Of a stretch of DNA of 64,000 nt, positions 1 through 64,000 are shown piece by piece. Within the stretch, counting starts at the first letter, position 1. Every line of letters begins with the position of its first letter. The notes beneath the pieces were generated by a model. The model saw only the letters and a list, made by a program, of their open reading frames with translations. It ran no database searches and was not told where the DNA came from. A program made the translations under genes and the position numbers. This DNA comes from a virus (lineage: Duplodnaviria > Caudoviricetes): IMG/VR virus record IMGVR_UViG_3300028048_000086, positions 53,974-117,973 of that record. One strand, 5' to 3'.

Positions 1-1059
1 GGAATAGATATTTCCGTTCGCGTCTTTTCCGAGGCCACCGACATCCGCCGTGATATTTAAGAAGCGCTCTTCGAAATTCGTTCCTTTCTGAGCATCGATG
101 CGGGCATAGAATTTCCGCATATCTTCCATATCTTGAATCGGATCGAATTTCTTTGCCGCGTGATGCGCTCCGCCAGTTTTGTACGTCGATACTTCGATTT
201 TATCTTTATTTTTTAGGAGGTCTCTGACCGTGACTTCGTTCTGCCCTTGGATGAGGTCAACGAGTTTCCCGAAAGCGCCTTTCTTTCTCGTCGCTGTTCC
301 GAAGATCTCTTCCATTTCGTCAAGAGAAGCCATTTCTTTCATCAGAAATTTATTCTGGCGTCTCCAATCAAGCATGAAAGGCGTACGATGTTCTTTTGAG
401 TACGCCTTCATATCGTTTACGAGCATCTGGGCAAAGTCTTTCTGAGTCCCCGTAAAGCCAGCTCGTTTTATTTGCTCATTTACGATGTTTTCTTTGTGAA
501 CACCTGAAGCAACATTGCTGATAAAAGAACGAAATCTCTGCGCTTCGTTCGCATCCATCCTGGAAGCCTGAACGCCAGCTTCGAGATTTTCTGCCGCATG
601 ATTAATTAGTCTCTGCGTCCATGCACTCCCGGCATCGGAAATACCTTCTGTATTCCGCATCGTGCGTATCTGACGCAAATGACTAAAGAGAGAACGAGAT
701 TCTTCAGGGTTCAAGCGAACTTTGCCACGCGCTGTTTCAGCCGCTTCTTTATATGCTGCTTCCGCTGTTTTACGTAGTCCTCTTACGTCGTCAATCGTCC
801 AGTCTTCCATGGCTTTTGAAAAACTGGAATTCGTCGCCATTCGACGAGCGAACGTCGCACCAAAATTAAGCCCCCGTTCAGCAACGGAGGCTAATCCAGT
901 ACGTCTAGCGAGCATCTTACCTGTCTTCCAAGCAATCGCGGCTCCAACGCTTTTACCTAGGAAACTCAGATATGGATTCTCTCCACTCTGACGTTCGTTC
1001 ATTTCTCTTTGACGGCGGCGCTGCTCTTCAGCGGCTAATTGTTTATCTTCGTCTGCCAA
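1..1059 (-). CDS. large virion protein, probable tape measure (N-terminal part; runs off the window)
   Basis: Not in the ORF track. TTG start at 1059 after AAAGGTGG; reads MADEDKQLAAEEQRRRQREMNERQ... and the same frame is open at positions 1-60 (middle not fully checked). Ala/Gly/Arg-rich, directly after the tail chaperone-like genes. Confidence 0.55.
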   Translation of the reverse strand, partial: MADEDKQLAAEEQRRRQREMNERQSGENPYLSFLGKSVGAAIAWKTGKMLARRTGLASVAERGLNFGATFARRMATNSSFSKAMEDWTIDDVRGLRKTAEAAYKEAAETARGKVRLNPEESRSLFSHLRQIRTMRNTEGISDAGSAWTQRLINHAAENLEAGVQASRMDANEAQRFRSFISNVASGVHKENIVNEQIKRAGFTGTQKDFAQMLVNDMKAYSKEHRTPFMLDWRRQNKFLMKEMASLDEMEEIFGTATRKKGAFGKLVDLIQGQNEVTVRDLLKNKDKIEVSTYKTGGAHHAAKKFDPIQDMEDMRKFYARIDAQKGTNFEERFLNITADVGGLGKDANGNIYS

Positions 1060-1081
1060 GGAAGTGCCACCTTTCTATTTT

Positions 1082-1906
1082 TTAATACCAGCCTGGACGC
1101 AGTGCTGGCGGACGATCATCAACATCATCCTGCGCAAGTCCGTCGATGCCATGTTCCATAACATCATCGTGAGCGAATTCCGGGAACTTCTTCAAGAATT
1201 CCTCACGCTCTTTCATTTTGTCGAGAGTAAGCTTGGCCCCTTTGTCTCTCTTGTTGTCCCGAGAAACTGTTCCATCGTCAGCCTTCTTGTCAGCTTTCTT
1301 TGATCGATTCCGAACTTCGGAACGCTCAGCTTCTTTTTCTTCGAGGTTTTCTTCGCCATAGAACTGTCCTTCCGGCTCCTTGAATTCTAGCCCATGCAGA
1401 TTATGAAGTTTCCATTCCGCACGAGATAGATACTTCGTTGTCTTCTCGACATCCCATTTTTCGATTTCTTCGATATCATAGTTCGGGAATGCCTCGTTAA
1501 TAATGCAAGTGATCTGATTGTCGAGATCATACATTTCTGAACGATAATAGTCATGGAGACTGCGGCGACGGGCCAGGTCATCTAAGAAAGAGTCCTTCAG
1601 AATTTCCTGTTTTAGCTGAGAGGGAAGACCAGCTTCCTTATCATCCCAATCATATTCATCCGGATCCGGGTAGAGCATGCACTGAGAACACATGAGCTCT
1701 TCTTTCTGATAATCGTTGAAACGAGAATCTTGAAGAATCTCCCGAAACTCGGCGCGGCCAAGTGCTCGGTAGATAAATGTTTGACCATCAATTTCTGTGA
1801 CGAAAACATTGCGATATTTCTGGCTAAACTCGATGAATAGCTTGGTGATATCTACTGGCTCTTTTGCTTCTTCGACAGCTTTTTTGATTTGAATCTTATT
1901 CCTCAT
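1082..1906 (-). CDS. tail assembly chaperone-like protein
   Basis: 274 aa; FIYRALGRAEFREI...CMLYP motif shared with the upstream 120 aa ORF; located between tube genes and the putative tape measure. Confidence 0.55.
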   Translation of the reverse strand: MRNKIQIKKAVEEAKEPVDITKLFIEFSQKYRNVFVTEIDGQTFIYRALGRAEFREILQDSRFNDYQKEELMCSQCMLYPDPDEYDWDDKEAGLPSQLKQEILKDSFLDDLARRRSLHDYYRSEMYDLDNQITCIINEAFPNYDIEEIEKWDVEKTTKYLSRAEWKLHNLHGLEFKEPEGQFYGEENLEEKEAERSEVRNRSKKADKKADDGTVSRDNKRDKGAKLTLDKMKEREEFLKKFPEFAHDDVMEHGIDGLAQDDVDDRPPALRPGWY

Positions 1907-1915
1907 AAGACATCA

Positions 1916-2278
1916 TCAGAGTTCCTTTGTTCTCTTAAGAGCACCGAAGCCAGAATGCGACATAATCTCTTCCGAGAGATTGTCGGCAAGGCCGGCAGCT
2001 GCTTCAAGTTCATCATCGATGTTTTCCGGATACAGAACTGCCGCACGGCAAATTTCCGTCTGACGATCCATGAGACGCTTTGCCCTCTTCGCGTCATCCT
2101 GCTCGTCTTCACGAGGAATTTCGGTATCAATCATAATCTTCGAATATTCACTACGACGAATCGGACGATAGATAATTACGGTATCGCCATAACCCGTCTG
2201 ATAGACATGTTTGAATTCATCCTTCCAGGAAGCGATGGTCTCTTCCGTAAGAAGCGTGCTCTCCAGTTTCTTGTTCAT
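1916..2278 (-). CDS. tail assembly chaperone-like protein
   Basis: 120 aa, strong AGGAGG RBS; IIYRPIRRSEYSKI...AVLYP; paralog of 1082..1906. Confidence 0.55.
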   Translation of the reverse strand: MNKKLESTLLTEETIASWKDEFKHVYQTGYGDTVIIYRPIRRSEYSKIMIDTEIPREDEQDDAKRAKRLMDRQTEICRAAVLYPENIDDELEAAAGLADNLSEEIMSHSGFGALKRTKEL

Positions 2279-2333
2279 GTAAATATATCCTCCTCTAGGA
2301 ATGAGTAATTAGTTGTTTTTTACACTATAAACA

Positions 2334-2993
2334 TTACGTATCGGACGCAGCTTTCGCATCCAGAGTTTTCATGTCGTTAGCTACGAATTGATACATTTCT
2401 GTTGTCGGCGTCGGATCGGAGACGCTGGCACCGTTCGTACATGATAAGATGTGAACACCTTCTAAGATAACATGAACTTCACGATTTCCTCTCTCAGGAT
2501 GCCCGTAAATCACATCGATATCGAAGGTTTGCGGCCAAAGATATCCATGATTATCTTGAGAAACTGAGCCTTTTACCTTTGCATCCCCAGCGCCATGAAC
2601 TTCTCCTAAAATGCGATCATGTACAGGGACAACATAATCCTTCATGTTATAAATAGCATTCTGTTTCTCAGCCGAAGCTAGTAGTCTAAATAGATAGTTC
2701 GGAGACGTAAAGCGAATAGAGAACTGTCCGTTGATAATACGACTGCCAATCGCGATTTCGTCGAAGGTATAGCTGTTAAAACCATAGATTGGTAGGCTCC
2801 TCTGCTGTACCGTCCATTGAATATCACTAACATCCTCTACGTAATAATTTCCGAAATAGATTTCGGCATCAATCGAAGAATAATATCGCTTGATATACTG
2901 CTTCGATATTTCTTGCACGCCATTCTCGGTTTTTACTCGATCATAGCTAGCAACGAATGGAGTATAAACTGGCGTCTGATTCTGATTAGCCAT
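2334..2993 (-). CDS. tail tube-fold virion protein (tube initiator/baseplate hub-like)
   Basis: YSSIDAEIYFG..IQWTVQQRSLPIYGF..GSRIINGQF aligns by eye with the tail tube protein. Confidence 0.6.
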   Translation of the reverse strand: MANQNQTPVYTPFVASYDRVKTENGVQEISKQYIKRYYSSIDAEIYFGNYYVEDVSDIQWTVQQRSLPIYGFNSYTFDEIAIGSRIINGQFSIRFTSPNYLFRLLASAEKQNAIYNMKDYVVPVHDRILGEVHGAGDAKVKGSVSQDNHGYLWPQTFDIDVIYGHPERGNREVHVILEGVHILSCTNGASVSDPTPTTEMYQFVANDMKTLDAKAASDT

Positions 2994-4746
2994 CGTAGAT
3001 GTTCACCTCCATATCCAGCTGGTCGCGATAGCACGATGCATCGCCAATATTATTGAATGCCGCGAAACCTGAACGATGATAGTCATTCAAGCTAATCGCT
3101 AGAACAACGCAAAGGGCATCTTGTGCTACATTTACCGTTACGGCATGTCTGTAATCATCAGAGCGATAGAATCTCTTCGTCACCGTTCTCGATGATGTGT
3201 CGTACTTAATAGCGCATATCTCGTATGGAACGTCTTGGTCGTAGAACGCGACTTCGCCCTCGGAGTATTTTAGTATCGGCATTTTGTCGAAGAACTGACG
3301 AGTATAATTGAACTGTTTCATCCACTGATCGTGAATAAAGAAGATTGTGTTGTCGATGTCATTCGACAGTTCTTGGTGCTGAAGAATCTCGAAAATGGCC
3401 TTGTCTCGAATATCTTGCATCGTAAGATCATAGTCATGAGACAAGTTGGTGATGATATCTGAAACGGTATTGTATAGATTTCCCGCGCCGAATACCCGCT
3501 GGAAGCTCTGAAGAAAGCTCTTTGCGTAAGATAGATTCTCTACCAATTGGCGCTTCTTTCGATAATCGTCGATATCTCCCCGGATATCGAAACGAGCAAA
3601 TTTCGATATAATCTTGCCATCAGCATCTTTGATATATAACAAGATTTCGTCATCGATAAAGTCTGAACGAGTATCGATCGTCATAACTCTCTTGTTGATC
3701 TTATAGCGGCAATCGTACGTAACGTTCTCGAAGAGATCTGTCTCGCAAAGCGCCAGATAAAAGTCTTTTCTCGAACTAGCGAAGAAATCATAATCTGGAA
3801 TCGTAACATGAATCACGCGGTCGTCCAGATTGTCTCTCTTCACCGTGACACGATCTATGATATAATCTACCGGCTCTTTCTGTGTTTCAATGACGATGCG
3901 GGACTTGTCATCCTGTGTCAATTCAATATCCAAGTACGATAGCTCCGTATCATCGATAGAGTTTTCAATTTCAATATCGCGAGAAAGCCCTGAATAGGAT
4001 TCCCATAGGAATTTGGATCCTTCCTCATCCATTTGATAATGGATAAGTTCGAGAGCCATTTCCCCCTGAATGTAGAAATCCAGCAGATAGTATGTGTCTG
4101 GCGTCAAGCTCGGATAGAAGTCTTCATCAATTCCTCTCGTAGTTACATATACTTTTTCTCCGTCTTCGATTTTGAAGACATTTACGCTCGTAAAACCGGA
4201 AAACGGAGTTATGCTGAAACGTGCCGCATAATGAATAGAAACATCCGGGCAGTTTCTTTTATTGCATGACATCGATACAATATTTTCGTACTGCTCCGAT
4301 GCTAGAATCAGTTGATAGAAGCTTTTTCTTTCGAACTCCTGAATATTTTTCACTTCATGAAAAGCTTTTACCAGTGAGTAAGTATATCCATCATTCGCAT
4401 CTCGAATTTCGGCGATTACTTTCTTCATGTAATCTTCGTCGATAGGGGAGACGATGCGAGAATATATTTTCTCGTAAGTTTCGCTGTCTTTCTCAAGAGA
4501 AACATATGCTTCAATTTTTGCGGAACTGCCTTCTCCTGATGTCATCCAGAAAGAATAGAATCCTGCTCCTTCTGGAAAGCTTCTTATAATTGTTCGGTTC
4601 GACGCTACAGCAGCGGCATGAATCTCGTCATTGCCATTCTTCTGATACATAACAGAATTATATCCGACGTCCCATCCGTCTGTCCGGAAGCATAAGCCTC
4701 TTTCTCTCTGCCATAAAAGCGCTAGCGGCGCGTAAGATCTTCTCAT
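2986..4746 (-). CDS. hypothetical virion protein
   Basis: 586 aa ORF overlapping both neighbours in the tail operon; no recognised motif. Confidence 0.6.
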   Translation of the reverse strand: MRRSYAPLALLWQRERGLCFRTDGWDVGYNSVMYQKNGNDEIHAAAVASNRTIIRSFPEGAGFYSFWMTSGEGSSAKIEAYVSLEKDSETYEKIYSRIVSPIDEDYMKKVIAEIRDANDGYTYSLVKAFHEVKNIQEFERKSFYQLILASEQYENIVSMSCNKRNCPDVSIHYAARFSITPFSGFTSVNVFKIEDGEKVYVTTRGIDEDFYPSLTPDTYYLLDFYIQGEMALELIHYQMDEEGSKFLWESYSGLSRDIEIENSIDDTELSYLDIELTQDDKSRIVIETQKEPVDYIIDRVTVKRDNLDDRVIHVTIPDYDFFASSRKDFYLALCETDLFENVTYDCRYKINKRVMTIDTRSDFIDDEILLYIKDADGKIISKFARFDIRGDIDDYRKKRQLVENLSYAKSFLQSFQRVFGAGNLYNTVSDIITNLSHDYDLTMQDIRDKAIFEILQHQELSNDIDNTIFFIHDQWMKQFNYTRQFFDKMPILKYSEGEVAFYDQDVPYEICAIKYDTSSRTVTKRFYRSDDYRHAVTVNVAQDALCVVLAISLNDYHRSGFAAFNNIGDASCYRDQLDMEVNIYDG

Positions 4747-5801
4747 TCTTTCTTTTCACGCTCTCTTTCATCATAGTATTCTCGAGTCTTTGAGAAAGCG
4801 TAGTTGTAAGCTGCTCTGATCTTTTCTTTTCTATGCTCGTATCTATCTTTCTGTATCAGGCCGCTCTTATAATCTTTTTCGTTCTCATTGTCAAACCAAG
4901 CTTTTTTATCGCTGAGCTTTTTATTGAAATCTTCCCGAGTCGAATCCTGTAGTTCTCTTACGTCTAACGGAAAATCGGAAACGTATGGATTCGAGCTATC
5001 ATACTCTTTAGAAATTCCCGTGATAGATAAGTTGTAGTCATCATCGCTTGATTTTACCTCACCACTATCTTTTTTTACTGGGTTATCAATGGGAGTATTA
5101 TCGTTAACGTTATTGTTTACAGGGATATCGTTTATGGATAGCGGGCGATTGACACCAGCGCGATTTCCGTCCGTGACATTCGACAAATAATCTACATCCT
5201 TCGCGAAGAACTCAAACGTATTTTCAGTGTACATGTCCTGCACACTCATAACCTGTCCTTCTGATACAAAAGAAACACCGTAGATTGCCAAGCGAGAGCT
5301 ACTGCCGTATTCGTTGCTCATTGAAATCGTAACATTAATCGGCGGAATCTCGTCTATCAAAACATGAGATTTATTGCTAACAGCATTCAGGTATTCGTCC
5401 ATCATAGACTGAGCCCAGTGACGATCGAATACCGTAAAAATCATTTTACCGGCAACCATGCGATTGCTGAAGACATAACTCTTGTAATTCATGTCTCCGA
5501 GAACGCGAACTGGCATTTTCTGGTTATACAAGGAATATGATATCGTCTGCATCTCTCCGACGACCTTCGTAATGCTCTTTCCGCTCACCAACGGAAGTTC
5601 GAAGATGCAGATCATATCGTTGCCAGAGTAGCTCGTATAAGTACGAGTATACGCAGAAGCTACTGTTCCACCATATCCTTGAGATTTTGCCGATACTCCG
5701 CTCGTGTATGCTTTTTTATTTTCTTGAGCCGTATAAGCAGGAGAATCCACTTTCGGCTTGTCTACTATATTCAATGGAGAATCCCTCCGTTTTATACGCA
5801 C
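4743..5801 (-). CDS. tail tube paralog with C-terminal extension (likely true start TTG at 5774)
   Basis: YTRTYTSYSGND..GEMQTISY..KMPV..VAGKMIFTVFDR..DEIPPINVTISMSNEYG closely parallels the tube protein; GGAGG precedes 5774. Confidence 0.7.
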   Translation of the reverse strand: MRIKRRDSPLNIVDKPKVDSPAYTAQENKKAYTSGVSAKSQGYGGTVASAYTRTYTSYSGNDMICIFELPLVSGKSITKVVGEMQTISYSLYNQKMPVRVLGDMNYKSYVFSNRMVAGKMIFTVFDRHWAQSMMDEYLNAVSNKSHVLIDEIPPINVTISMSNEYGSSSRLAIYGVSFVSEGQVMSVQDMYTENTFEFFAKDVDYLSNVTDGNRAGVNRPLSINDIPVNNNVNDNTPIDNPVKKDSGEVKSSDDDYNLSITGISKEYDSSNPYVSDFPLDVRELQDSTREDFNKKLSDKKAWFDNENEKDYKSGLIQKDRYEHRKEKIRAAYNYAFSKTREYYDEREREKKE

Positions 5802-5802
5802 G

Positions 5803-5841
5803 AAAAAAGAGAGTGAGTTAATTTTTTAATTCACTCTCTTT
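5803..5841 (-). terminator. intrinsic terminator after tail tube gene
   Basis: GAGAGTGAGTTAA/TTAATTCACTCTC stem followed by T6 on the minus strand. Confidence 0.75.
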
Positions 5842-5868
5842 ATTACCGATTGTAGATATAAATATATC

Positions 5869-7963
5869 TTACTGGACGGCGCTCTCGCGCTCGATCGGCT
5901 TCATGTACTCGACGCGACGAGCAACGAACGTGCAGGCTTTCTCCGAGATGACATTGTCGATAGAAAAACCGCTCTGCTCGTTCAGGATTTCAACAGCGTA
6001 AAGAACGATTGAAGCCTTCTGGCCATATTCATTCGCGAACGAGATCGTGATATCGAACGGCGGAATTTCATCGGCGTACTTCGGCATAGCGACACTCGAG
6101 ATATTTTTCGCACGCGTCTCGGCTGCCTTCTGCATACCAGCATCCGTATTCGTATCGTTAGAACCGACGCCATTATTCGCGATACTCGTCATGTTCTTAT
6201 CCCATTCATCGATGGAGAGACGAGCATACTCGTTAGCATTTTCGTTATCTCCGCCGATACGATGGAACGACTTTTCTTTTCTGACGTGATCAGCTAGACC
6301 AGCGACAAGAGCATCACGGTCGAAAATTGTGAACACAAGAGAGCCCGCGACGCCACGTTTGCCACGAGAGAACGAACGAGGCTCTGCACTACCCATAGTA
6401 TAGCATTTATTGGACTATGCCTTTGGCAGCTCAAAGAGCTGCGTGTCTCGCATATTAGCAATAAAATCAGAATCTTTTATATGCAGTCGATAATACTTAT
6501 GTGTTCCTTTATTGTGAAAAACAGGTGTCGAATTAACATCAAGAAGATGCTGAATTCGTTTACACCACGCAAGTGTTCGATTGCTATCAGCTATTGGCAT
6601 GATTTCATTTCTTTCATCGAGAACGGTATGCGAAACATATAGAAGTTCTTGATCTTGATTGTCAAATGTGTTATTATCGAGAACATATTTTTTATATAGC
6701 TCATGCTTTCTGGATAAGCAACAGTCGTCTATGTCTCCATGATATAGCCACCAAATAATCAATCTTGCGAGATTTCCTTCCCACAGAATTTCCCAGACAT
6801 TATTTTGTGGTACCCATCTTGGCGCTTTTGGAGGAAGCATAAGAGTGTCAACAAGCGTATCACATACCCAATCAGTGATCTCTTTCTTCTCGTCTATAAA
6901 ACCAAATCTTACCGCGTTTCTTGAAGCACGATATGAAATGGTGCCATCGCCATCGACACATCCACGAATAAAATCTCGTTCATAGCCTTTTATCGCTTCT
7001 ACAGGAACTCTTTCTTTGATATCTGAAAATTCATCGATAATGTCCCTGCGATCGTAAACACGAATTTTGGGTTGTGGAGATTTATACTCGGAATAATCAT
7101 GAACAACGGCTTTAATTCCGAGAATTGCTTTTACCTTATGCATCAATTCCCTGTCAGCGTATTTACAGATAAACTGCATATGCGTTTCATCACCTTTTCC
7201 TCGATATGAAGGATGTGTAATGGCGCCATCTGACAGAAGATAACCTAAAAACCATGCCATTTTGCTATTCAATTTTGATTTCTCCTTTATATCCACCTAT
7301 AGGGGATTGGAATATTGCTAGGACCTCTTCAGGTCGAGTCTCTACGGGCTTTGATACTTTATGTATCTTACCCTCGGCGTTGGGTGCTAACCGTTCACCG
7401 ATTTGAGCGAGATTTTATGCCAGCCTACACTTATTAGGCAACCGGCGCTTTTTCCTTTTCTTTTAGATAGTTCGTTAAGCTATCTACTGCATCATATGCA
7501 GCTCGAGATTTCAATCTCGATGAGGAGACTATTTCTTCACCATGCCGCTTACGCGGTTTAGGGCGACCCATTTCGAAAGCACTTGCTTTCTATGGCTATT
7601 TCAAGCCTTAGTCGTTTGACCTTCCTGTTTCCAGGCTTGGCGACCAAACATCCCTTGTTAGCAGCTTTTAGACTTGCGTCATGAGCTATCTTCATCGTTG
7701 TTTCTGGATTTCTCCACCATCAACAAGGTTTCTATCTATCCTTGTTTGTGGTGATGAAGCTCTTAAGGAGTTACTGGTTTTAAGGTCGTGTCCCTGCACG
7801 GTTTCCCGTACAGCGGAGAATAAAATGCTTTTTATAGCGTTTCTCTTTGAACGTGATAGGTAATAGCTTGCAGCTCTCCGATGACGGTATCACCGAAAGT
7901 AGCTACGATGTCGCATCCTGAAAACGACGTATAAGTACGCGTGTAGCTAGAAGATATTGACAT
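5869..7963 (-). CDS. major tail tube protein, three exons join(7963-7844, 7454-7441, 6403-5869), 222 aa
   Basis: Exon 1 MSISSSYTRTYTSFSGCDIVATFG..ITYHVQR follows an AAGGAGG RBS; the micro-exon gives EKAPV; exon 3 gives YTMGSAEPRSFSRGKRGVAGSL. The spliced junction aligns without a gap to the intron-less paralog at 4743. Directly after the sheath gene. Confidence 0.85.
6404..7440 (-). mobile_element. group I intron 2 (IA-like) carrying a homing endonuclease
   Basis: P1 GCCGGU/GCUGGC with a U.G pair at the 5' splice site; AAAUCGGUGAA, AGAGACU and AAGGCAUAGUCC core elements; P3 UCUCGC/GCGAGA; terminal G; removal restores the frame. Confidence 0.9.
6415..7296 (-). CDS. intron-encoded double-motif LAGLIDADG homing endonuclease
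   Basis: WFLGYLLSDG and FIRGCVDGDG motifs; AT-rich; inside intron 2. Confidence 0.9.
   Translation of the reverse strand: MDIKEKSKLNSKMAWFLGYLLSDGAITHPSYRGKGDETHMQFICKYADRELMHKVKAILGIKAVVHDYSEYKSPQPKIRVYDRRDIIDEFSDIKERVPVEAIKGYERDFIRGCVDGDGTISYRASRNAVRFGFIDEKKEITDWVCDTLVDTLMLPPKAPRWVPQNNVWEILWEGNLARLIIWWLYHGDIDDCCLSRKHELYKKYVLDNNTFDNQDQELLYVSHTVLDERNEIMPIADSNRTLAWCKRIQHLLDVNSTPVFHNKGTHKYYRLHIKDSDFIANMRDTQLFELPKA
7455..7843 (-). mobile_element. group I intron 1 (IA-like, no ORF, about 389 nt; junction register ambiguous by up to 4 nt)
   Basis: P2 CUGUACGG-GAAA-CCGUGCAG, P3 CGACC/GGUCG, CAAACGACUA and GAAGAAAUAGUCU core, P7.1/P7.2 and three P9 hairpins. Confidence 0.85.
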
Positions 7964-8044
7964 GTTTTCCTCCTTGGTCTGATTATAAATTCAGGCGAGG
8001 GCGACGGCCCCCGCCCAAATATACTTTTCTTATATTTTCTCGAA

Positions 8045-10981
8045 TCAGCTATTCGTCGTAATGGTGTCAACCATCTTGATCGAGTTGCTGACCTCGCGAA
8101 TTTCATAGATCGGGATGATCTGATAGTCGATCTCGATACGGTTGAACTTCATGAGGCTCGGATCCGTATTCATCGTGAAGTCGTACTTCTCGATGAGCTT
8201 GTTGACGATCTTATCAAGTTCGGACTTGATCGCCGTATTAAGAGCATTACGGTTCGCCTGATGATTTTCCTTACCGATGAACGGCTCAGCAGCAGCACGA
8301 ATGAGCTCTTCAACTGCACCGACGATACGGCTCGTGGAAAGGCGACGGTAAATCGACTCTGCCGGAGCCATCGTGATACCATCCGTAACGACGATACCCT
8401 TCGTGAACGAGTTCTTGAAGGTGACTGCACCGTAAGACGTGAGGCGACCAAGCTGAGTATTCGTCAGCGTGTAGCTCGGCGTCGGAATAGAAATCGTCTG
8501 GCCCGTGGAGCTCTGATCAAGCGGAAGCGTTGAAACCATCGCGGCATAACCAGCGGCACCGTTGGAGATGTACTGATAGTTCGTGCTGCCAACCGTGATC
8601 GGATACTGACCGAAGACAAGAGAAACGTTCTTGCCAATCGGATACGGCATCGAGTTTGAATCCAGCATGTTGTGGCCGACGCTCGTCTTCGCGTAGAGAT
8701 CAAAATCACGATCAACGATCGAAGAAACCTTCTTCGCGACAGAAGCGAGGCCGAGATTCGAAAGCGTTTTAACACCGATCACACCATGCGTCGGAGCCGT
8801 TTTGATTTCCGTATACGTGCAGTGCTGTGCAAGCTGACGAACAAAGTTGTCGCTCGTACGATACGGAATATAACGAGAGTAATCATACGTGAGCTGACGA
8901 TCTTCGAGAGAAACAACCTCTGCCGGAGTTCCCGGGGTCGTCGTGCTCGGACCGCCACCGACACCCGGAACCGTCGTGCCCGGAGTAGCGAATGCCTTCT
9001 TCGCGTTCTCAGCTTCCTCGACAAAATCATCTTTTTCGAGAGAGCCGTCATCCGTAAGAGACGTGATGAACAGGCGGCTGAAAACTGTATCCGCATTAAG
9101 ATCTTCTGCGATTTCATCAACCGTAGACGTGTCAAAGATGTTCGAACGAACGATGACATGATTGAGAACTCCGCCGAGGTTCGTAGCTGCGACTGTAAGA
9201 ATATCAGAAGTATCCGTAGCAGACAGCTTCGAGAACTCGCCCTGCGGAACCATCGAACCGCTTTCTTCTTTATATACGAAAACCATGCTCATGTCATCAC
9301 CAAGAGCGTACTCCTTGCCAGCAGAAAGCGTATCGGCAATAAGAGCACCCGTTGCGTCAGCTTTCATGAGCTTAGCATCGCCTGTCGCGTCGATGACGAT
9401 ATATTTCGTTCCATCAGCAACCGTGCCGGAAACATCATCAATCGACTTATCGCCAACGCGCTTCAGCTTTCCGCCGACACTGATAAGCGTACCGTTATCG
9501 TAATCATCGACTTCAGGATCTGACGGGAGTTCAGCGATGATCTTGCGGATATCATCCGTATCGACCTTATCCATCTTATCAGCGATGGAGTCTGCATCCG
9601 TGATCTTCTCGAACTTGATATCAAACTTGCGAGCAGCCTTCAGATCAGACTGAGCAACGTTTGCTTTGACGCGGATATCGCCGCCAAGGACGATTGCATC
9701 ATTCGCGGCTGCAACGCGGAACGAATTTGCTCTCGGAAGTTTGCCGTTGATGCTTTCATCCGCACTAGCGCAGGTAAGAACGCGATACTTTGCATTCGAG
9801 TCCTGAATGACCGAATAAATGCCATCCGTGATAGCAACAACATGATTCGAATCATCAGCTTCAGATTCCTTGATGCGCGGACGGAGCTCTTTGCCTTCGC
9901 TATCAACACGGCGAATCGCATGAGCCGTAATAGCGTAGCCCATGCCGAGACGCTGGTAAATATCGAACGGCGTCATGCTCGTTTCCTCGTAGTCAATGTC
10001 GTCCTTCGTGAAGACACGATCCGTGAGATCTGCCGTCTCGAGGAAATCCCAATCGTCAACCATGAGAACTCCGGCTTCACGAAGATCCTTACGCAGATCC
10101 GACATCTTATTGTCATAAATCGGGTAGGGGAGCGTGATATCCGTATTCTTAACGAGCTTGCGATAATACTTGTCATCGAAAGACGTATACGGCTTCATAT
10201 CATCGTTGGCGATATAGACGAACTTCGTCTTCGTCATGATGTTAGCCTTCGAGTTCGTGCTCGAACGGCCGATGAAGTAAGCGCCCGGATACATTGCGCC
10301 GATAGAAAGCTCGTAAGCTTCCGGCGTATTCGTAACGTCATTGCCATCCTTATCAACAATCAAGAGCTTCAGGACATTGTTGAAAGCATGATTGTTGAAA
10401 GCATTGACAAGATCGACGAGGCGGTCATTACGGGAGAGGCCGTTATCGAGAGCGAGCTTGATCGTATTCTTGATAACCGTCTTGTTGCCCGTAGCGACGC
10501 CGCGCTTTTTCTCGGCAATCGTTGCGCGTTCGATCGGCTTATAGAAAGAAATCTCTTCTAGGCCAGCGCGATCGTCATAGCGCATATAGCATTCCTTGCC
10601 GATGTTCGTAGGGAACATCGAGGAAAGACGGAGCTTGTACTTAGAATCAACTTTTAGATTGAAATCCTTGTACATGTCGATGCCGCCGATACGGCAAGCA
10701 TAAATCGTGCGGCAGCCGCGATCCCATGCATCCTGGATGCCCGCGACCAGCGTGACTTCTTGGCGCTTCTTGCTGTCATACGGCTGACCGAACATATAGA
10801 TAGCATGCTCGACGCTATAGACAGGAGTAAGCACGCCAACAGGGCCGTTGAACGCGGTTCCGATGATGATCTCAGAGTCGGTCGTGCCGAAGAGACTGGT
10901 GTCGTAACCGAAAGAGTAATCGGCTTCGACATGAGTAATTACACCCGGGAGTGTAATATCATCCTCGAAAATGTTACTCAT
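8045..10981 (-). CDS. tail sheath protein
   Basis: 978 aa; N-terminal LPGV..IIGTAFNGPVG and C-terminal DGITMA..RLSTSRIV..EPFIG..IIPIYEIREV sheath motifs; precedes the tube gene. Confidence 0.85.
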   Translation of the reverse strand: MSNIFEDDITLPGVITHVEADYSFGYDTSLFGTTDSEIIIGTAFNGPVGVLTPVYSVEHAIYMFGQPYDSKKRQEVTLVAGIQDAWDRGCRTIYACRIGGIDMYKDFNLKVDSKYKLRLSSMFPTNIGKECYMRYDDRAGLEEISFYKPIERATIAEKKRGVATGNKTVIKNTIKLALDNGLSRNDRLVDLVNAFNNHAFNNVLKLLIVDKDGNDVTNTPEAYELSIGAMYPGAYFIGRSSTNSKANIMTKTKFVYIANDDMKPYTSFDDKYYRKLVKNTDITLPYPIYDNKMSDLRKDLREAGVLMVDDWDFLETADLTDRVFTKDDIDYEETSMTPFDIYQRLGMGYAITAHAIRRVDSEGKELRPRIKESEADDSNHVVAITDGIYSVIQDSNAKYRVLTCASADESINGKLPRANSFRVAAANDAIVLGGDIRVKANVAQSDLKAARKFDIKFEKITDADSIADKMDKVDTDDIRKIIAELPSDPEVDDYDNGTLISVGGKLKRVGDKSIDDVSGTVADGTKYIVIDATGDAKLMKADATGALIADTLSAGKEYALGDDMSMVFVYKEESGSMVPQGEFSKLSATDTSDILTVAATNLGGVLNHVIVRSNIFDTSTVDEIAEDLNADTVFSRLFITSLTDDGSLEKDDFVEEAENAKKAFATPGTTVPGVGGGPSTTTPGTPAEVVSLEDRQLTYDYSRYIPYRTSDNFVRQLAQHCTYTEIKTAPTHGVIGVKTLSNLGLASVAKKVSSIVDRDFDLYAKTSVGHNMLDSNSMPYPIGKNVSLVFGQYPITVGSTNYQYISNGAAGYAAMVSTLPLDQSSTGQTISIPTPSYTLTNTQLGRLTSYGAVTFKNSFTKGIVVTDGITMAPAESIYRRLSTSRIVGAVEELIRAAAEPFIGKENHQANRNALNTAIKSELDKIVNKLIEKYDFTMNTDPSLMKFNRIEIDYQIIPIYEIREVSNSIKMVDTITTNS

Positions 10982-11012
10982 GTAAATTTTTCCTCCTCTA
11001 AATTTTTCTTAT

Positions 11013-11678
11013 TTAGCGAATGGCCATGTCTCCGATCTTAGCGTTGAATCTCGTAAACAGCTTTTCGATAGACAAGGCATATTGGAGACTCCGGATGGAG
11101 CATTTCTGTCGATACATGTCTAGGTTGCTGTCGGTAATCCTCCGAGAAAAACGGATTTCCTTTACCCCATTTCGCTTAAAATAAGCGGTATAGCTGAAAA
11201 TGATGTCTTCAAACTTCTTCATTACCTCGGTTACGGATTCATAACCTTCGGCAAAGATATCAAACTGAACGATGCAGTCAAAAACTTGCCCCCACACTTC
11301 ATGGGGACCAGTTAAGGCTTCAGATTCGTCTTCCACCGTCGCAGAAACGTCATCTTGACGGATGCGAGGTTTTAGCTCTTTTGAAGGGTGGCTATCAAGA
11401 AGTTTGAAGAATATATATGGATGATCGATCTTCTCTACCTGATCAGCAGAATAGCGAATACCTTCATCTGGCTTGAATTCCACCTTCTGCTTTTTCATTA
11501 CCTTAGAACAAATCTTTGACAACATCGAAATAAAATCATCAAAATCTGCACTACGTTCTGCAACAAAGCGCTCAGGAAGGTCTTTTTCAGGCAGGCTCGT
11601 TGCAATATTCTCTTTTAGCTGCCGCTTTTTCTCTAAGAATTCAGCCAAAACAGAATCCGTAGAAATTGACGTTGACAT
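11013..11678 (-). CDS. tail completion/terminator-like protein
   Basis: ATG at 11678 overlaps the upstream stop (TAATG); VQFDIFA..FEDIIF pattern; directly before the sheath. Confidence 0.5.
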   Translation of the reverse strand: MSTSISTDSVLAEFLEKKRQLKENIATSLPEKDLPERFVAERSADFDDFISMLSKICSKVMKKQKVEFKPDEGIRYSADQVEKIDHPYIFFKLLDSHPSKELKPRIRQDDVSATVEDESEALTGPHEVWGQVFDCIVQFDIFAEGYESVTEVMKKFEDIIFSYTAYFKRNGVKEIRFSRRITDSNLDMYRQKCSIRSLQYALSIEKLFTRFNAKIGDMAIR

Positions 11679-12691
11679 TATACTTTCGCCTCCACGCTGA
11701 GAGAGCAAAGATCCAAGCAATTCGCCGGCTGAACTCTTAAGCGAGCTAGCATAACAACTGTGCCGGGAACATCTCGATAAGTTTCGATACTGTCTATCAG
11801 ATATTGCTTGATGATTTTTCTCTCTTTGATCTTATCAAGATACTTTACAAGAGCTTGATTGAAGAGCATCTTCTGATAAGATGAATACATGCGCCCGCGA
11901 AATTGCTCGAACGACATACCTCTCTTGAGATATTTCATGATGCGGTCAATAAAAACGACTTTCTCGGGGCTCCATTCTCTCTCGCAATTCAATAGATTTT
12001 CAACGGTCGTTTCTCTTGTCGGTTCTGAACGATAATACGCCATATCAAAATCACAATCCCAGCGATCTATACGAAAAATAGATTTCCCATATAGTTTCGA
12101 TACTGGATACTCGTTGATTTCAGAAACGCAGAGCATCGCCGCCAAAGGAATATTTGCCATGAGGTGATCTTTTAGATTGTTCGCTACGAAGATCAGATTT
12201 CTCAAGTTCGCTCTTTCTGAGCAGCATTCCTTGAACTTCGTAACGATCTTCCTCATATCTTTCAAAAAAGAATCTACGTCTTCATAGAGAGAAGCGTGCT
12301 TATCCGTTACGACAATCGTAGAGTCGCTGTCACGGCCAATGCTTCCCAAGATATAAGCAAAAAAATTATGTTCCTGACCGCCATCCCGGATATTCTGGAA
12401 TGTATCAGATAAGAGAAGAGAAGCGAAGACGATATAACTGAAATCATTCTGCTGGATAACATCAAAGATTTCTAAATAATCTTGACTATCTTGAAGATTC
12501 ATCAAGAAAATATACGGGGCCCCGAAATCCTGAGCTTCTTTGAAAGCTCTTGTCAGATCTGAGTCACCATATTGTTTTAGAACTTCATCATAGTCCTCGG
12601 AATATACGATTTCTTTCCGGGCAAAATTCGAGGCGGCGCGGCCGATAATCAGCATATTTCTGTTTTTATCAACATACAGTTCATCAGCCAT
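11678..12691 (-). CDS. short sheath-like protein
   Basis: 337 aa; LIIGRA..YGDSDLTRAF N-terminus and a sheath-like C-terminus (FRGRMY..YLDKIK..LRVQP). Confidence 0.5.
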   Translation of the reverse strand: MADELYVDKNRNMLIIGRAASNFARKEIVYSEDYDEVLKQYGDSDLTRAFKEAQDFGAPYIFLMNLQDSQDYLEIFDVIQQNDFSYIVFASLLLSDTFQNIRDGGQEHNFFAYILGSIGRDSDSTIVVTDKHASLYEDVDSFLKDMRKIVTKFKECCSERANLRNLIFVANNLKDHLMANIPLAAMLCVSEINEYPVSKLYGKSIFRIDRWDCDFDMAYYRSEPTRETTVENLLNCEREWSPEKVVFIDRIMKYLKRGMSFEQFRGRMYSSYQKMLFNQALVKYLDKIKERKIIKQYLIDSIETYRDVPGTVVMLARLRVQPANCLDLCSLSVEAKV

Positions 12692-13148
12692 TATATCCCG
12701 CCTTCTCCAGAACTTTGATCATAAGCTTCTTCAACAAGTTCGTGTCATACTTATATGGAACAGTCTCAATGCGATAATATACCGATGACTGGCTGTCACT
12801 ATGCTCGTAGTAGACATCTTTTACGACATCGAAGTCTTCTCCGTCGTTGATAATATCTCCGACTTTGATTCCTGTATCTGTATTCGTATAATAAACATTT
12901 ACGATGTCGATTTCAGAAAAGCCCATGCCAGTACCGCGCATGGAAATACGATTATTCTGATGCGCGGCGTTTACTCGGTTCAGCGTGATGCGGTATCCCG
13001 TACCAAAGCAAATCGGACAGTTTTTATCTGCTTGCTTCGATATTTCTTTCCGACATGGGCACTCGTAAGATAAGTCTCTTACGATGAACCAGACAGGATG
13101 AGAAAACAAGTCTACGACTTTCCTTACGGCATTGTCTAAGTTCTTCAT
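12684..13148 (-). CDS. head-tail joining/closure protein with zinc-finger insertion
   Basis: CPC..CPICFGTG motif; position in the neck region. Confidence 0.55.
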   Translation of the reverse strand: MKNLDNAVRKVVDLFSHPVWFIVRDLSYECPCRKEISKQADKNCPICFGTGYRITLNRVNAAHQNNRISMRGTGMGFSEIDIVNVYYTNTDTGIKVGDIINDGEDFDVVKDVYYEHSDSQSSVYYRIETVPYKYDTNLLKKLMIKVLEKAGYNG

Positions 13149-13154
13149 ACGTTA

Positions 13155-13808
13155 TCAGCTCCACTGCGGCATGCCGCGACTGATATCCTGGAGGATCGTA
13201 TCCACCGTCGTCCAAGCAACCTCGGAATTCTGACTGCTCTTGAGGCCCATACGCGTAGCTTTTGGCTTGACGCGCCCTTCGTTGAAATAGCCGCGAATCG
13301 CATCTTGCCATTTCTGAAGAGCTTTTCCGAGTCGATTCAAGAGCTCCTTGAATGCCGTGCTATTGAGAGAATCCTGATAGGTAGCTGTATCCAACGTATA
13401 CGTAGAACCGCCGCCACTATAAGCACGATCCATGAACGCTCTCGTTAGACAATCATACGTAGCCTTCGTTCTCACGAATTCCTGTGTTGCGTAATCGTCA
13501 GCTTTCGCTGTACCTCCAGCGATATAATCAGCTTCTCTTGAAGCCTGCCGTATATACATCAAGAGGTTCTCATCAGGAATTCCGAAAGTATCTACGACAA
13601 GTCTCAGAGATTCCAGCGTACAGTACATCGGAGAATACGGCGTTTGATAAGATACCGTAACCGGCGGCATTTCCACGCCAGTAGAATCTTTTAGCCCAGA
13701 TACTGTCACCGTATAAAGATAGTTGTCTTTGATCTCCTTCGGAGTAATTGTCAGTGTTTTGCTGTCTTCACTTAGCTCGAAAGTTGATTCAATTGTTTCT
13801 GTCATCAA
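13155..13808 (-). CDS. head-tail adaptor-like protein with N-terminal Ig-like domain
   Basis: KTLTITP..YTVTVSGLKD Ig-like motif followed by a helical adaptor-like region. Confidence 0.5.
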   Translation of the reverse strand: MMTETIESTFELSEDSKTLTITPKEIKDNYLYTVTVSGLKDSTGVEMPPVTVSYQTPYSPMYCTLESLRLVVDTFGIPDENLLMYIRQASREADYIAGGTAKADDYATQEFVRTKATYDCLTRAFMDRAYSGGGSTYTLDTATYQDSLNSTAFKELLNRLGKALQKWQDAIRGYFNEGRVKPKATRMGLKSSQNSEVAWTTVDTILQDISRGMPQWS

Positions 13809-14650
13809 ATCGCCTTCCTTTTTACGGTTACGACAGCATCGGTAATATCGATTGGCTGATCAAACTCTAACGTGAATACAGTAGGAGTTTCTTCTTCGTA
13901 CTTAATATAGGATTCTCCCGTATATTGTGGGAGTGTCGATGGAGTCGGATCCGTTGCTTCAGGCTCTTCTGGCTTTGATACATGATCGATAATCGTAGGT
14001 TCCGGGTCTGGCTGCGGATTCGGGACTTTCTTATCCGCTTCCGGATCTTTATAAGTAAAAGTAGCTGTTCTTGACCATGAACCGTTATCTTCGCTGCTAA
14101 TTGCACGAATACGAATATAGTACTGGCCATAATCTTTAAGAGCGGGAACTTTATACTGCGCAATTTCATTCGTACTCGGAACTGTTGCGTGATATACGAT
14201 ATTTCCGAATGCATTATCTCCGGCGATTTCTAGCTCATACATGTGTTCCAGCTTTTCACCGGATTCATGCCAGCGGATAAAAATATCACCATCGACAACT
14301 TCGAAATCCTTCGGTGATACAATCTCGACATCAGACACGACACTTCCGTTGAAAGTAACCGTAAGCCCTTTTACCGGCTCAAATGGCTCATCCGTAATCG
14401 TCTTGAGTTCATTCGTGATATTGAGATAGTATTTTTCGTTTGGACGAATATCTGATTTTATCGTAACGATGATTTTCTTTTCGTCTACTTCATAAGATAA
14501 CGGTACAATGCCTTGTGTCTTATGATGAAGAAGATAAATCGTATCACCATTTACGGTATCTTCATCGACATCGAGAGAGAAAGAAAGCTCGATAGACTTC
14601 TTTTTTAGATCTGAAACAGCTGATAAAAGCTGTGCTACATATTCAGCCAT
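13805..14650 (-). CDS. Ig-like/Fn3-domain virion protein
   Basis: IELSFSLDVD..YYLNI and W..YELEI..YYIRIRA..WS motifs; Pro-rich linker. Confidence 0.65.
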   Translation of the reverse strand: MAEYVAQLLSAVSDLKKKSIELSFSLDVDEDTVNGDTIYLLHHKTQGIVPLSYEVDEKKIIVTIKSDIRPNEKYYLNITNELKTITDEPFEPVKGLTVTFNGSVVSDVEIVSPKDFEVVDGDIFIRWHESGEKLEHMYELEIAGDNAFGNIVYHATVPSTNEIAQYKVPALKDYGQYYIRIRAISSEDNGSWSRTATFTYKDPEADKKVPNPQPDPEPTIIDHVSKPEEPEATDPTPSTLPQYTGESYIKYEEETPTVFTLEFDQPIDITDAVVTVKRKAI

Positions 14651-14666
14651 TCTAGATTATCCTCTC

Positions 14667-15227
14667 TTACTTGGAGTTTTTACGGGGGCGGCCGCGACGC
14701 TTTTTCCCCGGCTGAGCGTCAGCGTTGTCATCAGATTCTTCCGCGTCATCATTGGATTCTTCCTCAGATTCTTCCTCAGAAGACTCTTCAGACTTTGCCT
14801 CTTCTGCCGGAGCTTCTTCAGCTTTTTCTTCTTCGACAAAAGCCTCTTCTTTTTCAGGTTCTTCTGCCTTAATTTCTTCAGCCTTCGGTTCTTCCTTCAG
14901 TTCTTCCGGTTTTTCTTCAGCATTCTTGACTGGAATGCTGATAGCTTCTGCGTAGACAGGCTTCATTTCCTCAGCGGCATTGCTCATGACACGATATGTG
15001 CCATCGCCTTTCGGGACAAGTTTCAGAGGCGGAACGTCAGCACCGAGCGTACCTTCTTCCAGGCGAATAACACCAGCCTTCACGTTGCGACGAAGGGATG
15101 CACAGTTTGTGCCAGCATAAATCGTAGCCTTCGGACGACCGACCGTCAGATGAACACGAGAAAGAGGGTCATAAAAACCGGCACGACCCGGAGCGAGTCT
15201 AACAGTAGCAATAGCTTTTCTTTCCAT
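14667..15227 (-). CDS. hypothetical protein with acidic tail and C-terminal AT-hook
   Basis: E/S/D-rich tail ending KKRRGRPRK. Confidence 0.6.
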   Translation of the reverse strand: MERKAIATVRLAPGRAGFYDPLSRVHLTVGRPKATIYAGTNCASLRRNVKAGVIRLEEGTLGADVPPLKLVPKGDGTYRVMSNAAEEMKPVYAEAISIPVKNAEEKPEELKEEPKAEEIKAEEPEKEEAFVEEEKAEEAPAEEAKSEESSEEESEEESNDDAEESDDNADAQPGKKRRGRPRKNSK

Positions 15228-15262
15228 GATTTAAAGTCTCCTTCTTGAAGAGTATACACGAT

Positions 15263-15306
15263 AAAAATAGAGGCAGCCTCTATATAGAAGCCGCCTCTAC
15301 TATTTT
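15263..15306 (-). terminator. terminator after major capsid gene
   Basis: TAGAGGC..GCCTCTA stem flanked by A and T runs. Confidence 0.65.
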
Positions 15307-15309
15307 CTA

Positions 15310-16566
15310 TCAGGGTTTCTCGACTGCGGCGCTGAGGTTCGTATCCACCGTAACTTTCGGGGGAACCGGATACGTCGGAGCAACCGCGATATTGCGTGCG
15401 ACCGTGATGCCGCGACCATTATCGAGAATGCCGACGCCGTATCTCTCCTTGCACTTGAGGAGACGCAGGTCGCGTTCCGGATCCTGCCAATTATCCGTCG
15501 TAAGAGCTTCCTTCTCAGCGATAACGCCGACGTTCTCACGATTCAGGCAGTACATATCAAAACGCTTCTGCTGCTTGTCGAAACGGACGAACGGGGAGAA
15601 GTTCACAGTGAGCGGCATCGGGAGACGACCCTGCACCTGCTCCGGGCGCATGATGAACTTCTGTGGGCCTTCCTCGGAAGAGAGACCAGCAAAGCCCGGC
15701 GTACCCTGCGTAGCACCCCACGGATGAACCTGCGAGCCGCCGAAAGCGCCATACGTAAGACCGTTACCGATCATGCTATTACGAGCGAAGATAACCCACG
15801 TGAGCGGATGCATGATGATATCCGTCGGCGTCTGATCATTCGCCATGAGAGCAAGAACGAGATCGAGGAAATCTTCAACGCTGAGCGTATCATTGAAGTT
15901 GCCATGTTCATCGCGGCCTGTCGTGCCGGATTCAGGAAGCTGTGCGCGCGTAGCGTTATCGAAAACGATCGTGCCATGCTTCGAGAACGTGTTAAAGCAC
16001 CATTCTTCTTTATAACGAGCCATTGCGCGGCCCATCTTACGAACGTTGATGCCGAAGATATCCCAAGAAGAGTCCGTGATCGCTTCTTCCGTGATCTTGA
16101 CCTTCATGCCGATCTTCTTAACACGAATCTCGAGCTGACCGTTCTCGACCGTGTTGAAGTCGACATAATCTTCGTTGTAACGTCCGCCTTCGGAAACTTC
16201 ACTTGCATGGAGTTCGCCAACAACCGGAATGACGTAAGTGACGGAAGCACCGCCGTCGACATGGACGATATTCATGAAGCGCGTAGCCAGATACTCCGGC
16301 TCAGCAGCTTCGCGGAGCTCGCCTTCGATGACCTTCGGGATCATCTGAATCACGTCCGTAGACGTGAGAGCTTCCTGAACCGTTGAGCGGCCCTTCGAAT
16401 AGTCGCCTTCAATATTCAGGACCATCTTTTCCATTAGGTCGAACGTCTTCGAATCCACGTTCGGAGCCTGCTTGGAACGGCCCTCCTTGAAATCGAGCTC
16501 TGCCTTTTTGGCCTTCTGACGGAGGCTGTCGATACTTTGCAGAGTCTCTGCCAATCTAATAGACAT
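15310..16566 (-). CDS. major capsid protein (HK97 fold)
   Basis: 418 aa; IPKVI..KIGMKVKITEEAITDS..IIMHP..ERYGVG pattern; strongly biased codons; position. Confidence 0.9.
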   Translation of the reverse strand: MSIRLAETLQSIDSLRQKAKKAELDFKEGRSKQAPNVDSKTFDLMEKMVLNIEGDYSKGRSTVQEALTSTDVIQMIPKVIEGELREAAEPEYLATRFMNIVHVDGGASVTYVIPVVGELHASEVSEGGRYNEDYVDFNTVENGQLEIRVKKIGMKVKITEEAITDSSWDIFGINVRKMGRAMARYKEEWCFNTFSKHGTIVFDNATRAQLPESGTTGRDEHGNFNDTLSVEDFLDLVLALMANDQTPTDIIMHPLTWVIFARNSMIGNGLTYGAFGGSQVHPWGATQGTPGFAGLSSEEGPQKFIMRPEQVQGRLPMPLTVNFSPFVRFDKQQKRFDMYCLNRENVGVIAEKEALTTDNWQDPERDLRLLKCKERYGVGILDNGRGITVARNIAVAPTYPVPPKVTVDTNLSAAVEKP

Positions 16567-16602
16567 CTATGAGTGTCCTCCCTTATATCGATTTATACTC
16601 TC

Positions 16603-18252
16603 TTACTTGTTCAGCAGGATCTTGACCGAGCCGACGCAGCCGTCCCAATCCATGAACGTCGGAACGCCGCTCATGCCGCGCTTTGCGTAACTGAGAACGA
16701 CTTCGACGCCATCCGTCTTATCTTTCAGGAGAGCATCAGCCTTTGCCTTATCAGCAACTTCGATCGTGATGATGCCCTGCTCCGGAGAAGCATACGTGAC
16801 CTTGAAAGTGCCATCGTTGAGAAGGGCACCCTGCACGCAGTTCGTCTTTGCCACACCATCGATTGAGATCTGGAGATCTTCGACGTTGACTTCGAGATTA
16901 CGAAAGTACATCGGGACATAGTCCTTACCGCCAGCATAATGAATCTTGCCAGCCTTGAAGTCCGGCTTCTGAACCTTGACAGCGTTATAACCATCCGTGA
17001 GGCCCGGGATGCCGAGATCGTTATACTGGAATTCCGGATTCATACGCGGATCATACGTATCGAGACGAGACGTCGATGCGAGCATATGGAGATCGTGGTT
17101 GAGGTAGTTCTTGTCATACGGATAGCCCGGATACTCGCCCGAGGAATTGAACGGGGAAGTATTGACGGCATCTTCACCGTGACGATTCGTCTTCGCATAG
17201 ACTGCCGGATTGAATTCATCGCTCTTGAGACGATCTTCGAGAGCCCAAGTAGCCCACTTTGCAGCGCCTTCCGGAACGAGGTTGTGATTCACACTGTAAA
17301 TCTGGCCGATTTCCTGCTGACGCTCAAGCTCATACTCAGCGAGGCTCATCGTAGCGACAATTTTCGGGAACGAGAGCGGGGAGAGCGTGATACGACCATT
17401 TTCATCGGACTTGACGCGAGCACCCGGGAAGAGAGCACCGTAAGCGCTACCCCAGAGGTTCTTCTCAGCCTTATCCTTAAAAGCGAACCAAGGCATCTCG
17501 ACGAGAGCATCTGTGAGGAACGGGCCAGGCATGATGCCGTTGTAAGCATCCTCGTCACGCGTATACTCATTGCGCTCTAGCATGCCAATCGGATGGTTGC
17601 CTGCGCGAACTGCGTTCGTTTCAACGCCATCCTTGTCAACGATTTTGCCCGTCGTAGCGCTGATCGTGTAACCAGCATCAGCAAGCTGATCTGCCGGAGC
17701 CTTGAACGCAACCGTAGCACCGCCGGAAGCGCCCGCAGCTGCCTCGGCGAACGGACGATAGCACGTATCAGAATAAGCGCTAGCGAGACCAGCAAGCGGC
17801 GTCCACTCTTTGCCGACGTGATTTGCCTGCTGATCCTGAGCCTCTGCCGAAACAATCGCATCAGCTTTACCAGCGAAGTTCGGATACTTGTCGCCCGTCT
17901 GGCGGAGGCGAACCGGAACGCCGCCATTTGCGAGCGTCACCGTGTTGAACTGTTTATCGCTTTCGAAATCGACGAGATCCATGTTCGGATCTGTCGCGAC
18001 GATACGGCCTTTCGGAATAACGACTTGGTTGAAGCCGTGAGCGAAACCGTACTTGAAGAGCGTCGGAAGACGATAGTCGAACAGATACTTGATGTTCGGG
18101 ACATCATGCTCCGACGTATTCAGAAAGTTGTTCGTGCGATTGACGCGATCAGCGTCATCGCGGTAGCCAGGGAGATTTGCCTGGAAAACTTCACCACGCG
18201 CACCCGGCTGCAGGCGCTCATTCGTAGTGTAATCATTAGGTTGCAAAGCCAT
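16603..18252 (-). CDS. capsid-associated structural protein (decoration-like)
   Basis: 549 aa between protease and capsid genes, VVIPKGRIV motif, codon bias of a highly expressed gene. Confidence 0.55.
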   Translation of the reverse strand: MALQPNDYTTNERLQPGARGEVFQANLPGYRDDADRVNRTNNFLNTSEHDVPNIKYLFDYRLPTLFKYGFAHGFNQVVIPKGRIVATDPNMDLVDFESDKQFNTVTLANGGVPVRLRQTGDKYPNFAGKADAIVSAEAQDQQANHVGKEWTPLAGLASAYSDTCYRPFAEAAAGASGGATVAFKAPADQLADAGYTISATTGKIVDKDGVETNAVRAGNHPIGMLERNEYTRDEDAYNGIMPGPFLTDALVEMPWFAFKDKAEKNLWGSAYGALFPGARVKSDENGRITLSPLSFPKIVATMSLAEYELERQQEIGQIYSVNHNLVPEGAAKWATWALEDRLKSDEFNPAVYAKTNRHGEDAVNTSPFNSSGEYPGYPYDKNYLNHDLHMLASTSRLDTYDPRMNPEFQYNDLGIPGLTDGYNAVKVQKPDFKAGKIHYAGGKDYVPMYFRNLEVNVEDLQISIDGVAKTNCVQGALLNDGTFKVTYASPEQGIITIEVADKAKADALLKDKTDGVEVVLSYAKRGMSGVPTFMDWDGCVGSVKILLNK

Positions 18253-18269
18253 GAAATAATTTCCTCCTC

Positions 18270-19589
18270 TTAAGCTCTTCTAGCCGACACGACGTCACTG
18301 AAGATGCGGCGAAGATCTGCTCTGAGATCAATCGGCTCTTCGTTCTTCGCGGATTCCGTGACTTCGACATCTTCCGCGATGGACGGGTCTTTCACTGAGC
18401 CGGCTTCAATCTTCTTATCAGCCTTCTCCTCTTTAGACTCTTTCGTGTCGATGCCTGTAACCGTCTTGCTGGCCAGAGACTCTTTCATATCGCAAATGGA
18501 ATCCTTGAGAGAATCCATCGAACGCTTTTTGATTGCTTCGACGTCAGCTTTGTCTGCGCCGAGAGCCTCGCGGAGAATCATATAGGTTTCTGCCATACTC
18601 TCCTTGAGAGCGGCCTTTGAATCCGCGATTTCTTTTTCCATGGACTCTTTCAGCTCTGCCGATTCTTTTTCGGACGCCTCAAGCTTTTCCTTGGACTCCT
18701 TGAGCTCGGTATTTTCAGCTTCGAGAGCCTTCTTAGCTTCCGTGAGTTCAGCAATCGTCTTTTCAGACGTTTCCTTGGCTTCCGTAAGCTCAGTGACTTT
18801 GGCTGAAAGCTCTTCAATCTTAGCTTTTGCCTCGTCGAGCTCCGTCGGCTTGACTGCTTCTGCCATTTCTTTTGCTCCTTTACTCGGTATATAGCTTTCT
18901 TGTGTTTGCATACTCTGTTTCGAGCTGTTCGCCGTTGCGGGGTATACATCCACTTTCTGGGAATACATGTCGCTAGGAACGACGACGAAGCTCAGTTCTT
19001 TGCCTTCCATTTCATGGACATCCCAGTAGCAAACTTCTTTTTTGCCGTTGTCATCATAAACTCTCCCGCGTTCATGCCCATTCGGACATCCTTCTTGAGA
19101 GTTCGTAATATATTCACCACAGATCGAGCATCTGACATCGTGAGCAGTGGCTCCGATAGACGTTGTAGCGAGAAGGCCATTTTTTACGTCCTTCTTCGCT
19201 TGCTCATCTGGGACATTTACCGTAAATCGAATCGCCGGAGTTCCTGAGAGCGTTCCGTGATCAACGTATTTTGCGTCGATGATGCGCCCGATGATATCTC
19301 CGTTTGATTCATTGTGATGTTTGATCAGCGGGCGATTATATGGCTTCGTCCAGCTCGCGATCGATTCTTTTAAGCATTTCGGCGTATATCTCGTGAAATT
19401 TCTCGTCGCGAATGGCGCGGCGTGAATTCCTTCGATCTCCACCATCAAAGAATCAGGGTCAATCGTATCCACCGAAGTTGAATGTTTTTCAGCTTCCGAA
19501 ACTTCTATGGTTTTCGTTTCTCCAGAGGCATCTTGAACGAAAGAAGCATCTACGTATTCTCGAATCATTAATGCCATATCACTTTTCAC
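18270..19589 (-). CDS. prohead protease fused to coiled-coil scaffold
   Basis: PLIKHH..IGRI..TTSIG..CSICG..ELSFVVVPSD motifs followed by an E/K-rich coiled coil. Confidence 0.8.
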   Translation of the reverse strand: MKSDMALMIREYVDASFVQDASGETKTIEVSEAEKHSTSVDTIDPDSLMVEIEGIHAAPFATRNFTRYTPKCLKESIASWTKPYNRPLIKHHNESNGDIIGRIIDAKYVDHGTLSGTPAIRFTVNVPDEQAKKDVKNGLLATTSIGATAHDVRCSICGEYITNSQEGCPNGHERGRVYDDNGKKEVCYWDVHEMEGKELSFVVVPSDMYSQKVDVYPATANSSKQSMQTQESYIPSKGAKEMAEAVKPTELDEAKAKIEELSAKVTELTEAKETSEKTIAELTEAKKALEAENTELKESKEKLEASEKESAELKESMEKEIADSKAALKESMAETYMILREALGADKADVEAIKKRSMDSLKDSICDMKESLASKTVTGIDTKESKEEKADKKIEAGSVKDPSIAEDVEVTESAKNEEPIDLRADLRRIFSDVVSARRA

Positions 19590-21687
19590 CTGCCTTTTTT
19601 AGCTCCAACGAACATCTACAATAGGGATGAAACGCCGGAATATCATCCAGGCTGAAATGATCGGTATGGATAATCCGATTATGTTCTTTCTTGTCGGAAG
19701 AACCTTCGTTGAAATCTACGTACACCTGACGGATTTTTAGCGCGGCACATGTTTTCACGTACGCGTACCAGTAAGCTTTCGAAGCTACTTGCTCCGACAG
19801 GAAACGAAGTCGATATTCAGAAGAATTGAAAGCGGCTTCGCGGTCGTCTCGGCTCTTAGCCCGTTTCAGTTTTCGATGAATATCTTTAAACATTTCAGTA
19901 AGATGCTTGTCTACTTTATCATCTAAGAGAGCGGATATAATACGCGGTTCAATATTCGGCTGCTTCTTCGCTTCTTTTATTGCCGCGTCGTATCCTTTGA
20001 CAGCTTCGGACGATATATATCGTTTCAAACTCTTGCCAATTTCATCTCTTACGAGTGGTAGAGATAAGAAGTCTTTACCGGAGCCATCTTCACATAAATC
20101 ATTACGCACGGCATTATACCTTTTATAAATTGAAGTGAATTTTTTGCGATAGTCCTCTTTGTTTGCTTTCGTTATTTCTTCGCGGCTCTTTTCAGATTCC
20201 GTGACATTTACGTTCTCTTTCACCTTCGCGCTAGACGTTCCATGCTGGTTTTGTGGAGACATCGTATTTTTCGCCTGACCAGATGTCTTCTGTTGTTTAT
20301 CCGGTCCAGATGTTCCGGCATTTGCCGTCGTGTTTCCTTCGCCGCCTGTTTTCGCGTTAACCAATTCAAGGGCATTTTTCTGCTGAACCATATTCGCGTA
20401 GAGACGAGATTCATCCACCGTATCGCTGCGAAGGCCGAGATTCGTGCGCATTTCCTCGAACGGGATCGCGTTGCCTTGGAACATATTCATCGCGTGCGTC
20501 TGCATCTTGACCTTCGTATCAAGATCAATTTCCTCGAAGCGGAAATAAACTTTATCCTGAACGTTGGTAATTGGATCATATCCGCCTTCGAGAAGAAGCT
20601 CGTTAATCATTCCGTTCTCGATGAACGTTTCAATTGTTCTCTGGAAGAACTTAACAGCATCATGCACCTGTTCATCCATAGAATCGGCATCTTGCTTCGC
20701 ACCGCCACGGCCGGCCTGCGCCGTAGAAAGACAGAGAGCAGAGAAAACGCGGGCCTCGAAATATTTCAGGTAATTTGCCAAGTCCATGACGGAGCCTTCG
20801 GCACCGACAACATTGAACTCAGTGCGCTCATTTGTGATAAGAACGCCATCATCAGCGACTTTTTCGATTTCAGACTGAGCTTCCTTGATTTCCTGACTCG
20901 TCGCCATCATTCCTTCTTGAGGAATGCCGACTTTCATCTGGAGCAGAGGAGAAGCATGACGATAAACGAGACGAAGAGCGCTGCCTTCAATTTTGCGGAG
21001 CATTTTTACATCTTCAAGAGCGGCTTCAATACGCGGAGTACCAAATGCCGCGCCGCCCTTCTTGTCGATGTAGAAATGGATAACATCCGTGTTTTTAAAA
21101 GACTTCTTGTTATTACCGACCTGCTGCTGATACTGCTTAATCGTACCAGCATTATCACGTTTGATCTGGATCGTCGTAGGATCGACGCGGAAATAACCGC
21201 CGACAGGTTTCGTATCAAGAACTCCTTTCGCCTGAAGACCGCCGACATTCAAGTTATCGGCGCGGCTTTTAACGAGAAAGGCATTCGAGTAGGAAATCAA
21301 ATCTTCAGCGATGCCCTGAAACAGAATATCCATCGGGGTGCTCGTCATAAAACTCATCAGATTAAATCTCTGCTGAATATATTCTGCGGCCGCATCGTTG
21401 TCCGATACAATAGAATATCCAGCCTTGAAAACAAGCTGAGAGTATTTGGTGATCGCGAGTTTAATATACGAATCCGCTGAGATGGCGTCGCGAATTTCTC
21501 CGAGATCTGATTCTGGAGAAGCGAAGTCGCCATTCGAGGAATCTTCGATTTGTCCGACGGCTTTGACGACGAAATTCTTTACGTTCTGAGGCGTAATCGT
21601 CATTCCGCCGGCTTCTTTCGTTTGAACTCTAGAAGGAGGGGAGATGAATTCCCGAATCCTGTCTTTTGCTAAGTTTATAAAATTCAT
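19579..21687 (-). CDS. portal protein with C-terminal head-morphogenesis (MuF/gp7-like) domain
   Basis: YSNAFL..RVDPTTI..DVIHF..FGTPRI portal motifs; ends PAFHPYCRC. Confidence 0.8.
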   Translation of the reverse strand: MNFINLAKDRIREFISPPSRVQTKEAGGMTITPQNVKNFVVKAVGQIEDSSNGDFASPESDLGEIRDAISADSYIKLAITKYSQLVFKAGYSIVSDNDAAAEYIQQRFNLMSFMTSTPMDILFQGIAEDLISYSNAFLVKSRADNLNVGGLQAKGVLDTKPVGGYFRVDPTTIQIKRDNAGTIKQYQQQVGNNKKSFKNTDVIHFYIDKKGGAAFGTPRIEAALEDVKMLRKIEGSALRLVYRHASPLLQMKVGIPQEGMMATSQEIKEAQSEIEKVADDGVLITNERTEFNVVGAEGSVMDLANYLKYFEARVFSALCLSTAQAGRGGAKQDADSMDEQVHDAVKFFQRTIETFIENGMINELLLEGGYDPITNVQDKVYFRFEEIDLDTKVKMQTHAMNMFQGNAIPFEEMRTNLGLRSDTVDESRLYANMVQQKNALELVNAKTGGEGNTTANAGTSGPDKQQKTSGQAKNTMSPQNQHGTSSAKVKENVNVTESEKSREEITKANKEDYRKKFTSIYKRYNAVRNDLCEDGSGKDFLSLPLVRDEIGKSLKRYISSEAVKGYDAAIKEAKKQPNIEPRIISALLDDKVDKHLTEMFKDIHRKLKRAKSRDDREAAFNSSEYRLRFLSEQVASKAYWYAYVKTCAALKIRQVYVDFNEGSSDKKEHNRIIHTDHFSLDDIPAFHPYCRCSLELKKAGEK

Positions 21688-21716
21688 CTTACGTGAGCGA
21701 TGCTCACGACACCTCC

Positions 21717-24700
21717 TTAATAATGGACAGTCATGAAGCGAGTATATGTAAACTTATTTCCGTACTTGCTTGCGATACCTTTTTCTCGTTCCATATACTT
21801 CGTAGCGGCCTGTTCTCTTTCTTGTTCGTATGCCTGATAATAAACTTTTTCCGTCTCATCATAATCACGGAACTGAGTAGCTCTAAAACTCGTATATTTT
21901 TCAAGGATACTGACATTCGGCTCTTTCAGGTTAATCATCGTCGGTCGCCACGTCATACCCTTGCAACGAGGATCTTTAACATTTTTCTGCGCTTCTGCCA
22001 CAATTTTATTCTGATAATTTCTTTTCAGCTCTTTCGCATGCAGATACAACTGGTAATGCCTCAGATTCTTTACTTCGTTCTCGTATTGATCGCAATTCGC
22101 ATCGATTTCTTTTACAAAATTACGATATTGCTCATCATCGTTGCTCTTCTGGCTTGCGGCTTCCTGTTTTACTTTCCTCTGGTCTTCCGTCATCGCCGGA
22201 TAGTCATTTTCTTTTACTTCTTTGAACTTAAACGGTTTATTGTCCGCTTCCGAGGAAGATGGCGTACTCGTCGTTGATGAAGAGGACGATGTTGAGCTGC
22301 TCTTTGCCGAGCTTGATCCGCTTGAAGAAGATTGGGTCGAAGAAGATGACGAGCTCTTGCCTTTGTTCTTATCGTTGTCTTTACTAGAGTTCCTTTTCGG
22401 TTCTTCAGCTTTATATTTATCCGCCGTCTTGAGGTATTCGACGGCGCTCTCTTCACTATACCCCTGTTTAATCAGATAGTTAATGTCATTCCACTGGATA
22501 TGGCGACCATTTGGAGCCTTATAATGCGAATACTTGGAGCTATGATTCTTGACCTGCGGAGTTTTATATGTATCTTGTGTATTGAGGAAGTCAACGGCAT
22601 CTTTCGTCGAATATCCCTGTTTGATGAGGTAGTCGATATCATTCTGTTTGATGTATTTCCCGTTCGGAGATACGTAATCGGAATCGCCTTTCTTGCGCTT
22701 CGCCGTAGCCTTATATTCGCTCTTCGCGGAGTATTTGTCACAGGTACCAAGATAAGCCACTGCATCCGATTCGCTATATCCTTGTTTGATAAGGTAGTCG
22801 ATATCATTCTGCTTGATCTTCAAGCCATTCGGAGCCGTATACTTCGAATTTCCGGTAAATGGTGATCCGGACGAAGCCTGCTTCGTGATATCCTGGAGAA
22901 TTGCACCACGTTTTTTCTTGTCGAAGACGCCCGTGATAACATCCGTAGCAAGATTGACATAATCTTCGTCAGACATGTTACCTTTGCTGATATTCTTCAC
23001 GCCGCTGACGATATCGCCGACGGAAGCGCCGCCGATCTGGATACCGCTAACGACATTCTCCAAGAAGCTGCCGCCTTCGTGATTTCCTGTTTGACCGGTC
23101 GCGGCGTTGAGGGCTGCTCTTCCGATATTCCCGACAATTCCTCCACCGAGATGTTTCGATAACTGATCTGTACCCATCTTAAGAAGAGCATCTCCGATGT
23201 CTTTTCCGCTATCGCCGGTGATGCCTCCGCCGAAACCACCACCGATGCCGTGGGATACAGTATCGAGGGCTTGCTGAGCGAGATCTTTTCCGCTGCCGCC
23301 TCCGATAGCGCCGCTAATTTTATCGAGAAGATTTCCGCTCTTTTTCGACGAATCATCGCTCTTCGACGTATCTTTCGCGTAAGAGTATGTTCCATCATCG
23401 TTCTTGTCGACTTTCTTCGAATACTTGTCAACTTTATTGAGCTCGTTGATAGCGTCTTGCTCGGAATAGCCTTGCCCTTTGAGATAATCAAGATCGTTCT
23501 TCGAGAAGTGCGTACCATTCGCGGCTTCGATGTCGCTATCGCCGTCTTTGAACTTCTCACTTTTACCTGAATCACTCGAGGAATCAGCCGTAGAACCAGA
23601 TGCATCCGTTGTTTTACCGCTGTCACTGCTGGTCGTTTGCGTGTTGTAGGCATCTGCGCCATTAATAACTTCAGCGCTGCCAGAGCCATCGCCGATCTGT
23701 CCAGCATCATTCATTGCCTTCTCAATTTCCTGATCCTGAAGGTTTCTAGCGTAGATATCAACGCCATTTTTCATAAGTTCGGCTTTCGCTTGAGCTTCTT
23801 TAACTGTTGCGTTTAAAATATCGCTCGTAAGTATCGTAGAAGAGTTGAGATACTTGAACATGTCATAGAATGCCGAGGAATAAGCCGCGTTATAGCTTGA
23901 ACGAGACTCTCTCAAAAGAGAATTGCTATGGGAATCGCAGTAAGATGTCGAATCCTTATATTTTTCTCCGTAATAGCGTTCTCTTTGAAGCTCTGCCGCA
24001 TGCCAAGAGCGTAAATGCATCATCGTTCTATCGACTGAGTGTGTCTTTTTGAAAAGGCGAGACATTTGGTCACGAGAGATTTGTGAACGCACGATATAAT
24101 CTCTTAAATGTTCCAGCCCTTGCCCTTCAGGAACTTTGACTTCATCGCCTTCGAAATTCTCGGTTAAATCTTCGATATACATCGCACCAGCATCCGCGAC
24201 GATTGTTAGCATCTGCTGGAAATATTTCTGCATAATGATCTGGAGCTGCTGGAGATAATATGTTTCCAACTCCACCTGATCTTTCGCGTACGTTTCCTTT
24301 ACGATATCGACGAGCGTCTTTGGTGTCTCCAACGCGATGACGACATTCGCTGGCTTCGGGAAAAGATCTGGCAACTTCGTCAAATATGGGTTGTTCTTCT
24401 GCGGAACATGGTCGATATAGTCAATTTCGTCCGGGATTTCTCCCCCCGGGATATATTCCTTTGGCGTTTCTTCTTCATATGTTCCATTTGGCCATTGAAC
24501 ATCGATTCTCGTGATAATTCTTTCTATCGTCGGAACCAAAAATTGAAGCTCGCTCGGAAGCAGAGGGATTAGATTCTTTATCTCGTCATATTGCTGTTTT
24601 AGCTGTTCCGGAACTGTCGTAGTCGTAGTCGTAGTCGTAGGAGTTCCGGTACGACTTCTGCCAGTATTTTTTTCTTCCTCTTCCGAAGTTTCTTTGATAG

Positions 24701-24887
24701 GGTTATTTTTTAAACCTTTTTCGTGTTCTTCTTCCTCTTCTTCCGGCTCTTCGATATCCGGAGTATTTTCATCAGGAATCGGAACGTTAGGAACTTTCGT
24801 TCTCTGGAAAACATCGTCAGATAGATAATGACGCTCTGGCTCTAAATCCGGACGATATAGTATTTGGTCTTTCTTTTCGTCTGCCAT
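21717..24887 (-). CDS. large hypothetical virion protein with four ~38 aa repeats
   Basis: 1056 aa; repeat (P)NGxxIxxNDIDYLIKQGYSxxDAVxYLxxxDKY; Ser- and Gly-rich linkers. Confidence 0.7.
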   Translation of the reverse strand: MADEKKDQILYRPDLEPERHYLSDDVFQRTKVPNVPIPDENTPDIEEPEEEEEEHEKGLKNNPIKETSEEEEKNTGRSRTGTPTTTTTTTTVPEQLKQQYDEIKNLIPLLPSELQFLVPTIERIITRIDVQWPNGTYEEETPKEYIPGGEIPDEIDYIDHVPQKNNPYLTKLPDLFPKPANVVIALETPKTLVDIVKETYAKDQVELETYYLQQLQIIMQKYFQQMLTIVADAGAMYIEDLTENFEGDEVKVPEGQGLEHLRDYIVRSQISRDQMSRLFKKTHSVDRTMMHLRSWHAAELQRERYYGEKYKDSTSYCDSHSNSLLRESRSSYNAAYSSAFYDMFKYLNSSTILTSDILNATVKEAQAKAELMKNGVDIYARNLQDQEIEKAMNDAGQIGDGSGSAEVINGADAYNTQTTSSDSGKTTDASGSTADSSSDSGKSEKFKDGDSDIEAANGTHFSKNDLDYLKGQGYSEQDAINELNKVDKYSKKVDKNDDGTYSYAKDTSKSDDSSKKSGNLLDKISGAIGGGSGKDLAQQALDTVSHGIGGGFGGGITGDSGKDIGDALLKMGTDQLSKHLGGGIVGNIGRAALNAATGQTGNHEGGSFLENVVSGIQIGGASVGDIVSGVKNISKGNMSDEDYVNLATDVITGVFDKKKRGAILQDITKQASSGSPFTGNSKYTAPNGLKIKQNDIDYLIKQGYSESDAVAYLGTCDKYSAKSEYKATAKRKKGDSDYVSPNGKYIKQNDIDYLIKQGYSTKDAVDFLNTQDTYKTPQVKNHSSKYSHYKAPNGRHIQWNDINYLIKQGYSEESAVEYLKTADKYKAEEPKRNSSKDNDKNKGKSSSSSSTQSSSSGSSSAKSSSTSSSSSTTSTPSSSEADNKPFKFKEVKENDYPAMTEDQRKVKQEAASQKSNDDEQYRNFVKEIDANCDQYENEVKNLRHYQLYLHAKELKRNYQNKIVAEAQKNVKDPRCKGMTWRPTMINLKEPNVSILEKYTSFRATQFRDYDETEKVYYQAYEQEREQAATKYMEREKGIASKYGNKFTYTRFMTVHY

Positions 24888-24925
24888 CCTTTTCTCCTTT
24901 CTCTCCTAATCCTTTTCTCAAAAAA

Positions 24926-24941
24926 TGTTCCACATGGAACA
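24926..24941. promoter_or_regulatory. parS-like palindrome
   Basis: TGTTCCACATGGAACA, one substitution from the palindromic parS form TGTTCCACGTGGAACA; intergenic. Confidence 0.6.
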
Positions 24942-24953
24942 TTTTCGTATAGC

Positions 24954-24984
24954 AAAAAGCGCCGTGTCAGGGGCACACGGCGCT
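24954..24984 (-). terminator. terminator after terminase gene
   Basis: AGCGCCGTGT/ACACGGCGCT stem with a T run on the minus strand. Confidence 0.75.
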
Positions 24985-25034
24985 CGAAGAGAAAGGGATA
25001 TATATAATAACGGGGCAGGAGAGGAGCCCCGATA

Positions 25035-28000
25035 TTACCACATCGTTCGACCGCCGCCAGAGTTTCGTCCTCCTGAACGACTTCCCCACGAAGAATGATA
25101 AGATCTTCCTCCGCCAGAAGTCAGAGGGACATGAACCCATTTCTGGTAGTCTCCGGGAAGCTCGCCAGGATCTTTCCCGATTTGTTTCACTCTAGTAGTA
25201 TTTTTCCATGGGTTGATAGAATTATCCAAGTCACGTAGCACGGCATTTGCCTGCCGATTCAATGGATCTACGTGAACCTGCTGGATCCTTGTCTCCGTTT
25301 TCATCGTCTTAATCGCACCCGTAAGATCGGGGAATTTCAAGACGAACGCCAAGTGGGCCAGTCCAAGAGCATCAACGAAGTGTTCGTTCTTGCTCGTATA
25401 AACCGGGACGCCCGCCTGCGAGATATGATCTACTTCATAATCAACTAATTGCTTATGAAGTACTTCATCGAATGGAGACAAGATAATTCTGCCGCGCTCG
25501 AAATTCAGCTTTAGCTGATTCACCATGAACTGCTTCATGGGCTCCTTTGTTTTTCTTCTCGTAATCGGATCTAGAATATCCAAGGTCTGTTTGAACTGAT
25601 ATCCGATAACTTTGGATTTCAAGCCTGATTCAGGATGTTGATCGCCATAGATATGCAGTCTCTCTAGCTGATAATCTCCGTATCCACGGTCACAAAAGAT
25701 CCATGATGGGCGATATATCTGATTCAGTTTTACCGTCATCTGGACGGCTTTATCTAAAGAATACTCGCTTCGCGGCACCTCTATCCTTTTCATTACCATG
25801 AACTTTTTTCTATGCACATCGAAGTCTAAGACGAGTAGAGAGCTACCGGCCTGGTAGGCATCCCAGTCAATGCCGATGCACCTAAATGGATTGTATGGTG
25901 CCAGATTTTCTTCGTCATACATGATTTCGATCGGCGGCTGCTGCCCGTTTAAGTTTCTTTTCTGAGTGTCTGTTAGAGGAGCGTACGTATAATACACCTG
26001 ATGCATTGCTTCATCGAGCTTATTCTTATCGAAGACGCCGGCTTCTTCGGTACCGAAAATCGCTAGAATTTCATGGTCATACTGAGAAGCCGTTAATTCA
26101 GCTCGATACTGATCTTCTAGCTGCTGGCTCCAATTCGGATTATCCATCGAAGGATGATAATGCTCCGAATACCCCATACCATTCGGCCTCTTATCCGTAC
26201 ACATCTGATAAAAAACGCCTCGTTTACCAGTAGGGGTAGAGGAACAAGTCATTCCGATATCTGGGCGCTCACCGGCGATCATGGCTACCGTGGAGTAATC
26301 GTTAGTTCCCATGTAGTCAATTTCATCAAGAAATAGCCAATCAGCCCTCTGTCCGCGCACAGACGCTGCGCCCTGGCCCGATGAAGCGCCGGTCGTAAAA
26401 CCGAGAATCGTCGAGCCGTTTTTGAACTCTACCGTATAAGGAGAACTCTTAATCCTCGTGATTTCATTCTTTAAGAGAGGAGACTCCGCGATCAACTCTC
26501 TCATACGCATAAATAAGAGATTTACCTGATTCTCGTACGGAGTAACGTAGAGGACACGATAATTTCGGCCTTTCGGAGCTGTCATCGCTCTCCATAAGCC
26601 TTCTATAATCATCGTCTCCGACTTCCCGCAATTATGCGTATAGATATCATTTACAACAAAATTATTGTTTTCAGGAACCATGACGCTATATGTCATAAAT
26701 TTTCCAAGATGCTCGATGCTCTTAACAGGATCCCATTCGATGTCTCCATCGCACAATTTCACGATTTCTCTCAAACCAAGATATTTTGATAATATTCGTG
26801 CTTTCCATTTTTGAAGTTTGTAGCTTTTCAAACGCAACCTTTCATTTAATGGATCGCTTGGCCATAACTTTACTAAATTTGTAAGTTTCAAGCCCTTACG
26901 TGAAATCTCCTCTTGAATTACCGGATTAATCTCTTTCGGCATAAAGAGGTCTTGCTCTTTTCCTTGCGTGATAATGTCAAAACACTTGCTTACAGCTTCT
27001 TCCTTGCCGTAAATTCCAATTTCTTCCTTGAAAATCATAAAAGAGATACGATCGCAGATGCAAAGAATCCACGCTTTTTTCTTTTTACGTATATGTGTTC
27101 TTATTCCAAAACGCAAGAGTAAATGAGCTAATTCTCTGATCAATCGCTCGGAATTCGAGCAATATCCTATCTCAGTTCTTGTTTTTTTGCCAGACGAACA
27201 TGCCCAGCCATCAGTAGAGAATAAACGAGAAATGAATAAAGCAATTTGTCTTCTTGAACTCTTAAATATTTCTTTCGGAATAAACTTGTCATCTGCTCCA
27301 TGCCCAAATACGCCATATTTTATCAAAAGCTCTTTTGCTTCATTCTTATATGTCTTGCTCAGCCGATGCTCTTTTTTTCTGATGCTGTAGTCGTAAGGAT
27401 TTCCAGAGCATTCATAATGATGAAGTTCGCATCCGTACTGGGAGACAATTTGCTTCATTTCTTCAAGTTGTTTTCCTGGCGCTTGAGTAAAGCGAATTGT
27501 CTTTCTCGTACAATTTCCATCGCCAATCATGTAAGCAAGAAATTTAGCATCATTGTCGTCAATTTCTTGATTTCCAAAAAAATTTAGCGCTAGAGGAGTA
27601 CCGACAGAATCTCCTACATTTAATTCTTCGATATTTTTCCATCCAAAGGCTGTTAACAGAGGATGATCTGCCGTAGCGTCGATAACTTTTCCGCTTTCAA
27701 GAGTTACTCTTAGAACTTCTCGCTCTCCATTTTCATTTATAATACTATTTTGCTTCGCGGTAGCTTGATATTCATCATTCAGAGAAACTACGCCAAAAGG
27801 TTTTTCTTTTTCGAATAATTCTTTTGCTGTAGAGAGCTCTCCAGTAATTGGATCAAAAATGTTTACCCATCCTGGGACACAGCGTCTTCCAAGGCGATAC
27901 ACTTTACGCAGACTAAAATCGCGAAGCATTTCTTCCTGATAGGAACGTGCCGTCCACGGGCCATGTTTCTTGGTCCCTGCGTCATACGTCCGTACGAAAG

Positions 28001-28073
28001 CTTTAGCCCATAGAACAGGGTCAGCGAAGATTTTCTTCAACTTCGCCTGCTCTACGGGCGACAATCTAGCCAT
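25035..28073 (-). CDS. terL: terminase large subunit containing an intein (595 aa after splicing)
   Basis: RSYQ, spliced Walker A GRRCGKSE, RGQRAD, Walker B LFLDE, SSTP, IGIDW, HFVDAL. Confidence 0.93.
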   Translation of the reverse strand: MARLSPVEQAKLKKIFADPVLWAKAFVRTYDAGTKKHGPWTARSYQEEMLRDFSLRKVYRLGRRCVPGWVNIFDPITGELSTAKELFEKEKPFGVVSLNDEYQATAKQNSIINENGEREVLRVTLESGKVIDATADHPLLTAFGWKNIEELNVGDSVGTPLALNFFGNQEIDDNDAKFLAYMIGDGNCTRKTIRFTQAPGKQLEEMKQIVSQYGCELHHYECSGNPYDYSIRKKEHRLSKTYKNEAKELLIKYGVFGHGADDKFIPKEIFKSSRRQIALFISRLFSTDGWACSSGKKTRTEIGYCSNSERLIRELAHLLLRFGIRTHIRKKKKAWILCICDRISFMIFKEEIGIYGKEEAVSKCFDIITQGKEQDLFMPKEINPVIQEEISRKGLKLTNLVKLWPSDPLNERLRLKSYKLQKWKARILSKYLGLREIVKLCDGDIEWDPVKSIEHLGKFMTYSVMVPENNNFVVNDIYTHNCGKSETMIIEGLWRAMTAPKGRNYRVLYVTPYENQVNLLFMRMRELIAESPLLKNEITRIKSSPYTVEFKNGSTILGFTTGASSGQGAASVRGQRADWLFLDEIDYMGTNDYSTVAMIAGERPDIGMTCSSTPTGKRGVFYQMCTDKRPNGMGYSEHYHPSMDNPNWSQQLEDQYRAELTASQYDHEILAIFGTEEAGVFDKNKLDEAMHQVYYTYAPLTDTQKRNLNGQQPPIEIMYDEENLAPYNPFRCIGIDWDAYQAGSSLLVLDFDVHRKKFMVMKRIEVPRSEYSLDKAVQMTVKLNQIYRPSWIFCDRGYGDYQLERLHIYGDQHPESGLKSKVIGYQFKQTLDILDPITRRKTKEPMKQFMVNQLKLNFERGRIILSPFDEVLHKQLVDYEVDHISQAGVPVYTSKNEHFVDALGLAHLAFVLKFPDLTGAIKTMKTETRIQQVHVDPLNRQANAVLRDLDNSINPWKNTTRVKQIGKDPGELPGDYQKWVHVPLTSGGGRSYHSSWGSRSGGRNSGGGRTMW
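26631..27881 (-). mobile_element. intein with LAGLIDADG endonuclease (417 aa)
   Basis: Begins CVPG, block B ATADHP, LAYMIGDG and LFSTDG motifs, ends THN before +1 Cys; AT-rich. Confidence 0.93.
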
Positions 28074-28079
28074 ATAAAA

Positions 28080-29291
28080 TCAGCTCCTTTTCGTTTTCTC
28101 GAGGATATGAGCATAGCGGCGATAAATTTCGCTGTTCGTATCCATTTTCATCTCTTTCTCTTCTTCTGTCTTCTTCCACTTGCCTTCGTGCTTCTCGATA
28201 ATTCCCGAAATAATGGGATCGAGATGTTCTGGATGAAGACTCTGAATCTGAAGGCAGAGAGAATATATAGAATCAGCGATACCGCCATTCCGGAATACAC
28301 GATTTAAATAAGCTCCCGTATGGCATTCTTCCGGCTGGACGATAACGCGAAGAATCGCTTTGAAAATGGCGACTTTATAGTTTTTTCGAACGATATACGT
28401 CACGAAACTCTCGTCAGCGCCGAGTCGCCGCATATAGTCCATCAAAACTTCCCACGAAGGAGTGTCATCTTGATCGATTGCCTTGACATTCGGCTTCTCG
28501 AAGAACATCGGGCGCTCCTTCGTCGGCATAATCGAGATGTCGAAGTTATATCCGTCGATTCTCTTGCTGCCGGCGGCCGTCGTCGAGGAAAAATCAGTGA
28601 CACGAATCTGAGAATAAACGTTTTTATTGATATCTTGAATCGCTCGTTTCAAGACTCTTTCCTGATAATTTCCTTTCGTCATGTGAGTCGCCGGAGGAAC
28701 GATCTTCACGATATCGTCATAAGATACATGAATCAGATATTTAGAACCGTACTCGTTATTCTGCTGACGCATTTCGTAGATCGTAGCTACGATCCAGTTC
28801 GTTAGGGAGTAAGAATACTGAGATTTCGAATTCAGATAAAATTCAGCCGGTATTTGAAGATCAGGGGAGGACGCGACGAAATTTCGATAATATTCTTCGT
28901 ATCGAGGATTTACTTCGATATGGATTACGCCGTCATCATTGATACGGATATAGCTATACATCGCGAATGCGCCGACAGTCGTTAGTTCTCCTTCTCGATA
29001 GCCGACGATTTTCTGAGCGAAATAGTTATCTGAAAGAGTTTTGACGGCTTCCGCGCACTGCTTGACAACATCCCGTGGGCGCTTGCCGCGAAGATGTGCG
29101 ATGGTCGCTGTATCGATATCGAGAGATAGATTATGCTCGTCTCGCTTGACAGCTTCTTGAATACTCTGCTGAATGCAGACGATGATATACATCTCACCTT
29201 TATTCAGAGATCTATTGGGAATTGACTTTGCGAGGGGAGTATCGTACCACAAAGAAAGCTGTTCCGTTCTTGCCGCTACCTCTTTTGCCAT
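28080..29291 (-). CDS. Rep_3/RepB-family plasmid-type replication initiator (ATG at 29291)
   Basis: IHIEVNP, SKSQYSYSL, VSYDDI and ERVLKRAIQDIN winged-helix Rep_3 pattern; AGGAGG RBS; adjacent iterons. Confidence 0.75.
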   Translation of the reverse strand: MAKEVAARTEQLSLWYDTPLAKSIPNRSLNKGEMYIIVCIQQSIQEAVKRDEHNLSLDIDTATIAHLRGKRPRDVVKQCAEAVKTLSDNYFAQKIVGYREGELTTVGAFAMYSYIRINDDGVIHIEVNPRYEEYYRNFVASSPDLQIPAEFYLNSKSQYSYSLTNWIVATIYEMRQQNNEYGSKYLIHVSYDDIVKIVPPATHMTKGNYQERVLKRAIQDINKNVYSQIRVTDFSSTTAAGSKRIDGYNFDISIMPTKERPMFFEKPNVKAIDQDDTPSWEVLMDYMRRLGADESFVTYIVRKNYKVAIFKAILRVIVQPEECHTGAYLNRVFRNGGIADSIYSLCLQIQSLHPEHLDPIISGIIEKHEGKWKKTEEEKEMKMDTNSEIYRRYAHILEKTKRS

Positions 29292-29355
29292 CTTTCTCAG
29301 ACCTCCTTCTATCTCGGATACTAGCGTATCATTCGATGAAGGATTCGTCAACGCG

Positions 29356-29706
29356 CGAAAAATGTATAAATAGAAAAATACGCCGAAGCATCTACTTACG
29401 TATCTAGTATAGAATCGTATCTTACTAATTTATCAGGAGTGAGCTATTAGAATAGAGTCGGCCGAGCGCTCCGCGAAGCCGCGCCAGCTCTAGCTCCGTC
29501 TTTTACATTTTTCGCCTTGATTTACATTTTTCGCGGCGTATTCTACATTTTTCGTCGGTATTTATACATTTCTCGCGTCTCGATAGAGTTATTTTTACGT
29601 TTTTCGCGTTACCTGTGGATAAGTAAGTGGATAACGTGGATGAAACGGCGAAAATACTGTGGATAACTGCGTTCTTTCTTCTAGAACACGAAAAATGTAT
29701 AAATAG
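29356..29706. repeat. iteron/DnaA-box replication origin
   Basis: TACATTTTTCG at 29504, 29523 and 29544; variants at 29565 and 29596; inverted copies at 29356 and 29689; perfect TGTGGATAA at 29614 and 29658; near matches at 29626 and 29635. Confidence 0.85.
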
Positions 29707-29720
29707 GTCAAAAATATTTT

Positions 29721-30674
29721 TTAGAACGGGTTCGAGTAGAGGTCTTCGTTCGATTGTTGCCCTCTCGAACTAGCCATTCCTAGTACGCTAGCTCCGATTG
29801 TACCGGCGGCAACTAACTGCGGCCCATGATATCCGTTGAAATAATCCTGCATTCCTGGGCCTTTCTTTGCTTGTTTTTGAAGAGTATCTTGAATCGCATC
29901 CATCGTATTCTGGTTTTCACCGACCTCGACGCCATGATCTTTTAGAACTTTATCGTATTCTTCCTGATTCTTGGCTCCGCGAAGGTCACCGAGAATCTCA
30001 TCACCTTTCGCGGTAAGACGTTTGCCCATAGCTTTCTCGGCACGTTTCTCGCCGATTTCCCCGATATTAAAGCTACCACCCGATTGTTTTTGCCAGTCTT
30101 CGATTGCCTGATCTGTCTGCTGTTGAAATTCATTCGGTTTATCTCTCCAGCGGCTGAAGAATCCGCCATTTTTCTTTTCTTCTTTCGGCGTTTCTCCCGT
30201 AGGTTTTTCTTCTCTCGGAACCGTATTTTCAGAAGCAGCTTTTTTCTCTCCGCCCATAGGGGCATAATCTATATCTTCATAACCAGATGACTTCGCTCCA
30301 GTAAGTGGATCTCTTTCGTCTCCCGTTACGCCTTTGGCCGGAGTAGCCGTCGGAGTTTCTCTCGGTGGTTTTTCTCCTCGCGTTCTAGCTTCAGTAACTT
30401 GATCCGTCATGTCTCCGTTTCGAGATATCGCCGGAGTAGGTTCTTGAGGAACAGTAGTTTTTGAACCTTCTGTTTTAGGCGGACGAGGAGGTTCGATACT
30501 AGGTGCTGAAGAAGTTTTTTCTTCTTCTATCTCTTCGATAAGTCGAATGAGTTTTTCTTTGTCTTCTTCGAGTTCTTTGAATTCTCCTAGCGTACTTCCT
30601 TTCGGAATTACTTTTTTAGTACCGATTCCGACAGCTTTTTTAGCACCTTTTAACAGCTCGCCAATTGCGGCCAT
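29721..30674 (-). CDS. hypothetical protein
   Basis: 317 aa, P/E/K-rich with a hydrophobic C-terminal segment; GAGGTG RBS. Confidence 0.65.
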   Translation of the reverse strand: MAAIGELLKGAKKAVGIGTKKVIPKGSTLGEFKELEEDKEKLIRLIEEIEEEKTSSAPSIEPPRPPKTEGSKTTVPQEPTPAISRNGDMTDQVTEARTRGEKPPRETPTATPAKGVTGDERDPLTGAKSSGYEDIDYAPMGGEKKAASENTVPREEKPTGETPKEEKKNGGFFSRWRDKPNEFQQQTDQAIEDWQKQSGGSFNIGEIGEKRAEKAMGKRLTAKGDEILGDLRGAKNQEEYDKVLKDHGVEVGENQNTMDAIQDTLQKQAKKGPGMQDYFNGYHGPQLVAAGTIGASVLGMASSRGQQSNEDLYSNPF

Positions 30675-30684
30675 TCAATTCACC

Positions 30685-31110
30685 TCACTTCATCATGTAT
30701 TTAGCTTCATTCCCTAGCAAAGCTTGCTGCGTATTATACTGAGATCTCTTCGCGATCTCCATTCCCCGTTGACGCATCGTGTATGTCTGTTGCGTATCGT
30801 TGAAATGAGCATTCGAGAAAGCCATATTCGATTGCTCCATCGCGACCTGGCGACGTTTTTGATGCAGGGCCTCGCCGCCACTGATAAGTAGCTGGGGAAC
30901 TTCTTTCACGGCTTCGACCGCCATATAAGCGGGAAAGGAAAGAAGCATCGGGAGAGCTGCCTCAACCGCCGCTCCGGCCACTGCGCCCGCTTTCGATGAT
31001 CCTTCCTGTCTCGCCTGTTGATAAGCATCGACGCCAGAATAAGCACCGAGACCGACATTAAAAGCCGTTCCTTTATGTTTCCAGAGAGCTGACGCTATCG
31101 CTTTGATCAT
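30685..31110 (-). CDS. hypothetical Ala/Gly-rich protein
   Basis: 141 aa ORF in a co-oriented cluster. Confidence 0.65.
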   Translation of the reverse strand: MIKAIASALWKHKGTAFNVGLGAYSGVDAYQQARQEGSSKAGAVAGAAVEAALPMLLSFPAYMAVEAVKEVPQLLISGGEALHQKRRQVAMEQSNMAFSNAHFNDTQQTYTMRQRGMEIAKRSQYNTQQALLGNEAKYMMK

Positions 31111-31132
31111 TCGTATTCATCTCTTTTCTGTT

Positions 31133-31738
31133 TTATCCATGACGATTCGCGTGGAGAGCGAAAACCAGGTCTCCCGTCGCGCCGCCATTATTCAAAGTAC
31201 CGTAGGTTTCCTTCTGCATTGAAGGCGTCGCGGTCACTACGCCGCCGGACATCGTACCCATCTGACGTTTATCCATAGCGTCTACGCCTTCCATGGTAGA
31301 TACGATAGCGCCGGGAACGATTAATCCGGCAAGCATCTTCTTCGAAGCCGAAAAATGAGCGTCGGTATGATGAACTTTACCCGTGTCTTTATCGTACTTG
31401 CTTGTCGCGTATTTCCATTCGCCCGTGCCTTTGATGCCGTTTTTTACGTTCGCGGCCATTCGCCCGACGAGGTTATGAGATGCTCTAGGATCCGACATTC
31501 CGGCTCTGGCATCCTTCACTAAGAACTTACCGGCTTTATAAGCTAATTCGGCTCCTTTTACTCCCAGAGCTGCGCCTGTCTTGGTAGCTTCCACGGCCAT
31601 TTTCCCGGTTTTTATTTCGGCTCGACCCATCGCGCCTAATCCAGCCATCGTAGCTTTCCCTACTCCGTGAGCTACCGTAGCTGCTCCGGCTTTCGCCATA
31701 TTGCCGGCAATATTCTTGATAATAGAGAGTCTAGACAT
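31133..31738 (-). CDS. hypothetical Ala/Gly/Lys-rich protein
   Basis: 201 aa ORF with RBS. Confidence 0.65.
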   Translation of the reverse strand: MSRLSIIKNIAGNMAKAGAATVAHGVGKATMAGLGAMGRAEIKTGKMAVEATKTGAALGVKGAELAYKAGKFLVKDARAGMSDPRASHNLVGRMAANVKNGIKGTGEWKYATSKYDKDTGKVHHTDAHFSASKKMLAGLIVPGAIVSTMEGVDAMDKRQMGTMSGGVVTATPSMQKETYGTLNNGGATGDLVFALHANRHG

Positions 31739-31754
31739 CTAATTCCTTCTCTCG

Positions 31755-32159
31755 TTAGATAAACGGAATACCGATTAAATCGAAATTACCGTCGCTATCG
31801 CGGTAGAGACCTCCGCCCGACGCGACACGGCCAGCCGCTGAAACACCCATATAGCCACCGGCGATGGTACCTCCGATCGCCGTCTTGTTCCATGACCCAT
31901 CATCATTCTTATACATGGCTTTTAGACGATCTGTATTCGAGATCTTAGCTTGATTACCATTTTTATCCAACAGTTTTTTCTCTGGTCCCGTTCCTTCGAC
32001 TTTATACCCGAGCTTGTCGGCGATCTTCGTATTCCCGAGAATACGCTCGTCCATCTGGCTCTTCCATGTATCTTTTACTGCCGTTCTAAGGTTGTTAATT
32101 GGCTGATTTGAATGAAGTACCGTAGAACCTACGTTCTTCATTAGTCCGAACATGCCCAT
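31755..32159 (-). CDS. hypothetical Gly-rich protein
   Basis: 134 aa, AAGGAGG RBS. Confidence 0.65.
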   Translation of the reverse strand: MGMFGLMKNVGSTVLHSNQPINNLRTAVKDTWKSQMDERILGNTKIADKLGYKVEGTGPEKKLLDKNGNQAKISNTDRLKAMYKNDDGSWNKTAIGGTIAGGYMGVSAAGRVASGGGLYRDSDGNFDLIGIPFI

Positions 32160-32258
32160 CCTTCTTAGTCCTCCTTATATATTTTTATTGAATATAGAGC
32201 TTATATTAACGAACTTATAATAAGATCTACCCGGCGAATTTTTCTATCCGAAAAAGCG

Positions 32259-33008
32259 TTATTCTTCGGGAGTCACCGAGATGGTATCGAGAGCGTCGTA
32301 TAGAGCCTTGGATACCGAGGAACCTTCCTCGTCCTCGTCCTTGCTCTTCGACTTATCTTTACGGGTCATCATCAGTAACTGATATGTCTGGTCTCTCTTC
32401 TTGGAAATCTTCTCGTAAGCTTCCCACGCCTTCGAGACGGCCGGCTGGCGAATCTCATTACCTTCACTATCTACGCCGATTGCCATGTCGATAACGGGAG
32501 TACCGTCTTTCGCCATTAACGCCTTACAGCGCTCCAGCATGACATCCAGCATAATCAGTTCACTTAATAGATTCTTATCGGTGAACGACGCCGTATCGAA
32601 ATCAATATCTTTGGCGTAGCCATTGGCTCTCAAGTCAATCTGAGCGATTTCTACGGCGCAGTATTCTCCGATCGGAGCCATATCGTAGGGGAGGAGAGGG
32701 CATTGATCAGAATAAGGGCACCCTTCTCCTTTACATACGAGCGGCACGCGAGCATGCATGCCATTCTTGGTAGATAAAGCCGCCATCGCCAGCTTCACCG
32801 ATTGCTGTGCCCGCGACGTAATTCCCCAGGGATTATTTCTCTCTTTCACCTCGGCAACGAGAGTCTTCGTCTTACTCTTGATATCTTCCTCGGTATCTCC
32901 CAAGAGATATTCTTCTTCTTCATCTTCTTTTTCTACTTCAAGATTCTCCCATGGGCCTTTCTTTTTCTTTTCTTCAGTCTTCTTGGTAGAAGTCTTCCTT
33001 TTGGCCAC
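32259..33008 (-). CDS. Cys-motif protein, possible terminase small subunit
   Basis: CKGEGCPYSDQC..YC followed by helices (PAVSKAWE..KKRDQ..LMMTRKDK) reminiscent of TerS; upstream of the packaging genes. Confidence 0.4.
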   Translation of the reverse strand: MAKRKTSTKKTEEKKKKGPWENLEVEKEDEEEEYLLGDTEEDIKSKTKTLVAEVKERNNPWGITSRAQQSVKLAMAALSTKNGMHARVPLVCKGEGCPYSDQCPLLPYDMAPIGEYCAVEIAQIDLRANGYAKDIDFDTASFTDKNLLSELIMLDVMLERCKALMAKDGTPVIDMAIGVDSEGNEIRQPAVSKAWEAYEKISKKRDQTYQLLMMTRKDKSKSKDEDEEGSSVSKALYDALDTISVTPEE

Positions 33009-33291
33009 TGATCTTCACCTCCTCGAATTTGCTATCCATACCGTAGCTCTTCGCCGTGAAATAATACGCGATCGTATCTTCCTCTGATCCGAACTTACAT
33101 TGATAGACATGGATCCCCTTTAATAGATATCTTTCATTCTCAAGCGATTCCAGCGGGCTTAAATAACCAGCCTCGGTCGTCAGTATCCCTGATATCTCGC
33201 TCAACGGCTGATCCTCTCCTCGATCGATAATCAGGTCGAACGTAAATTCTCCATCGATCACTACCGCGTTATTCACCAATATCTTAGACAT
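32974..33291 (-). CDS. hypothetical protein
   Basis: 105 aa; first gene of the minus-strand block. Confidence 0.55.
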   Translation of the reverse strand: MSKILVNNAVVIDGEFTFDLIIDRGEDQPLSEISGILTTEAGYLSPLESLENERYLLKGIHVYQCKFGSEEDTIAYYFTAKSYGMDSKFEEVKISGQKEDFYQED

Positions 33292-33542
33292 TCTTCAAAT
33301 CATCCCTTTCTCTTATATACTTATTTCTCTCTTCTACCAATTACCATTACCCCTCTAAAAACTTATCCTTTCCACCCTCATCTACGAAATGTAAAAAGCC
33401 TATAGAGAAGCGAAAAATGTAAAAATTCTCCTCGAGTACTAGGTAAGTATGAGGAAATCTTTGAACGAGAATTCGAGCCCCCGGGTAAGGTTCTCGCCGA
33501 AATTACCTCGTGCCAATGGCATTCAGTGCCATTTTTTCAATG

Positions 33543-33575
33543 AAAAAGAGACCGTCTCGCACACGGTCTCTTTTT
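33543..33575. terminator. bidirectional terminator-like hairpin at the strand switch
   Basis: AAAAAGAGACCGT..ACGGTCTCTTTTT. Confidence 0.65.
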
Positions 33576-33604
33576 ATGTCAACCATCGTAGGAGGATGAT
33601 TGCT

Positions 33605-33793
33605 ATGTTTAACTATGTCAACAACTACACTGCCGCTGATTTCGATGACCTCCGCCTTATGAAACTCAAGGAGCTCATCGAAAGTTCCGAAGCAAAAGGC
33701 TGGAACGTCTTCGTCAAGAAGACGTCGACGCAGCTTCAGTGGTGGCGCCGCAAGGGCCACCTCGTTCAGATGCTCTGGAAGGAAAATCGCTGA
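33605..33793 (+). CDS. small hypothetical protein
   Basis: AGGAGG RBS at 33590; 3' part of track ORF 33449..33793. Confidence 0.55.
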   Translation: MFNYVNNYTAADFDDLRLMKLKELIESSEAKGWNVFVKKTSTQLQWWRRKGHLVQMLWKENR

Positions 33794-33961
33794 CGGTAGA
33801 GCACGAGGGCATATACTTGGTGTTTACTAGGTATATGCCCTCTGCTGTGTCGTCAGACACATGGTTGAAACACCTAAAGAATGCTCGAATCGTCACGGAG
33901 TGTCTCTCCCGCTCTTGGCTACTCTCCACCCTCTATCTTGAATAGAAGGGAGGTACGAACC

Positions 33962-34139
33962 ATGATGAAGAAGTACAAAGTCTCCGGGATCATTCTTGAC
34001 AAAAAATGACTTCGGAAGAAGGTTCGAGCGTGTCGTCTTTGCCAGTAACCGCGAGGAAGCTGGCAAGGCCGCGATGAGAACGTTGCGTCTCTATCGTGGA
34101 GACATTGTCCGTGACGTTCAAATCACCGAGATCCAGTAA
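33962..34139 (+). pseudogene. small gene with one extra A in an A6 run
   Basis: GGGAGG RBS; MMKKYKVSGIILDK then a premature TGA; removing one A at 34001-34006 gives a continuous 58 aa ORF. Confidence 0.5.
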
Positions 34140-34314
34140 CGTGGATCGCTTGAGGTGATTTCAACGTCATGTGCAGATACCGGATGACCCAACGCTCGGT
34201 ATCTGCTTTATATAATAAATCGGCTTGGCTACGAGGTCAAGTCTTTTTATATTTTTGTTTATTTATTTGATGCCGCCTATCTCGGCGGGGTAGAAATAGA
34301 ATAGGAGGATTATC

Positions 34315-34605
34315 ATGTTCACACTTATCTCTGCTATCGTTGCTGTTGTTCTCTATGTCGTTATCAACCATGATAACGATAATGTAGCTACTGCTGAGAT
34401 GACAGTCGCTAATAAGCCGGAGAAAGATCTCTCTGGAGAAGTCGCTCTTAAACTGATGCGCAAGGATGCTCATCGCATCTGGAATGCGTACCAGAAAGGC
34501 ATTCTTGACGAATCTAGCAACGAGTTCGCTGCTATGATTCGTTTCCATCAGGCATGCCGCACGTGCCGCACGGCTCGCGTTATCGCGTACTGCGTGGCAC
34601 ACTAA
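34315..34605 (+). CDS. small protein with N-terminal membrane anchor
   Basis: AGGAGG RBS; hydrophobic N-terminus. Confidence 0.65.
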   Translation: MFTLISAIVAVVLYVVINHDNDNVATAEMTVANKPEKDLSGEVALKLMRKDAHRIWNAYQKGILDESSNEFAAMIRFHQACRTCRTARVIAYCVAH

Positions 34606-34659
34606 TCGTCATTTCGTAAAGCTGTCCTAGCCGGCTATACGGGGATATAGGGGGATATC

Positions 34660-35190
34660 ATGAAAAACTATCTTGTTTTTATTCTGTTATGGATTTTTTC
34701 TAAAATCGACAAACTTCTTGCTTCTAAAGAAGAAAAGAAACTTTTTCGCAAATGCACTCTTCGCGTCAATGCTTATATTGACGAAGAGTGCAAAAAACTC
34801 CATATCAAAAAGCCTCTCGTCGTAATCGGACTCATTAGCAATCCGACGACGAGAGGCGAATGCATTCGCGAAGGCCATGTTATCCGTATCGATCCGTTGA
34901 AAGGAGATGAGTATCTTACTACTTTAAGACACGAGCTTCGTCATGTGTGGCAATGGACATACCGTGAAGATATTATCCGTTGGACGCATGAAAATATCGA
35001 GAGGAATGACGATGACAGCTATCGTTACAATCCTGTCGAGATTGACGCTCGTCATTATGCCGAGTTTCATGATGATAATGGCATAATGGATATTCCCGTC
35101 GCTGTCCTGGAGAAAATGAACGAGAATGGCAAGCTTACTCAAAAGCTGAAAGCTTTGCTTACCGTTTCTCTTGATAATAGCGACGTCTAA
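34660..35190 (+). CDS. zincin-like metallopeptidase-domain protein
   Basis: HELRHVWQ (HEXXH) and downstream YNPVEIDAR. Confidence 0.65.
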   Translation: MKNYLVFILLWIFSKIDKLLASKEEKKLFRKCTLRVNAYIDEECKKLHIKKPLVVIGLISNPTTRGECIREGHVIRIDPLKGDEYLTTLRHELRHVWQWTYREDIIRWTHENIERNDDDSYRYNPVEIDARHYAEFHDDNGIMDIPVAVLEKMNENGKLTQKLKALLTVSLDNSDV

Positions 35191-35350
35191 AGCGATTGTT
35201 TTCTATCCATTTTTGACGATTTTTCAGTATTTCGTCCATCGTGTCGCCAACGAAATCGACCTCGGCATTTTTTTCGAGTTGGAATTCAATATATTCGTTG
35301 ATCATGTGATAGAAATCTATAATCCATTCTTTTAAAGTCATTTTGTTCAC
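35159..35350 (-). CDS. small antisense-oriented protein with its own sigma-A-type promoter
   Basis: 63 aa; TTGACG-N17-TAAAAT at 35388-35360. Confidence 0.5.
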   Translation of the reverse strand: MNKMTLKEWIIDFYHMINEYIEFQLEKNAEVDFVGDTMDEILKNRQKWIENNRFRRRYYQEKR

Positions 35351-35478
35351 CTCGCCTCTATTTTACTTCTTTTGAATAGGGGCGTCAATTGTCTTCGCTC
35401 TCCTTGGGGGAGGCCAGACGTTAAAGAGGCCGTTGAAGTGTTTTTGTATAGACATGAATTCTAAAGGAGGAATATATC

Positions 35479-37638
35479 ATGTCGAACATCAATGAAATCG
35501 CCGATGTCCAGGAATCGGCCTACCGCGTTGTTGCGTGGGAGGCGAAGAAGTTCAACAATCCGTCCATCGAGGCGGATTATGAGAAGCTTGCAAAGATGCG
35601 CGGCAAGCTCGCTCCAACCACGACGCTCGTCACGAGTGATCAGGTAGAGGAGCTTATTACTCCGTACCTGCTCGCTAACCGTGTCTCCGTGGATACGGAT
35701 GACGAAGGGCGTGAAATCGTCTCCGATGATGCATCGGATGACGATGCCAAGGCTACGGGCCAGCTCGTAGCCACGAAGCTGTACCTGGATAAAGATGCCC
35801 ATGTCCAGCGTACGCTGGCTCCTATCCCGTATAACCGTGTATCCCGCTATCTTCCGAAAGAAGAAGCGACGGTTCATACGGGAACAGGCGAGTTCGTTAC
35901 GCGTGTAAGCAATTACACGCAGTTCTACCTGGTCTTCCAGCTTACGGGAGCTGATGATCAGTATGTGCTCGACCGCGAGATCTACCGTAAGGTAGGCACG
36001 GACGAATTCTATTGGGAGAACGAGTTCGATCAGCTCGTTAATATCGTCACGGGGGAGCTCGCGACGATTGACGAGCTGGGAGAATGCCTCGTGTATAACT
36101 CCCGTAAGATGCCTGGTCAGGAAAATCTGACGGCAGGCGAGAAGAAGAGCTACACGATTCAGTTCGTGTGCTCGAACTTCGGAAACATCAATGTCCGTGC
36201 GTTGAAATACGTGCTGACGTACGGTGCATCCGAGCTTCTGGCCGCGACGCCGAAGACGAGCCAGAAGGATCTGGCTCAGAAGAGCAACCGTTTGGCGCAG
36301 TACATGGCTCCGAATACTTCGGGGACATTCTTGCATAACGTTTGCTTTTTCATGGGCAAGATCAAGGACGATGACGGCAACGAGTACCGTGACGGCTTCG
36401 CTTTCGTCTTGGACGAAGCGGTGCGCCATTGCTTCGTTGTCTTGAGCAAGGGCATGTTCGCGATCTCTAAGAAAGCTTGCCAGGGCCTGGCCATCCAGAT
36501 GCGTCCGTGGCTCTGCAAGCTGGAGAGCGAGTCGGTATCCGAGGGATACATGGCTCGCTTCCTGGAACTGCGTCATGCTCTCGAAAATGCCGTGTTCGTG
36601 TACAGGGACGCGGTGACGGAAGAACAGCAGGAAGCGTTCAACGAGGCTCTTGAAAGCAAGGGCAAGAAGGGCGCTTTCGCCGGCAAGTTCGTTTTCATCG
36701 CTGATCATGAAGGTGATTGGGATGAGAACGAAGTTCCAGAGTTCTTCACGGATATCAATGGCCTGAAGGCAGAGTTCGATCTGAAGATGGGATCTACCTT
36801 CAATATCTTGTCGATGAGTCATCATAAGTCGCACAAGAACGGTGCTCACTTGAGCACGCAGCTTGTGCAGTCGATGATGATCTTCGATTACGAAGCCACG
36901 AAGAAAGTCGTCGCTCGTCATATGGAGGCGTACGTCGCCGACAAGTTTGGCGAGCTGATGAACGGCACGGGCAAGACGCCGACCGTTCAGGATGTCGAGG
37001 GTTCGCTGAAGGGACAGCTTCTCGCGAAGCTCTGCCCGGCGGTAACGACAAAGTACTATTTCCCGCTTCTCCGTTCAATTTCGAACAAGACGATGGAGGG
37101 AATGGTGCGTGTCGCCAATAACCTGAGCATCCCGACTGAGGGGGCGTACCAGAAGCTCATGGTGGATCCCGCCATGGACTTCGGCGTACGCATCTTGAAC
37201 GTCACGAAAGACGCGACGAGCAATGGCATCCTCGAGGTGCTGGCTCCGACCGTCGAAGTGACGTGCCGCGGCATTATCGTTAAGTATCCGAAGCAGCACT
37301 TCGGAGAATACGGTAAATGCCATGTCGTCTCCGTCGCTGATTATATCGCTCGTGTCAAAGCGTGCGATGAACTCAGCGAAAATGACAAAGCACTCCTCAT
37401 CGAGAAGGTTCGTCGCCTCTCGAAGGGAGTGCTTTGCGTGCCGGCAGTCGCCGAAGTCAAAAACATGCTTGCGGGCATGGATTTTGACGGTGACGCGGTC
37501 ATCCTGTTCCTTGATAGCGGTGTCGTTGCCGTGATGTGGAAAGGCGTTCCCATCGCTGTCTGCATCGACGAGAACGACGCTGGCATGCTCTCGGAAGAAG
37601 AGTATGCTGCTTATAAGGAGCAGATCTCGAAGAAGTAA
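35479..37638 (+). CDS. YonO/eukaryotic-RdRP-like two-barrel RNA polymerase, catalytic part
   Basis: Ordered motifs DGFAF, IQMRP..K, LSTQL, IP..LMVDP, KYPKQHFGE, LAGMDFDGD. Confidence 0.85.
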   Translation: MSNINEIADVQESAYRVVAWEAKKFNNPSIEADYEKLAKMRGKLAPTTTLVTSDQVEELITPYLLANRVSVDTDDEGREIVSDDASDDDAKATGQLVATKLYLDKDAHVQRTLAPIPYNRVSRYLPKEEATVHTGTGEFVTRVSNYTQFYLVFQLTGADDQYVLDREIYRKVGTDEFYWENEFDQLVNIVTGELATIDELGECLVYNSRKMPGQENLTAGEKKSYTIQFVCSNFGNINVRALKYVLTYGASELLAATPKTSQKDLAQKSNRLAQYMAPNTSGTFLHNVCFFMGKIKDDDGNEYRDGFAFVLDEAVRHCFVVLSKGMFAISKKACQGLAIQMRPWLCKLESESVSEGYMARFLELRHALENAVFVYRDAVTEEQQEAFNEALESKGKKGAFAGKFVFIADHEGDWDENEVPEFFTDINGLKAEFDLKMGSTFNILSMSHHKSHKNGAHLSTQLVQSMMIFDYEATKKVVARHMEAYVADKFGELMNGTGKTPTVQDVEGSLKGQLLAKLCPAVTTKYYFPLLRSISNKTMEGMVRVANNLSIPTEGAYQKLMVDPAMDFGVRILNVTKDATSNGILEVLAPTVEVTCRGIIVKYPKQHFGEYGKCHVVSVADYIARVKACDELSENDKALLIEKVRRLSKGVLCVPAVAEVKNMLAGMDFDGDAVILFLDSGVVAVMWKGVPIAVCIDENDAGMLSEEEYAAYKEQISKK

Positions 37639-37719
37639 TTCTATCGAGATACTGATATGTTAACACTGTTAAGGGGGGGCGTCAAGCCCCCCTATCCATG
37701 TTATAAGGAGGAATTTATC

Positions 37720-39633
37720 ATGGATAACGAAAACAAAGAGCTGCTCGGTCTCAACCTCGGTCACGATGACTTCATCAATGCGTTGGTGAATAAAAATCCT
37801 GGTCCTGGCCAGGTCATCAATGCTCATCGCATTTTCGCGGCTATTTACGCGATGGCTGACGAGGAACCCAAAGCTGCTAAAATGGCGCTGGATAAGATCT
37901 TCGGCATCGGGAAGCGCGGTGAGCATTACGTCTCGCCGATTCCACCGATGGTCGTGCGCGAGAATCTCACGATCAAGAACGTGAGTTTCTCGATGGTCCA
38001 CGAGGCCGTCGAATCGGCACGCAAGGCTGAATTCTCCTCCGTGGAAGAGATGAAGTCTTGCGCCGATGACTTCACGACATTCGCGAGAATGTTCAGTGAA
38101 GCAGTCATTGATGCTGCTAAGAAAGGTGGCATCGTGCCAATCGAGTACATCGATGCGCTCCGTTCAGCTGTCAAGCCGGAAAGCCTTCTTCATACGGAGA
38201 AGTCTTTCAATGCCGAGATCAACTGGATGACGGATAAACCCGCTCGTAAGGGCTGGGTCCGTCATCAGGATTCGAAAGCGAAGGGTGCGGTTGATGTCCT
38301 CTGCCAGCAGAAAGGTAAGAATCCTTACCGTTTCGTCGCCAAGGAAAACAGCACACAGCTCGTGCTCGAAGATCCTTGGCATGAGCTTAGCGTCGATTGC
38401 TTGAATAAGGCAGTTGATGGTTACGCGGCGAAAGTTACGGAACTGGAGCCGCATCTGTTCTCGTATTTCGTAAAGGCGGTCGCTGATCGTCGTGCGGAAG
38501 ATATGAACTTCGATGCTGTCTGTGTCATCGCGTCCAAGCTCTGGGCACAGATGAACCGCACGATCACGTCCAGCATGACGGCAGAGAAATCCGCCATCGA
38601 GACGACGGACAAGGATCAGAAACGCGCCGAGGAACGTGCGATCACGGCTCGCTATCGTGAGACGTATAACGCTCTCGGCAACGAGATTCGCCGTCAGTTC
38701 GGCCTTTTGAAGTCGAATGATATGACGGAAATGGCTATGGTTAACGCCGTAGTTAACGCCGCGTATCATGACGAGGAAGGTAAGCTCCTCGACGATGTTT
38801 CCGCAACCAACTTCGCGGATAACGTCATCGGCGAAGAGTTCTTCTCCTGGCTGAAGAAGCACCTTCTTCATAAAAAGGAGAATGTCACTGAGGAGGCTGT
38901 CGAGCCGCTGATCGGCTGTGACTTCGAAGAAGGATCCGAGATCGTATTCAAAGATTCTTTCGCGGAGAAAGACGGTCATTACGCCATGGCGGAACGTCCG
39001 AACGTCAATGGCTCGTATGTCATCAAGAAAGTTGGTGGCAAATGGGCGGCTACGAAGAAGATCGATGATATCGTCGAGTCATCGATTGACTTCGTAGAGA
39101 ATCAGGTCATGTTCATGACCTCTTCTACGTCGGAAACGGAAGAACGTCTCGTCGCGATGGCGAAGGCGGCTTCCGTGAAAGGCGCGAAAGTCACCTTGGT
39201 TCACAATACTAAGGTGAATGGCGTCCGTCAGGCTATCTTCGTTGATGGCAAAGCGTATGGCCGTTATGCCAATGCTTACGCTGATCTTTCCAAGAAGAAG
39301 GATCGTGAAGCAGCGAAGAAGCTCGGTCTCGTCATGGACAATGTCTACGATCTCGTTCAGGGTGACCTGAAGGATATCAAGATGATGTCCTATCCGGACG
39401 AACATGGCCGTAAGCATGCGAAAGCCGTCGTCGTTCTCGAGAACGTGACGAAGATTGCGTGGAACAAGGTTCCGAAGTTCAATGGTTGGGTTCCGGTCGA
39501 AAAGAAAGTAGTTAAAACGGCGAAAACCGTTAAGACGAATTTCTTCGCGGCTAAGAAGCCGGTCGTAAAAGAAGAGCCGAAGAAAGCTGCTAAGAGCGAT
39601 AAGCTCGTCAGCTTCTTCGCCAAGTATCACTAA
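37720..39633 (+). CDS. probable C-terminal part/second subunit of the RdRP-like RNA polymerase
   Basis: AAGGAGGA RBS; PGQVINAH and FSEAVIDAAKKG match the motifs that follow DxDGD in this family. Confidence 0.7.
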   Translation: MDNENKELLGLNLGHDDFINALVNKNPGPGQVINAHRIFAAIYAMADEEPKAAKMALDKIFGIGKRGEHYVSPIPPMVVRENLTIKNVSFSMVHEAVESARKAEFSSVEEMKSCADDFTTFARMFSEAVIDAAKKGGIVPIEYIDALRSAVKPESLLHTEKSFNAEINWMTDKPARKGWVRHQDSKAKGAVDVLCQQKGKNPYRFVAKENSTQLVLEDPWHELSVDCLNKAVDGYAAKVTELEPHLFSYFVKAVADRRAEDMNFDAVCVIASKLWAQMNRTITSSMTAEKSAIETTDKDQKRAEERAITARYRETYNALGNEIRRQFGLLKSNDMTEMAMVNAVVNAAYHDEEGKLLDDVSATNFADNVIGEEFFSWLKKHLLHKKENVTEEAVEPLIGCDFEEGSEIVFKDSFAEKDGHYAMAERPNVNGSYVIKKVGGKWAATKKIDDIVESSIDFVENQVMFMTSSTSETEERLVAMAKAASVKGAKVTLVHNTKVNGVRQAIFVDGKAYGRYANAYADLSKKKDREAAKKLGLVMDNVYDLVQGDLKDIKMMSYPDEHGRKHAKAVVVLENVTKIAWNKVPKFNGWVPVEKKVVKTAKTVKTNFFAAKKPVVKEEPKKAAKSDKLVSFFAKYH

Positions 39634-39771
39634 GTATTATTATCTCAAGGATGAGAGGGGAAGGGTGCATGGATGCACCCGTACTAATGCAGCCATCGGC
39701 GGTCCAAAGCCCGCGTGAGAAATGCAGATGGGTACGTTTATTTTCTACCGTTAAAGAGAGGAATGGTAAAA

Positions 39772-40284
39772 ATGTCGAACAGAAAATATGATCTCAAAGC
39801 GCTTGCCGCGCTGAAGTATGCGGCGTTCAAAATCGGGCGCAAGATGGAACCCGTCGAAATTCTTCGGGCATTGATTGCGCCGACCGATCTTCCGTCGGGT
39901 GATATTGCGGAAGTTGTCCTGGCGTACATGCTGGGATATCTCACGAAGGTTGTTCGTGGCCTTTACGTCGATATGTCAGCGTATGCGGACATGAAAGGAG
40001 TTGACTTTGTGCTCACGCGCTTCGGCTATGAGCACAAACTCCAGCTGAAATTCAATAGAAAGGACCGGCGTGATTACGGCGAAGATATCGTCGTATTCTA
40101 TGCCGGTCCTTCTAGCAAGTTCATCGGAACTAAGTATTTGGAAGAAGATCGCGGAGATAATATTCTTCTCAATATTCTTCTTAGCATGGATGTTTATGAC
40201 TTCGATGAAGCCTGCGACATCATCGATGACCATCGCGGACTCAAAGAAGCCTGCATTCGTGCATGGGAGATCATCAAGAATTGA
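39772..40284 (+). CDS. hypothetical protein, possible PD-(D/E)XK fold
   Basis: DMKGVDFVL..KLQLK pattern. Confidence 0.4.
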   Translation: MSNRKYDLKALAALKYAAFKIGRKMEPVEILRALIAPTDLPSGDIAEVVLAYMLGYLTKVVRGLYVDMSAYADMKGVDFVLTRFGYEHKLQLKFNRKDRRDYGEDIVVFYAGPSSKFIGTKYLEEDRGDNILLNILLSMDVYDFDEACDIIDDHRGLKEACIRAWEIIKN

Positions 40285-40537
40285 GAATCTCTCGGCACCA
40301 ATCTTCGGAAAGGAAGTGATCCTCGTTTTCTTCAATATAGTTTATGCGGTTAGGCTTGCCGGTAATCTCGGTAAAAGCTTCTTCAGCTTCTGATTCAGCC
40401 GCGAGCATGGCCGCATAAGCTTTTTGGAACTTGGCACTAAAAAAACTATCTAGCTGTAAATTGCGAACGTCGTTACTTGTTTTCATGACTTCGCGAGCTT
40501 TCATTTTAAAGCTTTGAATTTGCTCTTCCGTAACCAT
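40274..40537 (-). CDS. small antisense-oriented protein with its own sigma-A-type promoter
   Basis: 87 aa; AAGGA RBS; TTGACA-N17-TATTCT at 40606-40578. Confidence 0.55.
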   Translation of the reverse strand: MVTEEQIQSFKMKAREVMKTSNDVRNLQLDSFFSAKFQKAYAAMLAAESEAEEAFTEITGKPNRINYIEENEDHFLSEDWCREILNS

Positions 40538-40628
40538 CTATATCATCCTTTCCGTGCTACCTCTTTCTACATAATGTAGAATAGCACGAAAAGGTCAAAA
40601 TGTCAATCATATCAGGAGGAATTTAATC

Positions 40629-42524
40629 ATGAAAAACATCAACCTTAACGCAGATCAGAAGAACGCTCTCTCTATCGCTATCGAGGCTCTCTCGAAGGGC
40701 GAGCCGGCGGCAATCATCGGTGCTGCTGGCACCGGCAAGAGCACCATGGCAGCAGAAGTCGCCCGTGTGGCAGTGAAAGAATGCGGCATCGCCGATGTCG
40801 TGTATATGGCACCGACCAACAAGGCGGCGTTGGTGCTTCAGGAGAAGTGCGGTTCCGGCTACACGATCCACTCCAGCATCTACAAGTATGATGACGAAGG
40901 CAATCACTTCGTCAATTACGATAAGGATGCTATCAAAAATAGCCTCCTTATCGTGGACGAGGCATCTATGGTAGGGGAGAAACTCCTCGCCGATCTCCGC
41001 AAGTTCGCGGAGTATAATAACGATCGCCTTCTCTTCTTGGGAGACCCCTTCCAGCTTCCGCCGGTCAAGGACGGAGAGGCCGAGATCTTCAACCTCGAAT
41101 GCCAGGCACATCTCAACCAGATCATGCGTCAGGCGAAAGGGAGCAAAATTCTCGACTACGCTACGTGCCTCCGTAGTGTGAAGAAGCCGTTTATGCCGAA
41201 AGACACGAACGGTGACGTCGAAGTTATCGGGGGCAAGGAAGTCTTCCATCGTTACGTTGACGATGTGAAGGCCGGCAAGAACGCCGTTCTCGTCGTCTGG
41301 ACGAACCCGACGCGTGTTAAGACGAACGGTCTCATTCGTCGTGCTCTTGAATATAAGGATGTCGTCGTCAATGGTGACATTCTTATCAGCATCAGCAATA
41401 ACAACGCCTGCGCGAACGGCGAGACCTTTGTCGTCGATGGCGTTGAGCATGCGCAGACGATCGAAACCGCCGATGGTAAAGTCGTCACGTTCGAGACGGT
41501 GGTTAATGGCAAACGCCGTCCGGTCGCGTTGTATCCGTTCACGACGAAAGCGAGCATTCCGAATTTCAAAGTGAACGCTCGCTCGTTCCCGGAAAACTTC
41601 CAGGATCGTAACCGTAAGGACAAGAAAATCGTCCTTTCGAATGATGTCGTCATCGCGACTTACGGTTACGCTATTACGGCTCACAAGAGCCAGGGTAGCC
41701 AGTGGGATACGGTGTATATCGGCGAAGTTCAGAAAGCTTTCAAAGAAATCACCGAAGAGAACTGCGCTCGTTGGATCTACACGGCCGTGACGCGCGCAGC
41801 CAAGAAAGTCGTTCTTTCTTCTGATCTGAAGCTTCAGAAGAAGGTGTGGAAAGTTATCGATGACGAGGCTGCTAAGTACGTCGTCGATGCTCCGGTCGGG
41901 GAAGAGCCGGTCGAAGAGAAACCGTCCTTCGAGGATGTCTTCGGCGATGATACCGAAGTCTTCGAGCAAGCCATCGAAGAACTTCCGGATGAGGAGCCAA
42001 AACAGGATAAGGATGAATATACTATTCTTATCAGCCAGGCTTCTGAGCTGATCGCGAAAGCGGCCGAGATCTCCGGAAAGAAAGTCGAAGAAGTTATCAC
42101 TGATATTCTTCCTGCTTCTGAGAAGGAGCCAGAACCCGAGGTCTATCCCGAGACGGTTCACGTTAGCTGGGATACGATCGAGGACGCCTGGATCGAAATC
42201 TTCCAGGCAATGGACGCGGGTTACCGTGTCTTCGGATACTCCGTCGATGCTAACCCGGATACCGAGAAGGAGTTTCTGAACGGCCATGACTTCGAAGGTC
42301 GTGTGAACCGTGCGGGAGGCAAGCTCTTCCGTATCCATGATAACGCCCCCGAGAAGAATCACGATAAAAAGGAGGTGGTGGCCTATGACCATGACGATGC
42401 CGTTTCTTCTGCTTCTTCTAGCGTCGTCGGCCACGAGTCAGAGAAGCCGGCTGTCAAAGCTAACCATCGTCCGAGCGCCCCTCGCGTCACTTTCTTCGGC
42501 GAGGCTGACGGGAGCGACTTCTAA
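40629..42524 (+). CDS. SF1B (Dda/RecD2-like) DNA helicase with acidic C-terminal extension
   Basis: GAAGTGKS, APTNKAA, IVDEASMV, GDPFQLPPV, QIMRQ, YAITAHKSQGSQW, YTAVTRA. Confidence 0.92.
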   Translation: MKNINLNADQKNALSIAIEALSKGEPAAIIGAAGTGKSTMAAEVARVAVKECGIADVVYMAPTNKAALVLQEKCGSGYTIHSSIYKYDDEGNHFVNYDKDAIKNSLLIVDEASMVGEKLLADLRKFAEYNNDRLLFLGDPFQLPPVKDGEAEIFNLECQAHLNQIMRQAKGSKILDYATCLRSVKKPFMPKDTNGDVEVIGGKEVFHRYVDDVKAGKNAVLVVWTNPTRVKTNGLIRRALEYKDVVVNGDILISISNNNACANGETFVVDGVEHAQTIETADGKVVTFETVVNGKRRPVALYPFTTKASIPNFKVNARSFPENFQDRNRKDKKIVLSNDVVIATYGYAITAHKSQGSQWDTVYIGEVQKAFKEITEENCARWIYTAVTRAAKKVVLSSDLKLQKKVWKVIDDEAAKYVVDAPVGEEPVEEKPSFEDVFGDDTEVFEQAIEELPDEEPKQDKDEYTILISQASELIAKAAEISGKKVEEVITDILPASEKEPEPEVYPETVHVSWDTIEDAWIEIFQAMDAGYRVFGYSVDANPDTEKEFLNGHDFEGRVNRAGGKLFRIHDNAPEKNHDKKEVVAYDHDDAVSSASSSVVGHESEKPAVKANHRPSAPRVTFFGEADGSDF

Positions 42525-42787
42525 CGAGCGCCCCTACGGGGACTCGGTCACCGTTCCATTCCTATCGTCGCATTCTCTCTTCTAAATACTTTTTCCCTTA
42601 TAAAACTTCATAGAGAGGAATTTTCTCTCCTACGGAGTTTCTTCTTCTCATCTCTATATATAAGAAACGGGAGAACCTCGCGAGTAAATAAATCTATACT
42701 CGTAAGGCTCTCCCATCCCCTTATATAACTTGATGAGGAGGAATCCTCTTAGATAAGTTCTCTATTCATGATAAGGAGGAATATATC

Positions 42788-42994
42788 ATGAAAAGATTTT
42801 TCTCTCTTCTTCTCGCCGTTATCGTGGTAGGGACGGGGTACGCCCCCGCCGCGATGAATCCCGCGCAGGGAAAGCTGATGGCTCGGAGGGCCGCCCAGGT
42901 CGATTGCTTCAAGCAGACGGGCGGTTCTCCCTTCACGATTCTCTCTGAAGCATTCGACGGTCATACGTACCGTATCGAAGCGGAGGTGAGATAA
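42788..42994 (+). CDS. small protein with signal-peptide-like N-terminus
   Basis: AAGGAGG RBS; MKRFFSLLLAVIVV. Confidence 0.55.
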   Translation: MKRFFSLLLAVIVVGTGYAPAAMNPAQGKLMARRAAQVDCFKQTGGSPFTILSEAFDGHTYRIEAEVR

Positions 42995-42997
42995 ATC

Positions 42998-43261
42998 ATG
43001 ATTCACAAGTTCATCAAGCATCTTCCCGTAGGGAATATCGTTCGTACGCTGTTCATCTACGTGGAAGAAAAGCCGAAAGAATCCAAGGACTTGAAAGGGG
43101 AGGTCGTCGACCCGTGGGATAACTCGGTCTTGTCGAGATTCTCGTGGGACCCCTACGGGGGGTTATTCACCTCGCCCGATACTTCTCCTATCATCCGAGA
43201 CTCTATTATGAGTTTGTTGGATCGCTATCAAGCCCCCAGGAGCCGCGTCTACTACGCGTAA
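42998..43261 (+). CDS. hypothetical protein
   Basis: 87 aa, GGAGGTG RBS. Confidence 0.6.
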   Translation: MIHKFIKHLPVGNIVRTLFIYVEEKPKESKDLKGEVVDPWDNSVLSRFSWDPYGGLFTSPDTSPIIRDSIMSLLDRYQAPRSRVYYA

Positions 43262-43339
43262 TCCATTCTTTCGAGCTTCTCCCTTCCCCTTATATAACTT
43301 GGTGAGGAGAGATAACTACCTCGAAAGGAGTCAATATCT

Positions 43340-43450
43340 ATGAAACGTCACCTGAATCCCGTCATCGTGGAAGCATTCCAGTATATCGGCCTCGGGCTGG
43401 TAGGGTACTTCTGCTTCTACGTATTCATGAATGCCCTCCGTCTCTGGTGA
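43340..43450 (+). CDS. 36 aa membrane peptide
   Basis: Not in the track; AAAGGAG RBS after a promoter cassette; MKRHLNPVIVEAFQYIGLGLVGYFCFYVFMNALRLW. Confidence 0.55.
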   Translation: MKRHLNPVIVEAFQYIGLGLVGYFCFYVFMNALRLW

Positions 43451-43482
43451 GACGGAGCCAGGCAAGAAAGGAAGAAAGAACC

Positions 43483-43812
43483 ATGAAAATGCATATTGAA
43501 ATGACCGAAAAAGAAGTAAAGGCTATGAGCCCGTTCCTGTATCTTTTCAATCTCCCGGGAGCCCTCGAAGCATCCGAGTGGGCCGGAAAGTACGCCGCCG
43601 ATTATTCGTACCCGGAAAAGCACATGATCGGACTCTCCGCTCTCTATCACAAATATCAGGAGGCTATCAACTCTTTCGTCTCCGGTGCTCGCGCCATGAT
43701 CGCCGGATTCAAGAAACTCAACGGAGGATTCTCCGAGGATCTTCAGAAGCTGGTTGTCGACGTCACGCCCGAAATCGAGGTAAAAGAGACTCGAGTCTTC
43801 GAAGACGAATGA
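43483..43812 (+). CDS. hypothetical protein, paralog of 43870..44211
   Basis: MKMHIEMTEKE..YPEK..LYHKYQEA. Confidence 0.65.
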   Translation: MKMHIEMTEKEVKAMSPFLYLFNLPGALEASEWAGKYAADYSYPEKHMIGLSALYHKYQEAINSFVSGARAMIAGFKKLNGGFSEDLQKLVVDVTPEIEVKETRVFEDE

Positions 43813-43869
43813 TCGCCCCCTCATAAAACTTGATGAGGAAAAATAACTACCTCGAAAGGAGATATATCT

Positions 43870-44211
43870 ATGAAACTCCGTATCGAAATGTCCGAAAAAG
43901 AAATGCGCTACTGCGGTGACCTCGCCTCTATCCTCGGTCTGTCTGGACTCCAGCAGTGCCGGGATTATTTCGGCAACTATAGGGGAACCATGGAATGCCC
44001 CGAGAAATATCTCGAGGGGCTCCATGAAATCCTCTATAACAAGTACTACGAGGCAAGCGCCTCGCTGGTGGCCGCCATGAAAGCCGCGTGGAATGCCGTA
44101 AAGTCGCTCGCCGGTGTCCGTAAGGATATGAACGCTCTCATGGAAGAAGTCATGCCTCTCGTCAAGTATAGCGAGGAGAATGTCTTCCTCGATATCGATA
44201 AGGAGGATTGA
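43870..44211 (+). CDS. hypothetical protein, paralog of 43483..43812
   Basis: MKLRIEMSEKE..CPEK..LYNKYYEA. Confidence 0.7.
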   Translation: MKLRIEMSEKEMRYCGDLASILGLSGLQQCRDYFGNYRGTMECPEKYLEGLHEILYNKYYEASASLVAAMKAAWNAVKSLAGVRKDMNALMEEVMPLVKYSEENVFLDIDKED

Positions 44212-44504
44212 GGAGAAGCATCCCCGAGCTCACTTCGTTCGCTTCCCCCTCATAAAACTCAATGAGGAAGAGAAGTTTCTTTCCCTACGGGGAAGGAGGC
44301 TTCGAAGTGGGGAGAATAGACGCCTCTCGTCATGAATAGATAGGCACGGGAGGTTCCTCTCTTATCTATTCTCCTTACTTCGAAGCTCTACCGTAAATAC
44401 GAGCTTCTCCCCTCCCCTTATATAACTAGAAGAGGAGGAAACATCCTACTCAATGATTCACTACCGTCTACAGGCTATCAAGAGCCTAGAAAGGAGCCTT
44501 TAAA

Positions 44505-45296
44505 ATGGCTAACGCAACTCTCAACAACTCCCAGGTCCTCTTCTACATCGGTGCTCGCGGCAAGTCGGTCTATCGCGCTTCCGTCCGCCCGCAGAAAGCT
44601 GATTCTCTCCGTGTGTTCGGCTTCGATGACGTCGAAGGCGGCGCGGAGACTCTCGCTCTCGCGATGCTCGCCAAGACCATCGAAGACGTTACGAAGCATC
44701 CGACGTCGGCCTTCATCACCGCTCCGGACAGCGCTCTCTATCGTGTGTTCGAGGCACGCAAGATCATCAACCAGGACCCGGACGCACCGGTCGAGGATGT
44801 TCTCGACGGTCTCGTCAAGCCCTGGATGATGAAGGAAGGCAATGAAGCTATCAAGGAAGCTACCCAGGACATGGGCGCGGCTGTCTACGAGTGGCTCCAT
44901 TCCGATAGCAACGTCGCCATCGGTTTCCAGCCGACGCATATGACCCGTTCGTTCGAACTGGACGCGGACGCCTGCGACAGCGCTGAAATCCATAACGGCC
45001 AGAAGCTGACGTTCGAGAAGGGAGTCAATCAGGACTTCGGCATCACGTCCCGCGACAATTCGATGCTCGATGGCGAGTATGAAGTCCACGTCTCTACGTT
45101 CACGACGCGCAACGGCCAGAAGTCTCGCTACTTCGTCGATCGCTACGATATGGAGCATCCGAGTGACAGCCCGCGTGACCGCCGCCTCGAAATCCTGAAT
45201 AAGGTTCTCGTCCCGGCCGTCGAGGAGAAGCTCCCGCACGATCTGAAAGCTACGGCATTCAAGGTCGCGGCAGGCGGCGAGGAAGATGCTTTTTAA
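44505..45296 (+). CDS. hypothetical protein with codon bias of a highly expressed gene
   Basis: 263 aa, AAAGGAG RBS, own promoter cassette, acidic C-terminal tail (EEDAF). Confidence 0.75.
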   Translation: MANATLNNSQVLFYIGARGKSVYRASVRPQKADSLRVFGFDDVEGGAETLALAMLAKTIEDVTKHPTSAFITAPDSALYRVFEARKIINQDPDAPVEDVLDGLVKPWMMKEGNEAIKEATQDMGAAVYEWLHSDSNVAIGFQPTHMTRSFELDADACDSAEIHNGQKLTFEKGVNQDFGITSRDNSMLDGEYEVHVSTFTTRNGQKSRYFVDRYDMEHPSDSPRDRRLEILNKVLVPAVEEKLPHDLKATAFKVAAGGEEDAF

Positions 45297-45444
45297 TCTC
45301 TCTCGTTGATTCAGTAAAGTTCATGATAACCCCCTGATATAACTGTAGAGGAGCTGAAACATGCTCCTCCTCTTCTTAAAGCTTCTAGATTCATACGCTA
45401 GAGGCTTTAAGAAGGGTTTTTATCTATCAAAGGAGGAAAAGAAG

Positions 45445-45711
45445 ATGGAACTCACTAACGAAGAAAAAGTCAAGGTGGCCCGTCTCTCGGGAAGCATCAT
45501 GTCCAAGCTCTGCCTCGGAGGGGTTTACGCGCTGAAAGGTGTCGGATTCACCTCGCACAAGGCAGCTAGCGGCATCCGTGCCGTGGCCAACGGTATCGAC
45601 TTCATCGGAGATAAGGCCGATCAGGGCGCCGAAAGTCTCGAAGCTAAGGCCGAAGAGTACGATATCCGGGATATCCCCGACGATGCCTTGGCCGCCGCCC
45701 TTTCGGAATGA
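45445..45711 (+). CDS. hypothetical protein, paralog of 52374..52754
   Basis: AGGAGG RBS; RLSGSIMSKLC..KGVGF. Confidence 0.65.
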   Translation: MELTNEEKVKVARLSGSIMSKLCLGGVYALKGVGFTSHKAASGIRAVANGIDFIGDKADQGAESLEAKAEEYDIRDIPDDALAAALSE

Positions 45712-45733
45712 TTCAATAAAGGAGAAATGAACC

Positions 45734-45940
45734 ATGATCCACGCTACTATCGTAAAGAATGACTACCATCGTCCGCTGACTACCCGCGATCTCATGCTCT
45801 CGGGTACTAAGAGCTCGGATATCATCTATACTCTGCCTAGCGGAGAATGGATGGTGATCCCTCGTGAATACCTGAAGAAGGACGGAACTATGAAGAAGGT
45901 AGCTGTCAAGGCTATCGAGAGAATGAAGAAGGCCGCTTAA
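45734..45940 (+). CDS. hypothetical protein
   Basis: 68 aa, AAGGAG RBS. Confidence 0.6.
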   Translation: MIHATIVKNDYHRPLTTRDLMLSGTKSSDIIYTLPSGEWMVIPREYLKKDGTMKKVAVKAIERMKKAA

Positions 45941-45952
45941 ACTCGGGAATAT

Positions 45953-45995
45953 GCGTTCTTATTCGGGGGGTTACCCCGGATAGGAACGTCTTATT
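45953..45995. terminator. hairpin between convergent genes
   Basis: GCGTTCTTATTCGGGG/CCCCGGATAGGAACGT stem. Confidence 0.55.
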
Positions 45996-46016
45996 TTCTC
46001 GTGTATACGGTGAATT

Positions 46017-47387
46017 TTATGCGTATAACGTACTTTTTTCCGGGTATCTATGACGATACAGCCTATAACCCGTATTTTCTTCCCGGTGAGGAGATATATG
46101 AACCAGGGGCAGGCGGGACTTCAAGAACGCTATTAATCTTTCTTCCGGAGAGCATTCTATCCGAGCGCCCCCGCCGAAACTCCGGGGATAAATCAACAAG
46201 TTTCGGTGGAGAGAGCACGCGATACGAAGACCTTTCAGCGGGCCTTCCAGATACTCGTAGCAGGTAGGAACCAGTGATGGATCCTCGATCGTCTTCAACG
46301 GGGATTCCAGGTAGTCTAATCCAGACTTTTCATCCAAGAGGACGGGGTTGACCCCGATAGAAGCTAAATCTTTCTTCCGGGAGTGGAACGTACTCACCGA
46401 GAAACGCCGGACAATATTATGCTTCGCTTCTTTCAGCGTATCGCTATTTTCATTTACCTCGTAAAGGAACTTGATTACGCGGCGCTTCCTGAGTTTCGTA
46501 AGAGAAGATTCTTCGATCTTCCTGACGGCCTCTTCGAGAGAGTAAAAATCTCCCTCTCCTACCATCTTACGATATCTCTCCTTCAGGAACTCTACGGCGA
46601 TGTCTTCCCTTAAATAACGTAAGATGCTCTTGTTCCGGAACTGGTGGCGGTCACGGATCTTATTCAGTTCGTTATAGAAGCACTGGTGCTCCATACGGAT
46701 CGTATAACGGCTTCTCTTAAGTAACGCGTTCTTCCGGGGGCCTTCCTGGAAATGTTCTTCTATCTCGTCAGATTTGTCGTAGAATAACGTCTTATACCCC
46801 TTGTTTCCTTCAGCAGCCGATTGTTCTTCTAAGTCTATATCTTTGATATATCGGCGAGAGGTACGAGAATAAAGAGAAGACTTATGGACGATCTTATAGA
46901 AGGCTTTCTTCTCTTCGATCGTATTGAAACCTAAGTTGGCCGTATAATCTACCCGGCGGGCCTTCCACCCGGAAAGAGAGTTATACTCATAGCCCAATAA
47001 ACCCGAGATAATGCTCCTAAAACGCTTAACCAGTAAACGAATATTCTTCTTGGAGCATCTGAACAGGTCGATACGATAGATATTGGATGGCTTAATCATA
47101 TTCAGGGGGTTAATGGCGAGAGTAACGTAATAACGAGCATCCAGTATATCTATGGTTCCATCACCGTTACTGGCGACATTCACCGTTCTTCTGAAAGCTA
47201 ATTCATCGATACCGTAAATACGTGGATGTAGGCTCTTCTTAGCGAAATAGTTGATTCCCGTATTCATCTTTCGAGCCGGAACCTTGATATATAATTCATC
47301 GGCGTATTTCCGGCGGCCGACCCGGGAAACTAACTCTTCTAACTCTTGATAAGTAAGCTCTTTAGAAATCTCTATCGTATGTACCAT
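46017..47387 (-). CDS. phage/plasmid replication protein, gene II/X (Rep_trans-like) family
   Basis: RRVDYTAN, LFYDK..E and IRMEHQ motifs; TTGACT-N18-TATACT upstream (47473-47444). Confidence 0.7.
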   Translation of the reverse strand: MVHTIEISKELTYQELEELVSRVGRRKYADELYIKVPARKMNTGINYFAKKSLHPRIYGIDELAFRRTVNVASNGDGTIDILDARYYVTLAINPLNMIKPSNIYRIDLFRCSKKNIRLLVKRFRSIISGLLGYEYNSLSGWKARRVDYTANLGFNTIEEKKAFYKIVHKSSLYSRTSRRYIKDIDLEEQSAAEGNKGYKTLFYDKSDEIEEHFQEGPRKNALLKRSRYTIRMEHQCFYNELNKIRDRHQFRNKSILRYLREDIAVEFLKERYRKMVGEGDFYSLEEAVRKIEESSLTKLRKRRVIKFLYEVNENSDTLKEAKHNIVRRFSVSTFHSRKKDLASIGVNPVLLDEKSGLDYLESPLKTIEDPSLVPTCYEYLEGPLKGLRIACSLHRNLLIYPRSFGGGARIECSPEERLIAFLKSRLPLVHISPHREENTGYRLYRHRYPEKSTLYA

Positions 47388-47399
47388 TCTATTTCTCCT

Positions 47400-49100
47400 A
47401 ATCCGGCGGGCATTTATCCCCGTGTTCTCTTCTCTTATAGACTAGTATATTCTCTTATATGGGTAGTAGTCAATAGAGAGTAGATTATAAGTAGGAGAAG
47501 GGAAACTATATTTTCAGGAGGCGAAACCGCCGGAATAAATAGAGAAGAAAAACATACTTATCGCTCAAAACGTACTGGTAAGTAGAATATAGAAAACCAT
47601 GACCTCTCTATAAACATTTAAAAAACATTAACATATTAACCCCTTAGTTCTCTCTATACGATACGCTCTAGACAGATGAATCCCCCTATATATACGGATT
47701 CTTCTCTTGTTCCATATATATAGGGGGATGTCACCCAGTTCATATCTGTCTTGTATAGGAGGCGTTTCTATTTATTCATTACCTCTCCCGTTCTCTATTC
47801 TATATAGACTATGGAGTATATATAGATATCTACTCTCTATCTACTTATAGAGGATCTACGTTATCTACGTTTTTATGGCTCATATTTACGTTTATATGGT
47901 ATTTCGATTTATCGACGGGTGATTATACCCCTGAAATCAAAATATGAGCGTTTTAGAAGCATACACGCTCAAGACGAAGGACGTAGTGGTATTTTTATTC
48001 TAGATCCATATATTTATTGACTTGAAAACCAGTTTTTCAGGCGAATAAATATATAGATTTACTGCCTCCGGAAGCACCCCTGAAAAAGGGGCTAAGTTTT
48101 ACATATGTAACTACCCCCCTATATAGGGGAGGAGACCAAATCCCCGTTTTTCTTTTACATATGTATTACTTCGAGGGTTTTTGAGGGGATAGGGGAGGAG
48201 GCTGCCGAGAGAGTCGACCGTTTTGGTGCTATGTATCAAAAATGCCCGTAAAAAACTCTTAAAGGTACCTAGAATATTCAAGATCGTTCATTTCACCTGA
48301 CAAGCGATCGTAGCCAACTTTGCTTGCATATGAAGCGTTAAATGCTATTAAACGGGCATTCTATCCAAGGGCGGTAATTCTGTCCGAGCGCCCCTGCGGG
48401 GAATATATTTACGTATTTATATAGATAGAAAAACCGTAGTGGAATAAATAAATATATTCCGGATGAATATCCAGGGAGTTTTTTATTCTAGAAAAACTAT
48501 TCTTTGAATATATTTATTCCGAAAAAACTCAATAAACGAATAAATACTCGAAAAAAACTATCTACGGAGAGTAAAAATATAATCGACAAAAGAGGGGTAA
48601 ATGTCGACTAAAATACTCAAAATCACGAGAAGGGTATATAGAGCGTTATTTAGGGGTATAAATCAAAGCGTACGGGTAGGTACCCATGAAGAGATGGAAA
48701 ATGCTCAGAATCGGTTTTTAAGGCTAAAAACGACGAATAGATGGACCGGAACCTAGTTTATGGTCGTATTTATGGTCGTATTTATGGTCGTATGGAACCT
48801 AGTTGAGATATTTATGTATATTTGGGACAAGTTTTTGAGATATTTACGGAGTCGTTTTGGTGGATCTTGGGGTGGAAAGGAGGGGAGTTAGATACGGAGA
48901 GGGAGACAGAAATATATATTTTCGGTGGGTAAGAGAGGGGGTATTCAAGAAAAAATATATAAGTAATCCCTCTCCACACTTTCTTCTCTTCCTACTTACT
49001 TCGATATAGATAGATACTTTCTCCTCCCCCTCCCCCCTTTTCCCCCCTCATATAACTTGAAGCAGTTCTCTCTCTATCTCTATATACTCAAGTAAAAGGG
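47400..49100. other. long AT-rich non-coding region with hairpins and repeats (origin or terminus candidate)
   Basis: No ORF of 60 aa or more; hairpin 47670-47751; TTTTACATATGTA at 48097 and 48153; three tandem TTTATGGTCGTA at 48757-48792. Confidence 0.6.
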
Positions 49101-49218
49101 GAAAGAGATATCCTTCCTAATGAATAACAGTTATTACTTAAAGTATATAAATTTATTCAAGTTAAGGATCATATATCCCGGAGGAGGAGGGGAGGGGGAA
49201 AGAAAGGAGAATAAAAAA

Positions 49219-49737
49219 ATGAATGAAGGAATCATGATCTATCAGGGAGAGGAATATATTTCGGGACCGCAGCTGGCCGCCGAATATAATATCGAGAGAA
49301 CGAAAAATAAAAAGAATAAAGAAAAAGAAGACACTCAGATAACTCCCTATGTTCTCGATACGTTACTGGAAGATAGCGTAAAGAGTCAGACGGTGTATTC
49401 TATTAACTCGTTGAATATATACGTAGAAAAGATGCTCGACTTGGATAAGGGGGATATTATTTCTAAGAGACTTGGGAAAGTAATCAAGAAATATAAAGAA
49501 TCGGGGGAGACGGCGCCGGCCAAAAAGAAAAAAGACAAAGAGCTCCGGGAGGCGCCGAAGAAGAAAATGACGCCGACGGAGAAGATCCGTTCACTGGTGA
49601 AACAGATCGAAGAGCGAGAAGAGAGAAATACCCGATTGAATAAACGTGACCGAGAAGCTATCCGGAAAGAACTTAAGAAACTCGACAAGGTCGGGAAGAT
49701 GAGTCTGGCTGATCTGATCTATTTTCCGGAAGAATAA
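49219..49737 (+). CDS. basic hypothetical protein
   Basis: AAAGGAG RBS before ATG 49219; promoter motif at 49042. Confidence 0.6.
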   Translation: MNEGIMIYQGEEYISGPQLAAEYNIERTKNKKNKEKEDTQITPYVLDTLLEDSVKSQTVYSINSLNIYVEKMLDLDKGDIISKRLGKVIKKYKESGETAPAKKKKDKELREAPKKKMTPTEKIRSLVKQIEEREERNTRLNKRDREAIRKELKKLDKVGKMSLADLIYFPEE

Positions 49738-49775
49738 ACTGGATAAATAAAAGCAGGGGAGGAGGCCCGCCGATT

Positions 49776-50174
49776 ATGAACGCGAAAGAGAGAATACTAA
49801 GAGAAATGAATGAACGAGGTTTCGTCATCGATCCCGTTAGAGTAGACGAAACGGAAGATCCGTACAAGATCGAGAGAAGGAGTAACGAGTTATTCCGGAA
49901 CGATGATATGTATTCGTGGGGCGCGGAATTTGATAGCGTTATCCGGTATATCGATAGTCGGGATCCGCAGGAGCAGGGATATATTCTGACGGGTCTCTAT
50001 ACGTCCATGCTAGCCGATTACGATAAAGAGACGAATACGGAGTACTGGCGCGTGACGGAAGTTTTTGTATGGTCGGGAATCACCGACGAAGAAATCGGGG
50101 TACTGTTAAGTAAGATAGGTATTCCCGAAGGAAAAGGGAATCACAAAGGGATGCTGTCCAGGAAGGCGGCGTAA
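49776..50174 (+). CDS. hypothetical protein
   Basis: 132 aa, GGAGG RBS. Confidence 0.65.
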   Translation: MNAKERILREMNERGFVIDPVRVDETEDPYKIERRSNELFRNDDMYSWGAEFDSVIRYIDSRDPQEQGYILTGLYTSMLADYDKETNTEYWRVTEVFVWSGITDEEIGVLLSKIGIPEGKGNHKGMLSRKAA

Positions 50175-50257
50175 AATATAAATGGAACCGGGAAAACGGC
50201 GAGCCGGAGAGAAAGATTCCTAAGAAATATCGATAATGATAAGGAGATGCGAGAGAA

Positions 50258-50638
50258 ATGAATAATAACAAAGAAAAAGAAAAAATCTACTGCGCGGGCT
50301 TTCTCGTCGCGGAGAGAGACAAACGAGATACGATTATTCAGTCTCTCGTAAATGCGGGCGTAGACAAAGAAGATATCGAACCGATCGAGGATACGATCGA
50401 GTTCTGTGCCGAGGATTTCGACGAGAAGAAAGTTCATGAGTGGCTCGATGATAACGAGAAAGATATCAAAGACTACGAGTTCTACTTTACCGACGGAGAC
50501 CGTCAATGGAGACTCAACCGGGAAGCTGGCCGTGAAAGTCAGATCGGTATCTATCCCTCTACGGCTATCAAACAGCTGCTTCTCGAGGGCTATTCCGCCG
50601 AGGAAGCCCGCAAAATCGTGGATATCATCAGCGTTTAA
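50258..50638 (+). CDS. hypothetical protein
   Basis: 126 aa, acidic. Confidence 0.65.
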   Translation: MNNNKEKEKIYCAGFLVAERDKRDTIIQSLVNAGVDKEDIEPIEDTIEFCAEDFDEKKVHEWLDDNEKDIKDYEFYFTDGDRQWRLNREAGRESQIGIYPSTAIKQLLLEGYSAEEARKIVDIISV

Positions 50639-50650
50639 ACGAGGAGAGCG

Positions 50651-51118
50651 GTGAGTATGAATAGCATTAACTTCGAAATCAGATCTCGCGATAAAGATGT
50701 CATTGAAAAAGACATAAAGAATCTCGTAGATGTCCTGGATGATATTGGCTCCGAGTTTTCGATTGATGATACGGAGAAAGTCGGCGATAAATATTATGCT
50801 TGTTTCGATATGTCGAGCGATCGAGATGTCGACTGGAACGTTATCGAAGAAACGATCCGGCACGTCGCCGAAAGCGAAGTATCCGATTTTATTCACTATA
50901 GCGAAGTGCCGTCTTCTCGAATGACATTTGAACTTTCAGAAGGAGAACGTATTCGCTATGCCGCTACGGTTACGAAACTGATTCAACACGTTATCGAGAA
51001 TGGCGATTCGAAAGATTGCGTAAGGGAACTTATCTACGGCAAAAGGTTACTGGAAAAGCTCGGCGGGAGATACCAGGCTGGAGTCATCCAGAAGAAGCTG
51101 AACGAGGTGTTCGCATGA
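50651..51118 (+). CDS. hypothetical protein
   Basis: 155 aa, GAGGAG RBS. Confidence 0.65.
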   Translation: MSMNSINFEIRSRDKDVIEKDIKNLVDVLDDIGSEFSIDDTEKVGDKYYACFDMSSDRDVDWNVIEETIRHVAESEVSDFIHYSEVPSSRMTFELSEGERIRYAATVTKLIQHVIENGDSKDCVRELIYGKRLLEKLGGRYQAGVIQKKLNEVFA

Positions 51119-51321
51119 TCGATGTATACGACGTAGAGGATGCTATTCGGACGATCCAAAGCTTCTGCGTGCAGTATAGCCGCTGTGTTGACTGTCCTCT
51201 CGCTTTCGTATCGAGAACGGTCGTAAAAGAAGAAGACAACTGGCTAGATTGGGATGAAAGAAAAATCGTTTCCCACGCTTTCTGCCCGATCGCGGATGGC
51301 ACGCTGGTAAATAAGAAATGA
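51115..51321 (+). CDS. small Cys-motif protein
   Basis: ATGA overlap with upstream gene; C..CxxCP..C. Confidence 0.55.
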   Translation: MIDVYDVEDAIRTIQSFCVQYSRCVDCPLAFVSRTVVKEEDNWLDWDERKIVSHAFCPIADGTLVNKK

Positions 51322-51770
51322 TAAGGGGGGTACGGGGGATGGCGAATTATGTTAACGTCTTTCGTTCGAGTTATTTTCGCGTAAAAGACGAGGACAAGTG
51401 GAAAGACTTATGGGAGAATCACGTCGACGGCGAAGATCTGGAAGATTTCTCGTACAAAGATGATGACGGGAACCGATGGCATGGTTTCGGTGGCTCCGGT
51501 ATGTACGGTTACTTTAATAACCGAGAAGCGCTGGAAGATGACGACGAGATGCTTGACCCGGATGATTTTTTCGATAAGATCGCTGAATTGATCATCGGGG
51601 GCGACGCCTGCGTGATTTACTATGTCGGTCACGAGAAATTGCGTTATATCTCGGGAAGCGTGGTCGTCGTTACCGAAGGAAAAGTTCAATATAATAACTT
51701 GGCCGATGTGGCTCATCGTATGATGAAAGCGATCGGCGTCGATCCGAAAACGGTTCGGGAAGAATATTAA
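51318..51770 (+). CDS. hypothetical phage protein
   Basis: MANY..RSSYFRVKD..GHEKLRY. Confidence 0.7.
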   Translation: MIRGVRGMANYVNVFRSSYFRVKDEDKWKDLWENHVDGEDLEDFSYKDDDGNRWHGFGGSGMYGYFNNREALEDDDEMLDPDDFFDKIAELIIGGDACVIYYVGHEKLRYISGSVVVVTEGKVQYNNLADVAHRMMKAIGVDPKTVREEY

Positions 51771-51806
51771 GAAATGAATTAAATAACGTATAAGGGGGCG
51801 GGGGAT

Positions 51807-52082
51807 ATGAATCAGTTCACGTTCATGGGGTATGACGGAGAGATCTTCGAGCATATCAGTAAGTATAAAGCTCGGAAACTTCATGAAGAAGGTCAGGAAG
51901 TCTTCGCGTTAGGAGACAATACGAACCCCTGTAGCGTATGGGTAGAACCGGCGACGATGCGGCCCGAAGATAATTTCGACGAGTGGACGAATTCTTTTAC
52001 GTTCTATCTCCCGAAAAAACTCGGTCGTAGACCGCGCTGGTTTAAGATCGGGGATTCGTCCAGCTGGCATTACGGTGCCTGA
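51807..52082 (+). CDS. hypothetical protein
   Basis: 91 aa ORF in the operon. Confidence 0.6.
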   Translation: MNQFTFMGYDGEIFEHISKYKARKLHEEGQEVFALGDNTNPCSVWVEPATMRPEDNFDEWTNSFTFYLPKKLGRRPRWFKIGDSSSWHYGA

Positions 52083-52107
52083 ATAAATAGAAGGAGGAAG
52101 AATCATC

Positions 52108-52263
52108 ATGAAAGTCCGTTATACGCAGTCAATATGGAATACTGAAAATTATCGTTTCTTCCGCCTGAAAACATGGCTGAAAGCGCTGAATCTTTCGGTG
52201 AAACCTATGAAAGAGGAAAAGACGGAGAAGAAGGATAAGGGGAGCGCCCGCGAAGCGGCATGA
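52108..52263 (+). CDS. 51 aa hypothetical protein
   Basis: Not in the track; AAGGAGG RBS. Confidence 0.5.
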   Translation: MKVRYTQSIWNTENYRFFRLKTWLKALNLSVKPMKEEKTEKKDKGSAREAA

Positions 52264-52373
52264 TTCGATACTATAAATTTTTATGGCTGGCGGTGGAAAC
52301 CGCCCCTCTATTATGGGATATATGTTCAAGAATGGATGGCGGTCGAGGCAAGACCGAGAAAGGAACTAAAGAA

Positions 52374-52754
52374 ATGAGCGAGGAAATCAAGGATAAGAAT
52401 CAGGAAGGCATTCAGCTCTCGAAGGAAGAAGAACTGGCCGCGAGCCGCCTGGCTGGTAGCATCATGGGTAAGCTTTGTTTCGCCGGAGCGAAGGCTTTCA
52501 AAGGAACAGGTTTCCTGTTGGAGAAGAGTACGTCGGTGACGGCGACGGGTCTCCGGATGGCGGCCGCCGGAATTGAGACGGGTGGTAAGGTTTCTTCCGA
52601 TTTCTGCTATAAGCAGGCAGAGAAACTGGAAAACAAGCGAGCCGAGTATGAGGCTGATACGCAGGAAGTGGAAAATGCTCAGAAGAAGCTGAACGATCTT
52701 CTCTCGGAGATGAAAGAAAAGGGCATCACGCCGGTTGTCAGCGTGGCCCAGTAA
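52374..52754 (+). CDS. hypothetical protein, paralog of 45445..45711
   Basis: RLAGSIMGKLC..KGTGF; coiled-coil C-terminus. Confidence 0.65.
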   Translation: MSEEIKDKNQEGIQLSKEEELAASRLAGSIMGKLCFAGAKAFKGTGFLLEKSTSVTATGLRMAAAGIETGGKVSSDFCYKQAEKLENKRAEYEADTQEVENAQKKLNDLLSEMKEKGITPVVSVAQ

Positions 52755-52817
52755 GTATATAATAATAGAATCGGCTTGTAAGAGAAATACAAGAATCATT
52801 TTACTGAAGGGATTGGC

Positions 52818-53012
52818 ATGAGTAAACACATGGCAAAGCTACAGGCAGACAAACTTGACCTCATGGGCGATCATGCGATGGAGAATGGGCAGTTGGCGAC
52901 TGCTGAGCATTGGTATGACAAGGCTGACGCCATTCGCGAGGAATATGGTATCGAGGAAGACATCGGTCCGGGCATGAAGAAAATGCGGGACTTTTTCCGA
53001 AACCTTCGATAA
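52818..53012 (+). CDS. hypothetical protein
   Basis: 64 aa ORF. Confidence 0.5.
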   Translation: MSKHMAKLQADKLDLMGDHAMENGQLATAEHWYDKADAIREEYGIEEDIGPGMKKMRDFFRNLR

Positions 53013-53137
53013 AGGTTTGTTTCGTCCATGTGAGAGATAGATACGAAAAATAAGAACATGAAAAGGCCATTTTTGGTTTTTAACAAACTCCCGACGAGTG
53101 AGAGGAAAGGGAGAGTGAAAGAGATGTGACGATTTAA

Positions 53138-53413
53138 ATGTGTTCGAAGAAGAATAAATATAAGACAACGGAAGGCTTTTGCCCTCGATGCGGAATGCCG
53201 TGGGGATATATGATGGAGGGCGGTATGGCTAGGAATGAATACTCTCTATGCAAGTGTCAGAATCAGGTAGATGAACGCGACTTTACCCGCCAGCATACCG
53301 AAAGCTTGGATTACATGGTATTTCAGCTGAATCAGGAATACTGGGCGAGACGAAGTGAGCGGGCGCGATACCGTGAGATGAAGGAAAAAGAAGAGGAAGG
53401 AGCGGCATCATGA
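53138..53413 (+). CDS. zinc-ribbon-like small protein
   Basis: CPRCG..CKC. Confidence 0.5.
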   Translation: MCSKKNKYKTTEGFCPRCGMPWGYMMEGGMARNEYSLCKCQNQVDERDFTRQHTESLDYMVFQLNQEYWARRSERARYREMKEKEEEGAAS

Positions 53414-53561
53414 AACGGAAAGATGAAAGTCTGTTATATTCAATCGTATACCTAGGGTGCTATCTCCTAGGGAAGAGCACCAGGCCGGTGTCGGCGCTCC
53501 GGAATTTCATGAATATCTGCCGGTACGCCGAAGAGCCGAAGAAATATAGGAAGAGCGCGAA

Positions 53562-54629
53562 ATGAATAAGTACGATGGATGGCGCGTAGAGCTGGGCGGG
53601 GTCGTCAACGGTTATTTCTCCCGCAAGAACTATTTATTCGTGGGAGAGAAGGATTACGATGAGCTGAAGCAGAAGTTCATCGATCTATGTCATAATCGAG
53701 ATGTCTATCAGTGTGCTTATATCTATAAGAACGATGATTATGACCACTGCGAGATGATTGCCAATCCCTACCTGGATTTCGATACAGAAGATATCGAAGA
53801 TCCGGCAGAATGGGAAGAGCTGACGAGAGAAGTCAAGTACGTCCTGAATTATATCGAGTCTTCGATGGGCATCCCGCCGGAAGAACTAAGAGTATATTTT
53901 TCAGGATCCAAAGGTTTCCACGTTATTATCCCGCATGAGCTGATCGGTCTCGCGCCGTCCACCGTATTGAATCAGTCTCTCCGATATTTTGCGCTAGGTC
54001 TAAGTTACGTATTAAACGGCAGAAAAGTTCGTAAGAACTGCATCGACACGGGAATTTATGATCGAAAAAGGCTGATAAGGATTCCGGGAACTATTAATAG
54101 CAAGAGCGGGCTCTATAAGATACCTATATCCATTGACCAGCTATACGATTTCTGCTATAATGACGTAAGAGAAGCGGCGAGAGTCCCCCGAGAAGACCCC
54201 GCCGCGATTCTTACGTATCGATCCGTAGCCCGCGAAGGCTTTTTAGAGATCGTAGAGCTAGGTAAGAGATATGAGGCTGAGAGCACCGGTCGAAAATACC
54301 GTAGGAAAATCAACAAAGAAACTCGTACGGATAAGAAGCTACTCCCTTGCGCAGAAAAATTACTCAAAGAAGGCGCGGAAAGAGGCTCCCGGAATCATTC
54401 GTGCTACGCTCTCGCTTCCAGCCTTCTTCAAGCTGGATACGAAAAAGAAGAAATGGAAGAAGTCATCGTTAAATGGAATGATGACTTGGAAGAACCTTTA
54501 CCCGGTTCAGAGGTCGAAGCTACCATCAAGAGCGCCGAAAAGAATTTCGATAACGGCATGATGGTCGGCTGCGGCAAATACCGAGAACTGGATTTATGTG
54601 TCGATACTTGTTCCTTGCTAAAGGAGTAA
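53562..54629 (+). CDS. archaeo-eukaryotic primase (AEP) with PriCT-like C-terminal domain
   Basis: YLDFD, YFSGSKGFHV, IDTGIY..RLIRIP, EG..RGSRN..WN..PL..EV..TIKSA. Confidence 0.88.
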   Translation: MNKYDGWRVELGGVVNGYFSRKNYLFVGEKDYDELKQKFIDLCHNRDVYQCAYIYKNDDYDHCEMIANPYLDFDTEDIEDPAEWEELTREVKYVLNYIESSMGIPPEELRVYFSGSKGFHVIIPHELIGLAPSTVLNQSLRYFALGLSYVLNGRKVRKNCIDTGIYDRKRLIRIPGTINSKSGLYKIPISIDQLYDFCYNDVREAARVPREDPAAILTYRSVAREGFLEIVELGKRYEAESTGRKYRRKINKETRTDKKLLPCAEKLLKEGAERGSRNHSCYALASSLLQAGYEKEEMEEVIVKWNDDLEEPLPGSEVEATIKSAEKNFDNGMMVGCGKYRELDLCVDTCSLLKE

Positions 54630-54799
54630 GATAAATGCGATGTTCGGGACGCATCCTCTAAATAATGTCCCCTTATTATGGTCCTGCTAGGGGTGACTCC
54701 TCCCGGCAGGGCCGGGTGTGGATCATTGGTAAGAGGTCGCCTATCTCCTGTGTTCCCTTTCATGGTTCGGGGAATATCCTTTCGGCGGCCTCACCTAAC

Positions 54800-54893
54800 G
54801 GGCAGATACTCAAGTGGCTATAAGAGGACAGTCTTGAAAACTGTGAGCTCGTAGTGATACGAGGCGGGGGTTCGAATCCCTCTCTGCCCGCCA
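54800..54893 (+). tRNA. tRNA-Ser(UGA)
   Basis: Cloverleaf, long variable arm, GTTCGAATCC, CCA end. Confidence 0.9.
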
Positions 54894-54943
54894 TTATTTT
54901 TTTAGTTCTATTTCCTAGAGCTCTTCCATGGGAGCTCTTAAAA

Positions 54944-55020
<77 letters not shown>

Positions 55021-55022
55021 AC

Positions 55023-55096
55023 GCGGATATAGTGTAGTGGTAACACCTCAGCCCTCCAAGCTGATATCACGGGTTCAAATCCCGCTGTCCGCTCCA
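55023..55096 (+). tRNA. tRNA-Gly(UCC)
   Basis: TCAGC-CCTCCAA-GCTGA anticodon arm, CCA end. Confidence 0.88.
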
Positions 55097-55185
55097 AAGA
55101 ATATAAAAGCGTAAGCTTTTATATAAAGGTTTACCCCCTATATGAGGTTGATACGCGTCGCTTGCTAAGGCGTATCAACCGTCAA

Positions 55186-55261
55186 GGCTCCGTAGACAAG
55201 TCGGTTAAGTCAGCGGGTTTTCATCCCGCGATCGTCGGTTCAAGTCCGGCCGGAGTCACCA
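55186..55261 (+). tRNA. tRNA-Glu(UUC)
   Basis: GCGGG-TTTTCAT-CCCGC anticodon arm, CCA end. Confidence 0.9.
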
Positions 55262-55265
55262 TTAT

Positions 55266-55340
55266 GCCGGTATAGCACAACGGTAGTGCATCTGACTTGT
55301 AATCAGAAGGTTGTAGGTTCAAATCCTATTGCCGGCTCCA
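55266..55340 (+). tRNA. tRNA-Thr(UGU)
   Basis: TCTGA-CTTGTAA-TCAGA anticodon arm, CCA end. Confidence 0.92.
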
Positions 55341-55346
55341 TTTAAA

Positions 55347-55432
55347 GCCGAAGTGGTGGAATGGCAGACACGAAACGTTTAGGCCGTTTTGAGCGAGAGC
55401 TCGTGCAGGTTCAAGTCCTGTCTTCGGTACCA
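55347..55432 (+). tRNA. tRNA-Leu(UAG)
   Basis: AAACG-TTTAGGC-CGTTT anticodon arm, long variable arm, CCA end. Confidence 0.88.
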
Positions 55433-55437
55433 TTTAT

Positions 55438-55525
55438 GCCTGAGTGGTGGAATTGGCATACACATTGGACTTAAAATCCGACGCTCGCTAAGAGCATACG
55501 GGTTCAAATCCCGTCTCAGGCACCA
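55438..55525 (+). tRNA. tRNA-Leu(UAA)
   Basis: TTGGA-CTTAAAA-TCCGA anticodon arm, long variable arm, CCA end. Confidence 0.9.
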
Positions 55526-55534
55526 TGAAAATTT

Positions 55535-56135
55535 ATCGACGTATCAAACATGAAAGCGAGAGAACCTAGTGCATGAACGCGATGCCACGCGTCTAGGAGT
55601 ATCTGAAGAAACCATACGGATGAGGAGCCTCGGGTGATAGTCCGAGATACTCACGTCAGTTCCTGTTAGGCGAAAGTCGCAGGGCGGCATCTTGAAAGAT
55701 AGATGTTTCCGATAGGATACGTGCTTCTCGCGAAAGAGGATAATGCTCGTTTTGATCGTACGTCCCACAAGAGTTCTTATGAACCGCCAGATAAGGTCGC
55801 GCTTGCCGGCGCGGCATAACTCGCGGCAAAAGGCATCAAGGGATAGGCTATGATGCCGGAGAAATCCGGATATAAGTACGATAGCGGAACGATTAGCGCA
55901 TAGGCCGTTATAATGGTGCCTGAAAAAGGCGAAAAATATAACAATGCTGAATGGTGCGTGAAAGTTGGGAGTCCTAGTCTCCCTCGGATCACCGTGTTCT
56001 TTTAGAACGCGGGGTATAGGAAGCGCGGATTAGCTACCCGTTGCTCAGCCCTATATCGTCCGGTAGCATAATCATCCAGAGTCGTAAGAGGGGTATGGCG
56101 AAAGCTGCTCCCGCTTTCATGTTTGATGCGCCGAT
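55535..56135 (+). ncRNA. ROOL-like large structured RNA (about 600 nt)
   Basis: About 28 bp terminal helix between 55535-55562 and 56108-56135; many internal hairpins; size and tRNA-cluster context match ROOL. Confidence 0.65.
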
Positions 56136-56162
56136 GAGATTGAAAGAGGTATACAGAAACTC

Positions 56163-56348
56163 ATGCCTATTTACAATATGTTTTCTTTAGGAATTTCCTT
56201 CGTCGTATTCTTCTTCCTGGTCTTCGCTATTTCCGTAACGGGATTCATGGCGTATGATCTCGCCTCTTTCGTCGTAGATATTATCAAGGAAAAGAGGCGA
56301 GGAAAGAAAGATGAAGAATCGGACATTTATTTTTATGACAGAAGATGA
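56163..56348 (+). CDS. small membrane protein
   Basis: 61 aa with a hydrophobic stretch; GAGG RBS. Confidence 0.5.
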   Translation: MPIYNMFSLGISFVVFFFLVFAISVTGFMAYDLASFVVDIIKEKRRGKKDEESDIYFYDRR

Positions 56349-56415
56349 ATGGCTCCTGACCGCCTGCGTTATCGCGGCGGCCGCATTCACGTTCTTCTTC
56401 GGTGAATAAATATAT

Positions 56416-56490
56416 CGGGGTATCGTCAAGTGGTTAAGACACGGGACTTTGACTCCCGCATCACCGGTTCAAATCCGGTTACCCCCGCCA
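56416..56490 (+). tRNA. tRNA-Gln(UUG)
   Basis: CGGGA-CTTTGAC-TCCCG anticodon arm, CCA end. Confidence 0.88.
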
Positions 56491-56491
56491 T

Positions 56492-56569
56492 AGGGATATA
56501 GCTCAATTGGTAGAGCAGCGGTCTCCAAAACCGTCGGTTGAATAGGTTCGAATCCTTCTATCCCTGCCA
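56492..56569 (+). tRNA. tRNA-Trp(CCA)
   Basis: GCGGT-CTCCAAA-ACCGT anticodon arm, CCA end; irregular T stem. Confidence 0.85.
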
Positions 56570-56972
56570 TATGGTTCTCGATGGAGTAGTGGCCAGAGAG
56601 AACCCGACTTTGGTGTTCGTATCTCCTTGCGATCTCCTCTCTTCTAGGTGAACGGAAGAGAGGAGATATTACCGGTCAGAGAAGGCAATACCTTTGATAG
56701 ACCGATCACCTACTTTCACCTCTATCGCTTTCAAGGTGAATGAAAGCGCGGCCCGAAGAAGGCGACCTTTCCGGATAGCCTAGGAATAGAAGTCCCCGGA
56801 AAGGCTTTATGATTCGAACGAGGCAATACCTCGGAAGAATCTATTTTCAAGTTCATAGACCCAGACGGTCAGATGAACGACGGTTATCTCGATGATCGTA
56901 GTTTTTTAGGAGAAGATCCGTCTCCGATATCTGAAACTGATCGAGAGTCCTAGGCATGACATAACTGCCTAT
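56570..56972 (+). ncRNA. candidate structured RNA (about 400 nt) between tRNA-Trp and the CAU tRNA
   Basis: ORF-free run of hairpins; two AGGCAATACCT elements. Confidence 0.4.
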
Positions 56973-56979
56973 TTATCAT

Positions 56980-57056
56980 GCTCCTCTAGCTCAGTTGGTT
57001 AGAGCATCCGGCTCATAACCGGCTGGTCCTCAGTTCAAGTCTGAGGGGGAGCACCA
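56980..57056 (+). tRNA. tRNA with CAU anticodon (Ile2 or elongator Met)
   Basis: CCGG-CTCATAA-CCGG arm; paired G1-C72, so not an initiator; CCA end. Confidence 0.88.
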
Positions 57057-57227
57057 TTGAAAAATAAATCTGAAGAAGGTGATGCCATTATTTTCGTAGA
57101 AGGACTTATTCTAGGTTTATTCCTCGGATCTATCGGCTCAGCTTTGGTAGTATGCTTCTTTATCGGAGCCGGGGCATCACGTCGATAGATAAATTCATAT
57201 CCGCCGTAAGGCCGGCGGGATAATAAA

Positions 57228-58473
57228 TAGGCACGGGTTCAGAGATCGTCAGAGCCAGCCCCGCCTGGAGGGCCGTTACAAACGAATATCCAGGAGTACC
57301 AGCAAAGACGATCCGTCGTCACGGACTAAAGAGGACAACCCCATCCGTGACCTCATTCCTTCCGGTCCTGAGAAAGACTGGATGCTCGACTTACCGAGGA
57401 CCCACCTATCGCTCCGGCGGTATGGTCTGGTTGATCCTCGATAGAAGAGCTTTCCTTTTTGCGGATAGGAGAGGGTTAAAAATCCGCCGTCGAAGAAAAT
57501 AATGTCTTCGGGATGACATCCGAAAGACGCCCCGAAAGTCAAACGGGTACCGTCAGCGTAAATGACGGATCATGGAGAGTTCTCCAAGTTTCTTCGCTCC
57601 ATGATTAACTTTAATAGCTACGCCGCCTGAATAAGGCTCGCGGACGCGCGAAATAGACAGTACGATCCTCGAGGGAGAGATCGGGCGTGCTCGTCATGAT
57701 GGAAAATGCAGGTAGTGCAGTCGGTAACGATACTTCTTCGGAAGGGCCACGGAAACGCAAGTAGGATTATCGGAAGTGGATGCATGATGACGAGAAATAA
57801 TCATCCGGACGCCTGACCCGTCAAAGCCAGGAAAGAACCTTGCACTTCTCGAACAAGTAAAATAATCGAGGCAAGCCGTACCGCTACGGATGAAAAACAA
57901 GCGGCGCAGAAACTAGATAAGGCGGGTAGAATTTGCCCGCCAGCCTATAGTATAGGTACCTCCGACGCGAAAGATGCGAGGAAGACGCGGAGTTGCAGGT
58001 GTTCGCCGCGTCTATGCTCTGATATAGATGTCTATCCCCTGAAATATAAATGGGCATCCAAATGATCGTATCAAGAGCATTCCTTAAGCAGACGATTCTC
58101 TTCCGACGGTGACGTCGGATATATCGTACCGATATTCTATTGAGTCAGTGTAGGGGCAAGAGATAGGATATACGATACGTGATGGAGCATTTCTCTTATG
58201 TTTGGATACAAGAGGAATGGGTGGGTAAAATCGTCGCCGGGTGGCGAGAACGTAATATCTCGATATATCGTACGTGACTTTTATGCTTTTAAATCGTACG
58301 ATGAATTAAAAGAAGCATACGTCGAAGCATCTGCCGCCGGGAAAGGCGGGAAAGCGATTATGACGCAGGTCGGTAAACAATATACGACCACCCTTATACG
58401 TGAATAAGGGGAGCCACGGAGTTAGCCGTCGACGGCGATGAACGTCGATGGCGAGATGAGGTCGCCGTGCCTA
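57228..58473 (+). ncRNA. candidate very large structured RNA (GOLLD-like by context only)
   Basis: TAGGCACGG/CCGTGCCTA end pairing, dense hairpins, almost no plus-strand coding. Confidence 0.45.
58198..58407 (+). CDS. small hypothetical protein
   Basis: 69 aa, GGAG RBS; lies inside the candidate RNA. Confidence 0.4.
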   Translation: MFGYKRNGWVKSSPGGENVISRYIVRDFYAFKSYDELKEAYVEASAAGKGGKAIMTQVGKQYTTTLIRE

Positions 58474-58622
58474 ATAAAAAACGTATATAAAACGTTTTTT
58501 ATTCTGTTTCGGACTCTAGCCAATGAGTGGATTGAAGACATAACGCGGACGAAGAGTGAGACTCTCGGAGACCGCTCATTGATATGATAATTCGCTCAAT
58601 CGTGGAAGAAAGAGCGAGAAAA

Positions 58623-58657
58623 GATAGCGTTGATGATATTCAGTCAACGCTATTCTT
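58623..58657 (+). terminator. terminator-like hairpin
   Basis: ATAGCGTTGA/TCAACGCTAT stem followed by TCTT. Confidence 0.5.
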
Positions 58658-58770
58658 ATAAAGAGGGCAAGAGCCTTCTCTGTAGAGTAATATATAATCA
58701 GCAAAAGACTTCTAACGAGATATTCTCCGTGGAAGTTAATTCGTGAATATCAAAAGAGGAGGCTTTTTAT

Positions 58771-59367
58771 TTGGCTAGTAAGAATAAGCTCGTTAGCCTG
58801 TATAATTTAAAGCGTTTCCTGGATTACCTTCGCACGGGATTCACGGCCCCAAAGTCAAAATGCGATGCACTAGGAAATGTTATCGATACAACCTACCTTC
58901 AGAAGAAGGATGTCATGGGAGATGAATCTTCCGATTCTTCCTCCGGAGGAAAATTTCTTCGCGTCGGTGACGATGGTGTCCTGAATGTCGGTCAGGAGAT
59001 CGATCTTCATATTGACATCGAGGGCGTAGACAAGGCGACGACGAAGACGAAAACCATCAAGCTGAAATTTGATGGCGATTGTCTCGTCAGCGATGTTCCG
59101 ATTAAGGCCGAGATTTATAACACCGCTGAGCCTACGAGAAAAGATATTAGCGTCGCAGACGAAGCGAAGTCGGTTCACTGGAAAAATATCAAAGATAAGC
59201 CAGACGGTTATCCGCCACTGATGCATACTCATGATGACTACGTGAAGAAGTCTGAACTGAGCATGAAGGAAGGCGATGTTACCCTCGACGTTCTCGGTAT
59301 TCGAGTACAGAATACGATGATCGTGCCTACGACGGATAGTGGCGTAGGAAATTTCTGGATTTCGTAA
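58771..59367 (+). CDS. tail fiber-related protein
   Basis: GAGGAGG RBS; DALGNVIDTTY and WKNIKDKP..PP..HTHDDY fiber-type motifs. Confidence 0.6.
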   Translation: MASKNKLVSLYNLKRFLDYLRTGFTAPKSKCDALGNVIDTTYLQKKDVMGDESSDSSSGGKFLRVGDDGVLNVGQEIDLHIDIEGVDKATTKTKTIKLKFDGDCLVSDVPIKAEIYNTAEPTRKDISVADEAKSVHWKNIKDKPDGYPPLMHTHDDYVKKSELSMKEGDVTLDVLGIRVQNTMIVPTTDSGVGNFWIS

Positions 59368-59382
59368 AGAAAGGAAGCTTTT

Positions 59383-62300
59383 ATGTCTGGTAAAATCAAA
59401 CGTCACGTTCGGCCGACAAGCTTCCCTCTTCCGAGGCCCATTCGAGAATACAGAGTAGATGGTAAAAGTAATCGAAGCTTCGTTATCTTTCTGAGTGGTG
59501 ACGGACGTGTTTATGGATACGGAAATAATTCATACGGACAATTAAATATCAGCGATATCAGAGATGCCTGCGATATTGCCGTTTCCTGCCGCACATCTTT
59601 CTTCGTCAGAATGGATGGAACGGTCGTTGGACGAGGAGTTTATGCGAATGTAGCGAATAGCTGGAAGAATATCGTTCGTATTACTGGTGGATACGACGGC
59701 ATCGTCGGTTTAAAAGAAGACGGCACTCTCGTTTCTGCCGGCACGGCGGGCCCTGCGATCGATGTTTCCGGGTTAAAAGATATTGTCCAGATTTCTAGCT
59801 GCGGTTATTCGCTATTGGCTTTGGCTTCCGATGGTACTGTATATTATCGGAAGAACCCCCATATGCCAGGCTATGTTCGGCAGAATGGTAATGGCGAGAA
59901 CTGGGACGGAATTAAAGCCGTAGAGGTTCAGTCCACCGTTTATCTATCCAGCGTCCTTCTACCAGATGGTTCCGTAATTTCTAGGGGCTATCCGACGAGT
60001 GGATATAACTTCGTTCAGGGGCGCAAAGATGTCGCATCTCATAGAATCAGTGCTCGCGAGGGTATCGCGCTGCTGGATGATGGTACGCTGGTTCAGAGAG
60101 GCATCGGCGGTTTTACGAATCAAACGAATGTCGTAGCTCTCTGCGATCTTCCGACGACCGAGAGTGGCGATTCCGATCATTTGACTTTCGCTGTCATCAA
60201 AGATACGGGAGAAGTCGTAAGCTTTTACGGAAATCGATATGGCAACGGACTCAAACTAGCCATCCCGAATGGATTTAAGTGGCGCGACTATCATGATATC
60301 GCGCTTCTTCATATGAATGGAAGTCTCGTAAATGATGCCAAGAAGACGGCTATATTCACGAGAGATTCCGGAGAAGCTAACTTTGATACGGTTTCAAAGT
60401 TCTATCATACATCACTGCATTTTAAGAGCGGAGATTCTATCGCCTGCGGATGCGATGATGACGGAATTACTCTTGGCAATAAGTTCACGATTGATTTCTG
60501 GGCGAAATGCGAGAACTGGAAAAACTATCTGGCTTTCTTCTCAATCGGGAAGAAGAATTCCGCGTTCGGATTATTTACTCAGAACTGGAACAATGAATCT
60601 GCTGAGATTTGCCTCGGAAAATACAATGATACGAATGCATCATTCCATATGAATATGGATAATGAATGGCATCATTACGCTGTTACGTATGATGGCAAGG
60701 CATTCAACCTGTATATCGATGGCAAGAAGAAGATTGATAACTTCATCTTCGAACTTACCGTCAAGAAAGATGACGTAATCCGTTTCGGCGGGTTGTCGAC
60801 GGCGAGCAAAGATTTCTGGTTCAGCGGATATATCGATGAAATTCGAATTTCCGACTGTGTTAGAGATGATTCCGAGTTCAATCCGCCGGAAGCTCCGTAT
60901 ATCGCTTCCGGTAATTATACGACAGAGTCTCTGAAAGACTCGTATTACTACTCTCTTCATCGGAGAGACAAGAAAATTGATTCTGATATCGCTACGCCAA
61001 ACGCTATCGAGTATCTTCCAGAATGGAGCAAGCATAAGATAAATTTCTGGATTGAGCGCCCGGAAGTTTATTCATGGATTCCGTGCCAGGAAACTGGCGA
61101 CGAGATGCTGGGCCATAAATGGAATAAGATCGGGGACATCAAATTCGATAATGATGCCACGAAGAACAAGGGCGATATCGGATATGGCTATCTCCGCGTT
61201 GACAATACGCAGGGGAAGAACAGTTATCTTGTTCGAGAAACGGATGTCACGTCAGATTATGGTTTCAGCTGCTGGTTCCGTCTGGCATCGACGAGTGGGC
61301 AATTCTCGATTATCGGATCCAGCGGATTTAATATAACGGCTACTATTATTGGCGGTGGAAGAGCTCGGATACAGCTTGGATTCAATGTTAATAACGCGAA
61401 GATGAAGACCGTCGCTGGTTTCAATCGTACGATCGGAGATTACGAGTTAAACGTATGGCATCATGCGTTCGTGTATAGCGTCAGCGGAAGATTCCGCGTA
61501 GCTATCGATGGTAAGTGGGCCGGAGAAGAGTCCATTGTTCCCGAAGACGAAGCTCCGGTTGAAACTCTCGGTGGATGGAATAATCCTACGGTCGGTGCCA
61601 ACAAGAGTATCATTGATTACTGCGAGATTTATACGGTCAAATCGAAGACTCCTTTATGGGAAGGAATGTCGGAGAATGGTTTCCGCCCGCCGATGACGAC
61701 GTATCCATTCGCGGTGCGAGGCGGAAGATTATATGAGCATCGTTTCGCTCCGCTGATTCAGGATATCGTAAATCCTAAGATTGGATGCCGCATCGAAGAT
61801 TCCGTTTATGGCAGAGATCCGTTCGTAGATATCGAGAACTGCGATAAAGAGCATCAGATTATCCATATAACTAACGTAAATAACACGCCGAAAGATATCA
61901 CGGGAAGAACCATTTGGAACATGACCAACGTATATCCTAAAGATATCTATGCGTTAGCCCCGCTGGATTTCCATCACGGGAACACCTGGGGAAATCTCGT
62001 AAAGAATAACAGCGATGGGCACGATATCATTCTTGGAACATCGAATTTTACGTTCCTCATCGATCTTTGCTTGCAAGGTTCCAAGGAAGGACTTACTTCA
62101 GGAGTCAACAATCAATCGAGTTATATCGTTGACGGAGAAAGATTCGCCCTTCATATGGCGATTTCTCCGGACTTAAGGAATATCGTATTAGATTGCTCGA
62201 CGCAGAATCGATATATATACATCAAAGATGTAAATTTCCAGATAGGAAAAGAATATCGCGTCATCCTCCAGAGACGAGACGGAGTCCTGAGCGCCTGGGT

Positions 62301-62583
62301 TAACGGCATGAACGTATTGAAAGATACTCCATGCGCTTATAACTTAAGCGGCAGAATCTTGTATCTCTGTGGAAATAATACGGGAAACGTAAATACGACG
62401 CTGAATGGATCCATTAGAAATATCGTTATCTGGGATAAGGCGCTGGTCGATGTTCAGCAGACGGTAAAAGAAATAGAGAATATCTTCTCTATTCAGAAAA
62501 AGTGGCAACTTGATAGCGAAAAAGCAATTTTCCATGGAGATCTGAAGAAAGGAGCAAATAGATGGCAATTCAGTTTCCAGTGA
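59383..62583 (+). CDS. RCC1/BLIP-II-repeat plus LamG (ConA-like) domain protein, putative adhesin/receptor-binding protein
   Basis: GRVYGYGNNSYGQL and repeated LxxDGTV; FTIDFW..WHHYAVTYDG..LYIDG..GYIDEIRIS; two further LamG-like units. Confidence 0.75.
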   Translation: MSGKIKRHVRPTSFPLPRPIREYRVDGKSNRSFVIFLSGDGRVYGYGNNSYGQLNISDIRDACDIAVSCRTSFFVRMDGTVVGRGVYANVANSWKNIVRITGGYDGIVGLKEDGTLVSAGTAGPAIDVSGLKDIVQISSCGYSLLALASDGTVYYRKNPHMPGYVRQNGNGENWDGIKAVEVQSTVYLSSVLLPDGSVISRGYPTSGYNFVQGRKDVASHRISAREGIALLDDGTLVQRGIGGFTNQTNVVALCDLPTTESGDSDHLTFAVIKDTGEVVSFYGNRYGNGLKLAIPNGFKWRDYHDIALLHMNGSLVNDAKKTAIFTRDSGEANFDTVSKFYHTSLHFKSGDSIACGCDDDGITLGNKFTIDFWAKCENWKNYLAFFSIGKKNSAFGLFTQNWNNESAEICLGKYNDTNASFHMNMDNEWHHYAVTYDGKAFNLYIDGKKKIDNFIFELTVKKDDVIRFGGLSTASKDFWFSGYIDEIRISDCVRDDSEFNPPEAPYIASGNYTTESLKDSYYYSLHRRDKKIDSDIATPNAIEYLPEWSKHKINFWIERPEVYSWIPCQETGDEMLGHKWNKIGDIKFDNDATKNKGDIGYGYLRVDNTQGKNSYLVRETDVTSDYGFSCWFRLASTSGQFSIIGSSGFNITATIIGGGRARIQLGFNVNNAKMKTVAGFNRTIGDYELNVWHHAFVYSVSGRFRVAIDGKWAGEESIVPEDEAPVETLGGWNNPTVGANKSIIDYCEIYTVKSKTPLWEGMSENGFRPPMTTYPFAVRGGRLYEHRFAPLIQDIVNPKIGCRIEDSVYGRDPFVDIENCDKEHQIIHITNVNNTPKDITGRTIWNMTNVYPKDIYALAPLDFHHGNTWGNLVKNNSDGHDIILGTSNFTFLIDLCLQGSKEGLTSGVNNQSSYIVDGERFALHMAISPDLRNIVLDCSTQNRYIYIKDVNFQIGKEYRVILQRRDGVLSAWVNGMNVLKDTPCAYNLSGRILYLCGNNTGNVNTTLNGSIRNIVIWDKALVDVQQTVKEIENIFSIQKKWQLDSEKAIFHGDLKKGANRWQFSFQ

Positions 62584-64000
62584 TAGATAGCCATACGATT
62601 GCCCAGATCGATTGGACAGACGGCTCTTTTAAGGATCGAGTCGGTAAGGTCTCGTGGAACATAAACGGAAACCCTACGATAGAGAAAGATGACTCTTATG
62701 ACTATGGTTTTCGTGGAAACGGAAGCAGCAGTTATGCTGCGAACGTGAATATACATGGAGACTGGACGCTCGAAGTTTTGGTGCAGGTTGTCTCGACACC
62801 TTCTTCAGAATCCAATCTATTCGGCTTCGCGAATAGCCCGGCCGGAGGCAACGGAAGCGGAAATATCTTCTCTTTCTCTACTGGCACAGTAAATCGCATC
62901 CTCGCCGCCGGAGGAGTAAAAGTCGCGTGGGAAGGAGTCCCTAGCGGCCTGAAGCATTTCGCGCTGGTCGTGAGTTCGGGTAAGATGCATTTCTATACGG
63001 ATGGATCCGATGCGGGAAATACGATCGGAAATTCGTTGATGTCATCTCCTACGAACTACGCGATGTTTGGCGGCAGCGGCCTTGATACCGGCCGCATGTC
63101 GAGTAACTTCAGACTAATCTGGGGAAGAGTTTCCAACGTCGCACGTTACACTTCGAATTTCAACGTATTTAATGTACTTCCGGCTCCTAAACCATCGACA
63201 CCCCCTACGCCACCTTCTGATTCAGGCTCAGGTTCGGGTTCTTCGACGACACCTCCGTCATCAGGCGGCACTACGACACCGGGAGAGACGAAACCAACTG
63301 TCGCGAAGAGAAAGGGGTATATTCAGTCAACGGAGCCAATTGATCTTACAAGCTTGGTTGATTTCAAAGACGGTTTCGCGATTGATGGAAACGAGCCTGC
63401 AAATACTCGCCGGAGAGTAATCTTCGGTATCGAGGATGTATGGTATAAGTTCCTTGTCAATGAGTACGGAGTTGCTTCCCTTCAAAAATGCTCGACACAG
63501 AACATTACGGAAGATTCTGTTCTGGAAGAAGGAAATACAATTGAAGAGCTTCTAAGTATCAAAGATATGACTGTCGTCGCGGGATACAAAGCCTATCCAT
63601 TAATAGCGATGGGAGTATATGATGGCGCGACTACGACCCCAACGATTCATATGGGATGTTCCTGGTGGGAGCGTCAGGATGGTCAGTCAATGAAGTGGTC
63701 GAAGAATGCTTACGGCATCGTCCTCGACTTCGCTGGCAACACCACCGGTATTTGGAAACGTGTTGACGCTACTGGTAACGACCTTGATAAGTATCTTCGA
63801 GAAGAAGACGAGAAAAAGCTTCCGAAGAACGCGAAATCGATCGGTATCTGTTATGCTGATTCAAGCAGCGCTATCGGTACATGGAGACGTGTCAACGAAG
63901 ACGGCAGTGACTTTGACAAGAGTCTCCAGGAAGAGCAGGATGCTAAACTTCAGAATCCGACCGATGCTATCGCATCCGTTCTTATGAATGGTGCCGGTAT
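62562..64000 (+). CDS. LamG-like domain protein with Pro/Ser/Thr linker (partial; runs off the window)
   Basis: Not in the track; AAAGGAG RBS; MAIQFPVIDSH..DWTLEV..HFALV..YTDG..RVSNVARYTSNF; the same frame is open at the window end. Confidence 0.7.
   Translation, partial: MAIQFPVIDSHTIAQIDWTDGSFKDRVGKVSWNINGNPTIEKDDSYDYGFRGNGSSSYAANVNIHGDWTLEVLVQVVSTPSSESNLFGFANSPAGGNGSGNIFSFSTGTVNRILAAGGVKVAWEGVPSGLKHFALVVSSGKMHFYTDGSDAGNTIGNSLMSSPTNYAMFGGSGLDTGRMSSNFRLIWGRVSNVARYTSNFNVFNVLPAPKPSTPPTPPSDSGSGSGSSTTPPSSGGTTTPGETKPTVAKRKGYIQSTEPIDLTSLVDFKDGFAIDGNEPANTRRRVIFGIEDVWYKFLVNEYGVASLQKCSTQNITEDSVLEEGNTIEELLSIKDMTVVAGYKAYPLIAMGVYDGATTTPTIHMGCSWWERQDGQSMKWSKNAYGIVLDFAGNTTGIWKRVDATGNDLDKYLREEDEKKLPKNAKSIGICYADSSSAIGTWRRVNEDGSDFDKSLQEEQDAKLQNPTDAIASVLMNGAG

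Follow-up and report, generated by a model that had tools for sequence, protein, structure and literature searches.

The gene for the probable tail tube protein of a rumen phage is interrupted by two group I introns separated by an exon of only 13 or 14 nt, and assembled metatranscriptome contigs contain the three exons ligated into one open reading frame (ORF). This arrangement very probably reflects two independent invasions of the gene by mobile group I introns, both of which are precisely removed to yield a 222-aa protein. The window analyzed here, to which all coordinates refer, is a stretch of 64,000 nt from a giant phage of roughly 250 kb that is related to Bacillus phage 0305phi8-36.

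Organization of the interrupted tail tube gene

The split gene and its neighbors are all encoded on the minus strand:

8045-10981, minus strand: tail sheath gene, an ORF of 978 aa (PHROG tail sheath family phrog_16991, E 2e-57)
7843-7963, minus strand: tube exon 1, 121 nt from ATG 7963 to G7843, encoding M1-R40 and base 1 of E41; the end is A7844 if the junction is A|G
7454-7842, minus strand: intron 1, 389 nt, group I, IA-like, without an ORF; alternatively 7455-7843
7441-7453, minus strand: micro-exon AAAAAGCGCCGGT, 13 nt (14 nt from G7454 with the other junction), encoding (E)KAP and the first two bases of V45
6404-7440, minus strand: intron 2, 1037 nt, group I, with an unambiguous junction (U7441| ... 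G6404|)
6415-7272, minus strand: putative endonuclease ORF in intron 2, 285 aa from TTG 7272
5869-6403, minus strand: tube exon 3, 535 nt including the stop codon, encoding the third base of V45 through Q222
4743-5801, minus strand: paralogous tube-like gene, 352 aa with a C-terminal extension, without an intron (phrog_9206, E 5e-35)

Exon 1 is a 43-codon ORF (7963-7832) that reads ...ITYHVQRE and then ends in TL-stop, that is, two codons after QRE, as an earlier note on this DNA had stated. The same note remarked that the ORF track misses this exon, which is true, although only at the default 60-aa cut-off. The residues EKAPV, which the note traced to positions 7454-7441, are indeed encoded there: GAAAAAGCGCCGGT is the sole match to a degenerate EKAPV pattern on both strands of the 64-kb window, where 0.04 chance matches are expected, and its letters are kept in RNA. 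Also in agreement with the note, the reading frame restarts at C6403 (GT|C TAT ACT ATG GGT). Intron 1 sits between codons 40 and 41, and intron 2 lies inside codon 45. Joining 7963-7843, 7453-7441 and 6403-5869 produces a 669-nt coding sequence for 222 aa with one terminal stop codon; retention of either intron introduces a stop by codon 47, and skipping of the micro-exon results in a frameshift and a stop at codon 77. The corresponding peptide of the spliced gene is APVYTMGSAEPR, with the first junction at residues 40/41 (...HVQR|EK).

Alignment with intron-less homologs, one of the checks proposed in the note, is consistent with this gene model. The spliced protein shares 204 of 221 residues (~92%) with the intron-less homolog P0002 and aligns with it gap-free over the first 70 columns. 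Intron-less homologs read ...ITYHVQREKAP[VI]YTMGS, and R40, K42, A43 and P44 are invariant among 21 homologs; therefore, the five residues EKAPV are required. The paralogous gene at 5801-4743 (the second tblastn match in every locus) includes ISYSLYNQKMPVRVLG, which the joined sequence matches without a gap, as previously claimed; this gene lies outside the split gene and is considered here as context.

The product is predicted to be a tail tube protein with the contractile-tail tube/Hcp fold. The AlphaFold model, in which the tube fold includes a long beta-hairpin, has a pLDDT of 83.3 when built from an 83-sequence alignment (39.6 with 21 close homologs), and the best Foldseek matches in the PDB are tube proteins of phage 812, HFTV1, PVC, AFP, lambda gpV, and T4 (E 7e-6 to 1e-3). 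The sheath gene is located directly upstream of the tube gene, and the two are present on a single RNA contig (X3, 4310 nt) that extends upstream; the tube gene is co-transcribed with the sheath gene, and both introns are precisely excised. Both insertions lie in a single strongly conserved segment, which codes for REKAPVYTMGS and is located close to the tip of the predicted long beta-hairpin. A Pfam search of the tube protein returned nothing above threshold, and a PDB sequence search returned nothing useful. The PHROG label of the tube family, 'major head protein', conflicts with the tube identity and appears to be wrong.

Ligated exons in metatranscriptomes

The doubly spliced joint was found with 0 mismatches in contigs of three bovine metatranscriptome runs that represent two samples (X3 and X12, one sample; X11, a different sample and study). 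In these contigs, the longest of which is 4310 nt, position 7840 is joined to 6403 with AAGCGCCGGT in between, that is, 10 micro-exon letters that fit neither flank and are retained in the contigs of X3, X11 and X12 alike. The earlier note had called for RNA across the junctions, and the doubly spliced product is present there, with accurate exon ligation at both introns; the lack of such a product, which the note named as a refutation, is thus contradicted. For intron 2, the RNA joint is exactly 7441/6403, whereas the mature RNA restricts the end of exon 1 to positions 7844-7840 (A, G, A, A, A). The junction of intron 1 has a one-base ambiguity (G|A or A|G), so the micro-exon is either 13 or 14 nt long; hence, the 14-nt exon of the note stands as a retained exon but not as a fixed length. 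Between the two junctions, we favor G7843|A7842 over A7844|G7843.

Pieces of the introns are seen as separate RNA contigs. One of the X3 contigs (7447-7825) crosses the 3' splice site of intron 1 and extends 7-8 nt into the micro-exon, ending 6 nt before the intron 2 cut; we set it aside as a hint of an intermediate that consists of intron 1 and the micro-exon because contigs cannot show RNA ends. More generally, the RNA evidence comes from assembled contigs rather than raw reads and therefore gives no levels, ends or splicing order.

Splicing is not the only conceivable origin of the joined contigs: an intron-free allele of the same phage might co-occur and give rise to them, through contaminating DNA or through its transcript. 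DNA can be present in RNA libraries, related phages are known with intron-free or single-intron alleles, and several DNA runs share only about 0.4-0.75 of the words of this stretch and may contain single-intron alleles. Nevertheless, we consider this explanation very unlikely: the closest intron-free protein that we found is ~91% identical, whereas the joined contigs match without a mismatch, including the window-specific codons GCG CCG GT; the one DNA run used as a control (X1, probably the origin of the sequence) contains the unspliced form only and no joined contig; no intron contig reaches an outer exon-intron junction in any of the three RNA runs, which would not be expected of contaminating DNA; and the longest RNA contig ends at 5838, alongside a hairpin and a U-run that follow the tube stop codon. 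Even less credible, to the point of being negligible, is a single composite element, that is, a twintron or one 1.4-kb intron in which the 14-mer encoding EKAPV would be a chance occurrence or a relic. Such an element would be compatible with two cores only 13-14 nt apart and with the absence of clear intron boundaries in Rfam, but the AAGCGCCGGT letters are part of the mature RNA, each intron is found alone at its own site in relatives, the unique pattern match is not expected by chance, and K42, A43 and P44 are invariant. A twintron in particular was rejected because the introns lie side by side, with 10-14 exon bases kept in RNA between them, and translational bypass and an intein were rejected because every frame of the inserts contains stops and the joint is present at the RNA level. 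Two separate introns flanking a retained micro-exon are by far the best account of these observations.

Folds and splice sites of the two introns

The interpretation of the inserts as two tandem group I introns, already put forward in the note, is borne out: each occurs alone in relatives, both are removed in RNA, and both fit group I folds with the following elements:

7820-7816, minus strand: guide sequence (IGS) UUCUC of intron 1
7813-7794, minus strand: P2 of intron 1
7788-7783 with 7569-7564, minus strand: P3 of intron 1
7613-7609 (GACUA) with 7531-7527 (UAGUC), minus strand: P7 of intron 1
7486-7464, minus strand: P9.2 of intron 1, which also has P7.1, P7.2, P8, P9 and P9.1
7446-7441 (GCCGGU) with 7424-7419 (GCUGGC), minus strand: P1 of intron 2, 6/6 paired, U7441·G at the cut
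7430-7425 (GUGUAG) with 6403-6398 (CUAUAC), minus strand: P10 of intron 2, 6/6 paired, guide strand directly 5' of the P1 guide
7412-7407 (UCUCGC) with 6451-6446 (GCGAGA), minus strand: P3 of intron 2, strands about 950 nt apart and spanning the ORF
7340-7337 (GACU) with 6416-6413 (AGUC), minus strand: P7 of intron 2
6442-6426, minus strand: P8 of intron 2

The fold of intron 1 was modelled by hand and tested on a 10-sequence alignment (A1). In this model, 87.8% of the cells are paired compared to 67.9% in shuffles, with none of the 500 shuffles reaching 87.8%, and 70 of the 90 pairs change on both sides; slid controls give 31-42%; P2, P3, P5a, P5b and P6 are 92-100% paired. Covariation supports the core from P2 to P9, with the P3/P7 pseudoknot, as well as the P7.1/P7.2 hairpins of subgroup IA (GGCU/AGCC and GAAAGC/GCUUUC). 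The intron ends in ...AAAAGG, and its terminal G (omega-G), either G7455 or G7454, fits the RNA joint. The Rfam model RF00028 matches positions 7503-7843 of the minus strand at 14.4 bits (E 0.31), below the gathering cut-off of 50; this weak match is full-length and on the correct strand and place. An RNAalifold consensus of four intron 1 copies was discarded, not being a group I fold. A blastn search with intron 1 against isolate phages returned matches confined to 33 nt of the core, from phages of Streptococcus and Lactococcus.

Intron 2 would splice in the standard manner. The last six bases of the micro-exon would pair with the IGS, with U·G at the cut site, and the adjacent guide bases with exon 3 (P10); indeed, the guide tracks the exon in relatives (CACCGCU with GGCGGUG in L026, GCCGGU with GCCGGC in L029), and the intron ends in omega-G (...AAAUG6404|C). 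The use of the micro-exon as the P1 strand of intron 2, likewise proposed in the note, is supported for its 3' half. P3 changes on both sides (UCUUGC/GCAAGA in L026, UCCUGC/GCAGGA in L029), and there are compensating changes in P1, P3, P4, P7.1 and P8, such that the core (P3-P8, P4-P6, P7) is supported by covariation, on three sequences only (the window, L026 and L029). The presence of P7.1 (GACCU/AGGUC; GGCU/AGCC in L029), followed by an ORF-bearing arm, assigns intron 2 to subgroup IA. This intron has no P2, and 8 nt separate P7 from omega-G. An Rfam scan of positions 5500-8500 at E <= 1 gave no intron match; for intron 2, missing the RF00028 gathering score is expected because an 860-nt ORF splits the core. 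A scan of viral contigs for the intron 2 core pattern retrieved only the L026 contig.

The ORF within intron 2 (7272-6415) encodes a putative LAGLIDADG homing endonuclease, with two LAGLIDADG motifs (FLGYLLSDG and IRGCVDGDG) in one chain, a Pfam LAGLIDADG_3 score of 21.5 bits (cut-off 22.5), and a match to phrog_4645, 'endonuclease', at E 1e-15. Its TTG start follows a conserved AAAGGAG and lines up with the L026 start codon, an ATG; in the ORF list, the start is GTG 7296. The last codons overlap the 3' strand of P3 and P8, and the UAG stop lies in the 3' strand of P7.

To our knowledge, a U·G pair defines nearly all group I 5' splice sites. Intron 1 has no such pair because the RNA junction lets exon 1 end only in A or G, and no reading of the junction puts U at position -1. 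Rather, its guide UUCUC pairs with GAG|AA, so that an otherwise full group I core would cut after a purine, with no U·G wobble. Members of the intron 1 family at other sites (L193, L116, L186) have the standard GGGU| paired with GCCCC. The site-1 intron of L118, inserted in a frame-shifted tube gene, was examined for settling the junction and dropped, as no reading gives both the terminal G and the conserved E41. A short P10 is all that the 5' end of the micro-exon can form with intron 1. In the literature, we found no systematic source on natural non-U 5' splice sites.

One tentative interpretation, which we consider possible but not probable, is that the site-1 introns represent a natural group I lineage that dispenses with the U·G wobble, in which a purine in a Watson-Crick pair (G-C or A-U) is selected accurately in vivo, and that the 13-nt spacing to site 2 adds fixed-order or cooperative folding or action on the shared micro-exon. 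In another reading, also possible but not probable, both introns would be real but intron 1 would depend on a helper, namely, a host or phage protein, an endonuclease serving as maturase, or intron 2 being removed or folded first, with splicing ordered or cooperative. Along with the lack of U at -1, the retention of U·G by the sister introns at other sites and the presence of two ribozymes only 13 nt apart speak for a helper, as does the Anabaena intron system, where reversal of the pair from U·G to G·U at this position eliminated the reaction (PMC12355055). Conversely, L001 and L005 carry the site-1 intron without a neighboring intron and with intact exons, and therefore the neighboring intron is not required; furthermore, the guide UUCUC is kept in four divergent copies, which argues for a working P1. 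The suggestion in the note that the shared micro-exon may impose a splicing order gains no support here: pairing with intron 1 and pairing with intron 2 occupy separate halves of the micro-exon, and base-pairing alone forces no order. In the scenario that we favor, with two independent invasions, both introns would be self-catalytic.

Relatives, known systems and annotation

Related phages contain no intron in the tube gene, intron 1 alone, a site-2 intron alone, or both. Intron 1 is the only one in L001 and L005, where the exons are intact and conserved, and contains an ORF in L023 and L025; in L026 and L040, only site 2 is occupied. In L037, both sites are occupied, with a 14-nt micro-exon, GAAAAAGCACCGGT, and a different second intron, and in L029, the micro-exon is 23 nt long. 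The micro-exon varies synonymously (GCA in L037, GCT in L001 and L005). The intron 1 of relatives bears a LAGLIDADG gene in the P1 loop. Within the tube gene, a stretch of five codons has served at least three intron families as a hot spot, and the double-intron arrangement arose at least two times; homing would be the cause of the hot spot. The locus offers a natural setting in which to study how homing endonucleases with nearly overlapping target sites compete.

Phage IA introns, such as those in T4 td, nrdB and nrdD (sunY), have an IA-like core containing P7.1/P7.2, house an endonuclease ORF in one of the peripheral loops, and are inserted at highly conserved codons. These features are shared by the introns described here, with a putative endonuclease in intron 2, but intron 2 lacks P2 and the P9 hairpin, and its ORF runs through P3' and P8 into P7, whereas intron 1 cuts after a purine. 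Multi-intron tail-tube genes (Twort) and 1-nt micro-exons (mitochondria) are already known. In Staphylococcus phage Twort, orf142, a tail-tube gene, is reported to contain three self-splicing group I introns and to undergo exon skipping (Landthaler & Shub 1999, as cited in PMC11878797); the GenBank record of Twort has no joined CDS and no product names, and the exon sizes are unreadable there. The likeness extends beyond a tail tube gene split by several group I introns, given that the best PDB matches of our model include the tube of the Twort-like phage 812. However, the rumen phage belongs to a different lineage, its two introns come from different families and lie 13-14 nt apart, one LAGLIDADG gene overlaps a ribozyme core, and no U·G pair marks the 5' splice site of one intron. 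Among the Bastillevirinae (Nucleic Acids Res.), whose introns sit in nucleotide-metabolism, polymerase and terminase genes, cDNA reads have also revealed a small exon flanked by two group I introns, and the text of the paper states no size for this exon; the gene here is, in contrast, structural. In placozoan mitochondrial cox1, an RNA-derived 1-nt micro-exon lies between two group IB introns, the downstream one following a non-U base (C) (PMC5436844). There too, the micro-exon is too short for a full P1 or P10 and separates two independent group I introns, but the setting is an organelle rather than a virus, the exon is 1 nt compared to 13-14 nt, and the subgroup is different.

The present locus provides an RNA-backed case of a group I intron that functions with no U·G pair at its 5' splice site and that lies 13 nt away from another ribozyme, and it permits direct tests of 5' splice site choice and of the exon length that a ribozyme needs. 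For annotation, the consequence is that an abundant, essential virion protein is invisible to gene callers, within a PHROG family that is apparently mislabelled as a head protein. In public collections, the tube protein is entered either as a fragment of 175 aa or in two pieces of 43 and 175 aa, and roughly one in three related protein clusters seems to be truncated in the same manner.

Reading frame and RNA of the split gene

Homologs of the 175-aa ORF of exon 3 are abundant in phage contigs of 100-400 kb, and many of these proteins are 210-230 aa long, reading ...GELQAITYHVQREKAP[VI]YTMGSAEPRSF, with R40, K42, A43 and P44 invariant in 21 homologs. In the window, QRE closes exon 1 and YTMG opens exon 3. 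All genes treated at this locus lie on the minus strand.

Features of the window
10981-8045, minus: tail sheath gene, 978 aa (PHROG tail sheath, E 2e-57)
7963-7832, minus: short ORF of exon 1, MSISS...ITYHVQRE, then TL-stop
between exon 1 and exon 3, minus: insert of ~1.4 kb, containing a 285-293-aa LAGLIDADG-type ORF
7842-7454 or 7843-7455, minus: intron 1, 389 nt
7440-6404, minus: intron 2, 1037 nt, with an unambiguous junction (after U7441 and after G6404)
Met 6396 to the stop at 5869, minus: 175-aa ORF of exon 3; the frame resumes upstream, at C6403
5801-4743, minus: paralogous tube gene, without an intron
55541-56126, plus: full-length ROOL RNA (177.8 bits, E 3.5e-38)

The earlier note had exon 1 stopping two codons past QRE, the protein resuming at 6403, and the residues EKAPV supplied by GAAAAAGCGCCGGT at 7454-7441. 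The stop and the resumption are as described, and the micro-exon is the sole source of these residues: a degenerate (E)KAPV pattern has one match on both strands of the 64-kb window, with 0.04 expected by chance. Joining 7963-7843, 7453-7441 and 6403-5869 yields a 669-nt reading frame whose only stop codon is the terminal one and which encodes 222 aa. Aligned with P0002, an intron-less homologous tube protein, this product has 204/221 residues in common, and the first 70 alignment columns are gap-free. By computation, retention of either intron brings a stop by codon 47, and skipping of the micro-exon shifts the frame.

Public runs containing the stretch come from bovine and sheep gut samples. 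We compared three bovine metatranscriptome runs, two from one sample (X3 and X12) and one from another sample and study (X11), together with the probable source DNA run, with window positions 5700-8100. A contig joining 7840 to 6403 is present in 3/3 RNA runs; this evidence consists of assembled contigs, not reads, and hence carries no levels, ends or splicing order. Between the flanks of the joined contigs, which are free of mismatches, lie the ten letters AAGCGCCGGT (minus strand), so that the mature RNA, ...CAAAGAGAAA-AAGCGCCGGT-CTATACTATGG..., is exactly the doubly spliced product that the earlier note had predicted. The joined contig of X3 is 4310 nt long and extends upstream into the sheath gene. 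In the DNA control, which is one run, a single contig spans the whole stretch in its unspliced form, with no joint. The RNA runs also contain intron sequence, on contigs of its own that all stop short of the outer exon-intron junctions.

The two introns and the purine 5' splice site

Intron 2 has a P1 of GCCGGU/GCUGGC with the U·G pair at the cut. The proposal that the micro-exon supplies the P1 strand of intron 2 stands, its last six bases pairing with the guide. Immediately 5' of the guide, GUGUAG forms P10 with CUAUAC of exon 3. P3 (UCUCGC/GCGAGA) closes across the entire ORF, and both its strands change in the homologous introns of two related viral contigs, L026 and L029; P4, P7.1 and P8 covary too among these three sequences. 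P7 is GACU/AGUC and lies just eight bases from the terminal G; P2 is lacking. A conserved AAAGGAG precedes the endonuclease ORF, which has two predicted LAGLIDADG motifs and probably starts at TTG 7272; it extends over P8 as well as the P3 3' strand and ends with a UAG inside the P7 3' strand.

For intron 1, the Rfam group I model hits the right place and strand with a score of only 14.4 bits. Classical R and S elements are recognizable by eye (UCAAACGACUAAGG and GAAAUAGUCUCC), and an nhmmer search added nine members to the family, several of which occupy other genes or sites. Four such copies (L116, L186, L115 and L135) reside in other phage genes and have a normal U·G splice site; in some of them the P1 loop holds an ORF. 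Our hand-built model, covering P2-P9.2 with P7.1 and P7.2, and P3/P7 as a pseudoknot, on a 10-sequence alignment, has 87.8% of cells paired vs 67.9% in shuffles (0/500 shuffles reach the model) and 70/90 pairs changed on both sides; when partners were slid 1-3 columns as a control, 31-42% of cells were paired.

The RNA junction limits the end of exon 1 to 7844-7840 (A, G, A, A, A). If the intron is to end in G, the choice narrows to G7843|A7842 with G7454|A7453, or A7844|G7843 with G7455|G7454. No reading of the junction places a U at position -1, so intron 1 lacks one defining feature of the group I family, the U·G pair, and conforms in the others. The literature describes this pair as critical to group I catalysis (PMC8395846), and its reversal in an engineered Anabaena intron abolished the reaction (PMC12355055). 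The guide UUCUC (7820-7816) pairs with GAG|AA and is conserved in four divergent copies at the same site; sister introns at other sites show the normal U·G arrangement, GGGU| paired with GCCCC. We favour the G|A junction over A|G because it would let the ligated GAG^AA form an uninterrupted helix with the guide.

P10 of intron 1 would involve at most the first few A's of the micro-exon; it is weak, with only the first two pairs conserved. Given that the pairings of the two introns on the micro-exon do not overlap, and that each intron is found alone in relatives, pairing alone does not imply an obligatory splicing order.

Intron alleles in related phages

The comparison covered contigs that carry truncated homologs, as well as 80 related viral loci (site 1, between codons 40 and 41; site 2, inside codon 45).

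Intron alleles in related loci
L005 (90% protein identity) and L001: intron 1 only; downstream exon continuous, GAAAAAGCTCCGAT[A/C]TACAC
L023 and L025: intron 1 family at site 1, LAGLIDADG ORF in the P1 loop
L026: intron 2 homolog alone, site 2
L040: different intron at site 2, without an ORF
L037:2254-3060: both sites filled; 14-nt micro-exon GAAAAAGCACCGGT with one synonymous change; intron 1 homolog, L040-type second intron, and third intron at codon 60 (15 codons on)
L029:1150-3330: at least four introns; 23-nt micro-exon at 1902-1924

L037 is a second, independent double-intron allele, its site-2 intron belonging to a different family from that of the window; on this comparison of sequences, the double arrangement thus arose at least twice. 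About 20 of the 120 closest protein clusters have MGS as their first residues, and in several more the sequence starts within the 3' end of an intron and reads on into the exon; introns in the short REKAPVYTMGS-coding stretch are thus common among related tube genes.

In the intron 2-type intron of L029, an additional hairpin and a near-copy of the target, ~20 nt long, intervene between the place where the terminal G is expected and the true exon. No 3' splice site that both follows a G and stays in frame can be seen, so this tube gene may be defective, or it may rely on an uncommon 3' splice site. In L118 (minus, about 3520-5100), the tube gene is interrupted at site 1 by an intron whose P1 loop contains an ORF; the frame is shifted one base relative to the GAGAAAC motif, and no junction combines a terminal G with the conserved E41.

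Multiple group I introns also interrupt Twort orf142, whose identity as a tail-tube gene was recognised later; it has three, with exon skipping, according to a citation in PMC11878797. In placozoan cox1, the exon between two group IB introns is a single base (PMC5436844), compared with 13-14 nt here. The present case adds an exon of 13-14 nt between two unrelated introns, the independent recurrence of the double arrangement, confirmation at the RNA level, and an intron 1 whose 5' splice site follows a purine.

Gene identity and surroundings

PHROG names the tube family (phrog_9206) 'major head protein', a label also found in RefSeq for Bacillus phage 0305phi8-36 ORF140 (NC_009760 41456-42028) and Acinetobacter phage ME3. 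With 83 diverse homologs as input, AlphaFold gave a model (pLDDT 83) whose best PDB matches are the tail-tube proteins of phage 812, HFTV1, PVC, AFP, lambda and T4, and in view of this predicted fold the label looks wrong. Together with the position after the sheath gene, the tail tube annotation of a Bacillus phage homolog, and the nearest named ESM Atlas cluster (Phi812 tail tube family), the fold search points to a tail tube rather than a head protein. In the predicted model, both insertion sites lie at the end of strand 26-45, in a long beta-hairpin.

The intron-free paralog (4743-5801, minus) has a ~140-aa C-terminal extension, acidic and basic; a second tube-like copy of this kind is present in every related locus in a tblastn-level comparison. 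Directly 3' of the tube stop codon, a strong, A/U-rich hairpin is followed by a U-run (5805-5843, minus), and the longest RNA contig ends within this region, at 5838. The terminator scan passed over this hairpin, probably due to the scarcity of G-C pairs in the stem. The IMG/VR record of 117,973 bases is rated 46% complete, implying a phage of ~250 kb. A cluster of ten tRNA genes, spanning 54800-57053 (plus strand), encloses the full-length ROOL RNA.

Follow-up and report, generated by a model that had tools for sequence, protein, structure and literature searches.

Why do two adjacent open reading frames in the genome of an uncultured large phage from the cattle gut together encode an RNA polymerase of the RNA-silencing (QDE-1/RDR2)/YonO type, an enzyme that has been described elsewhere as a single chain? 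We analyzed this locus within a window of 64,000 nucleotides, taken from a 118-kb record that is estimated to be 46% complete. In our assessment, with a probability of roughly 0.82, ORF1 and ORF2 are the subunits of one predicted heterodimeric two-barrel RNA polymerase, which would belong to the clade of QDE-1, RDR2, YonO, crAss gp66 and P23-45 gp64. The genes lie next to a Dda-like helicase gene, within the module of replication and early genes. ORF1 (35479..37638; this and all other features are on the plus strand) specifies 719 aa, which as a predicted catalytic subunit comprise an N-terminal region, DPBB-B, a helical connector and DPBB-A. It is preceded by a ribosome binding site, AAGGAGG (35464..35470), whose end, read from the sequence, lies 8 nt before the ATG at 35479. 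Its TAA (37636..37638) is the split point, located 47 aa past D672 of the catalytic loop; the original prediction had accurately placed the stop about 45 aa beyond LAGMDFDGD. An 81-nt spacer (37639..37719) leads to ORF2 (37720..39633; 637 aa), the predicted second subunit, for which ATG 37720 is the likely start codon. As had also been predicted, ORF2 has a ribosome binding site of its own (AAGGAGG, 37706..37712, 7 nt upstream of the ATG), and a GGAGG-type site is kept before the ORF2 start in relatives. Similarly, the sequence bears out that the two genes share one frame with a single TAA and no further stop between them, such that readthrough would yield 719+1+27+637 = 1384 aa.

Eight residues are reported to be invariant in all two-barrel RNA polymerases: an Asp, an Arg/Lys and a Lys in barrel B, followed by Arg/Lys-x-Pro and DxDxD in barrel A (PMC2919709). 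All eight are present in ORF1, in the correct order. D305, R342 and K347 are found in YRDG and IQMRPWLCK of DPBB-B, the beta-like barrel (36391..36519), and their order and spacing agree with D709, R738 and K743 of QDE-1, as listed in PMC2919709. K602-Y-P604 of the KYPK motif (37282..37290) is the equivalent of the R-x-P 'Pro-gate' loop of DPBB-A, which in QDE-1 is R962-x-P964 (PMC9508822). The metal-binding loop is the catalytic DFDGD (D668, D670 and D672; 37480..37494), which is invariant in the family and which a family profile aligned, weakly (E 0.15-0.5), to the DYDGD of QDE-1. Indeed, across sets of 54 and 153 family members all eight positions are invariant or nearly so, including P604, which is nearly invariant, and position 602, which is K here and K or R family-wide. 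The AlphaFold (AF2) model, through its match to QDE-1 and RDR2, argues that ORF1 holds both double-psi beta-barrels, with barrel B upstream of barrel A on one polypeptide. With both barrels encoded by ORF1, the cut differs from the beta/beta' division, as the original prediction had recognized; its position is a variable linker immediately past barrel DPBB-A.

ORF2 is the collinear C-terminal continuation of the ORF1 fold. It aligned end to end with residues 738-1341 of the fused relative P0026 (E 6e-23) and with residues 666-1220 of a second fused relative, P0032 (E 2e-19). It seems to combine elements that resemble a bridge helix and a trigger loop with a helical domain of head/neck type and, at its C-terminus, a beta-rich domain. 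The part that follows the catalytic loop is also where QDE-1, gp66 and the cellular enzymes have their bridge helix and trigger loop. Both motifs with which ORF2 had been said to open are in place. PGQVINAH (residues 28-35; 37801..37824), the start of the putative bridge-helix region, recurs in the conserved form N..vG.vTv.H at the N-terminal end of ORF2 homologs and in the interior of fused forms, and it touches ORF1 in the predicted complex described below. SEAVIDAAKKG (residues 126-136) is part of RMFSEAVIDAAKKG (residues 123-136; 38086..38127), the putative trigger-loop tip, in which R123, E127, I130, D131 and K134 do not vary among 10 ORF2 homologs. This I-D-x-x-K pattern resembles V1115-D1116-x-x-K1119 of QDE-1, whose V1115, D1116 and K1119 contact the incoming NTP (PMC9508822), and the residues may be equivalent one by one. 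A structural match at the level of residue ranges, together with this motif pattern, is what suggests the identities of the bridge-helix and trigger-loop elements. Past the QDE-1 match, the C-terminal domain (approximately residues 394-590; 38899..39489) is modeled mostly as strands (AF2 model residues 1004-1200, pLDDT about 62-94), for which no PDB match with a VIA Z above about 4 was found.

The AF2 model of the read-through product scored a pLDDT of 88 and a pTM of 0.86, although it links the two chains artificially and could thereby favor their packing; ORF1 residues 138-719 were confidently modeled. In a Foldseek search of the PDB, every one of the 22 matches at E <= 0.001 was QDE-1, RDR2 or gp66, the lowest E being 5.6e-11. 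The best VIA match was QDE-1 (Z 17-18, rmsd 4.0 A, 638 aligned residues); at Z 18.0 it paired model residues 1-1003 with QDE-1 511-1353, a range that spans ORF1 and continues to approximately residue 393 of ORF2, as expected if ORF2 has RdRP C-terminal kinship. Z was 16-18 for QDE-1/RDR2 and 6.6 for crAss gp66 (Foldseek E 7e-7), whereas Pol II Rpb1 and bacterial beta matched weakly and in the barrel regions (Z about 4). The nearest overall fold of the modeled enzyme is thus that of QDE-1, RDR and gp66 rather than that of the multisubunit RNA polymerases. Sequence searches of Pfam, PHROG and the PDB returned no match for ORF1 or ORF2. For example, hmmscan with PF05183 (RdRP) gave none for either protein at E <= 1 or for seven fused relatives at E <= 0.01, and the Rpb1/Rpb2 Pfam models gave none at E <= 1 for ORF1 or ORF2. 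PF00623 (Rpb1 domain 2) had no match in the record, while its controls were positive in 14/14 genomes. The T7/N4-type model PF00940 had no match in the record and likewise none in its control search; given the fold result, however, this family is irrelevant for ORF1 and ORF2. The proposed YonO/RdRP-like identity therefore stands for the RdRP/QDE-1 part, by fold, while kinship to YonO is only weakly detectable: hhalign of a 76-row family profile against YonO gave a probability of 11% (E 0.0028, for a single comparison), with an alignment limited to the KYPK...DFDGD region, where the DFDGD of the family faces the DNDGD of YonO. A YonO structure was absent among the Foldseek PDB matches, and P23-45 gp64 was among weak BFVD matches.

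Prediction of the ORF1-ORF2 complex supports binding of the two proteins. As the original prediction had suggested, the pair was examined with a complex-prediction tool, and the ipSAE was 0.79 (0.77-0.85 in three runs) as compared to 0.01 for the best control. The runs had at least 78% of contacts in common, with a partner pLDDT of at least 78. In calibration, the pass mark was reached by 58/80 solved complexes and by 2/110 mismatched pairs, and the pass obtained here may partly reflect likeness to the solved single-chain QDE-1/RDR2 structures. The predicted interface includes ORF1 604-610 and 657-665 and ORF2 29-44 and 119-142. The two subunits would assemble non-covalently via this large interface, with ORF2 contributing the bridge helix and, in I130-D131-x-x-K134, an element resembling a trigger loop that would position template and NTP. 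In that case, ORF1 without its partner would be expected to be inactive or severely impaired.

The split is not peculiar to this phage. A profile of the ORF1 family matched 365 representatives, and of the 150 best of these, 73 terminate as ORF1 does and 65 are fused. The single-chain relatives measure 1200-1500 aa and are collinear with ORF1+ORF2; for example, split P0024 plus its neighbor gene and fused P0026 share 48.7% identity over 1336 aa, the split junction maps to a variable linker of the latter, and split-type relatives have an equivalent end point. On the family tree at least 12 changes between the split and fused states are needed, and well-supported branches by themselves require at least 7 of them. 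The split is therefore common to many relatives and has arisen or healed repeatedly. ORF2-like genes adjoin ORF1-like genes in nine other loci (L001, L002, L004 and L006-L011). In some relatives the cut is shifted, the enzyme is cut into three, or the gene order is reversed. Thus, the proposal of a two-subunit form holds insofar as there are two proteins, but 'normally single-chain' is true of the characterized enzymes only, with about half of the representatives being split. Our literature search found no paper describing such a split. We read the present enzyme as a real heterodimeric form of a clade that has been described as single-subunit, in that its catalytic unit resides in two genes with separate translation signals and the split is conserved. 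Such repeated splitting and fusion is a natural resource for asking how a polymerase of one chain turns into one of several subunits.

Comparison with known polymerases places this arrangement more precisely. Neurospora QDE-1 and plant RDR2 (structures PDB 2J7N, 7Y7P-T, 7W84 and 7ROZ) have the same order of barrel B, barrel A and bridge-helix/trigger-loop region, and have in common the eight invariant residues and the DxDGD loop. However, these are eukaryotic single chains, QDE-1 being a homodimer, whereas the present enzyme consists of two phage polypeptides; sequence identity is about 11%, PF05183 matches are absent here, the N-terminal parts are unlike, and ORF2 carries the extra C-terminal beta domain. 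YonO of the Bacillus prophage SPbeta is, like the present enzyme, a phage two-barrel polymerase of the same clade with both barrels in one frame and a DxDGD loop, but it is one 839-aa chain whose weak profile similarity covers barrel-A motifs only. YonO is DNA-dependent, transcribes phage late genes and serves as a functional model for the present enzyme; it is reported to be without detectable trigger-loop homology (PMC5467207). The cyanobacterial rpoC1/rpoC2 split and the beta' split of the jumbo phages phiKZ/AR9 are similarly cut after DPBB-A and before the bridge helix (PMC7598289), and phiKZ/AR9, like the present source, are large phages. In those enzymes, though, the barrels were already on separate beta and beta' subunits of the other major clade, whereas here they are together in ORF1 and no Pfam Rpb1 signal is seen. 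The crAss RNA polymerase gp66 (PDB 6VR4) is of the same clade, but it is found in the virion, measures about 2200 aa and has DFDID as its loop sequence. In Zeta-group crAss-like phages, RNA polymerase reading frames are broken by stops or frameshifts at boundaries that vary between close relatives (PMC7886860); those breaks occur even inside conserved motifs and were left unexplained by the authors, while the present cut is clean, in a linker, conserved, and followed by a gene with its own ribosome binding site. Phage P23-45 has two two-barrel polymerases of clade 2, the non-virion gp64 and the virion gp96, which is fused to the tape measure (PMC10770324). Both are single chains, in contrast to ORF1/ORF2, but such pairing of a tail-tied with a non-tail polymerase may have a counterpart here, as the tail region of the present record contains a candidate ORF of 3006 aa in which R-x-P ... 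DFDSD can be read. This ORF had no Pfam or PHROG match and no match to the ORF1 profile.

Four other explanations of the locus were weighed. The enzyme might mainly copy RNA, or RNA and DNA like QDE-1, and make double-stranded or antisense RNA or primers instead of being the phage transcriptase. Its best structural matches, QDE-1 and RDR2, are RNA-dependent polymerases, QDE-1 accepts both DNA and RNA templates (PMC9508822), and similar phage proteins carry the UniProt name 'RNA dependent RNA polymerase'. Nevertheless, we consider this unlikely, since all characterized phage members of the clade (YonO, gp66, and P23-45 gp64/gp96) are DNA-dependent and transcribe phage genes, and the gene pair belongs to the replication module of a DNA phage. 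On the model of YonO and gp64, the heterodimer would rather be a non-virion, DNA-dependent polymerase responsible for transcribing a portion of the phage genome. That ORF1, which has all eight invariant catalytic residues, is by itself a complete minimal polymerase with ORF2 as a dispensable accessory or specificity factor is very improbable: ORF2 aligns with the part of QDE-1 after the catalytic loop, which is home to the bridge helix and trigger loop, its motifs are invariant across homologs, its equivalent is always present in fused forms, and it adjoins ORF1 in every examined split locus for which flanking sequence was available. Scarcely any credence is left for the idea of a broken single-chain gene whose stop arose by faulty sequencing or assembly or by a recent inactivating mutation. 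Single-chain relatives of ORF1+ORF2 length do exist, but the 719-aa ORF1 and the 637-643-aa ORF2 fall in protein clusters of 83 and 88 members, respectively, from varied sources and independent assemblies. The junction is also crossed, unchanged, by contigs from three other DNA runs, so that the error suspected at the TAA is contradicted. Moreover, nearly half of the 150 best representatives stop at the same place, ORF2 has its own translation start signals, and both genes are under purifying selection, with dN/dS of about 0.15 (0.147 for ORF1 and 0.161 for ORF2).

The shared frame invites a fourth explanation, namely programmed readthrough of the TAA, perhaps aided by a hairpin, to give the 1384-aa single chain as a functional or regulated form. 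The GGGGGGC/GCCCCCC hairpin of the original prediction is real (37674-37680 and 37686-37692) and gains a flanking pair, making an 8-bp stem with the 5-nt loop GUCAA (37673..37693) that begins 35 nt past the stop. An Rfam frameshift-site model matched this hairpin, albeit at a sub-threshold score (19.4 bits as compared to a gathering threshold of 34; E 0.33). Regulated readthrough as originally suggested nonetheless finds no support and is very unlikely. The shared frame is no more than expected by chance (prior odds of 1/3): it is common only to the present locus and L001, differs in L002, L004 and L006-L009, and is lost in the close strains X4 and X5, whose spacers lack 1 nt at 37703. A second in-frame stop is present in L002, the genes of L010 overlap by 4 nt, and in L011 ORF2 is upstream of ORF1. 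In addition, the ribosome binding site and ATG of ORF2 are strong, and the translated spacer is the sole disordered part of the AF2 model (model residues 588-614). With ORF1 and ORF2 as separate subunits, the spacer hairpin would be a gene-end RNA element, either a leaky terminator or a stabilizer, and not a recoding signal. L004, L007, L008 and L009 have hairpins of other sequence at the corresponding position, whereas L006 has none there. A similar GC-rich hairpin lies 30 nt past the ORF2 stop (39663..39680), and a scan of the whole record revealed only 15 such hairpins.

ORF1 (35479-37638, +, 719 aa) ends at a TAA 47 residues past the last Asp of LAGMDFDGD, and ORF2 (37720-39633, +, 637 aa), which carries PGQVINAH and SEAVIDAAKKG, follows after an 81-nt spacer. 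This spacer contains a GC hairpin (37673-37693, +) and an AAGGAGG (37706-37712, +) placed 7 nt upstream of the ATG at 37720. Both ORFs lie in one frame with the TAA as the sole intervening stop, and because the frame is common and no second stop lies between them the expected readthrough length of 1384 aa is correct. Every point of the original prediction's sequence description (motifs, split, frame, hairpin and RBS) holds on re-reading the sequence, and its main inference, that the pair is a two-subunit form of a normally one-chain polymerase, stands.

ORF1 and ORF2 are not recognised by routine searches. Pfam and PHROG scans gave no match for either protein, phmmer and profile searches of PDB sequences returned nothing or sub-significant QDE-1 matches confined to the DxDGD stretch, and a word-index search with the ORF2 alignment found close relatives only. 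An ORF1 profile made from five homologs recovered 365 representatives from 1.84 billion proteins searched. Across alignments of 54 and 153 sequences the conserved ORF1 positions are D305, R342, K347, K/R602, P604, D668, D670 and D672, and they agree in order and spacing with eight residues listed by Ruprich-Robert and Thuriaux as invariant in every two-barrel RNA polymerase, for which the QDE-1 equivalents are D709, R738, K743, R962, P964, D1007, D1009 and D1011 (PMC2919709).

The fold was modelled with AF2 as a read-through chain of 1200 aa (window:35890-39489, with the TAA read as Q) using a 76-row alignment in which fused and split relatives were both represented, which gave a mean pLDDT of 88 and a pTM of 0.86, with disorder limited to the translated spacer. 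All 22 significant Foldseek matches in the PDB were to QDE-1, plant RDR2 or crAss gp66. The best VIA alignment was to QDE-1 (Z 18.0, rmsd 4.0 A, 638 residues aligned), pairing model residues 1-1003 with QDE-1 511-1353, while Z was 15-18 for RDR2, 6.6 for gp66 and about 4 for cellular RNAP subunits. Since model residue 1003 is ORF2 residue 393, the first two thirds of ORF2 match, in the model, the segment of QDE-1 C-terminal to its catalytic loop; the last ~200 residues form a predicted beta-rich domain without a clear structural match. Judged by this predicted fold, the ORF1/ORF2 enzyme is a member of the QDE-1/RdRP-like clade. The earlier label of YonO/RdRP-like is thus supported in its second half by the fold match, and "YonO-like" applies in a broad sense only, the comparison with YonO (taken from the SPbeta record) having reached a weak hhalign probability of 11% that covered barrel-A motifs alone. 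No second paralog was found in the record by the ORF1 profile, and an Rpb1 domain was absent in a search of the record. Among the BFVD matches of the model (m38486dc9d046) were three 'Myoviridae sp. ctJ2i1' proteins of 350, 369 and 239 aa, the last at E 0.1 only; provided that the three cover different parts, that deposited genome may hold a polymerase in several pieces. Two further phage proteins among the BFVD matches bear the name 'RNA dependent RNA polymerase'.

The two-gene split is a real feature, and it is shared by relatives, as had been proposed for checking. Over its whole length ORF2 aligns to the C-terminal halves of two fused, single-chain representatives, P0026 (1391 aa, E 6e-23) and P0032 (1429 aa, E 2e-19). 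Among the 150 best representatives, 73 end no more than 90 residues beyond the ORF1 profile and are of the split type, 65 run on for at least 300 residues, and an ORF2-like gene adjoins the ORF1-like gene in nine other loci. The two states can be closely related; for example, the split P0024 together with its neighbour (L009:6162-8156) is 48.7% identical to the fused P0026 over 1336 residues, with the junction in a linker of low conservation. A tree of 124 representatives requires at least 12 changes between split and fused, 7 of these changes being forced by well-supported branches, and the clade of the window holds 15 split members and 1 fused. In comparison with L004, the locus of an 82%-identical relative, dN/dS was 0.147 for ORF1 and 0.161 for ORF2, values by which both genes are under purifying selection.

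The cut itself varies among the relatives. In L001 (28-3930) it is shifted by ~60 residues towards the C-terminus as compared with the window and falls behind N..vG.vTv.H, and this motif therefore closes ORF1 rather than opening ORF2. In L002 (4924-8903) the second half is cut again and the enzyme is encoded by three genes (673 + 326 + 304 aa). The gene order is reversed in L011 (422-4420), where an ORF2-like gene (422-2320; ORF2 profile, E 2.5e-13) stands upstream of the ORF1-like P0044 (2393-4420), and in L010 the ORF1- and ORF2-like genes overlap by 4 nt. Finally, in L012 (1-2777) an 890-aa protein, P0106, begins just before barrel A and extends through the ORF2-like part, and the 100 nt directly upstream of it are the end of an ORF, itself cut by the contig end, that resembles the connector before barrel A of the fused P0052; as read from these sequences, L012 probably has a second split site, located between the two barrels.

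ORF1 carries both barrels together with the metal and phosphate ligands, and in the working that we propose ORF2 would supply the bridge helix and trigger loop, so that ORF1 alone would not be a full enzyme. These two elements follow barrel A in QDE-1, gp66, the P23-45 enzymes and cellular RNAPs (PMC10770324; bioRxiv 2020.03.07.982082), and the incoming NTP is held in QDE-1 by V1115, D1116 and K1119 of the trigger loop (PMC9508822). The assignment is made because ORF2 contains an invariant I130-D131-x-x-K134, patterned as in QDE-1, within the fold-matched region. Association of the two chains is supported by a complex prediction without a linker (ORF1 250-719 and ORF2 1-400, with a separate alignment for each), in which the median ipSAE was 0.79 as against 0.01 for the best control, a pass that may partly be fold memory because single-chain structures of QDE-1 and RDR2 exist. 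In calibration of the tool, 58 of 80 solved complexes and 2 of 110 mismatched pairs reached the pass mark. The runs had at least 78% of contacts in common, with a partner pLDDT of at least 78, and the predicted interface includes 604-610 and 657-665 of ORF1, flanking the catalytic loop, along with 29-44 and 119-142 of ORF2. The enzyme would be a DNA-dependent, non-virion transcriptase, by analogy to P23-45 gp64 and to YonO, which transcribes the SPbeta late genes (PMC5467207), and from its place beside a helicase.

Two further readings of the split concern the spacer. Regulated readthrough of the TAA into a 1384-aa single chain, raised in the original prediction, would account for the frame that the two genes share, but that frame is found in the window and L001 only and is absent from L002, L004 and L006-L009, L002 has an additional in-frame stop, and the spacer of two close strains (wastewater and pig gut contigs) has lost 1 nt at 37703. 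Moreover, reversed gene order in L011 and overlapping genes in L010 argue that there is no selection for a continuous frame; readthrough was not borne out, and we regard it as highly improbable. The other reading is that the split serves regulation rather than being a neutral fission, with the halves made in controlled amounts through the spacer and an RNA setting how much ORF1 is made relative to ORF2, or when the active polymerase assembles. It draws on recurring spacer hairpins, on a host-type promoter that points backwards with its -35 box in the hairpin loop, and on a very abundant RNA of ~196 nt, which would then act as a regulatory RNA of cis-antisense or processed type. We consider it unlikely, if less so than readthrough.

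The ORF1-ORF2 spacers of L004, L007, L008 and L009, though not that of L006, also contain GC-rich hairpins, which are unrelated in sequence, and U-rich tracts follow those of L007-L009. Against a terminator in the window itself, no U-run follows its hairpin and the terminator scan made no call there. A similar hairpin lies 30 nt 3' of ORF2, and 15 such hairpins occur in the whole 118-kb record. Most simply, the spacer hairpin is read as an RNA element of the gene end, a leaky terminator or else a 3' stabiliser, and it could also fix the ratio of the two subunits. In X15, a cattle-gut metatranscriptome, a contig of 196 nt that reproduces the 3' end of ORF1 exactly (37442-37637) reached a depth of 821, as compared to 2-4 for other contigs on the window; decay may have left this RNA as a stable fragment, or it may be antisense. 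The + strand at 37442-37650 folds at -98.8 kcal/mol with a z of about -7.5 (- strand, z -3.7), and the predicted structure is kept in L004. A functional RNA element at the ORF1 end is not claimed: the whole mRNA is highly structured, synonymous change there is not suppressed (0.32 vs 0.36), and Rfam gave sub-threshold matches alone. On the minus strand, a sigma-70-like promoter at 37657-37685 (TTGACG-17-TAACAT with TG), its -35 box in the GC-hairpin loop, points backwards out of the spacer, and a weak terminator-like hairpin with a T-run (37454-37479, -) lies ~190 nt downstream; together these putative signals would frame an antisense RNA over the ORF1 end. By eye, the promoter is not recognisably kept in L004.

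The ORF1/ORF2 cut, directly after DPBB-A, is at the site of the beta' splits of jumbo phages and cyanobacteria, a site that these share and that is other than the archaeal one (Sokolova et al., PMC7598289). Here, however, the split arose in the other major clade, that of QDE-1, RDR2, YonO, gp66 and gp64, which has been described as single-subunit (PMC10770324, PMC5467207) and whose members have been considered as possible likenesses of the single-chain ancestor from which the multisubunit polymerases of cells came. In Zeta-group crAss-like phages the RNAP ORFs are disrupted, with variable boundaries that were left unexplained (Yutin et al., PMC7886860), and our literature searches found no described clean, conserved two-gene form of the QDE-1/YonO clade. 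We propose that this one-chain enzyme class occurs naturally as a heterodimer. Close fused/split pairs (49% identity) are available, as are shifted, three-way, swapped and probably between-barrel cuts, and the ease of passage between one chain and several, and the sites that tolerate a cut, which are evolutionary questions of long standing, are therefore testable at the bench. Both halves come out of gene callers and annotation pipelines as hypothetical proteins, and as a result the polymerase that hundreds of large uncultured phages of gut and wastewater encode for themselves goes unannotated.

The window is the final 64 kb of a 117,973-bp record with an estimated completeness of 46%, and it encodes a tail sheath, portal, large terminase, Dda-like helicase and ten tRNAs. 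The contigs of relatives reach 210 kb, and the host genome of the two genes is on this account that of a large tailed phage, probably a jumbo phage. The window or close variants are present in runs whose labels name the gut of cattle, sheep and pig, manure, and wastewater, four of which were compared with it contig by contig; tblastn and megablast searches of 50,697 deposited phage genomes found nothing similar to the window stretch. Among three giant ORFs of 2846, 3006 and 2195 aa on the minus strand of the tail region, the 3006-aa one lies upstream of the window (L014:20-9040, -; G000:C1:39319-48339) and contains one DxDxD motif, DFDSD at residue 2390, which LRQP (R-x-P) precedes by 38 residues. 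It gave no PHROG match, no match to the ORF1 profile, and a sub-threshold PAP_NTPase hit (E 0.018) as its sole Pfam match. This ORF may be a virion two-barrel polymerase, in which case the phage would have two polymerases. The sequence CCCTNATAWAACT occurs eight times without mismatch at 42595-49057, each time on the + strand (0.38 expected), and nowhere else in the 118-kb record; GAGGA-type leaders follow most of these copies, and they are candidate promoters of a phage polymerase or of a phage-directed host polymerase. The tRNA cluster (54800-57056, +) comprises Ser, Arg, Gly, Glu, Thr, Leu x2, Gln, Trp and Met. In the large terminase ORF (25035-28073, -, 1012 aa) terminase profiles match residues 387-915, the first ~350 residues match primase-, helicase- or head-protein-type PHROGs, and the terminase gene of L004 has intein and LAGLIDADG Pfam matches.

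What the first reader, a model, noticed from the sequence alone, without database searches (positions are those of the whole stretch)
57228..58473. Possible 1.25 kb structured RNA enclosing a small ORF
Seen: the region starts right after a hairpin. Its first 9 nt (TAGGCACGG) are perfectly complementary to 58465-58473, and an alternative pairing ACGGGTTCAG/CTGACCCGT near 57813 competes for the same 5' end. About 950 nt lack plus-strand ORFs yet are full of stems, several with GNRA/UUCG loops. Inference: a GOLLD-like or new giant ncRNA. Together with the ROOL-like RNA and the 400-nt element, one tRNA cluster would carry up to three large RNAs.
Basis: partly seen in the sequence, partly recalled or inferred. 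Interest (0 to 1): 0.7.

Follow-up and report, generated by a model that had tools for sequence, protein, structure and literature searches.

The report
Modular structured RNA in phage tRNA-island
The 1.2-1.4 kb after the last tRNA of a jumbo phage's tRNA/ROOL island is not protein-coding but a chain of conserved RNA folds matching no catalogued RNA family; its parts are gained and lost separately among related phages, so it is probably not one giant RNA clamped by the 9-base end pairing.

Summary
The sequence features are real. The 9-nt end complementarity, the upstream hairpin, the GNRA/UUCG-capped stems and the 69-aa ORF are all present. Two parts of the reading fail.

1. The 9-bp "closing helix" is at chance level. 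Its 5' arm is missing in relatives that keep the rest. Its 3' arm has an invariant local partner.
2. The 69-aa ORF is broken, replaced or absent in most relatives.

What holds is that the stretch is a plus-strand, non-coding, strongly structure-conserved RNA region.
- Compensatory changes: 29 pairs against 9.7 expected, and 11 against 2.9.
- Alignment-shuffle z is -5 to -7, against about 0 for coding controls.
- No Rfam family matches at E<=10. GOLLD and ROOL models miss it, although a true ROOL lies 1.1 kb upstream.

About ten relatives (public ENA/Logan assemblies) show a cassette-like build:
- a variable 5' hairpin module, replaced by a tRNA-Ile in some;
- a conserved module B;
- a 289-nt core K, with a near-invariant (1 change) 50-nt block, which two relatives lack;
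- a linker M;
- a 458-nt 3' module T, which also occurs alone;
- a conserved terminator.

Best reading: a new family, or tandem set, of phage structured ncRNAs co-transcribed with the tRNAs. Transcription and function are untested, and only three deep lineages exist.

The parts
57057..57227 (+). Trailer after tRNA-Met. It holds a 43-aa ORF (57057-57188) that is not conserved, and a hairpin at 57201-57218.
   Evidence: ORF, with no Pfam or PHROG hit. A 1-nt deletion in L017 breaks the frame, and the whole stretch is absent in L012/L018. Hairpin coordinates.
57228..57375 (+). Module A, a variable 5' hairpin domain with three stems: 57244-57250/57307-57313, 57264-57269/57289-57294 and 57318-57324/57345-57351.
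   Evidence: About 75% identical to L002, whereas the flanks are 98-100% identical. Stems are kept by compensatory change: GATCGTC/GACGATC becomes GATCATC/GATGATC, and GTCACGG/CCGTGAC becomes CGGGAGG/CCTCCCG. The window-L002 alignment 57195-57480 (A4) has 10 two-sided changes, nearly all within 57228-57375. The module is replaced by a 98-nt tRNA-Ile(UAU) in L012/L018, truncated in L017 and partly deleted in L016.
57376..57604 (+). Module B, present wherever a relative's sequence reaches this region and the upstream part has not been replaced (not L013/L014, where only module T remains; L005 does not reach it). It comprises a stem 57395-57400/57435-57440, three short hairpins, the stem 57571-57577/57597-57603, and a possible pairing of CGAAGAAA (57491-57498) with TTTCTTCG (57589-57596).
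   Evidence: CGAGGA/TCCTCG becomes CGTGGA/TCCACG in L016. CCGTC/GACGG becomes CCATC/GGTGG and CATGGAG/CTCCATG becomes ACGGAG/CTCCGT in L004. Single-sequence fold z is -2.2. It starts directly after the CCA end of tRNA-Ile in L012.
57605..57893 (+). Module K, the core: two adjacent multi-helix junctions. The first is closed by 57619-57624/57684-57689. The second is closed by 57690-57701/57783-57794 and holds hairpins 57707-57719, 57720-57731 (GUAA loop) and 57733-57744 (UUCG loop). It also includes hairpins 57808-57822 and 57826-57843.
   Evidence: 76% identical to L004 overall, which exceeds the 66% of the neighbouring gene, with a 50-nt block that has one change. With the window-only MFE as the structure, 11 compensatory pairs against 4.0+-1.5 in shuffles. 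All helices at A2 columns 91-232 (about 57552-57690, so the last two stems of module B plus the first junction of K) stay paired in L004. Indels of 1, 2, 5 and 7 nt exclude coding. The module is replaced by 54 unrelated nt in L016 and L019.
57894..58015 (+). Module M, linker hairpins, for example 57921-57941.
   Evidence: Present in the window-like relatives, including L016/L019. Changes are wobble-compatible, GC to GU. Much shorter and unalignable in L004.
58016..58473 (+). Module T, the 3' domain. Supported stems are 58103-58118, 58282-58290/58311-58319, 58334-58349, 58368-58389 and 58391-58410. The invariant terminal domain is CACGG 58415-58419 / CCGUG 58465-58469, enclosing hairpin 58425-58452.
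   Evidence: For A7 (57889-58476, modules M and T together): 29 pairs with changes on both sides against 9.7+-2.4 in shuffles and 6-12 in slid controls. For the 3' 245 nt of T alone (A5): alignment-shuffle z -5.0 on plus against -3.5 on minus. Single-sequence z is -3.6. The module occurs without A, B, K or M in L013/L014, after MazE/PemK genes. Its middle (58257-58364) is swapped for 171 nt of other hairpins in L016.
58198..58407 (+). 69-aa ORF inside module T. It is not a conserved gene.
   Evidence: The only homologues are at least 90% identical copies. Frameshift in L012/L013/L014, stop at codon 6 in L015, replaced in L016, absent in L004/L005. Window against L002: 3 of 4 changes are non-synonymous.
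58473..58503 (+). Terminator-like A-tract / hairpin / T-tract, the likely 3' end of the transcript.
   Evidence: 12-bp perfect stem with a 7-nt loop followed by a T-run (I4). The equivalent hairpin plus T-run is kept in L004/L005 with a different stem sequence.
57228..57236 (+). Its partner is 58465-58473.
   Evidence: Perfect complement but chance-level. The arm is missing in L012, L018 and L017. C to T in L002/L016 gives G-U, which is compatible but not compensatory.

Best explanation
The stretch from the tRNA-Met end (57057) to the terminator-like hairpin (58473-58503), which contains 57228-58473, is a plus-strand non-coding region of a jumbo myovirus.

Build. It consists of at least five independently folding RNA modules (A, B, K, M, T). 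They are kept in shape by selection on base pairing, and they are gained, lost or swapped as cassettes, much as the neighbouring tRNA genes and ROOL are.

Proposed working.
- The modules are transcribed rightward with the tRNA/ROOL island.
- The 5' end is freed by 3' processing of the flanking tRNA (tRNA-Met here; tRNA-Ile abuts module B directly in L012/L018).
- The 3' end is set by the invariant terminal stem and the terminator.
- The products, above all the 289-nt core K and the 458-nt module T, act in trans as stable structured phage RNAs during infection, like ROOL and GOLLD from the same kind of locus. They might act as an RNA-only scaffold or as a binder/decoy of a host factor.

Shown here: non-coding nature, conserved structure, strand, modularity, terminator, tRNA adjacency, and no match to any Rfam family.
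Inferred only: transcription, processing, stability, trans action and function.
For: Structure conservation.
- Window-only MFE of the core tested on L004: 11 two-sided changes against 4.0+-1.5 in shuffles (0/500) and at most 3 in slid controls.
- A7, 9 sequences, M+T: 29 against 9.7+-2.4 (0/500), slid 6-12.
- A6, 7 sequences, B+K: 11 against 2.9+-1.5 (0/500), slid 0-3.
- Column-shuffle z of the RNAalifold energy: -5.3 (core), -5.0 (3' part), -7.2 (5' part), with SCI 0.53-0.85. Two coding controls from the same loci give z -0.3 to +0.8 and SCI 0.11-0.25.

Strand.
- Plus beats minus in the core (-5.3 against -2.4) and in the 3' part (-5.0 against -3.5).
- Several stems vary only through G-U pairs, which would be A-C on the other strand.
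- The tRNAs and the terminator have the same orientation.

Non-coding.
- Both small ORFs are broken in relatives.
- Core indels are not multiples of 3.
- Reading TGA as a residue opens a 281-codon frame, but its product looks non-protein-like, only by eye; it was not searched.

Modularity.
- Breakpoints at 57376, 57605/57893, 58016 and 58257/58364 among copies about 97% identical.

Context.
- A true ROOL lies 1.1 kb upstream.
- ROOL and GOLLD are described as phage/prophage RNAs near tRNA islands, possibly co-transcribed with them (PMC12286853; PMC5737381).
Against: - No expression data.
- Phylogenetic depth is shallow. There are three deep lineages (window-like, L004, L005) plus near-identical mosaics, so compensatory counts rest on few independent events.
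- Most consensus structures were derived from the same alignments. Only one search is independent.
- The 5' part does not discriminate the strands (z -7.2 against -8.9).
- The single-sequence fold of core K is unremarkable (z -1.0).
- The neighbouring intergenic stretch 58506-58770 also gives z about -5 on both strands, so conserved hairpins are not unique to the element.
- Core K and ROOL are each dispensable in some relatives.
- No homologue was found outside this phage group in any collection scanned, so generality is unproven.
Confidence: 0.62

Rival explanations
1. One giant (about 1.25 kb) ornate RNA. All modules would fold together into a single functional particle closed by the 57228-57236/58465-58473 helix, or by another long-range helix.
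For: - The 9-bp complement is perfect, and it sits just after a hairpin and just before the terminator.
- In the deepest comparison (L004), B, K and T-like parts occur in the same order in one gene-free stretch.
- GOLLD likewise has a conserved part joined to a variable part, and can embed tRNAs (PMC12286853).
Against: - The 5' arm is absent in L012/L018/L017, which keep B-K-M-T.
- The 3' arm has an invariant local partner.
- Matches of this length are expected by chance, and two others occur in the same 1.4 kb.
- K is missing in L016/L019, and everything before 58016 is missing in L013/L014.
- No inter-module helix shows covariation.
Confidence: 0.15
2. A cis-acting leader or attenuator for the downstream virion (tail-fibre-like) operon. 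Module T plus the terminator would control read-through or stability of the late transcript.
For: - Module T, the terminator, the conserved GTAATATATAATCAGCAAAAGAC box (58687-58709) and the N-terminus of the downstream gene stay together in every relative.
- This includes L013/L014, where the upstream context is entirely different.
Against: - Physical adjacency alone explains the linkage.
- 265 nt, a terminator-like hairpin and a separately conserved promoter-like box separate T from the gene.
- The downstream gene itself is swapped among lineages, at 198, 195, 340, 386 or 399 aa.
- Modules A, B and K are not explained.
Confidence: 0.08
3. Non-functional spacer: decaying remnants of tRNAs, mobile elements and terminators. 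Its hairpins would persist through recent common descent and recombination, not selection.
For: - Window-like copies are 97-99% identical.
- The locus is recombination-prone and invaded by IS605-family tnpB in L002, L019 and L013.
- Modules are dispensable in some relatives.
- The family is confined to one phage group.
Against: - In the diverged copies the stems are rebuilt with different sequences while pairing is kept.
- Core K is better conserved than the adjacent protein gene, 76% against 66%.
- Coding controls show no such signal.
- No tRNA-like or IS-end model hits inside the element.
Confidence: 0.07
4. Protein-coding after all: the 69-aa ORF (and the 43-aa ORF) would be real small phage genes, with the rest being their untranslated regions.
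For: - A GGAG lies 10 nt before the ATG at 58198.
- The ORF is intact in window, L002 and six further recorded variants.
Against: - Frameshift, premature stop, replacement or absence in L012/L013/L014, L015, L016, L004 and L005.
- 3 of 4 window-L002 changes are non-synonymous.
- No Pfam or PHROG family matches.
- No homologue below 90% identity among 5.8 billion clusters.
Confidence: 0.03

Closest known systems
GOLLD RNA (Rfam RF02032)
   Same: Large structured RNA of phages and prophages, next to tRNA islands. GOLLD was first seen downstream of a tRNA-Met. It has a conserved part joined to a variable part, tRNAs can sit inside it, and its function is unknown (PMC12286853). Here the element follows tRNA-Met, has a variable 5' module that a tRNA-Ile can replace, and has conserved inner and 3' parts.
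   Different: No match to the GOLLD covariance model at E<=10 in the whole record. Here the conserved core can be deleted while the rest stays. Known only from one phage group. No evidence of multimer formation.
ROOL RNA (Rfam RF03087)
   Same: Same locus type and the same genome: a true ROOL lies at 55541-56126 (177.8 bits). Both are flanked by tRNAs and both are dispensable cassettes; ROOL is deleted in L019. ROOL was found in the rumen; my recollection (not checked here) is that one source project, PRJEB21624, is a cow-rumen study.
   Different: The ROOL model hits only 55541-56126 and nothing in 57057-58505. BLAST finds no similarity between the two within the record. ROOL is one closed fold of about 580 nt, whereas this element is a chain of separable modules.
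Phage tRNA arrays (tRNA gene cassettes)
   Same: Same transcription unit and orientation. Members are swapped, lost and gained between close relatives, and tRNA processing would release the neighbouring RNAs. In L012 the element starts at the CCA end of a tRNA.
   Different: No module scores as a tRNA or tRNA-like RNA with ARAGORN or Rfam. The modules are 120-460 nt multi-helix folds.
OLE and raiA large bacterial ncRNAs
   Same: Large, ornate bacterial ncRNAs defined by covariation, with function partly or wholly unknown.
   Different: No Rfam match. Those are chromosomal RNAs of Bacillota/Actinomycetota, not phage tRNA-island RNAs.

Membership tests
GOLLD (RF02032) | Scores at or above the family gathering score (150 bits) with the Rfam covariance model | tested here: not met
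   No hit at E<=10 in the 118-kb record, nor in permissive cmscan runs of 2.7-kb, 1.3-kb and 0.46-kb pieces.
GOLLD (RF02032) | Lies in a phage or prophage beside tRNA genes | tested here: met
   Follows tRNA-Met in a 10-tRNA array of a myovirus with sheath, portal and terminase genes.
GOLLD (RF02032) | Assembles into a homo-oligomeric RNA cage | not testable with these tools
   Needs purified RNA and cryo-EM or native gels.
ROOL (RF03087) | Scores at or above the gathering score (99.1 bits) with the Rfam covariance model | tested here: not met
   The only ROOL hit in the window is 55541-56126. Nothing in 56100-58800 at E<=10.
Group I / group II introns | Match to the intron core models (Intron_gpI, Intron_gpII, group-II-D1D4). 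For group II, a domain V and usually a reverse transcriptase ORF | tested here: not met
   No Rfam hit at E<=10. RF01998 finds nothing in the record. No ORF of 60 aa or more apart from the broken 69-aa one.
Protein-coding gene | Open frame kept among relatives, with changes biased to synonymous sites | tested here: not met
   The 69-aa and 43-aa ORFs are broken in several relatives. 3 of 4 changes are non-synonymous.
Structured non-coding RNA (generic) | Base pairs kept by compensatory change more often than controls allow | tested here: met
   (0/500 shuffles reach the observed counts; slid controls are 2-4 times lower). (z -5 to -7 against about 0 for coding controls).
Structured non-coding RNA (generic) | A discrete, stable transcript exists | not tested
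   The 5' arm is absent in L012, L018 and L017. The 3' arm pairs locally in all 9 sequences.

The most novel reading that the evidence does not exclude
Modules B-K-M-T form one RNA of about 1.1 kb, larger than GOLLD. It would be a third class of ornate phage RNA, made from the same tRNA-island transcript as ROOL, which builds or joins an RNA-only higher-order assembly in infected cells. The K-less and T-only forms would be defective or specialised variants.
Probability: 0.15. Interest if true: 0.85.

Novelty: new variant of a known kind. Interest (0 to 1): 0.58.

Why it matters
Very few classes of large, intricately folded bacterial or phage RNAs are known. Two of them, ROOL and GOLLD, were recently shown to form RNA-only cages whose function is still unknown.

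A further structure-conserved RNA region with no Rfam match, in the same tRNA island as a ROOL, offers three things:
- it adds a candidate class;
- it shows that such RNAs can co-occur and be exchanged as cassettes;
- it supplies natural deletion variants (K-less, ROOL-less, T-only phages) usable as ready-made genetic controls.

It also corrects two gene calls, the 69-aa and 43-aa ORFs, which are likely spurious.

Tried and rejected
No result or rejected, by topic.

Known RNA families.
- Rfam at gathering score and at E<=10, on four nested pieces: only tRNAs and ROOL.
- GOLLD model on the whole record: nothing.
- RF01998 was queried by mistake. It is a group II piece, and it was also negative.

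Alternative genetic codes.
- TAG=Q gives nothing.
- TGA=W opens a 281-codon frame with 6 TGA. Its translation looks arginine/serine-rich and non-protein-like outside the last 69 aa; this was judged by eye only, and no family search was run on it. No tRNA with a UCA anticodon was reported among the 10 tRNAs found in the window. Neighbouring long genes are open under code 11.

Homologue hunts.
- blastn against 50,697 phage records: none.
- Six exact or gapped core patterns in IMG/VR: 0.
- One pattern in JGI metagenomes: 0.
- A 19-mer in 185,579 genomes: 4 hits, about the number expected by chance, with only 21-23 nt of similarity.
- Protein-anchored locus searches with the primase, the 198-aa gene and its alignment: none.
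- Searching a spurious minus-strand ORF of the core as a 'protein': none.
- Earlier notes of this scan, by sequence and by relatives: nothing.
- The HMM search with the downstream protein gave only the three known clusters, then tail-fibre repeats. L011 proved irrelevant.

Other.
- No paralogue in the own record.
- No covariance model was built. A model of the 289-nt core would exceed the calibration limit, and no collection could be searched with it.

Full report
Setting. The window is the right-hand 64 kb of a 118-kb IMG/VR virus record, judged about 46% complete. It encodes a tail sheath, portal and large terminase. The terminase is 32% identical to those of Bacillus jumbo myoviruses, so a Bacillota host is likely; this is an inference. 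On the plus strand, 54800-57056 holds ten tRNA genes and a true ROOL RNA at 55541-56126 (177.8 bits, gathering score 99.1). The finding lies between the last tRNA (tRNA-Met, 56980-57056) and a tail-fibre-like gene (58771-59367).

The observation. The sequence facts are correct.
- A hairpin lies at 57201-57218.
- TAGGCACGG at 57228-57236 is perfectly complementary to 58465-58473.
- A bulged alternative pairing to 57813-57821 exists.
- There is no plus-strand ORF of 60 aa or more before the 69-aa ORF at 58198-58407.
- Stems are capped by GUAA, UUCG and GUGA loops.

The 9-bp match, however, is not beyond chance. About 3.8 perfect inverted matches of 9 nt or more are expected in 1.4 kb. The same stretch holds a 12-nt (57150/58309) and another 9-nt (57485/58429) long-range match.

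Known families. Rfam 15 gives nothing but tRNAs and ROOL, at gathering scores and at E<=10 on nested pieces down to 461 nt. The GOLLD model finds nothing at E<=10 in the whole record. Alternative genetic codes do not rescue a gene.

Relatives. Collection scans were empty: IMG/VR, JGI metagenomes, 185,579 genomes and 50,697 phage records. Relatives came only from ENA/Logan assemblies, reached through the 69-aa ORF, the downstream protein and their cluster members. They fall into three groups:
- window-like copies 97-99% identical over the shared parts (L002/L003, L012, L015, L016, L017, L018, L019, L013/L014);
- a deep lineage, L004 (core 76% identical; neighbouring protein 59% aa, 66% nt);
- L005, which covers the 3' part only.

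My recollection, unverified, is that one source project (PRJEB21624) is a cow-rumen study.

Not coding.
- The 69-aa ORF has a 1-nt deletion in L012/L013/L014 and a stop at codon 6 in L015. It is replaced in L016 and absent in L004 and L005.
- Three of the four window-L002 changes in it are non-synonymous.
- The 43-aa ORF after tRNA-Met is frameshifted in L017.
- Core indels against L004 are 1, 2, 5 and 7 nt.

Conserved structure.
- An independent test used the window's own MFE fold of 57470-57870, scored on the alignment with L004. It gave 11 pairs changed on both sides against 4.0+-1.5 in shuffles (0/500) and at most 3 in slid controls. Every helix in alignment columns 91-232 (about 57552-57690) stayed paired in L004, with 7 two-sided and 5 wobble changes and none broken.
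- With consensus folds on larger alignments, 57889-58476 (9 sequences) has 29 such pairs against 9.7+-2.4 (slid 6-12).
- 57376-57900 (7 sequences) has 11 against 2.9+-1.5 (slid 0-3).
- In the variable 5' module, whole stems are rebuilt with new sequence. GTCACGG/CCGTGAC becomes CGGGAGG/CCTCCCG, and GATCGTC/GACGATC becomes GATCATC/GATGATC.
- Column-shuffling of the alignments gives RNAalifold z-scores of -5.3 (core), -5.0 (3' part) and -7.2 (5' part), with SCI 0.53-0.85.
- Two coding controls from the same loci give z -0.3 to +0.8 and SCI 0.11-0.25.
- The plus strand is favoured in the core and the 3' part, but not resolved in the 5' part.
- Single-sequence z-scores are -1.0 (K), -2.2 (B) and -3.6 (T).

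Caveats. There are few independent lineages. The consensus folds were derived from the tested alignments. The adjacent intergenic stretch 58506-58770 also shows conserved hairpins (z about -5 on both strands).

Architecture. Breakpoints among near-identical copies define the modules.
- A (57228-57375) is variable. A 98-nt tRNA-Ile(UAU), whose CCA end abuts module B, replaces it in L012/L018. It is truncated in L017 and partly deleted in L016.
- B (57376-57604) is found in every relative whose sequence covers this region with the upstream part intact (L013/L014 lack it; L005 does not reach it).
- K (57605-57893) is the best-conserved part. It has a 50-nt block with a single change between window and L004. 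It folds as two adjacent multi-helix junctions. In L016 and L019, 54 unrelated nucleotides replace it.
- M (57894-58015) is a linker.
- T (58016-58473) occurs on its own in L013/L014, behind MazE/PemK genes. In L016 its middle is swapped for 171 nt of different hairpins.
- All copies whose sequence reaches that far end with CACGG...CCGUG enclosing a hairpin, invariant in 9 sequences. A terminator-like A-tract/hairpin/T-tract follows (58473-58503).

The alternative pairing to 57813 is not compensated when the 5' arm changes.

Interpretation. The best-supported reading is a modular structured non-coding RNA region: either one modular RNA or, more likely, a tandem set of RNAs. It would be co-transcribed with the tRNAs and ROOL, released on the 5' side by tRNA processing and ended by the terminator. 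Transcription, processing and function are inferred from context. ROOL and GOLLD are described as phage RNAs near tRNA islands, possibly co-transcribed with them (PMC5737381; PMC12286853). It works like those RNAs in locus and style, but it is not a member of either family by their covariance models. I rate it a new variant of a known kind. It is interesting as a candidate further class of large phage RNA, with natural deletion variants. It is limited by shallow phylogeny, a narrow distribution and the lack of any expression data.

Noticed in passing
L019:560-680, compared with window 55541-56093: A close relative lacks ROOL. About 553 nt are deleted, leaving only the 3' stub of ROOL's closing helix. 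The same contig also lacks core K and carries an IS605-family tnpB (L019 1355-2587).
   Followed up: partly
L013:5420-5737: In L013/L014, module T is preceded by about 320 nt of GC-rich, hairpin-dense sequence with no Rfam hit at E<=0.1. This follows MazE/PemK genes and an HTH-like ORF. It may be another unassigned structured RNA or a mobile-element end.
   Followed up: no
L012:1646-1743 and L016:167-264: A tRNA-Ile(UAU) of 98 nt with an insertion of about 22 nt after the anticodon stem. In some relatives it sits where the window has tRNA-Met plus module A. L017 has a normal 76-nt tRNA-Ile(UAU) followed by a 3' fragment of tRNA-Met.
   Followed up: partly
window 58506-58770: The intergenic stretch after the terminator keeps hairpins across lineages (alignment-shuffle z about -5 on both strands). 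It also has an invariant box GTAATATATAATCAGCAAAAGAC (58687-58709), unique in the window, which is probably the promoter of the virion gene.
   Followed up: partly
window 56570-56972 and 56127-56415: Two more gene-free stretches lie inside the tRNA array: between tRNA-Trp and tRNA-Met, and between ROOL and tRNA-Gln (the latter holds a 61-aa ORF). In L002 and L019 a tnpB element is inserted near 56330. Their structure was not analysed here.
   Followed up: no
window 25035-28073 (-): The large terminase ORF is 1012 aa. Its first 511 residues also hit 'intein-containing helicase' annotations in Bacillus phages, so it may carry an intein or an added domain.
   Followed up: no
window 57150-57161 and 58309-58320: A perfect 12-nt long-range complement (GTATGCTTCTTT / AAAGAAGCATAC), expected about 0.06 times by chance in this stretch. 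Its 3' arm overlaps the 3' strand (58311-58319) of a covarying local stem (58282-58290/58311-58319). The 5' arm is absent in L012/L018.
   Followed up: partly
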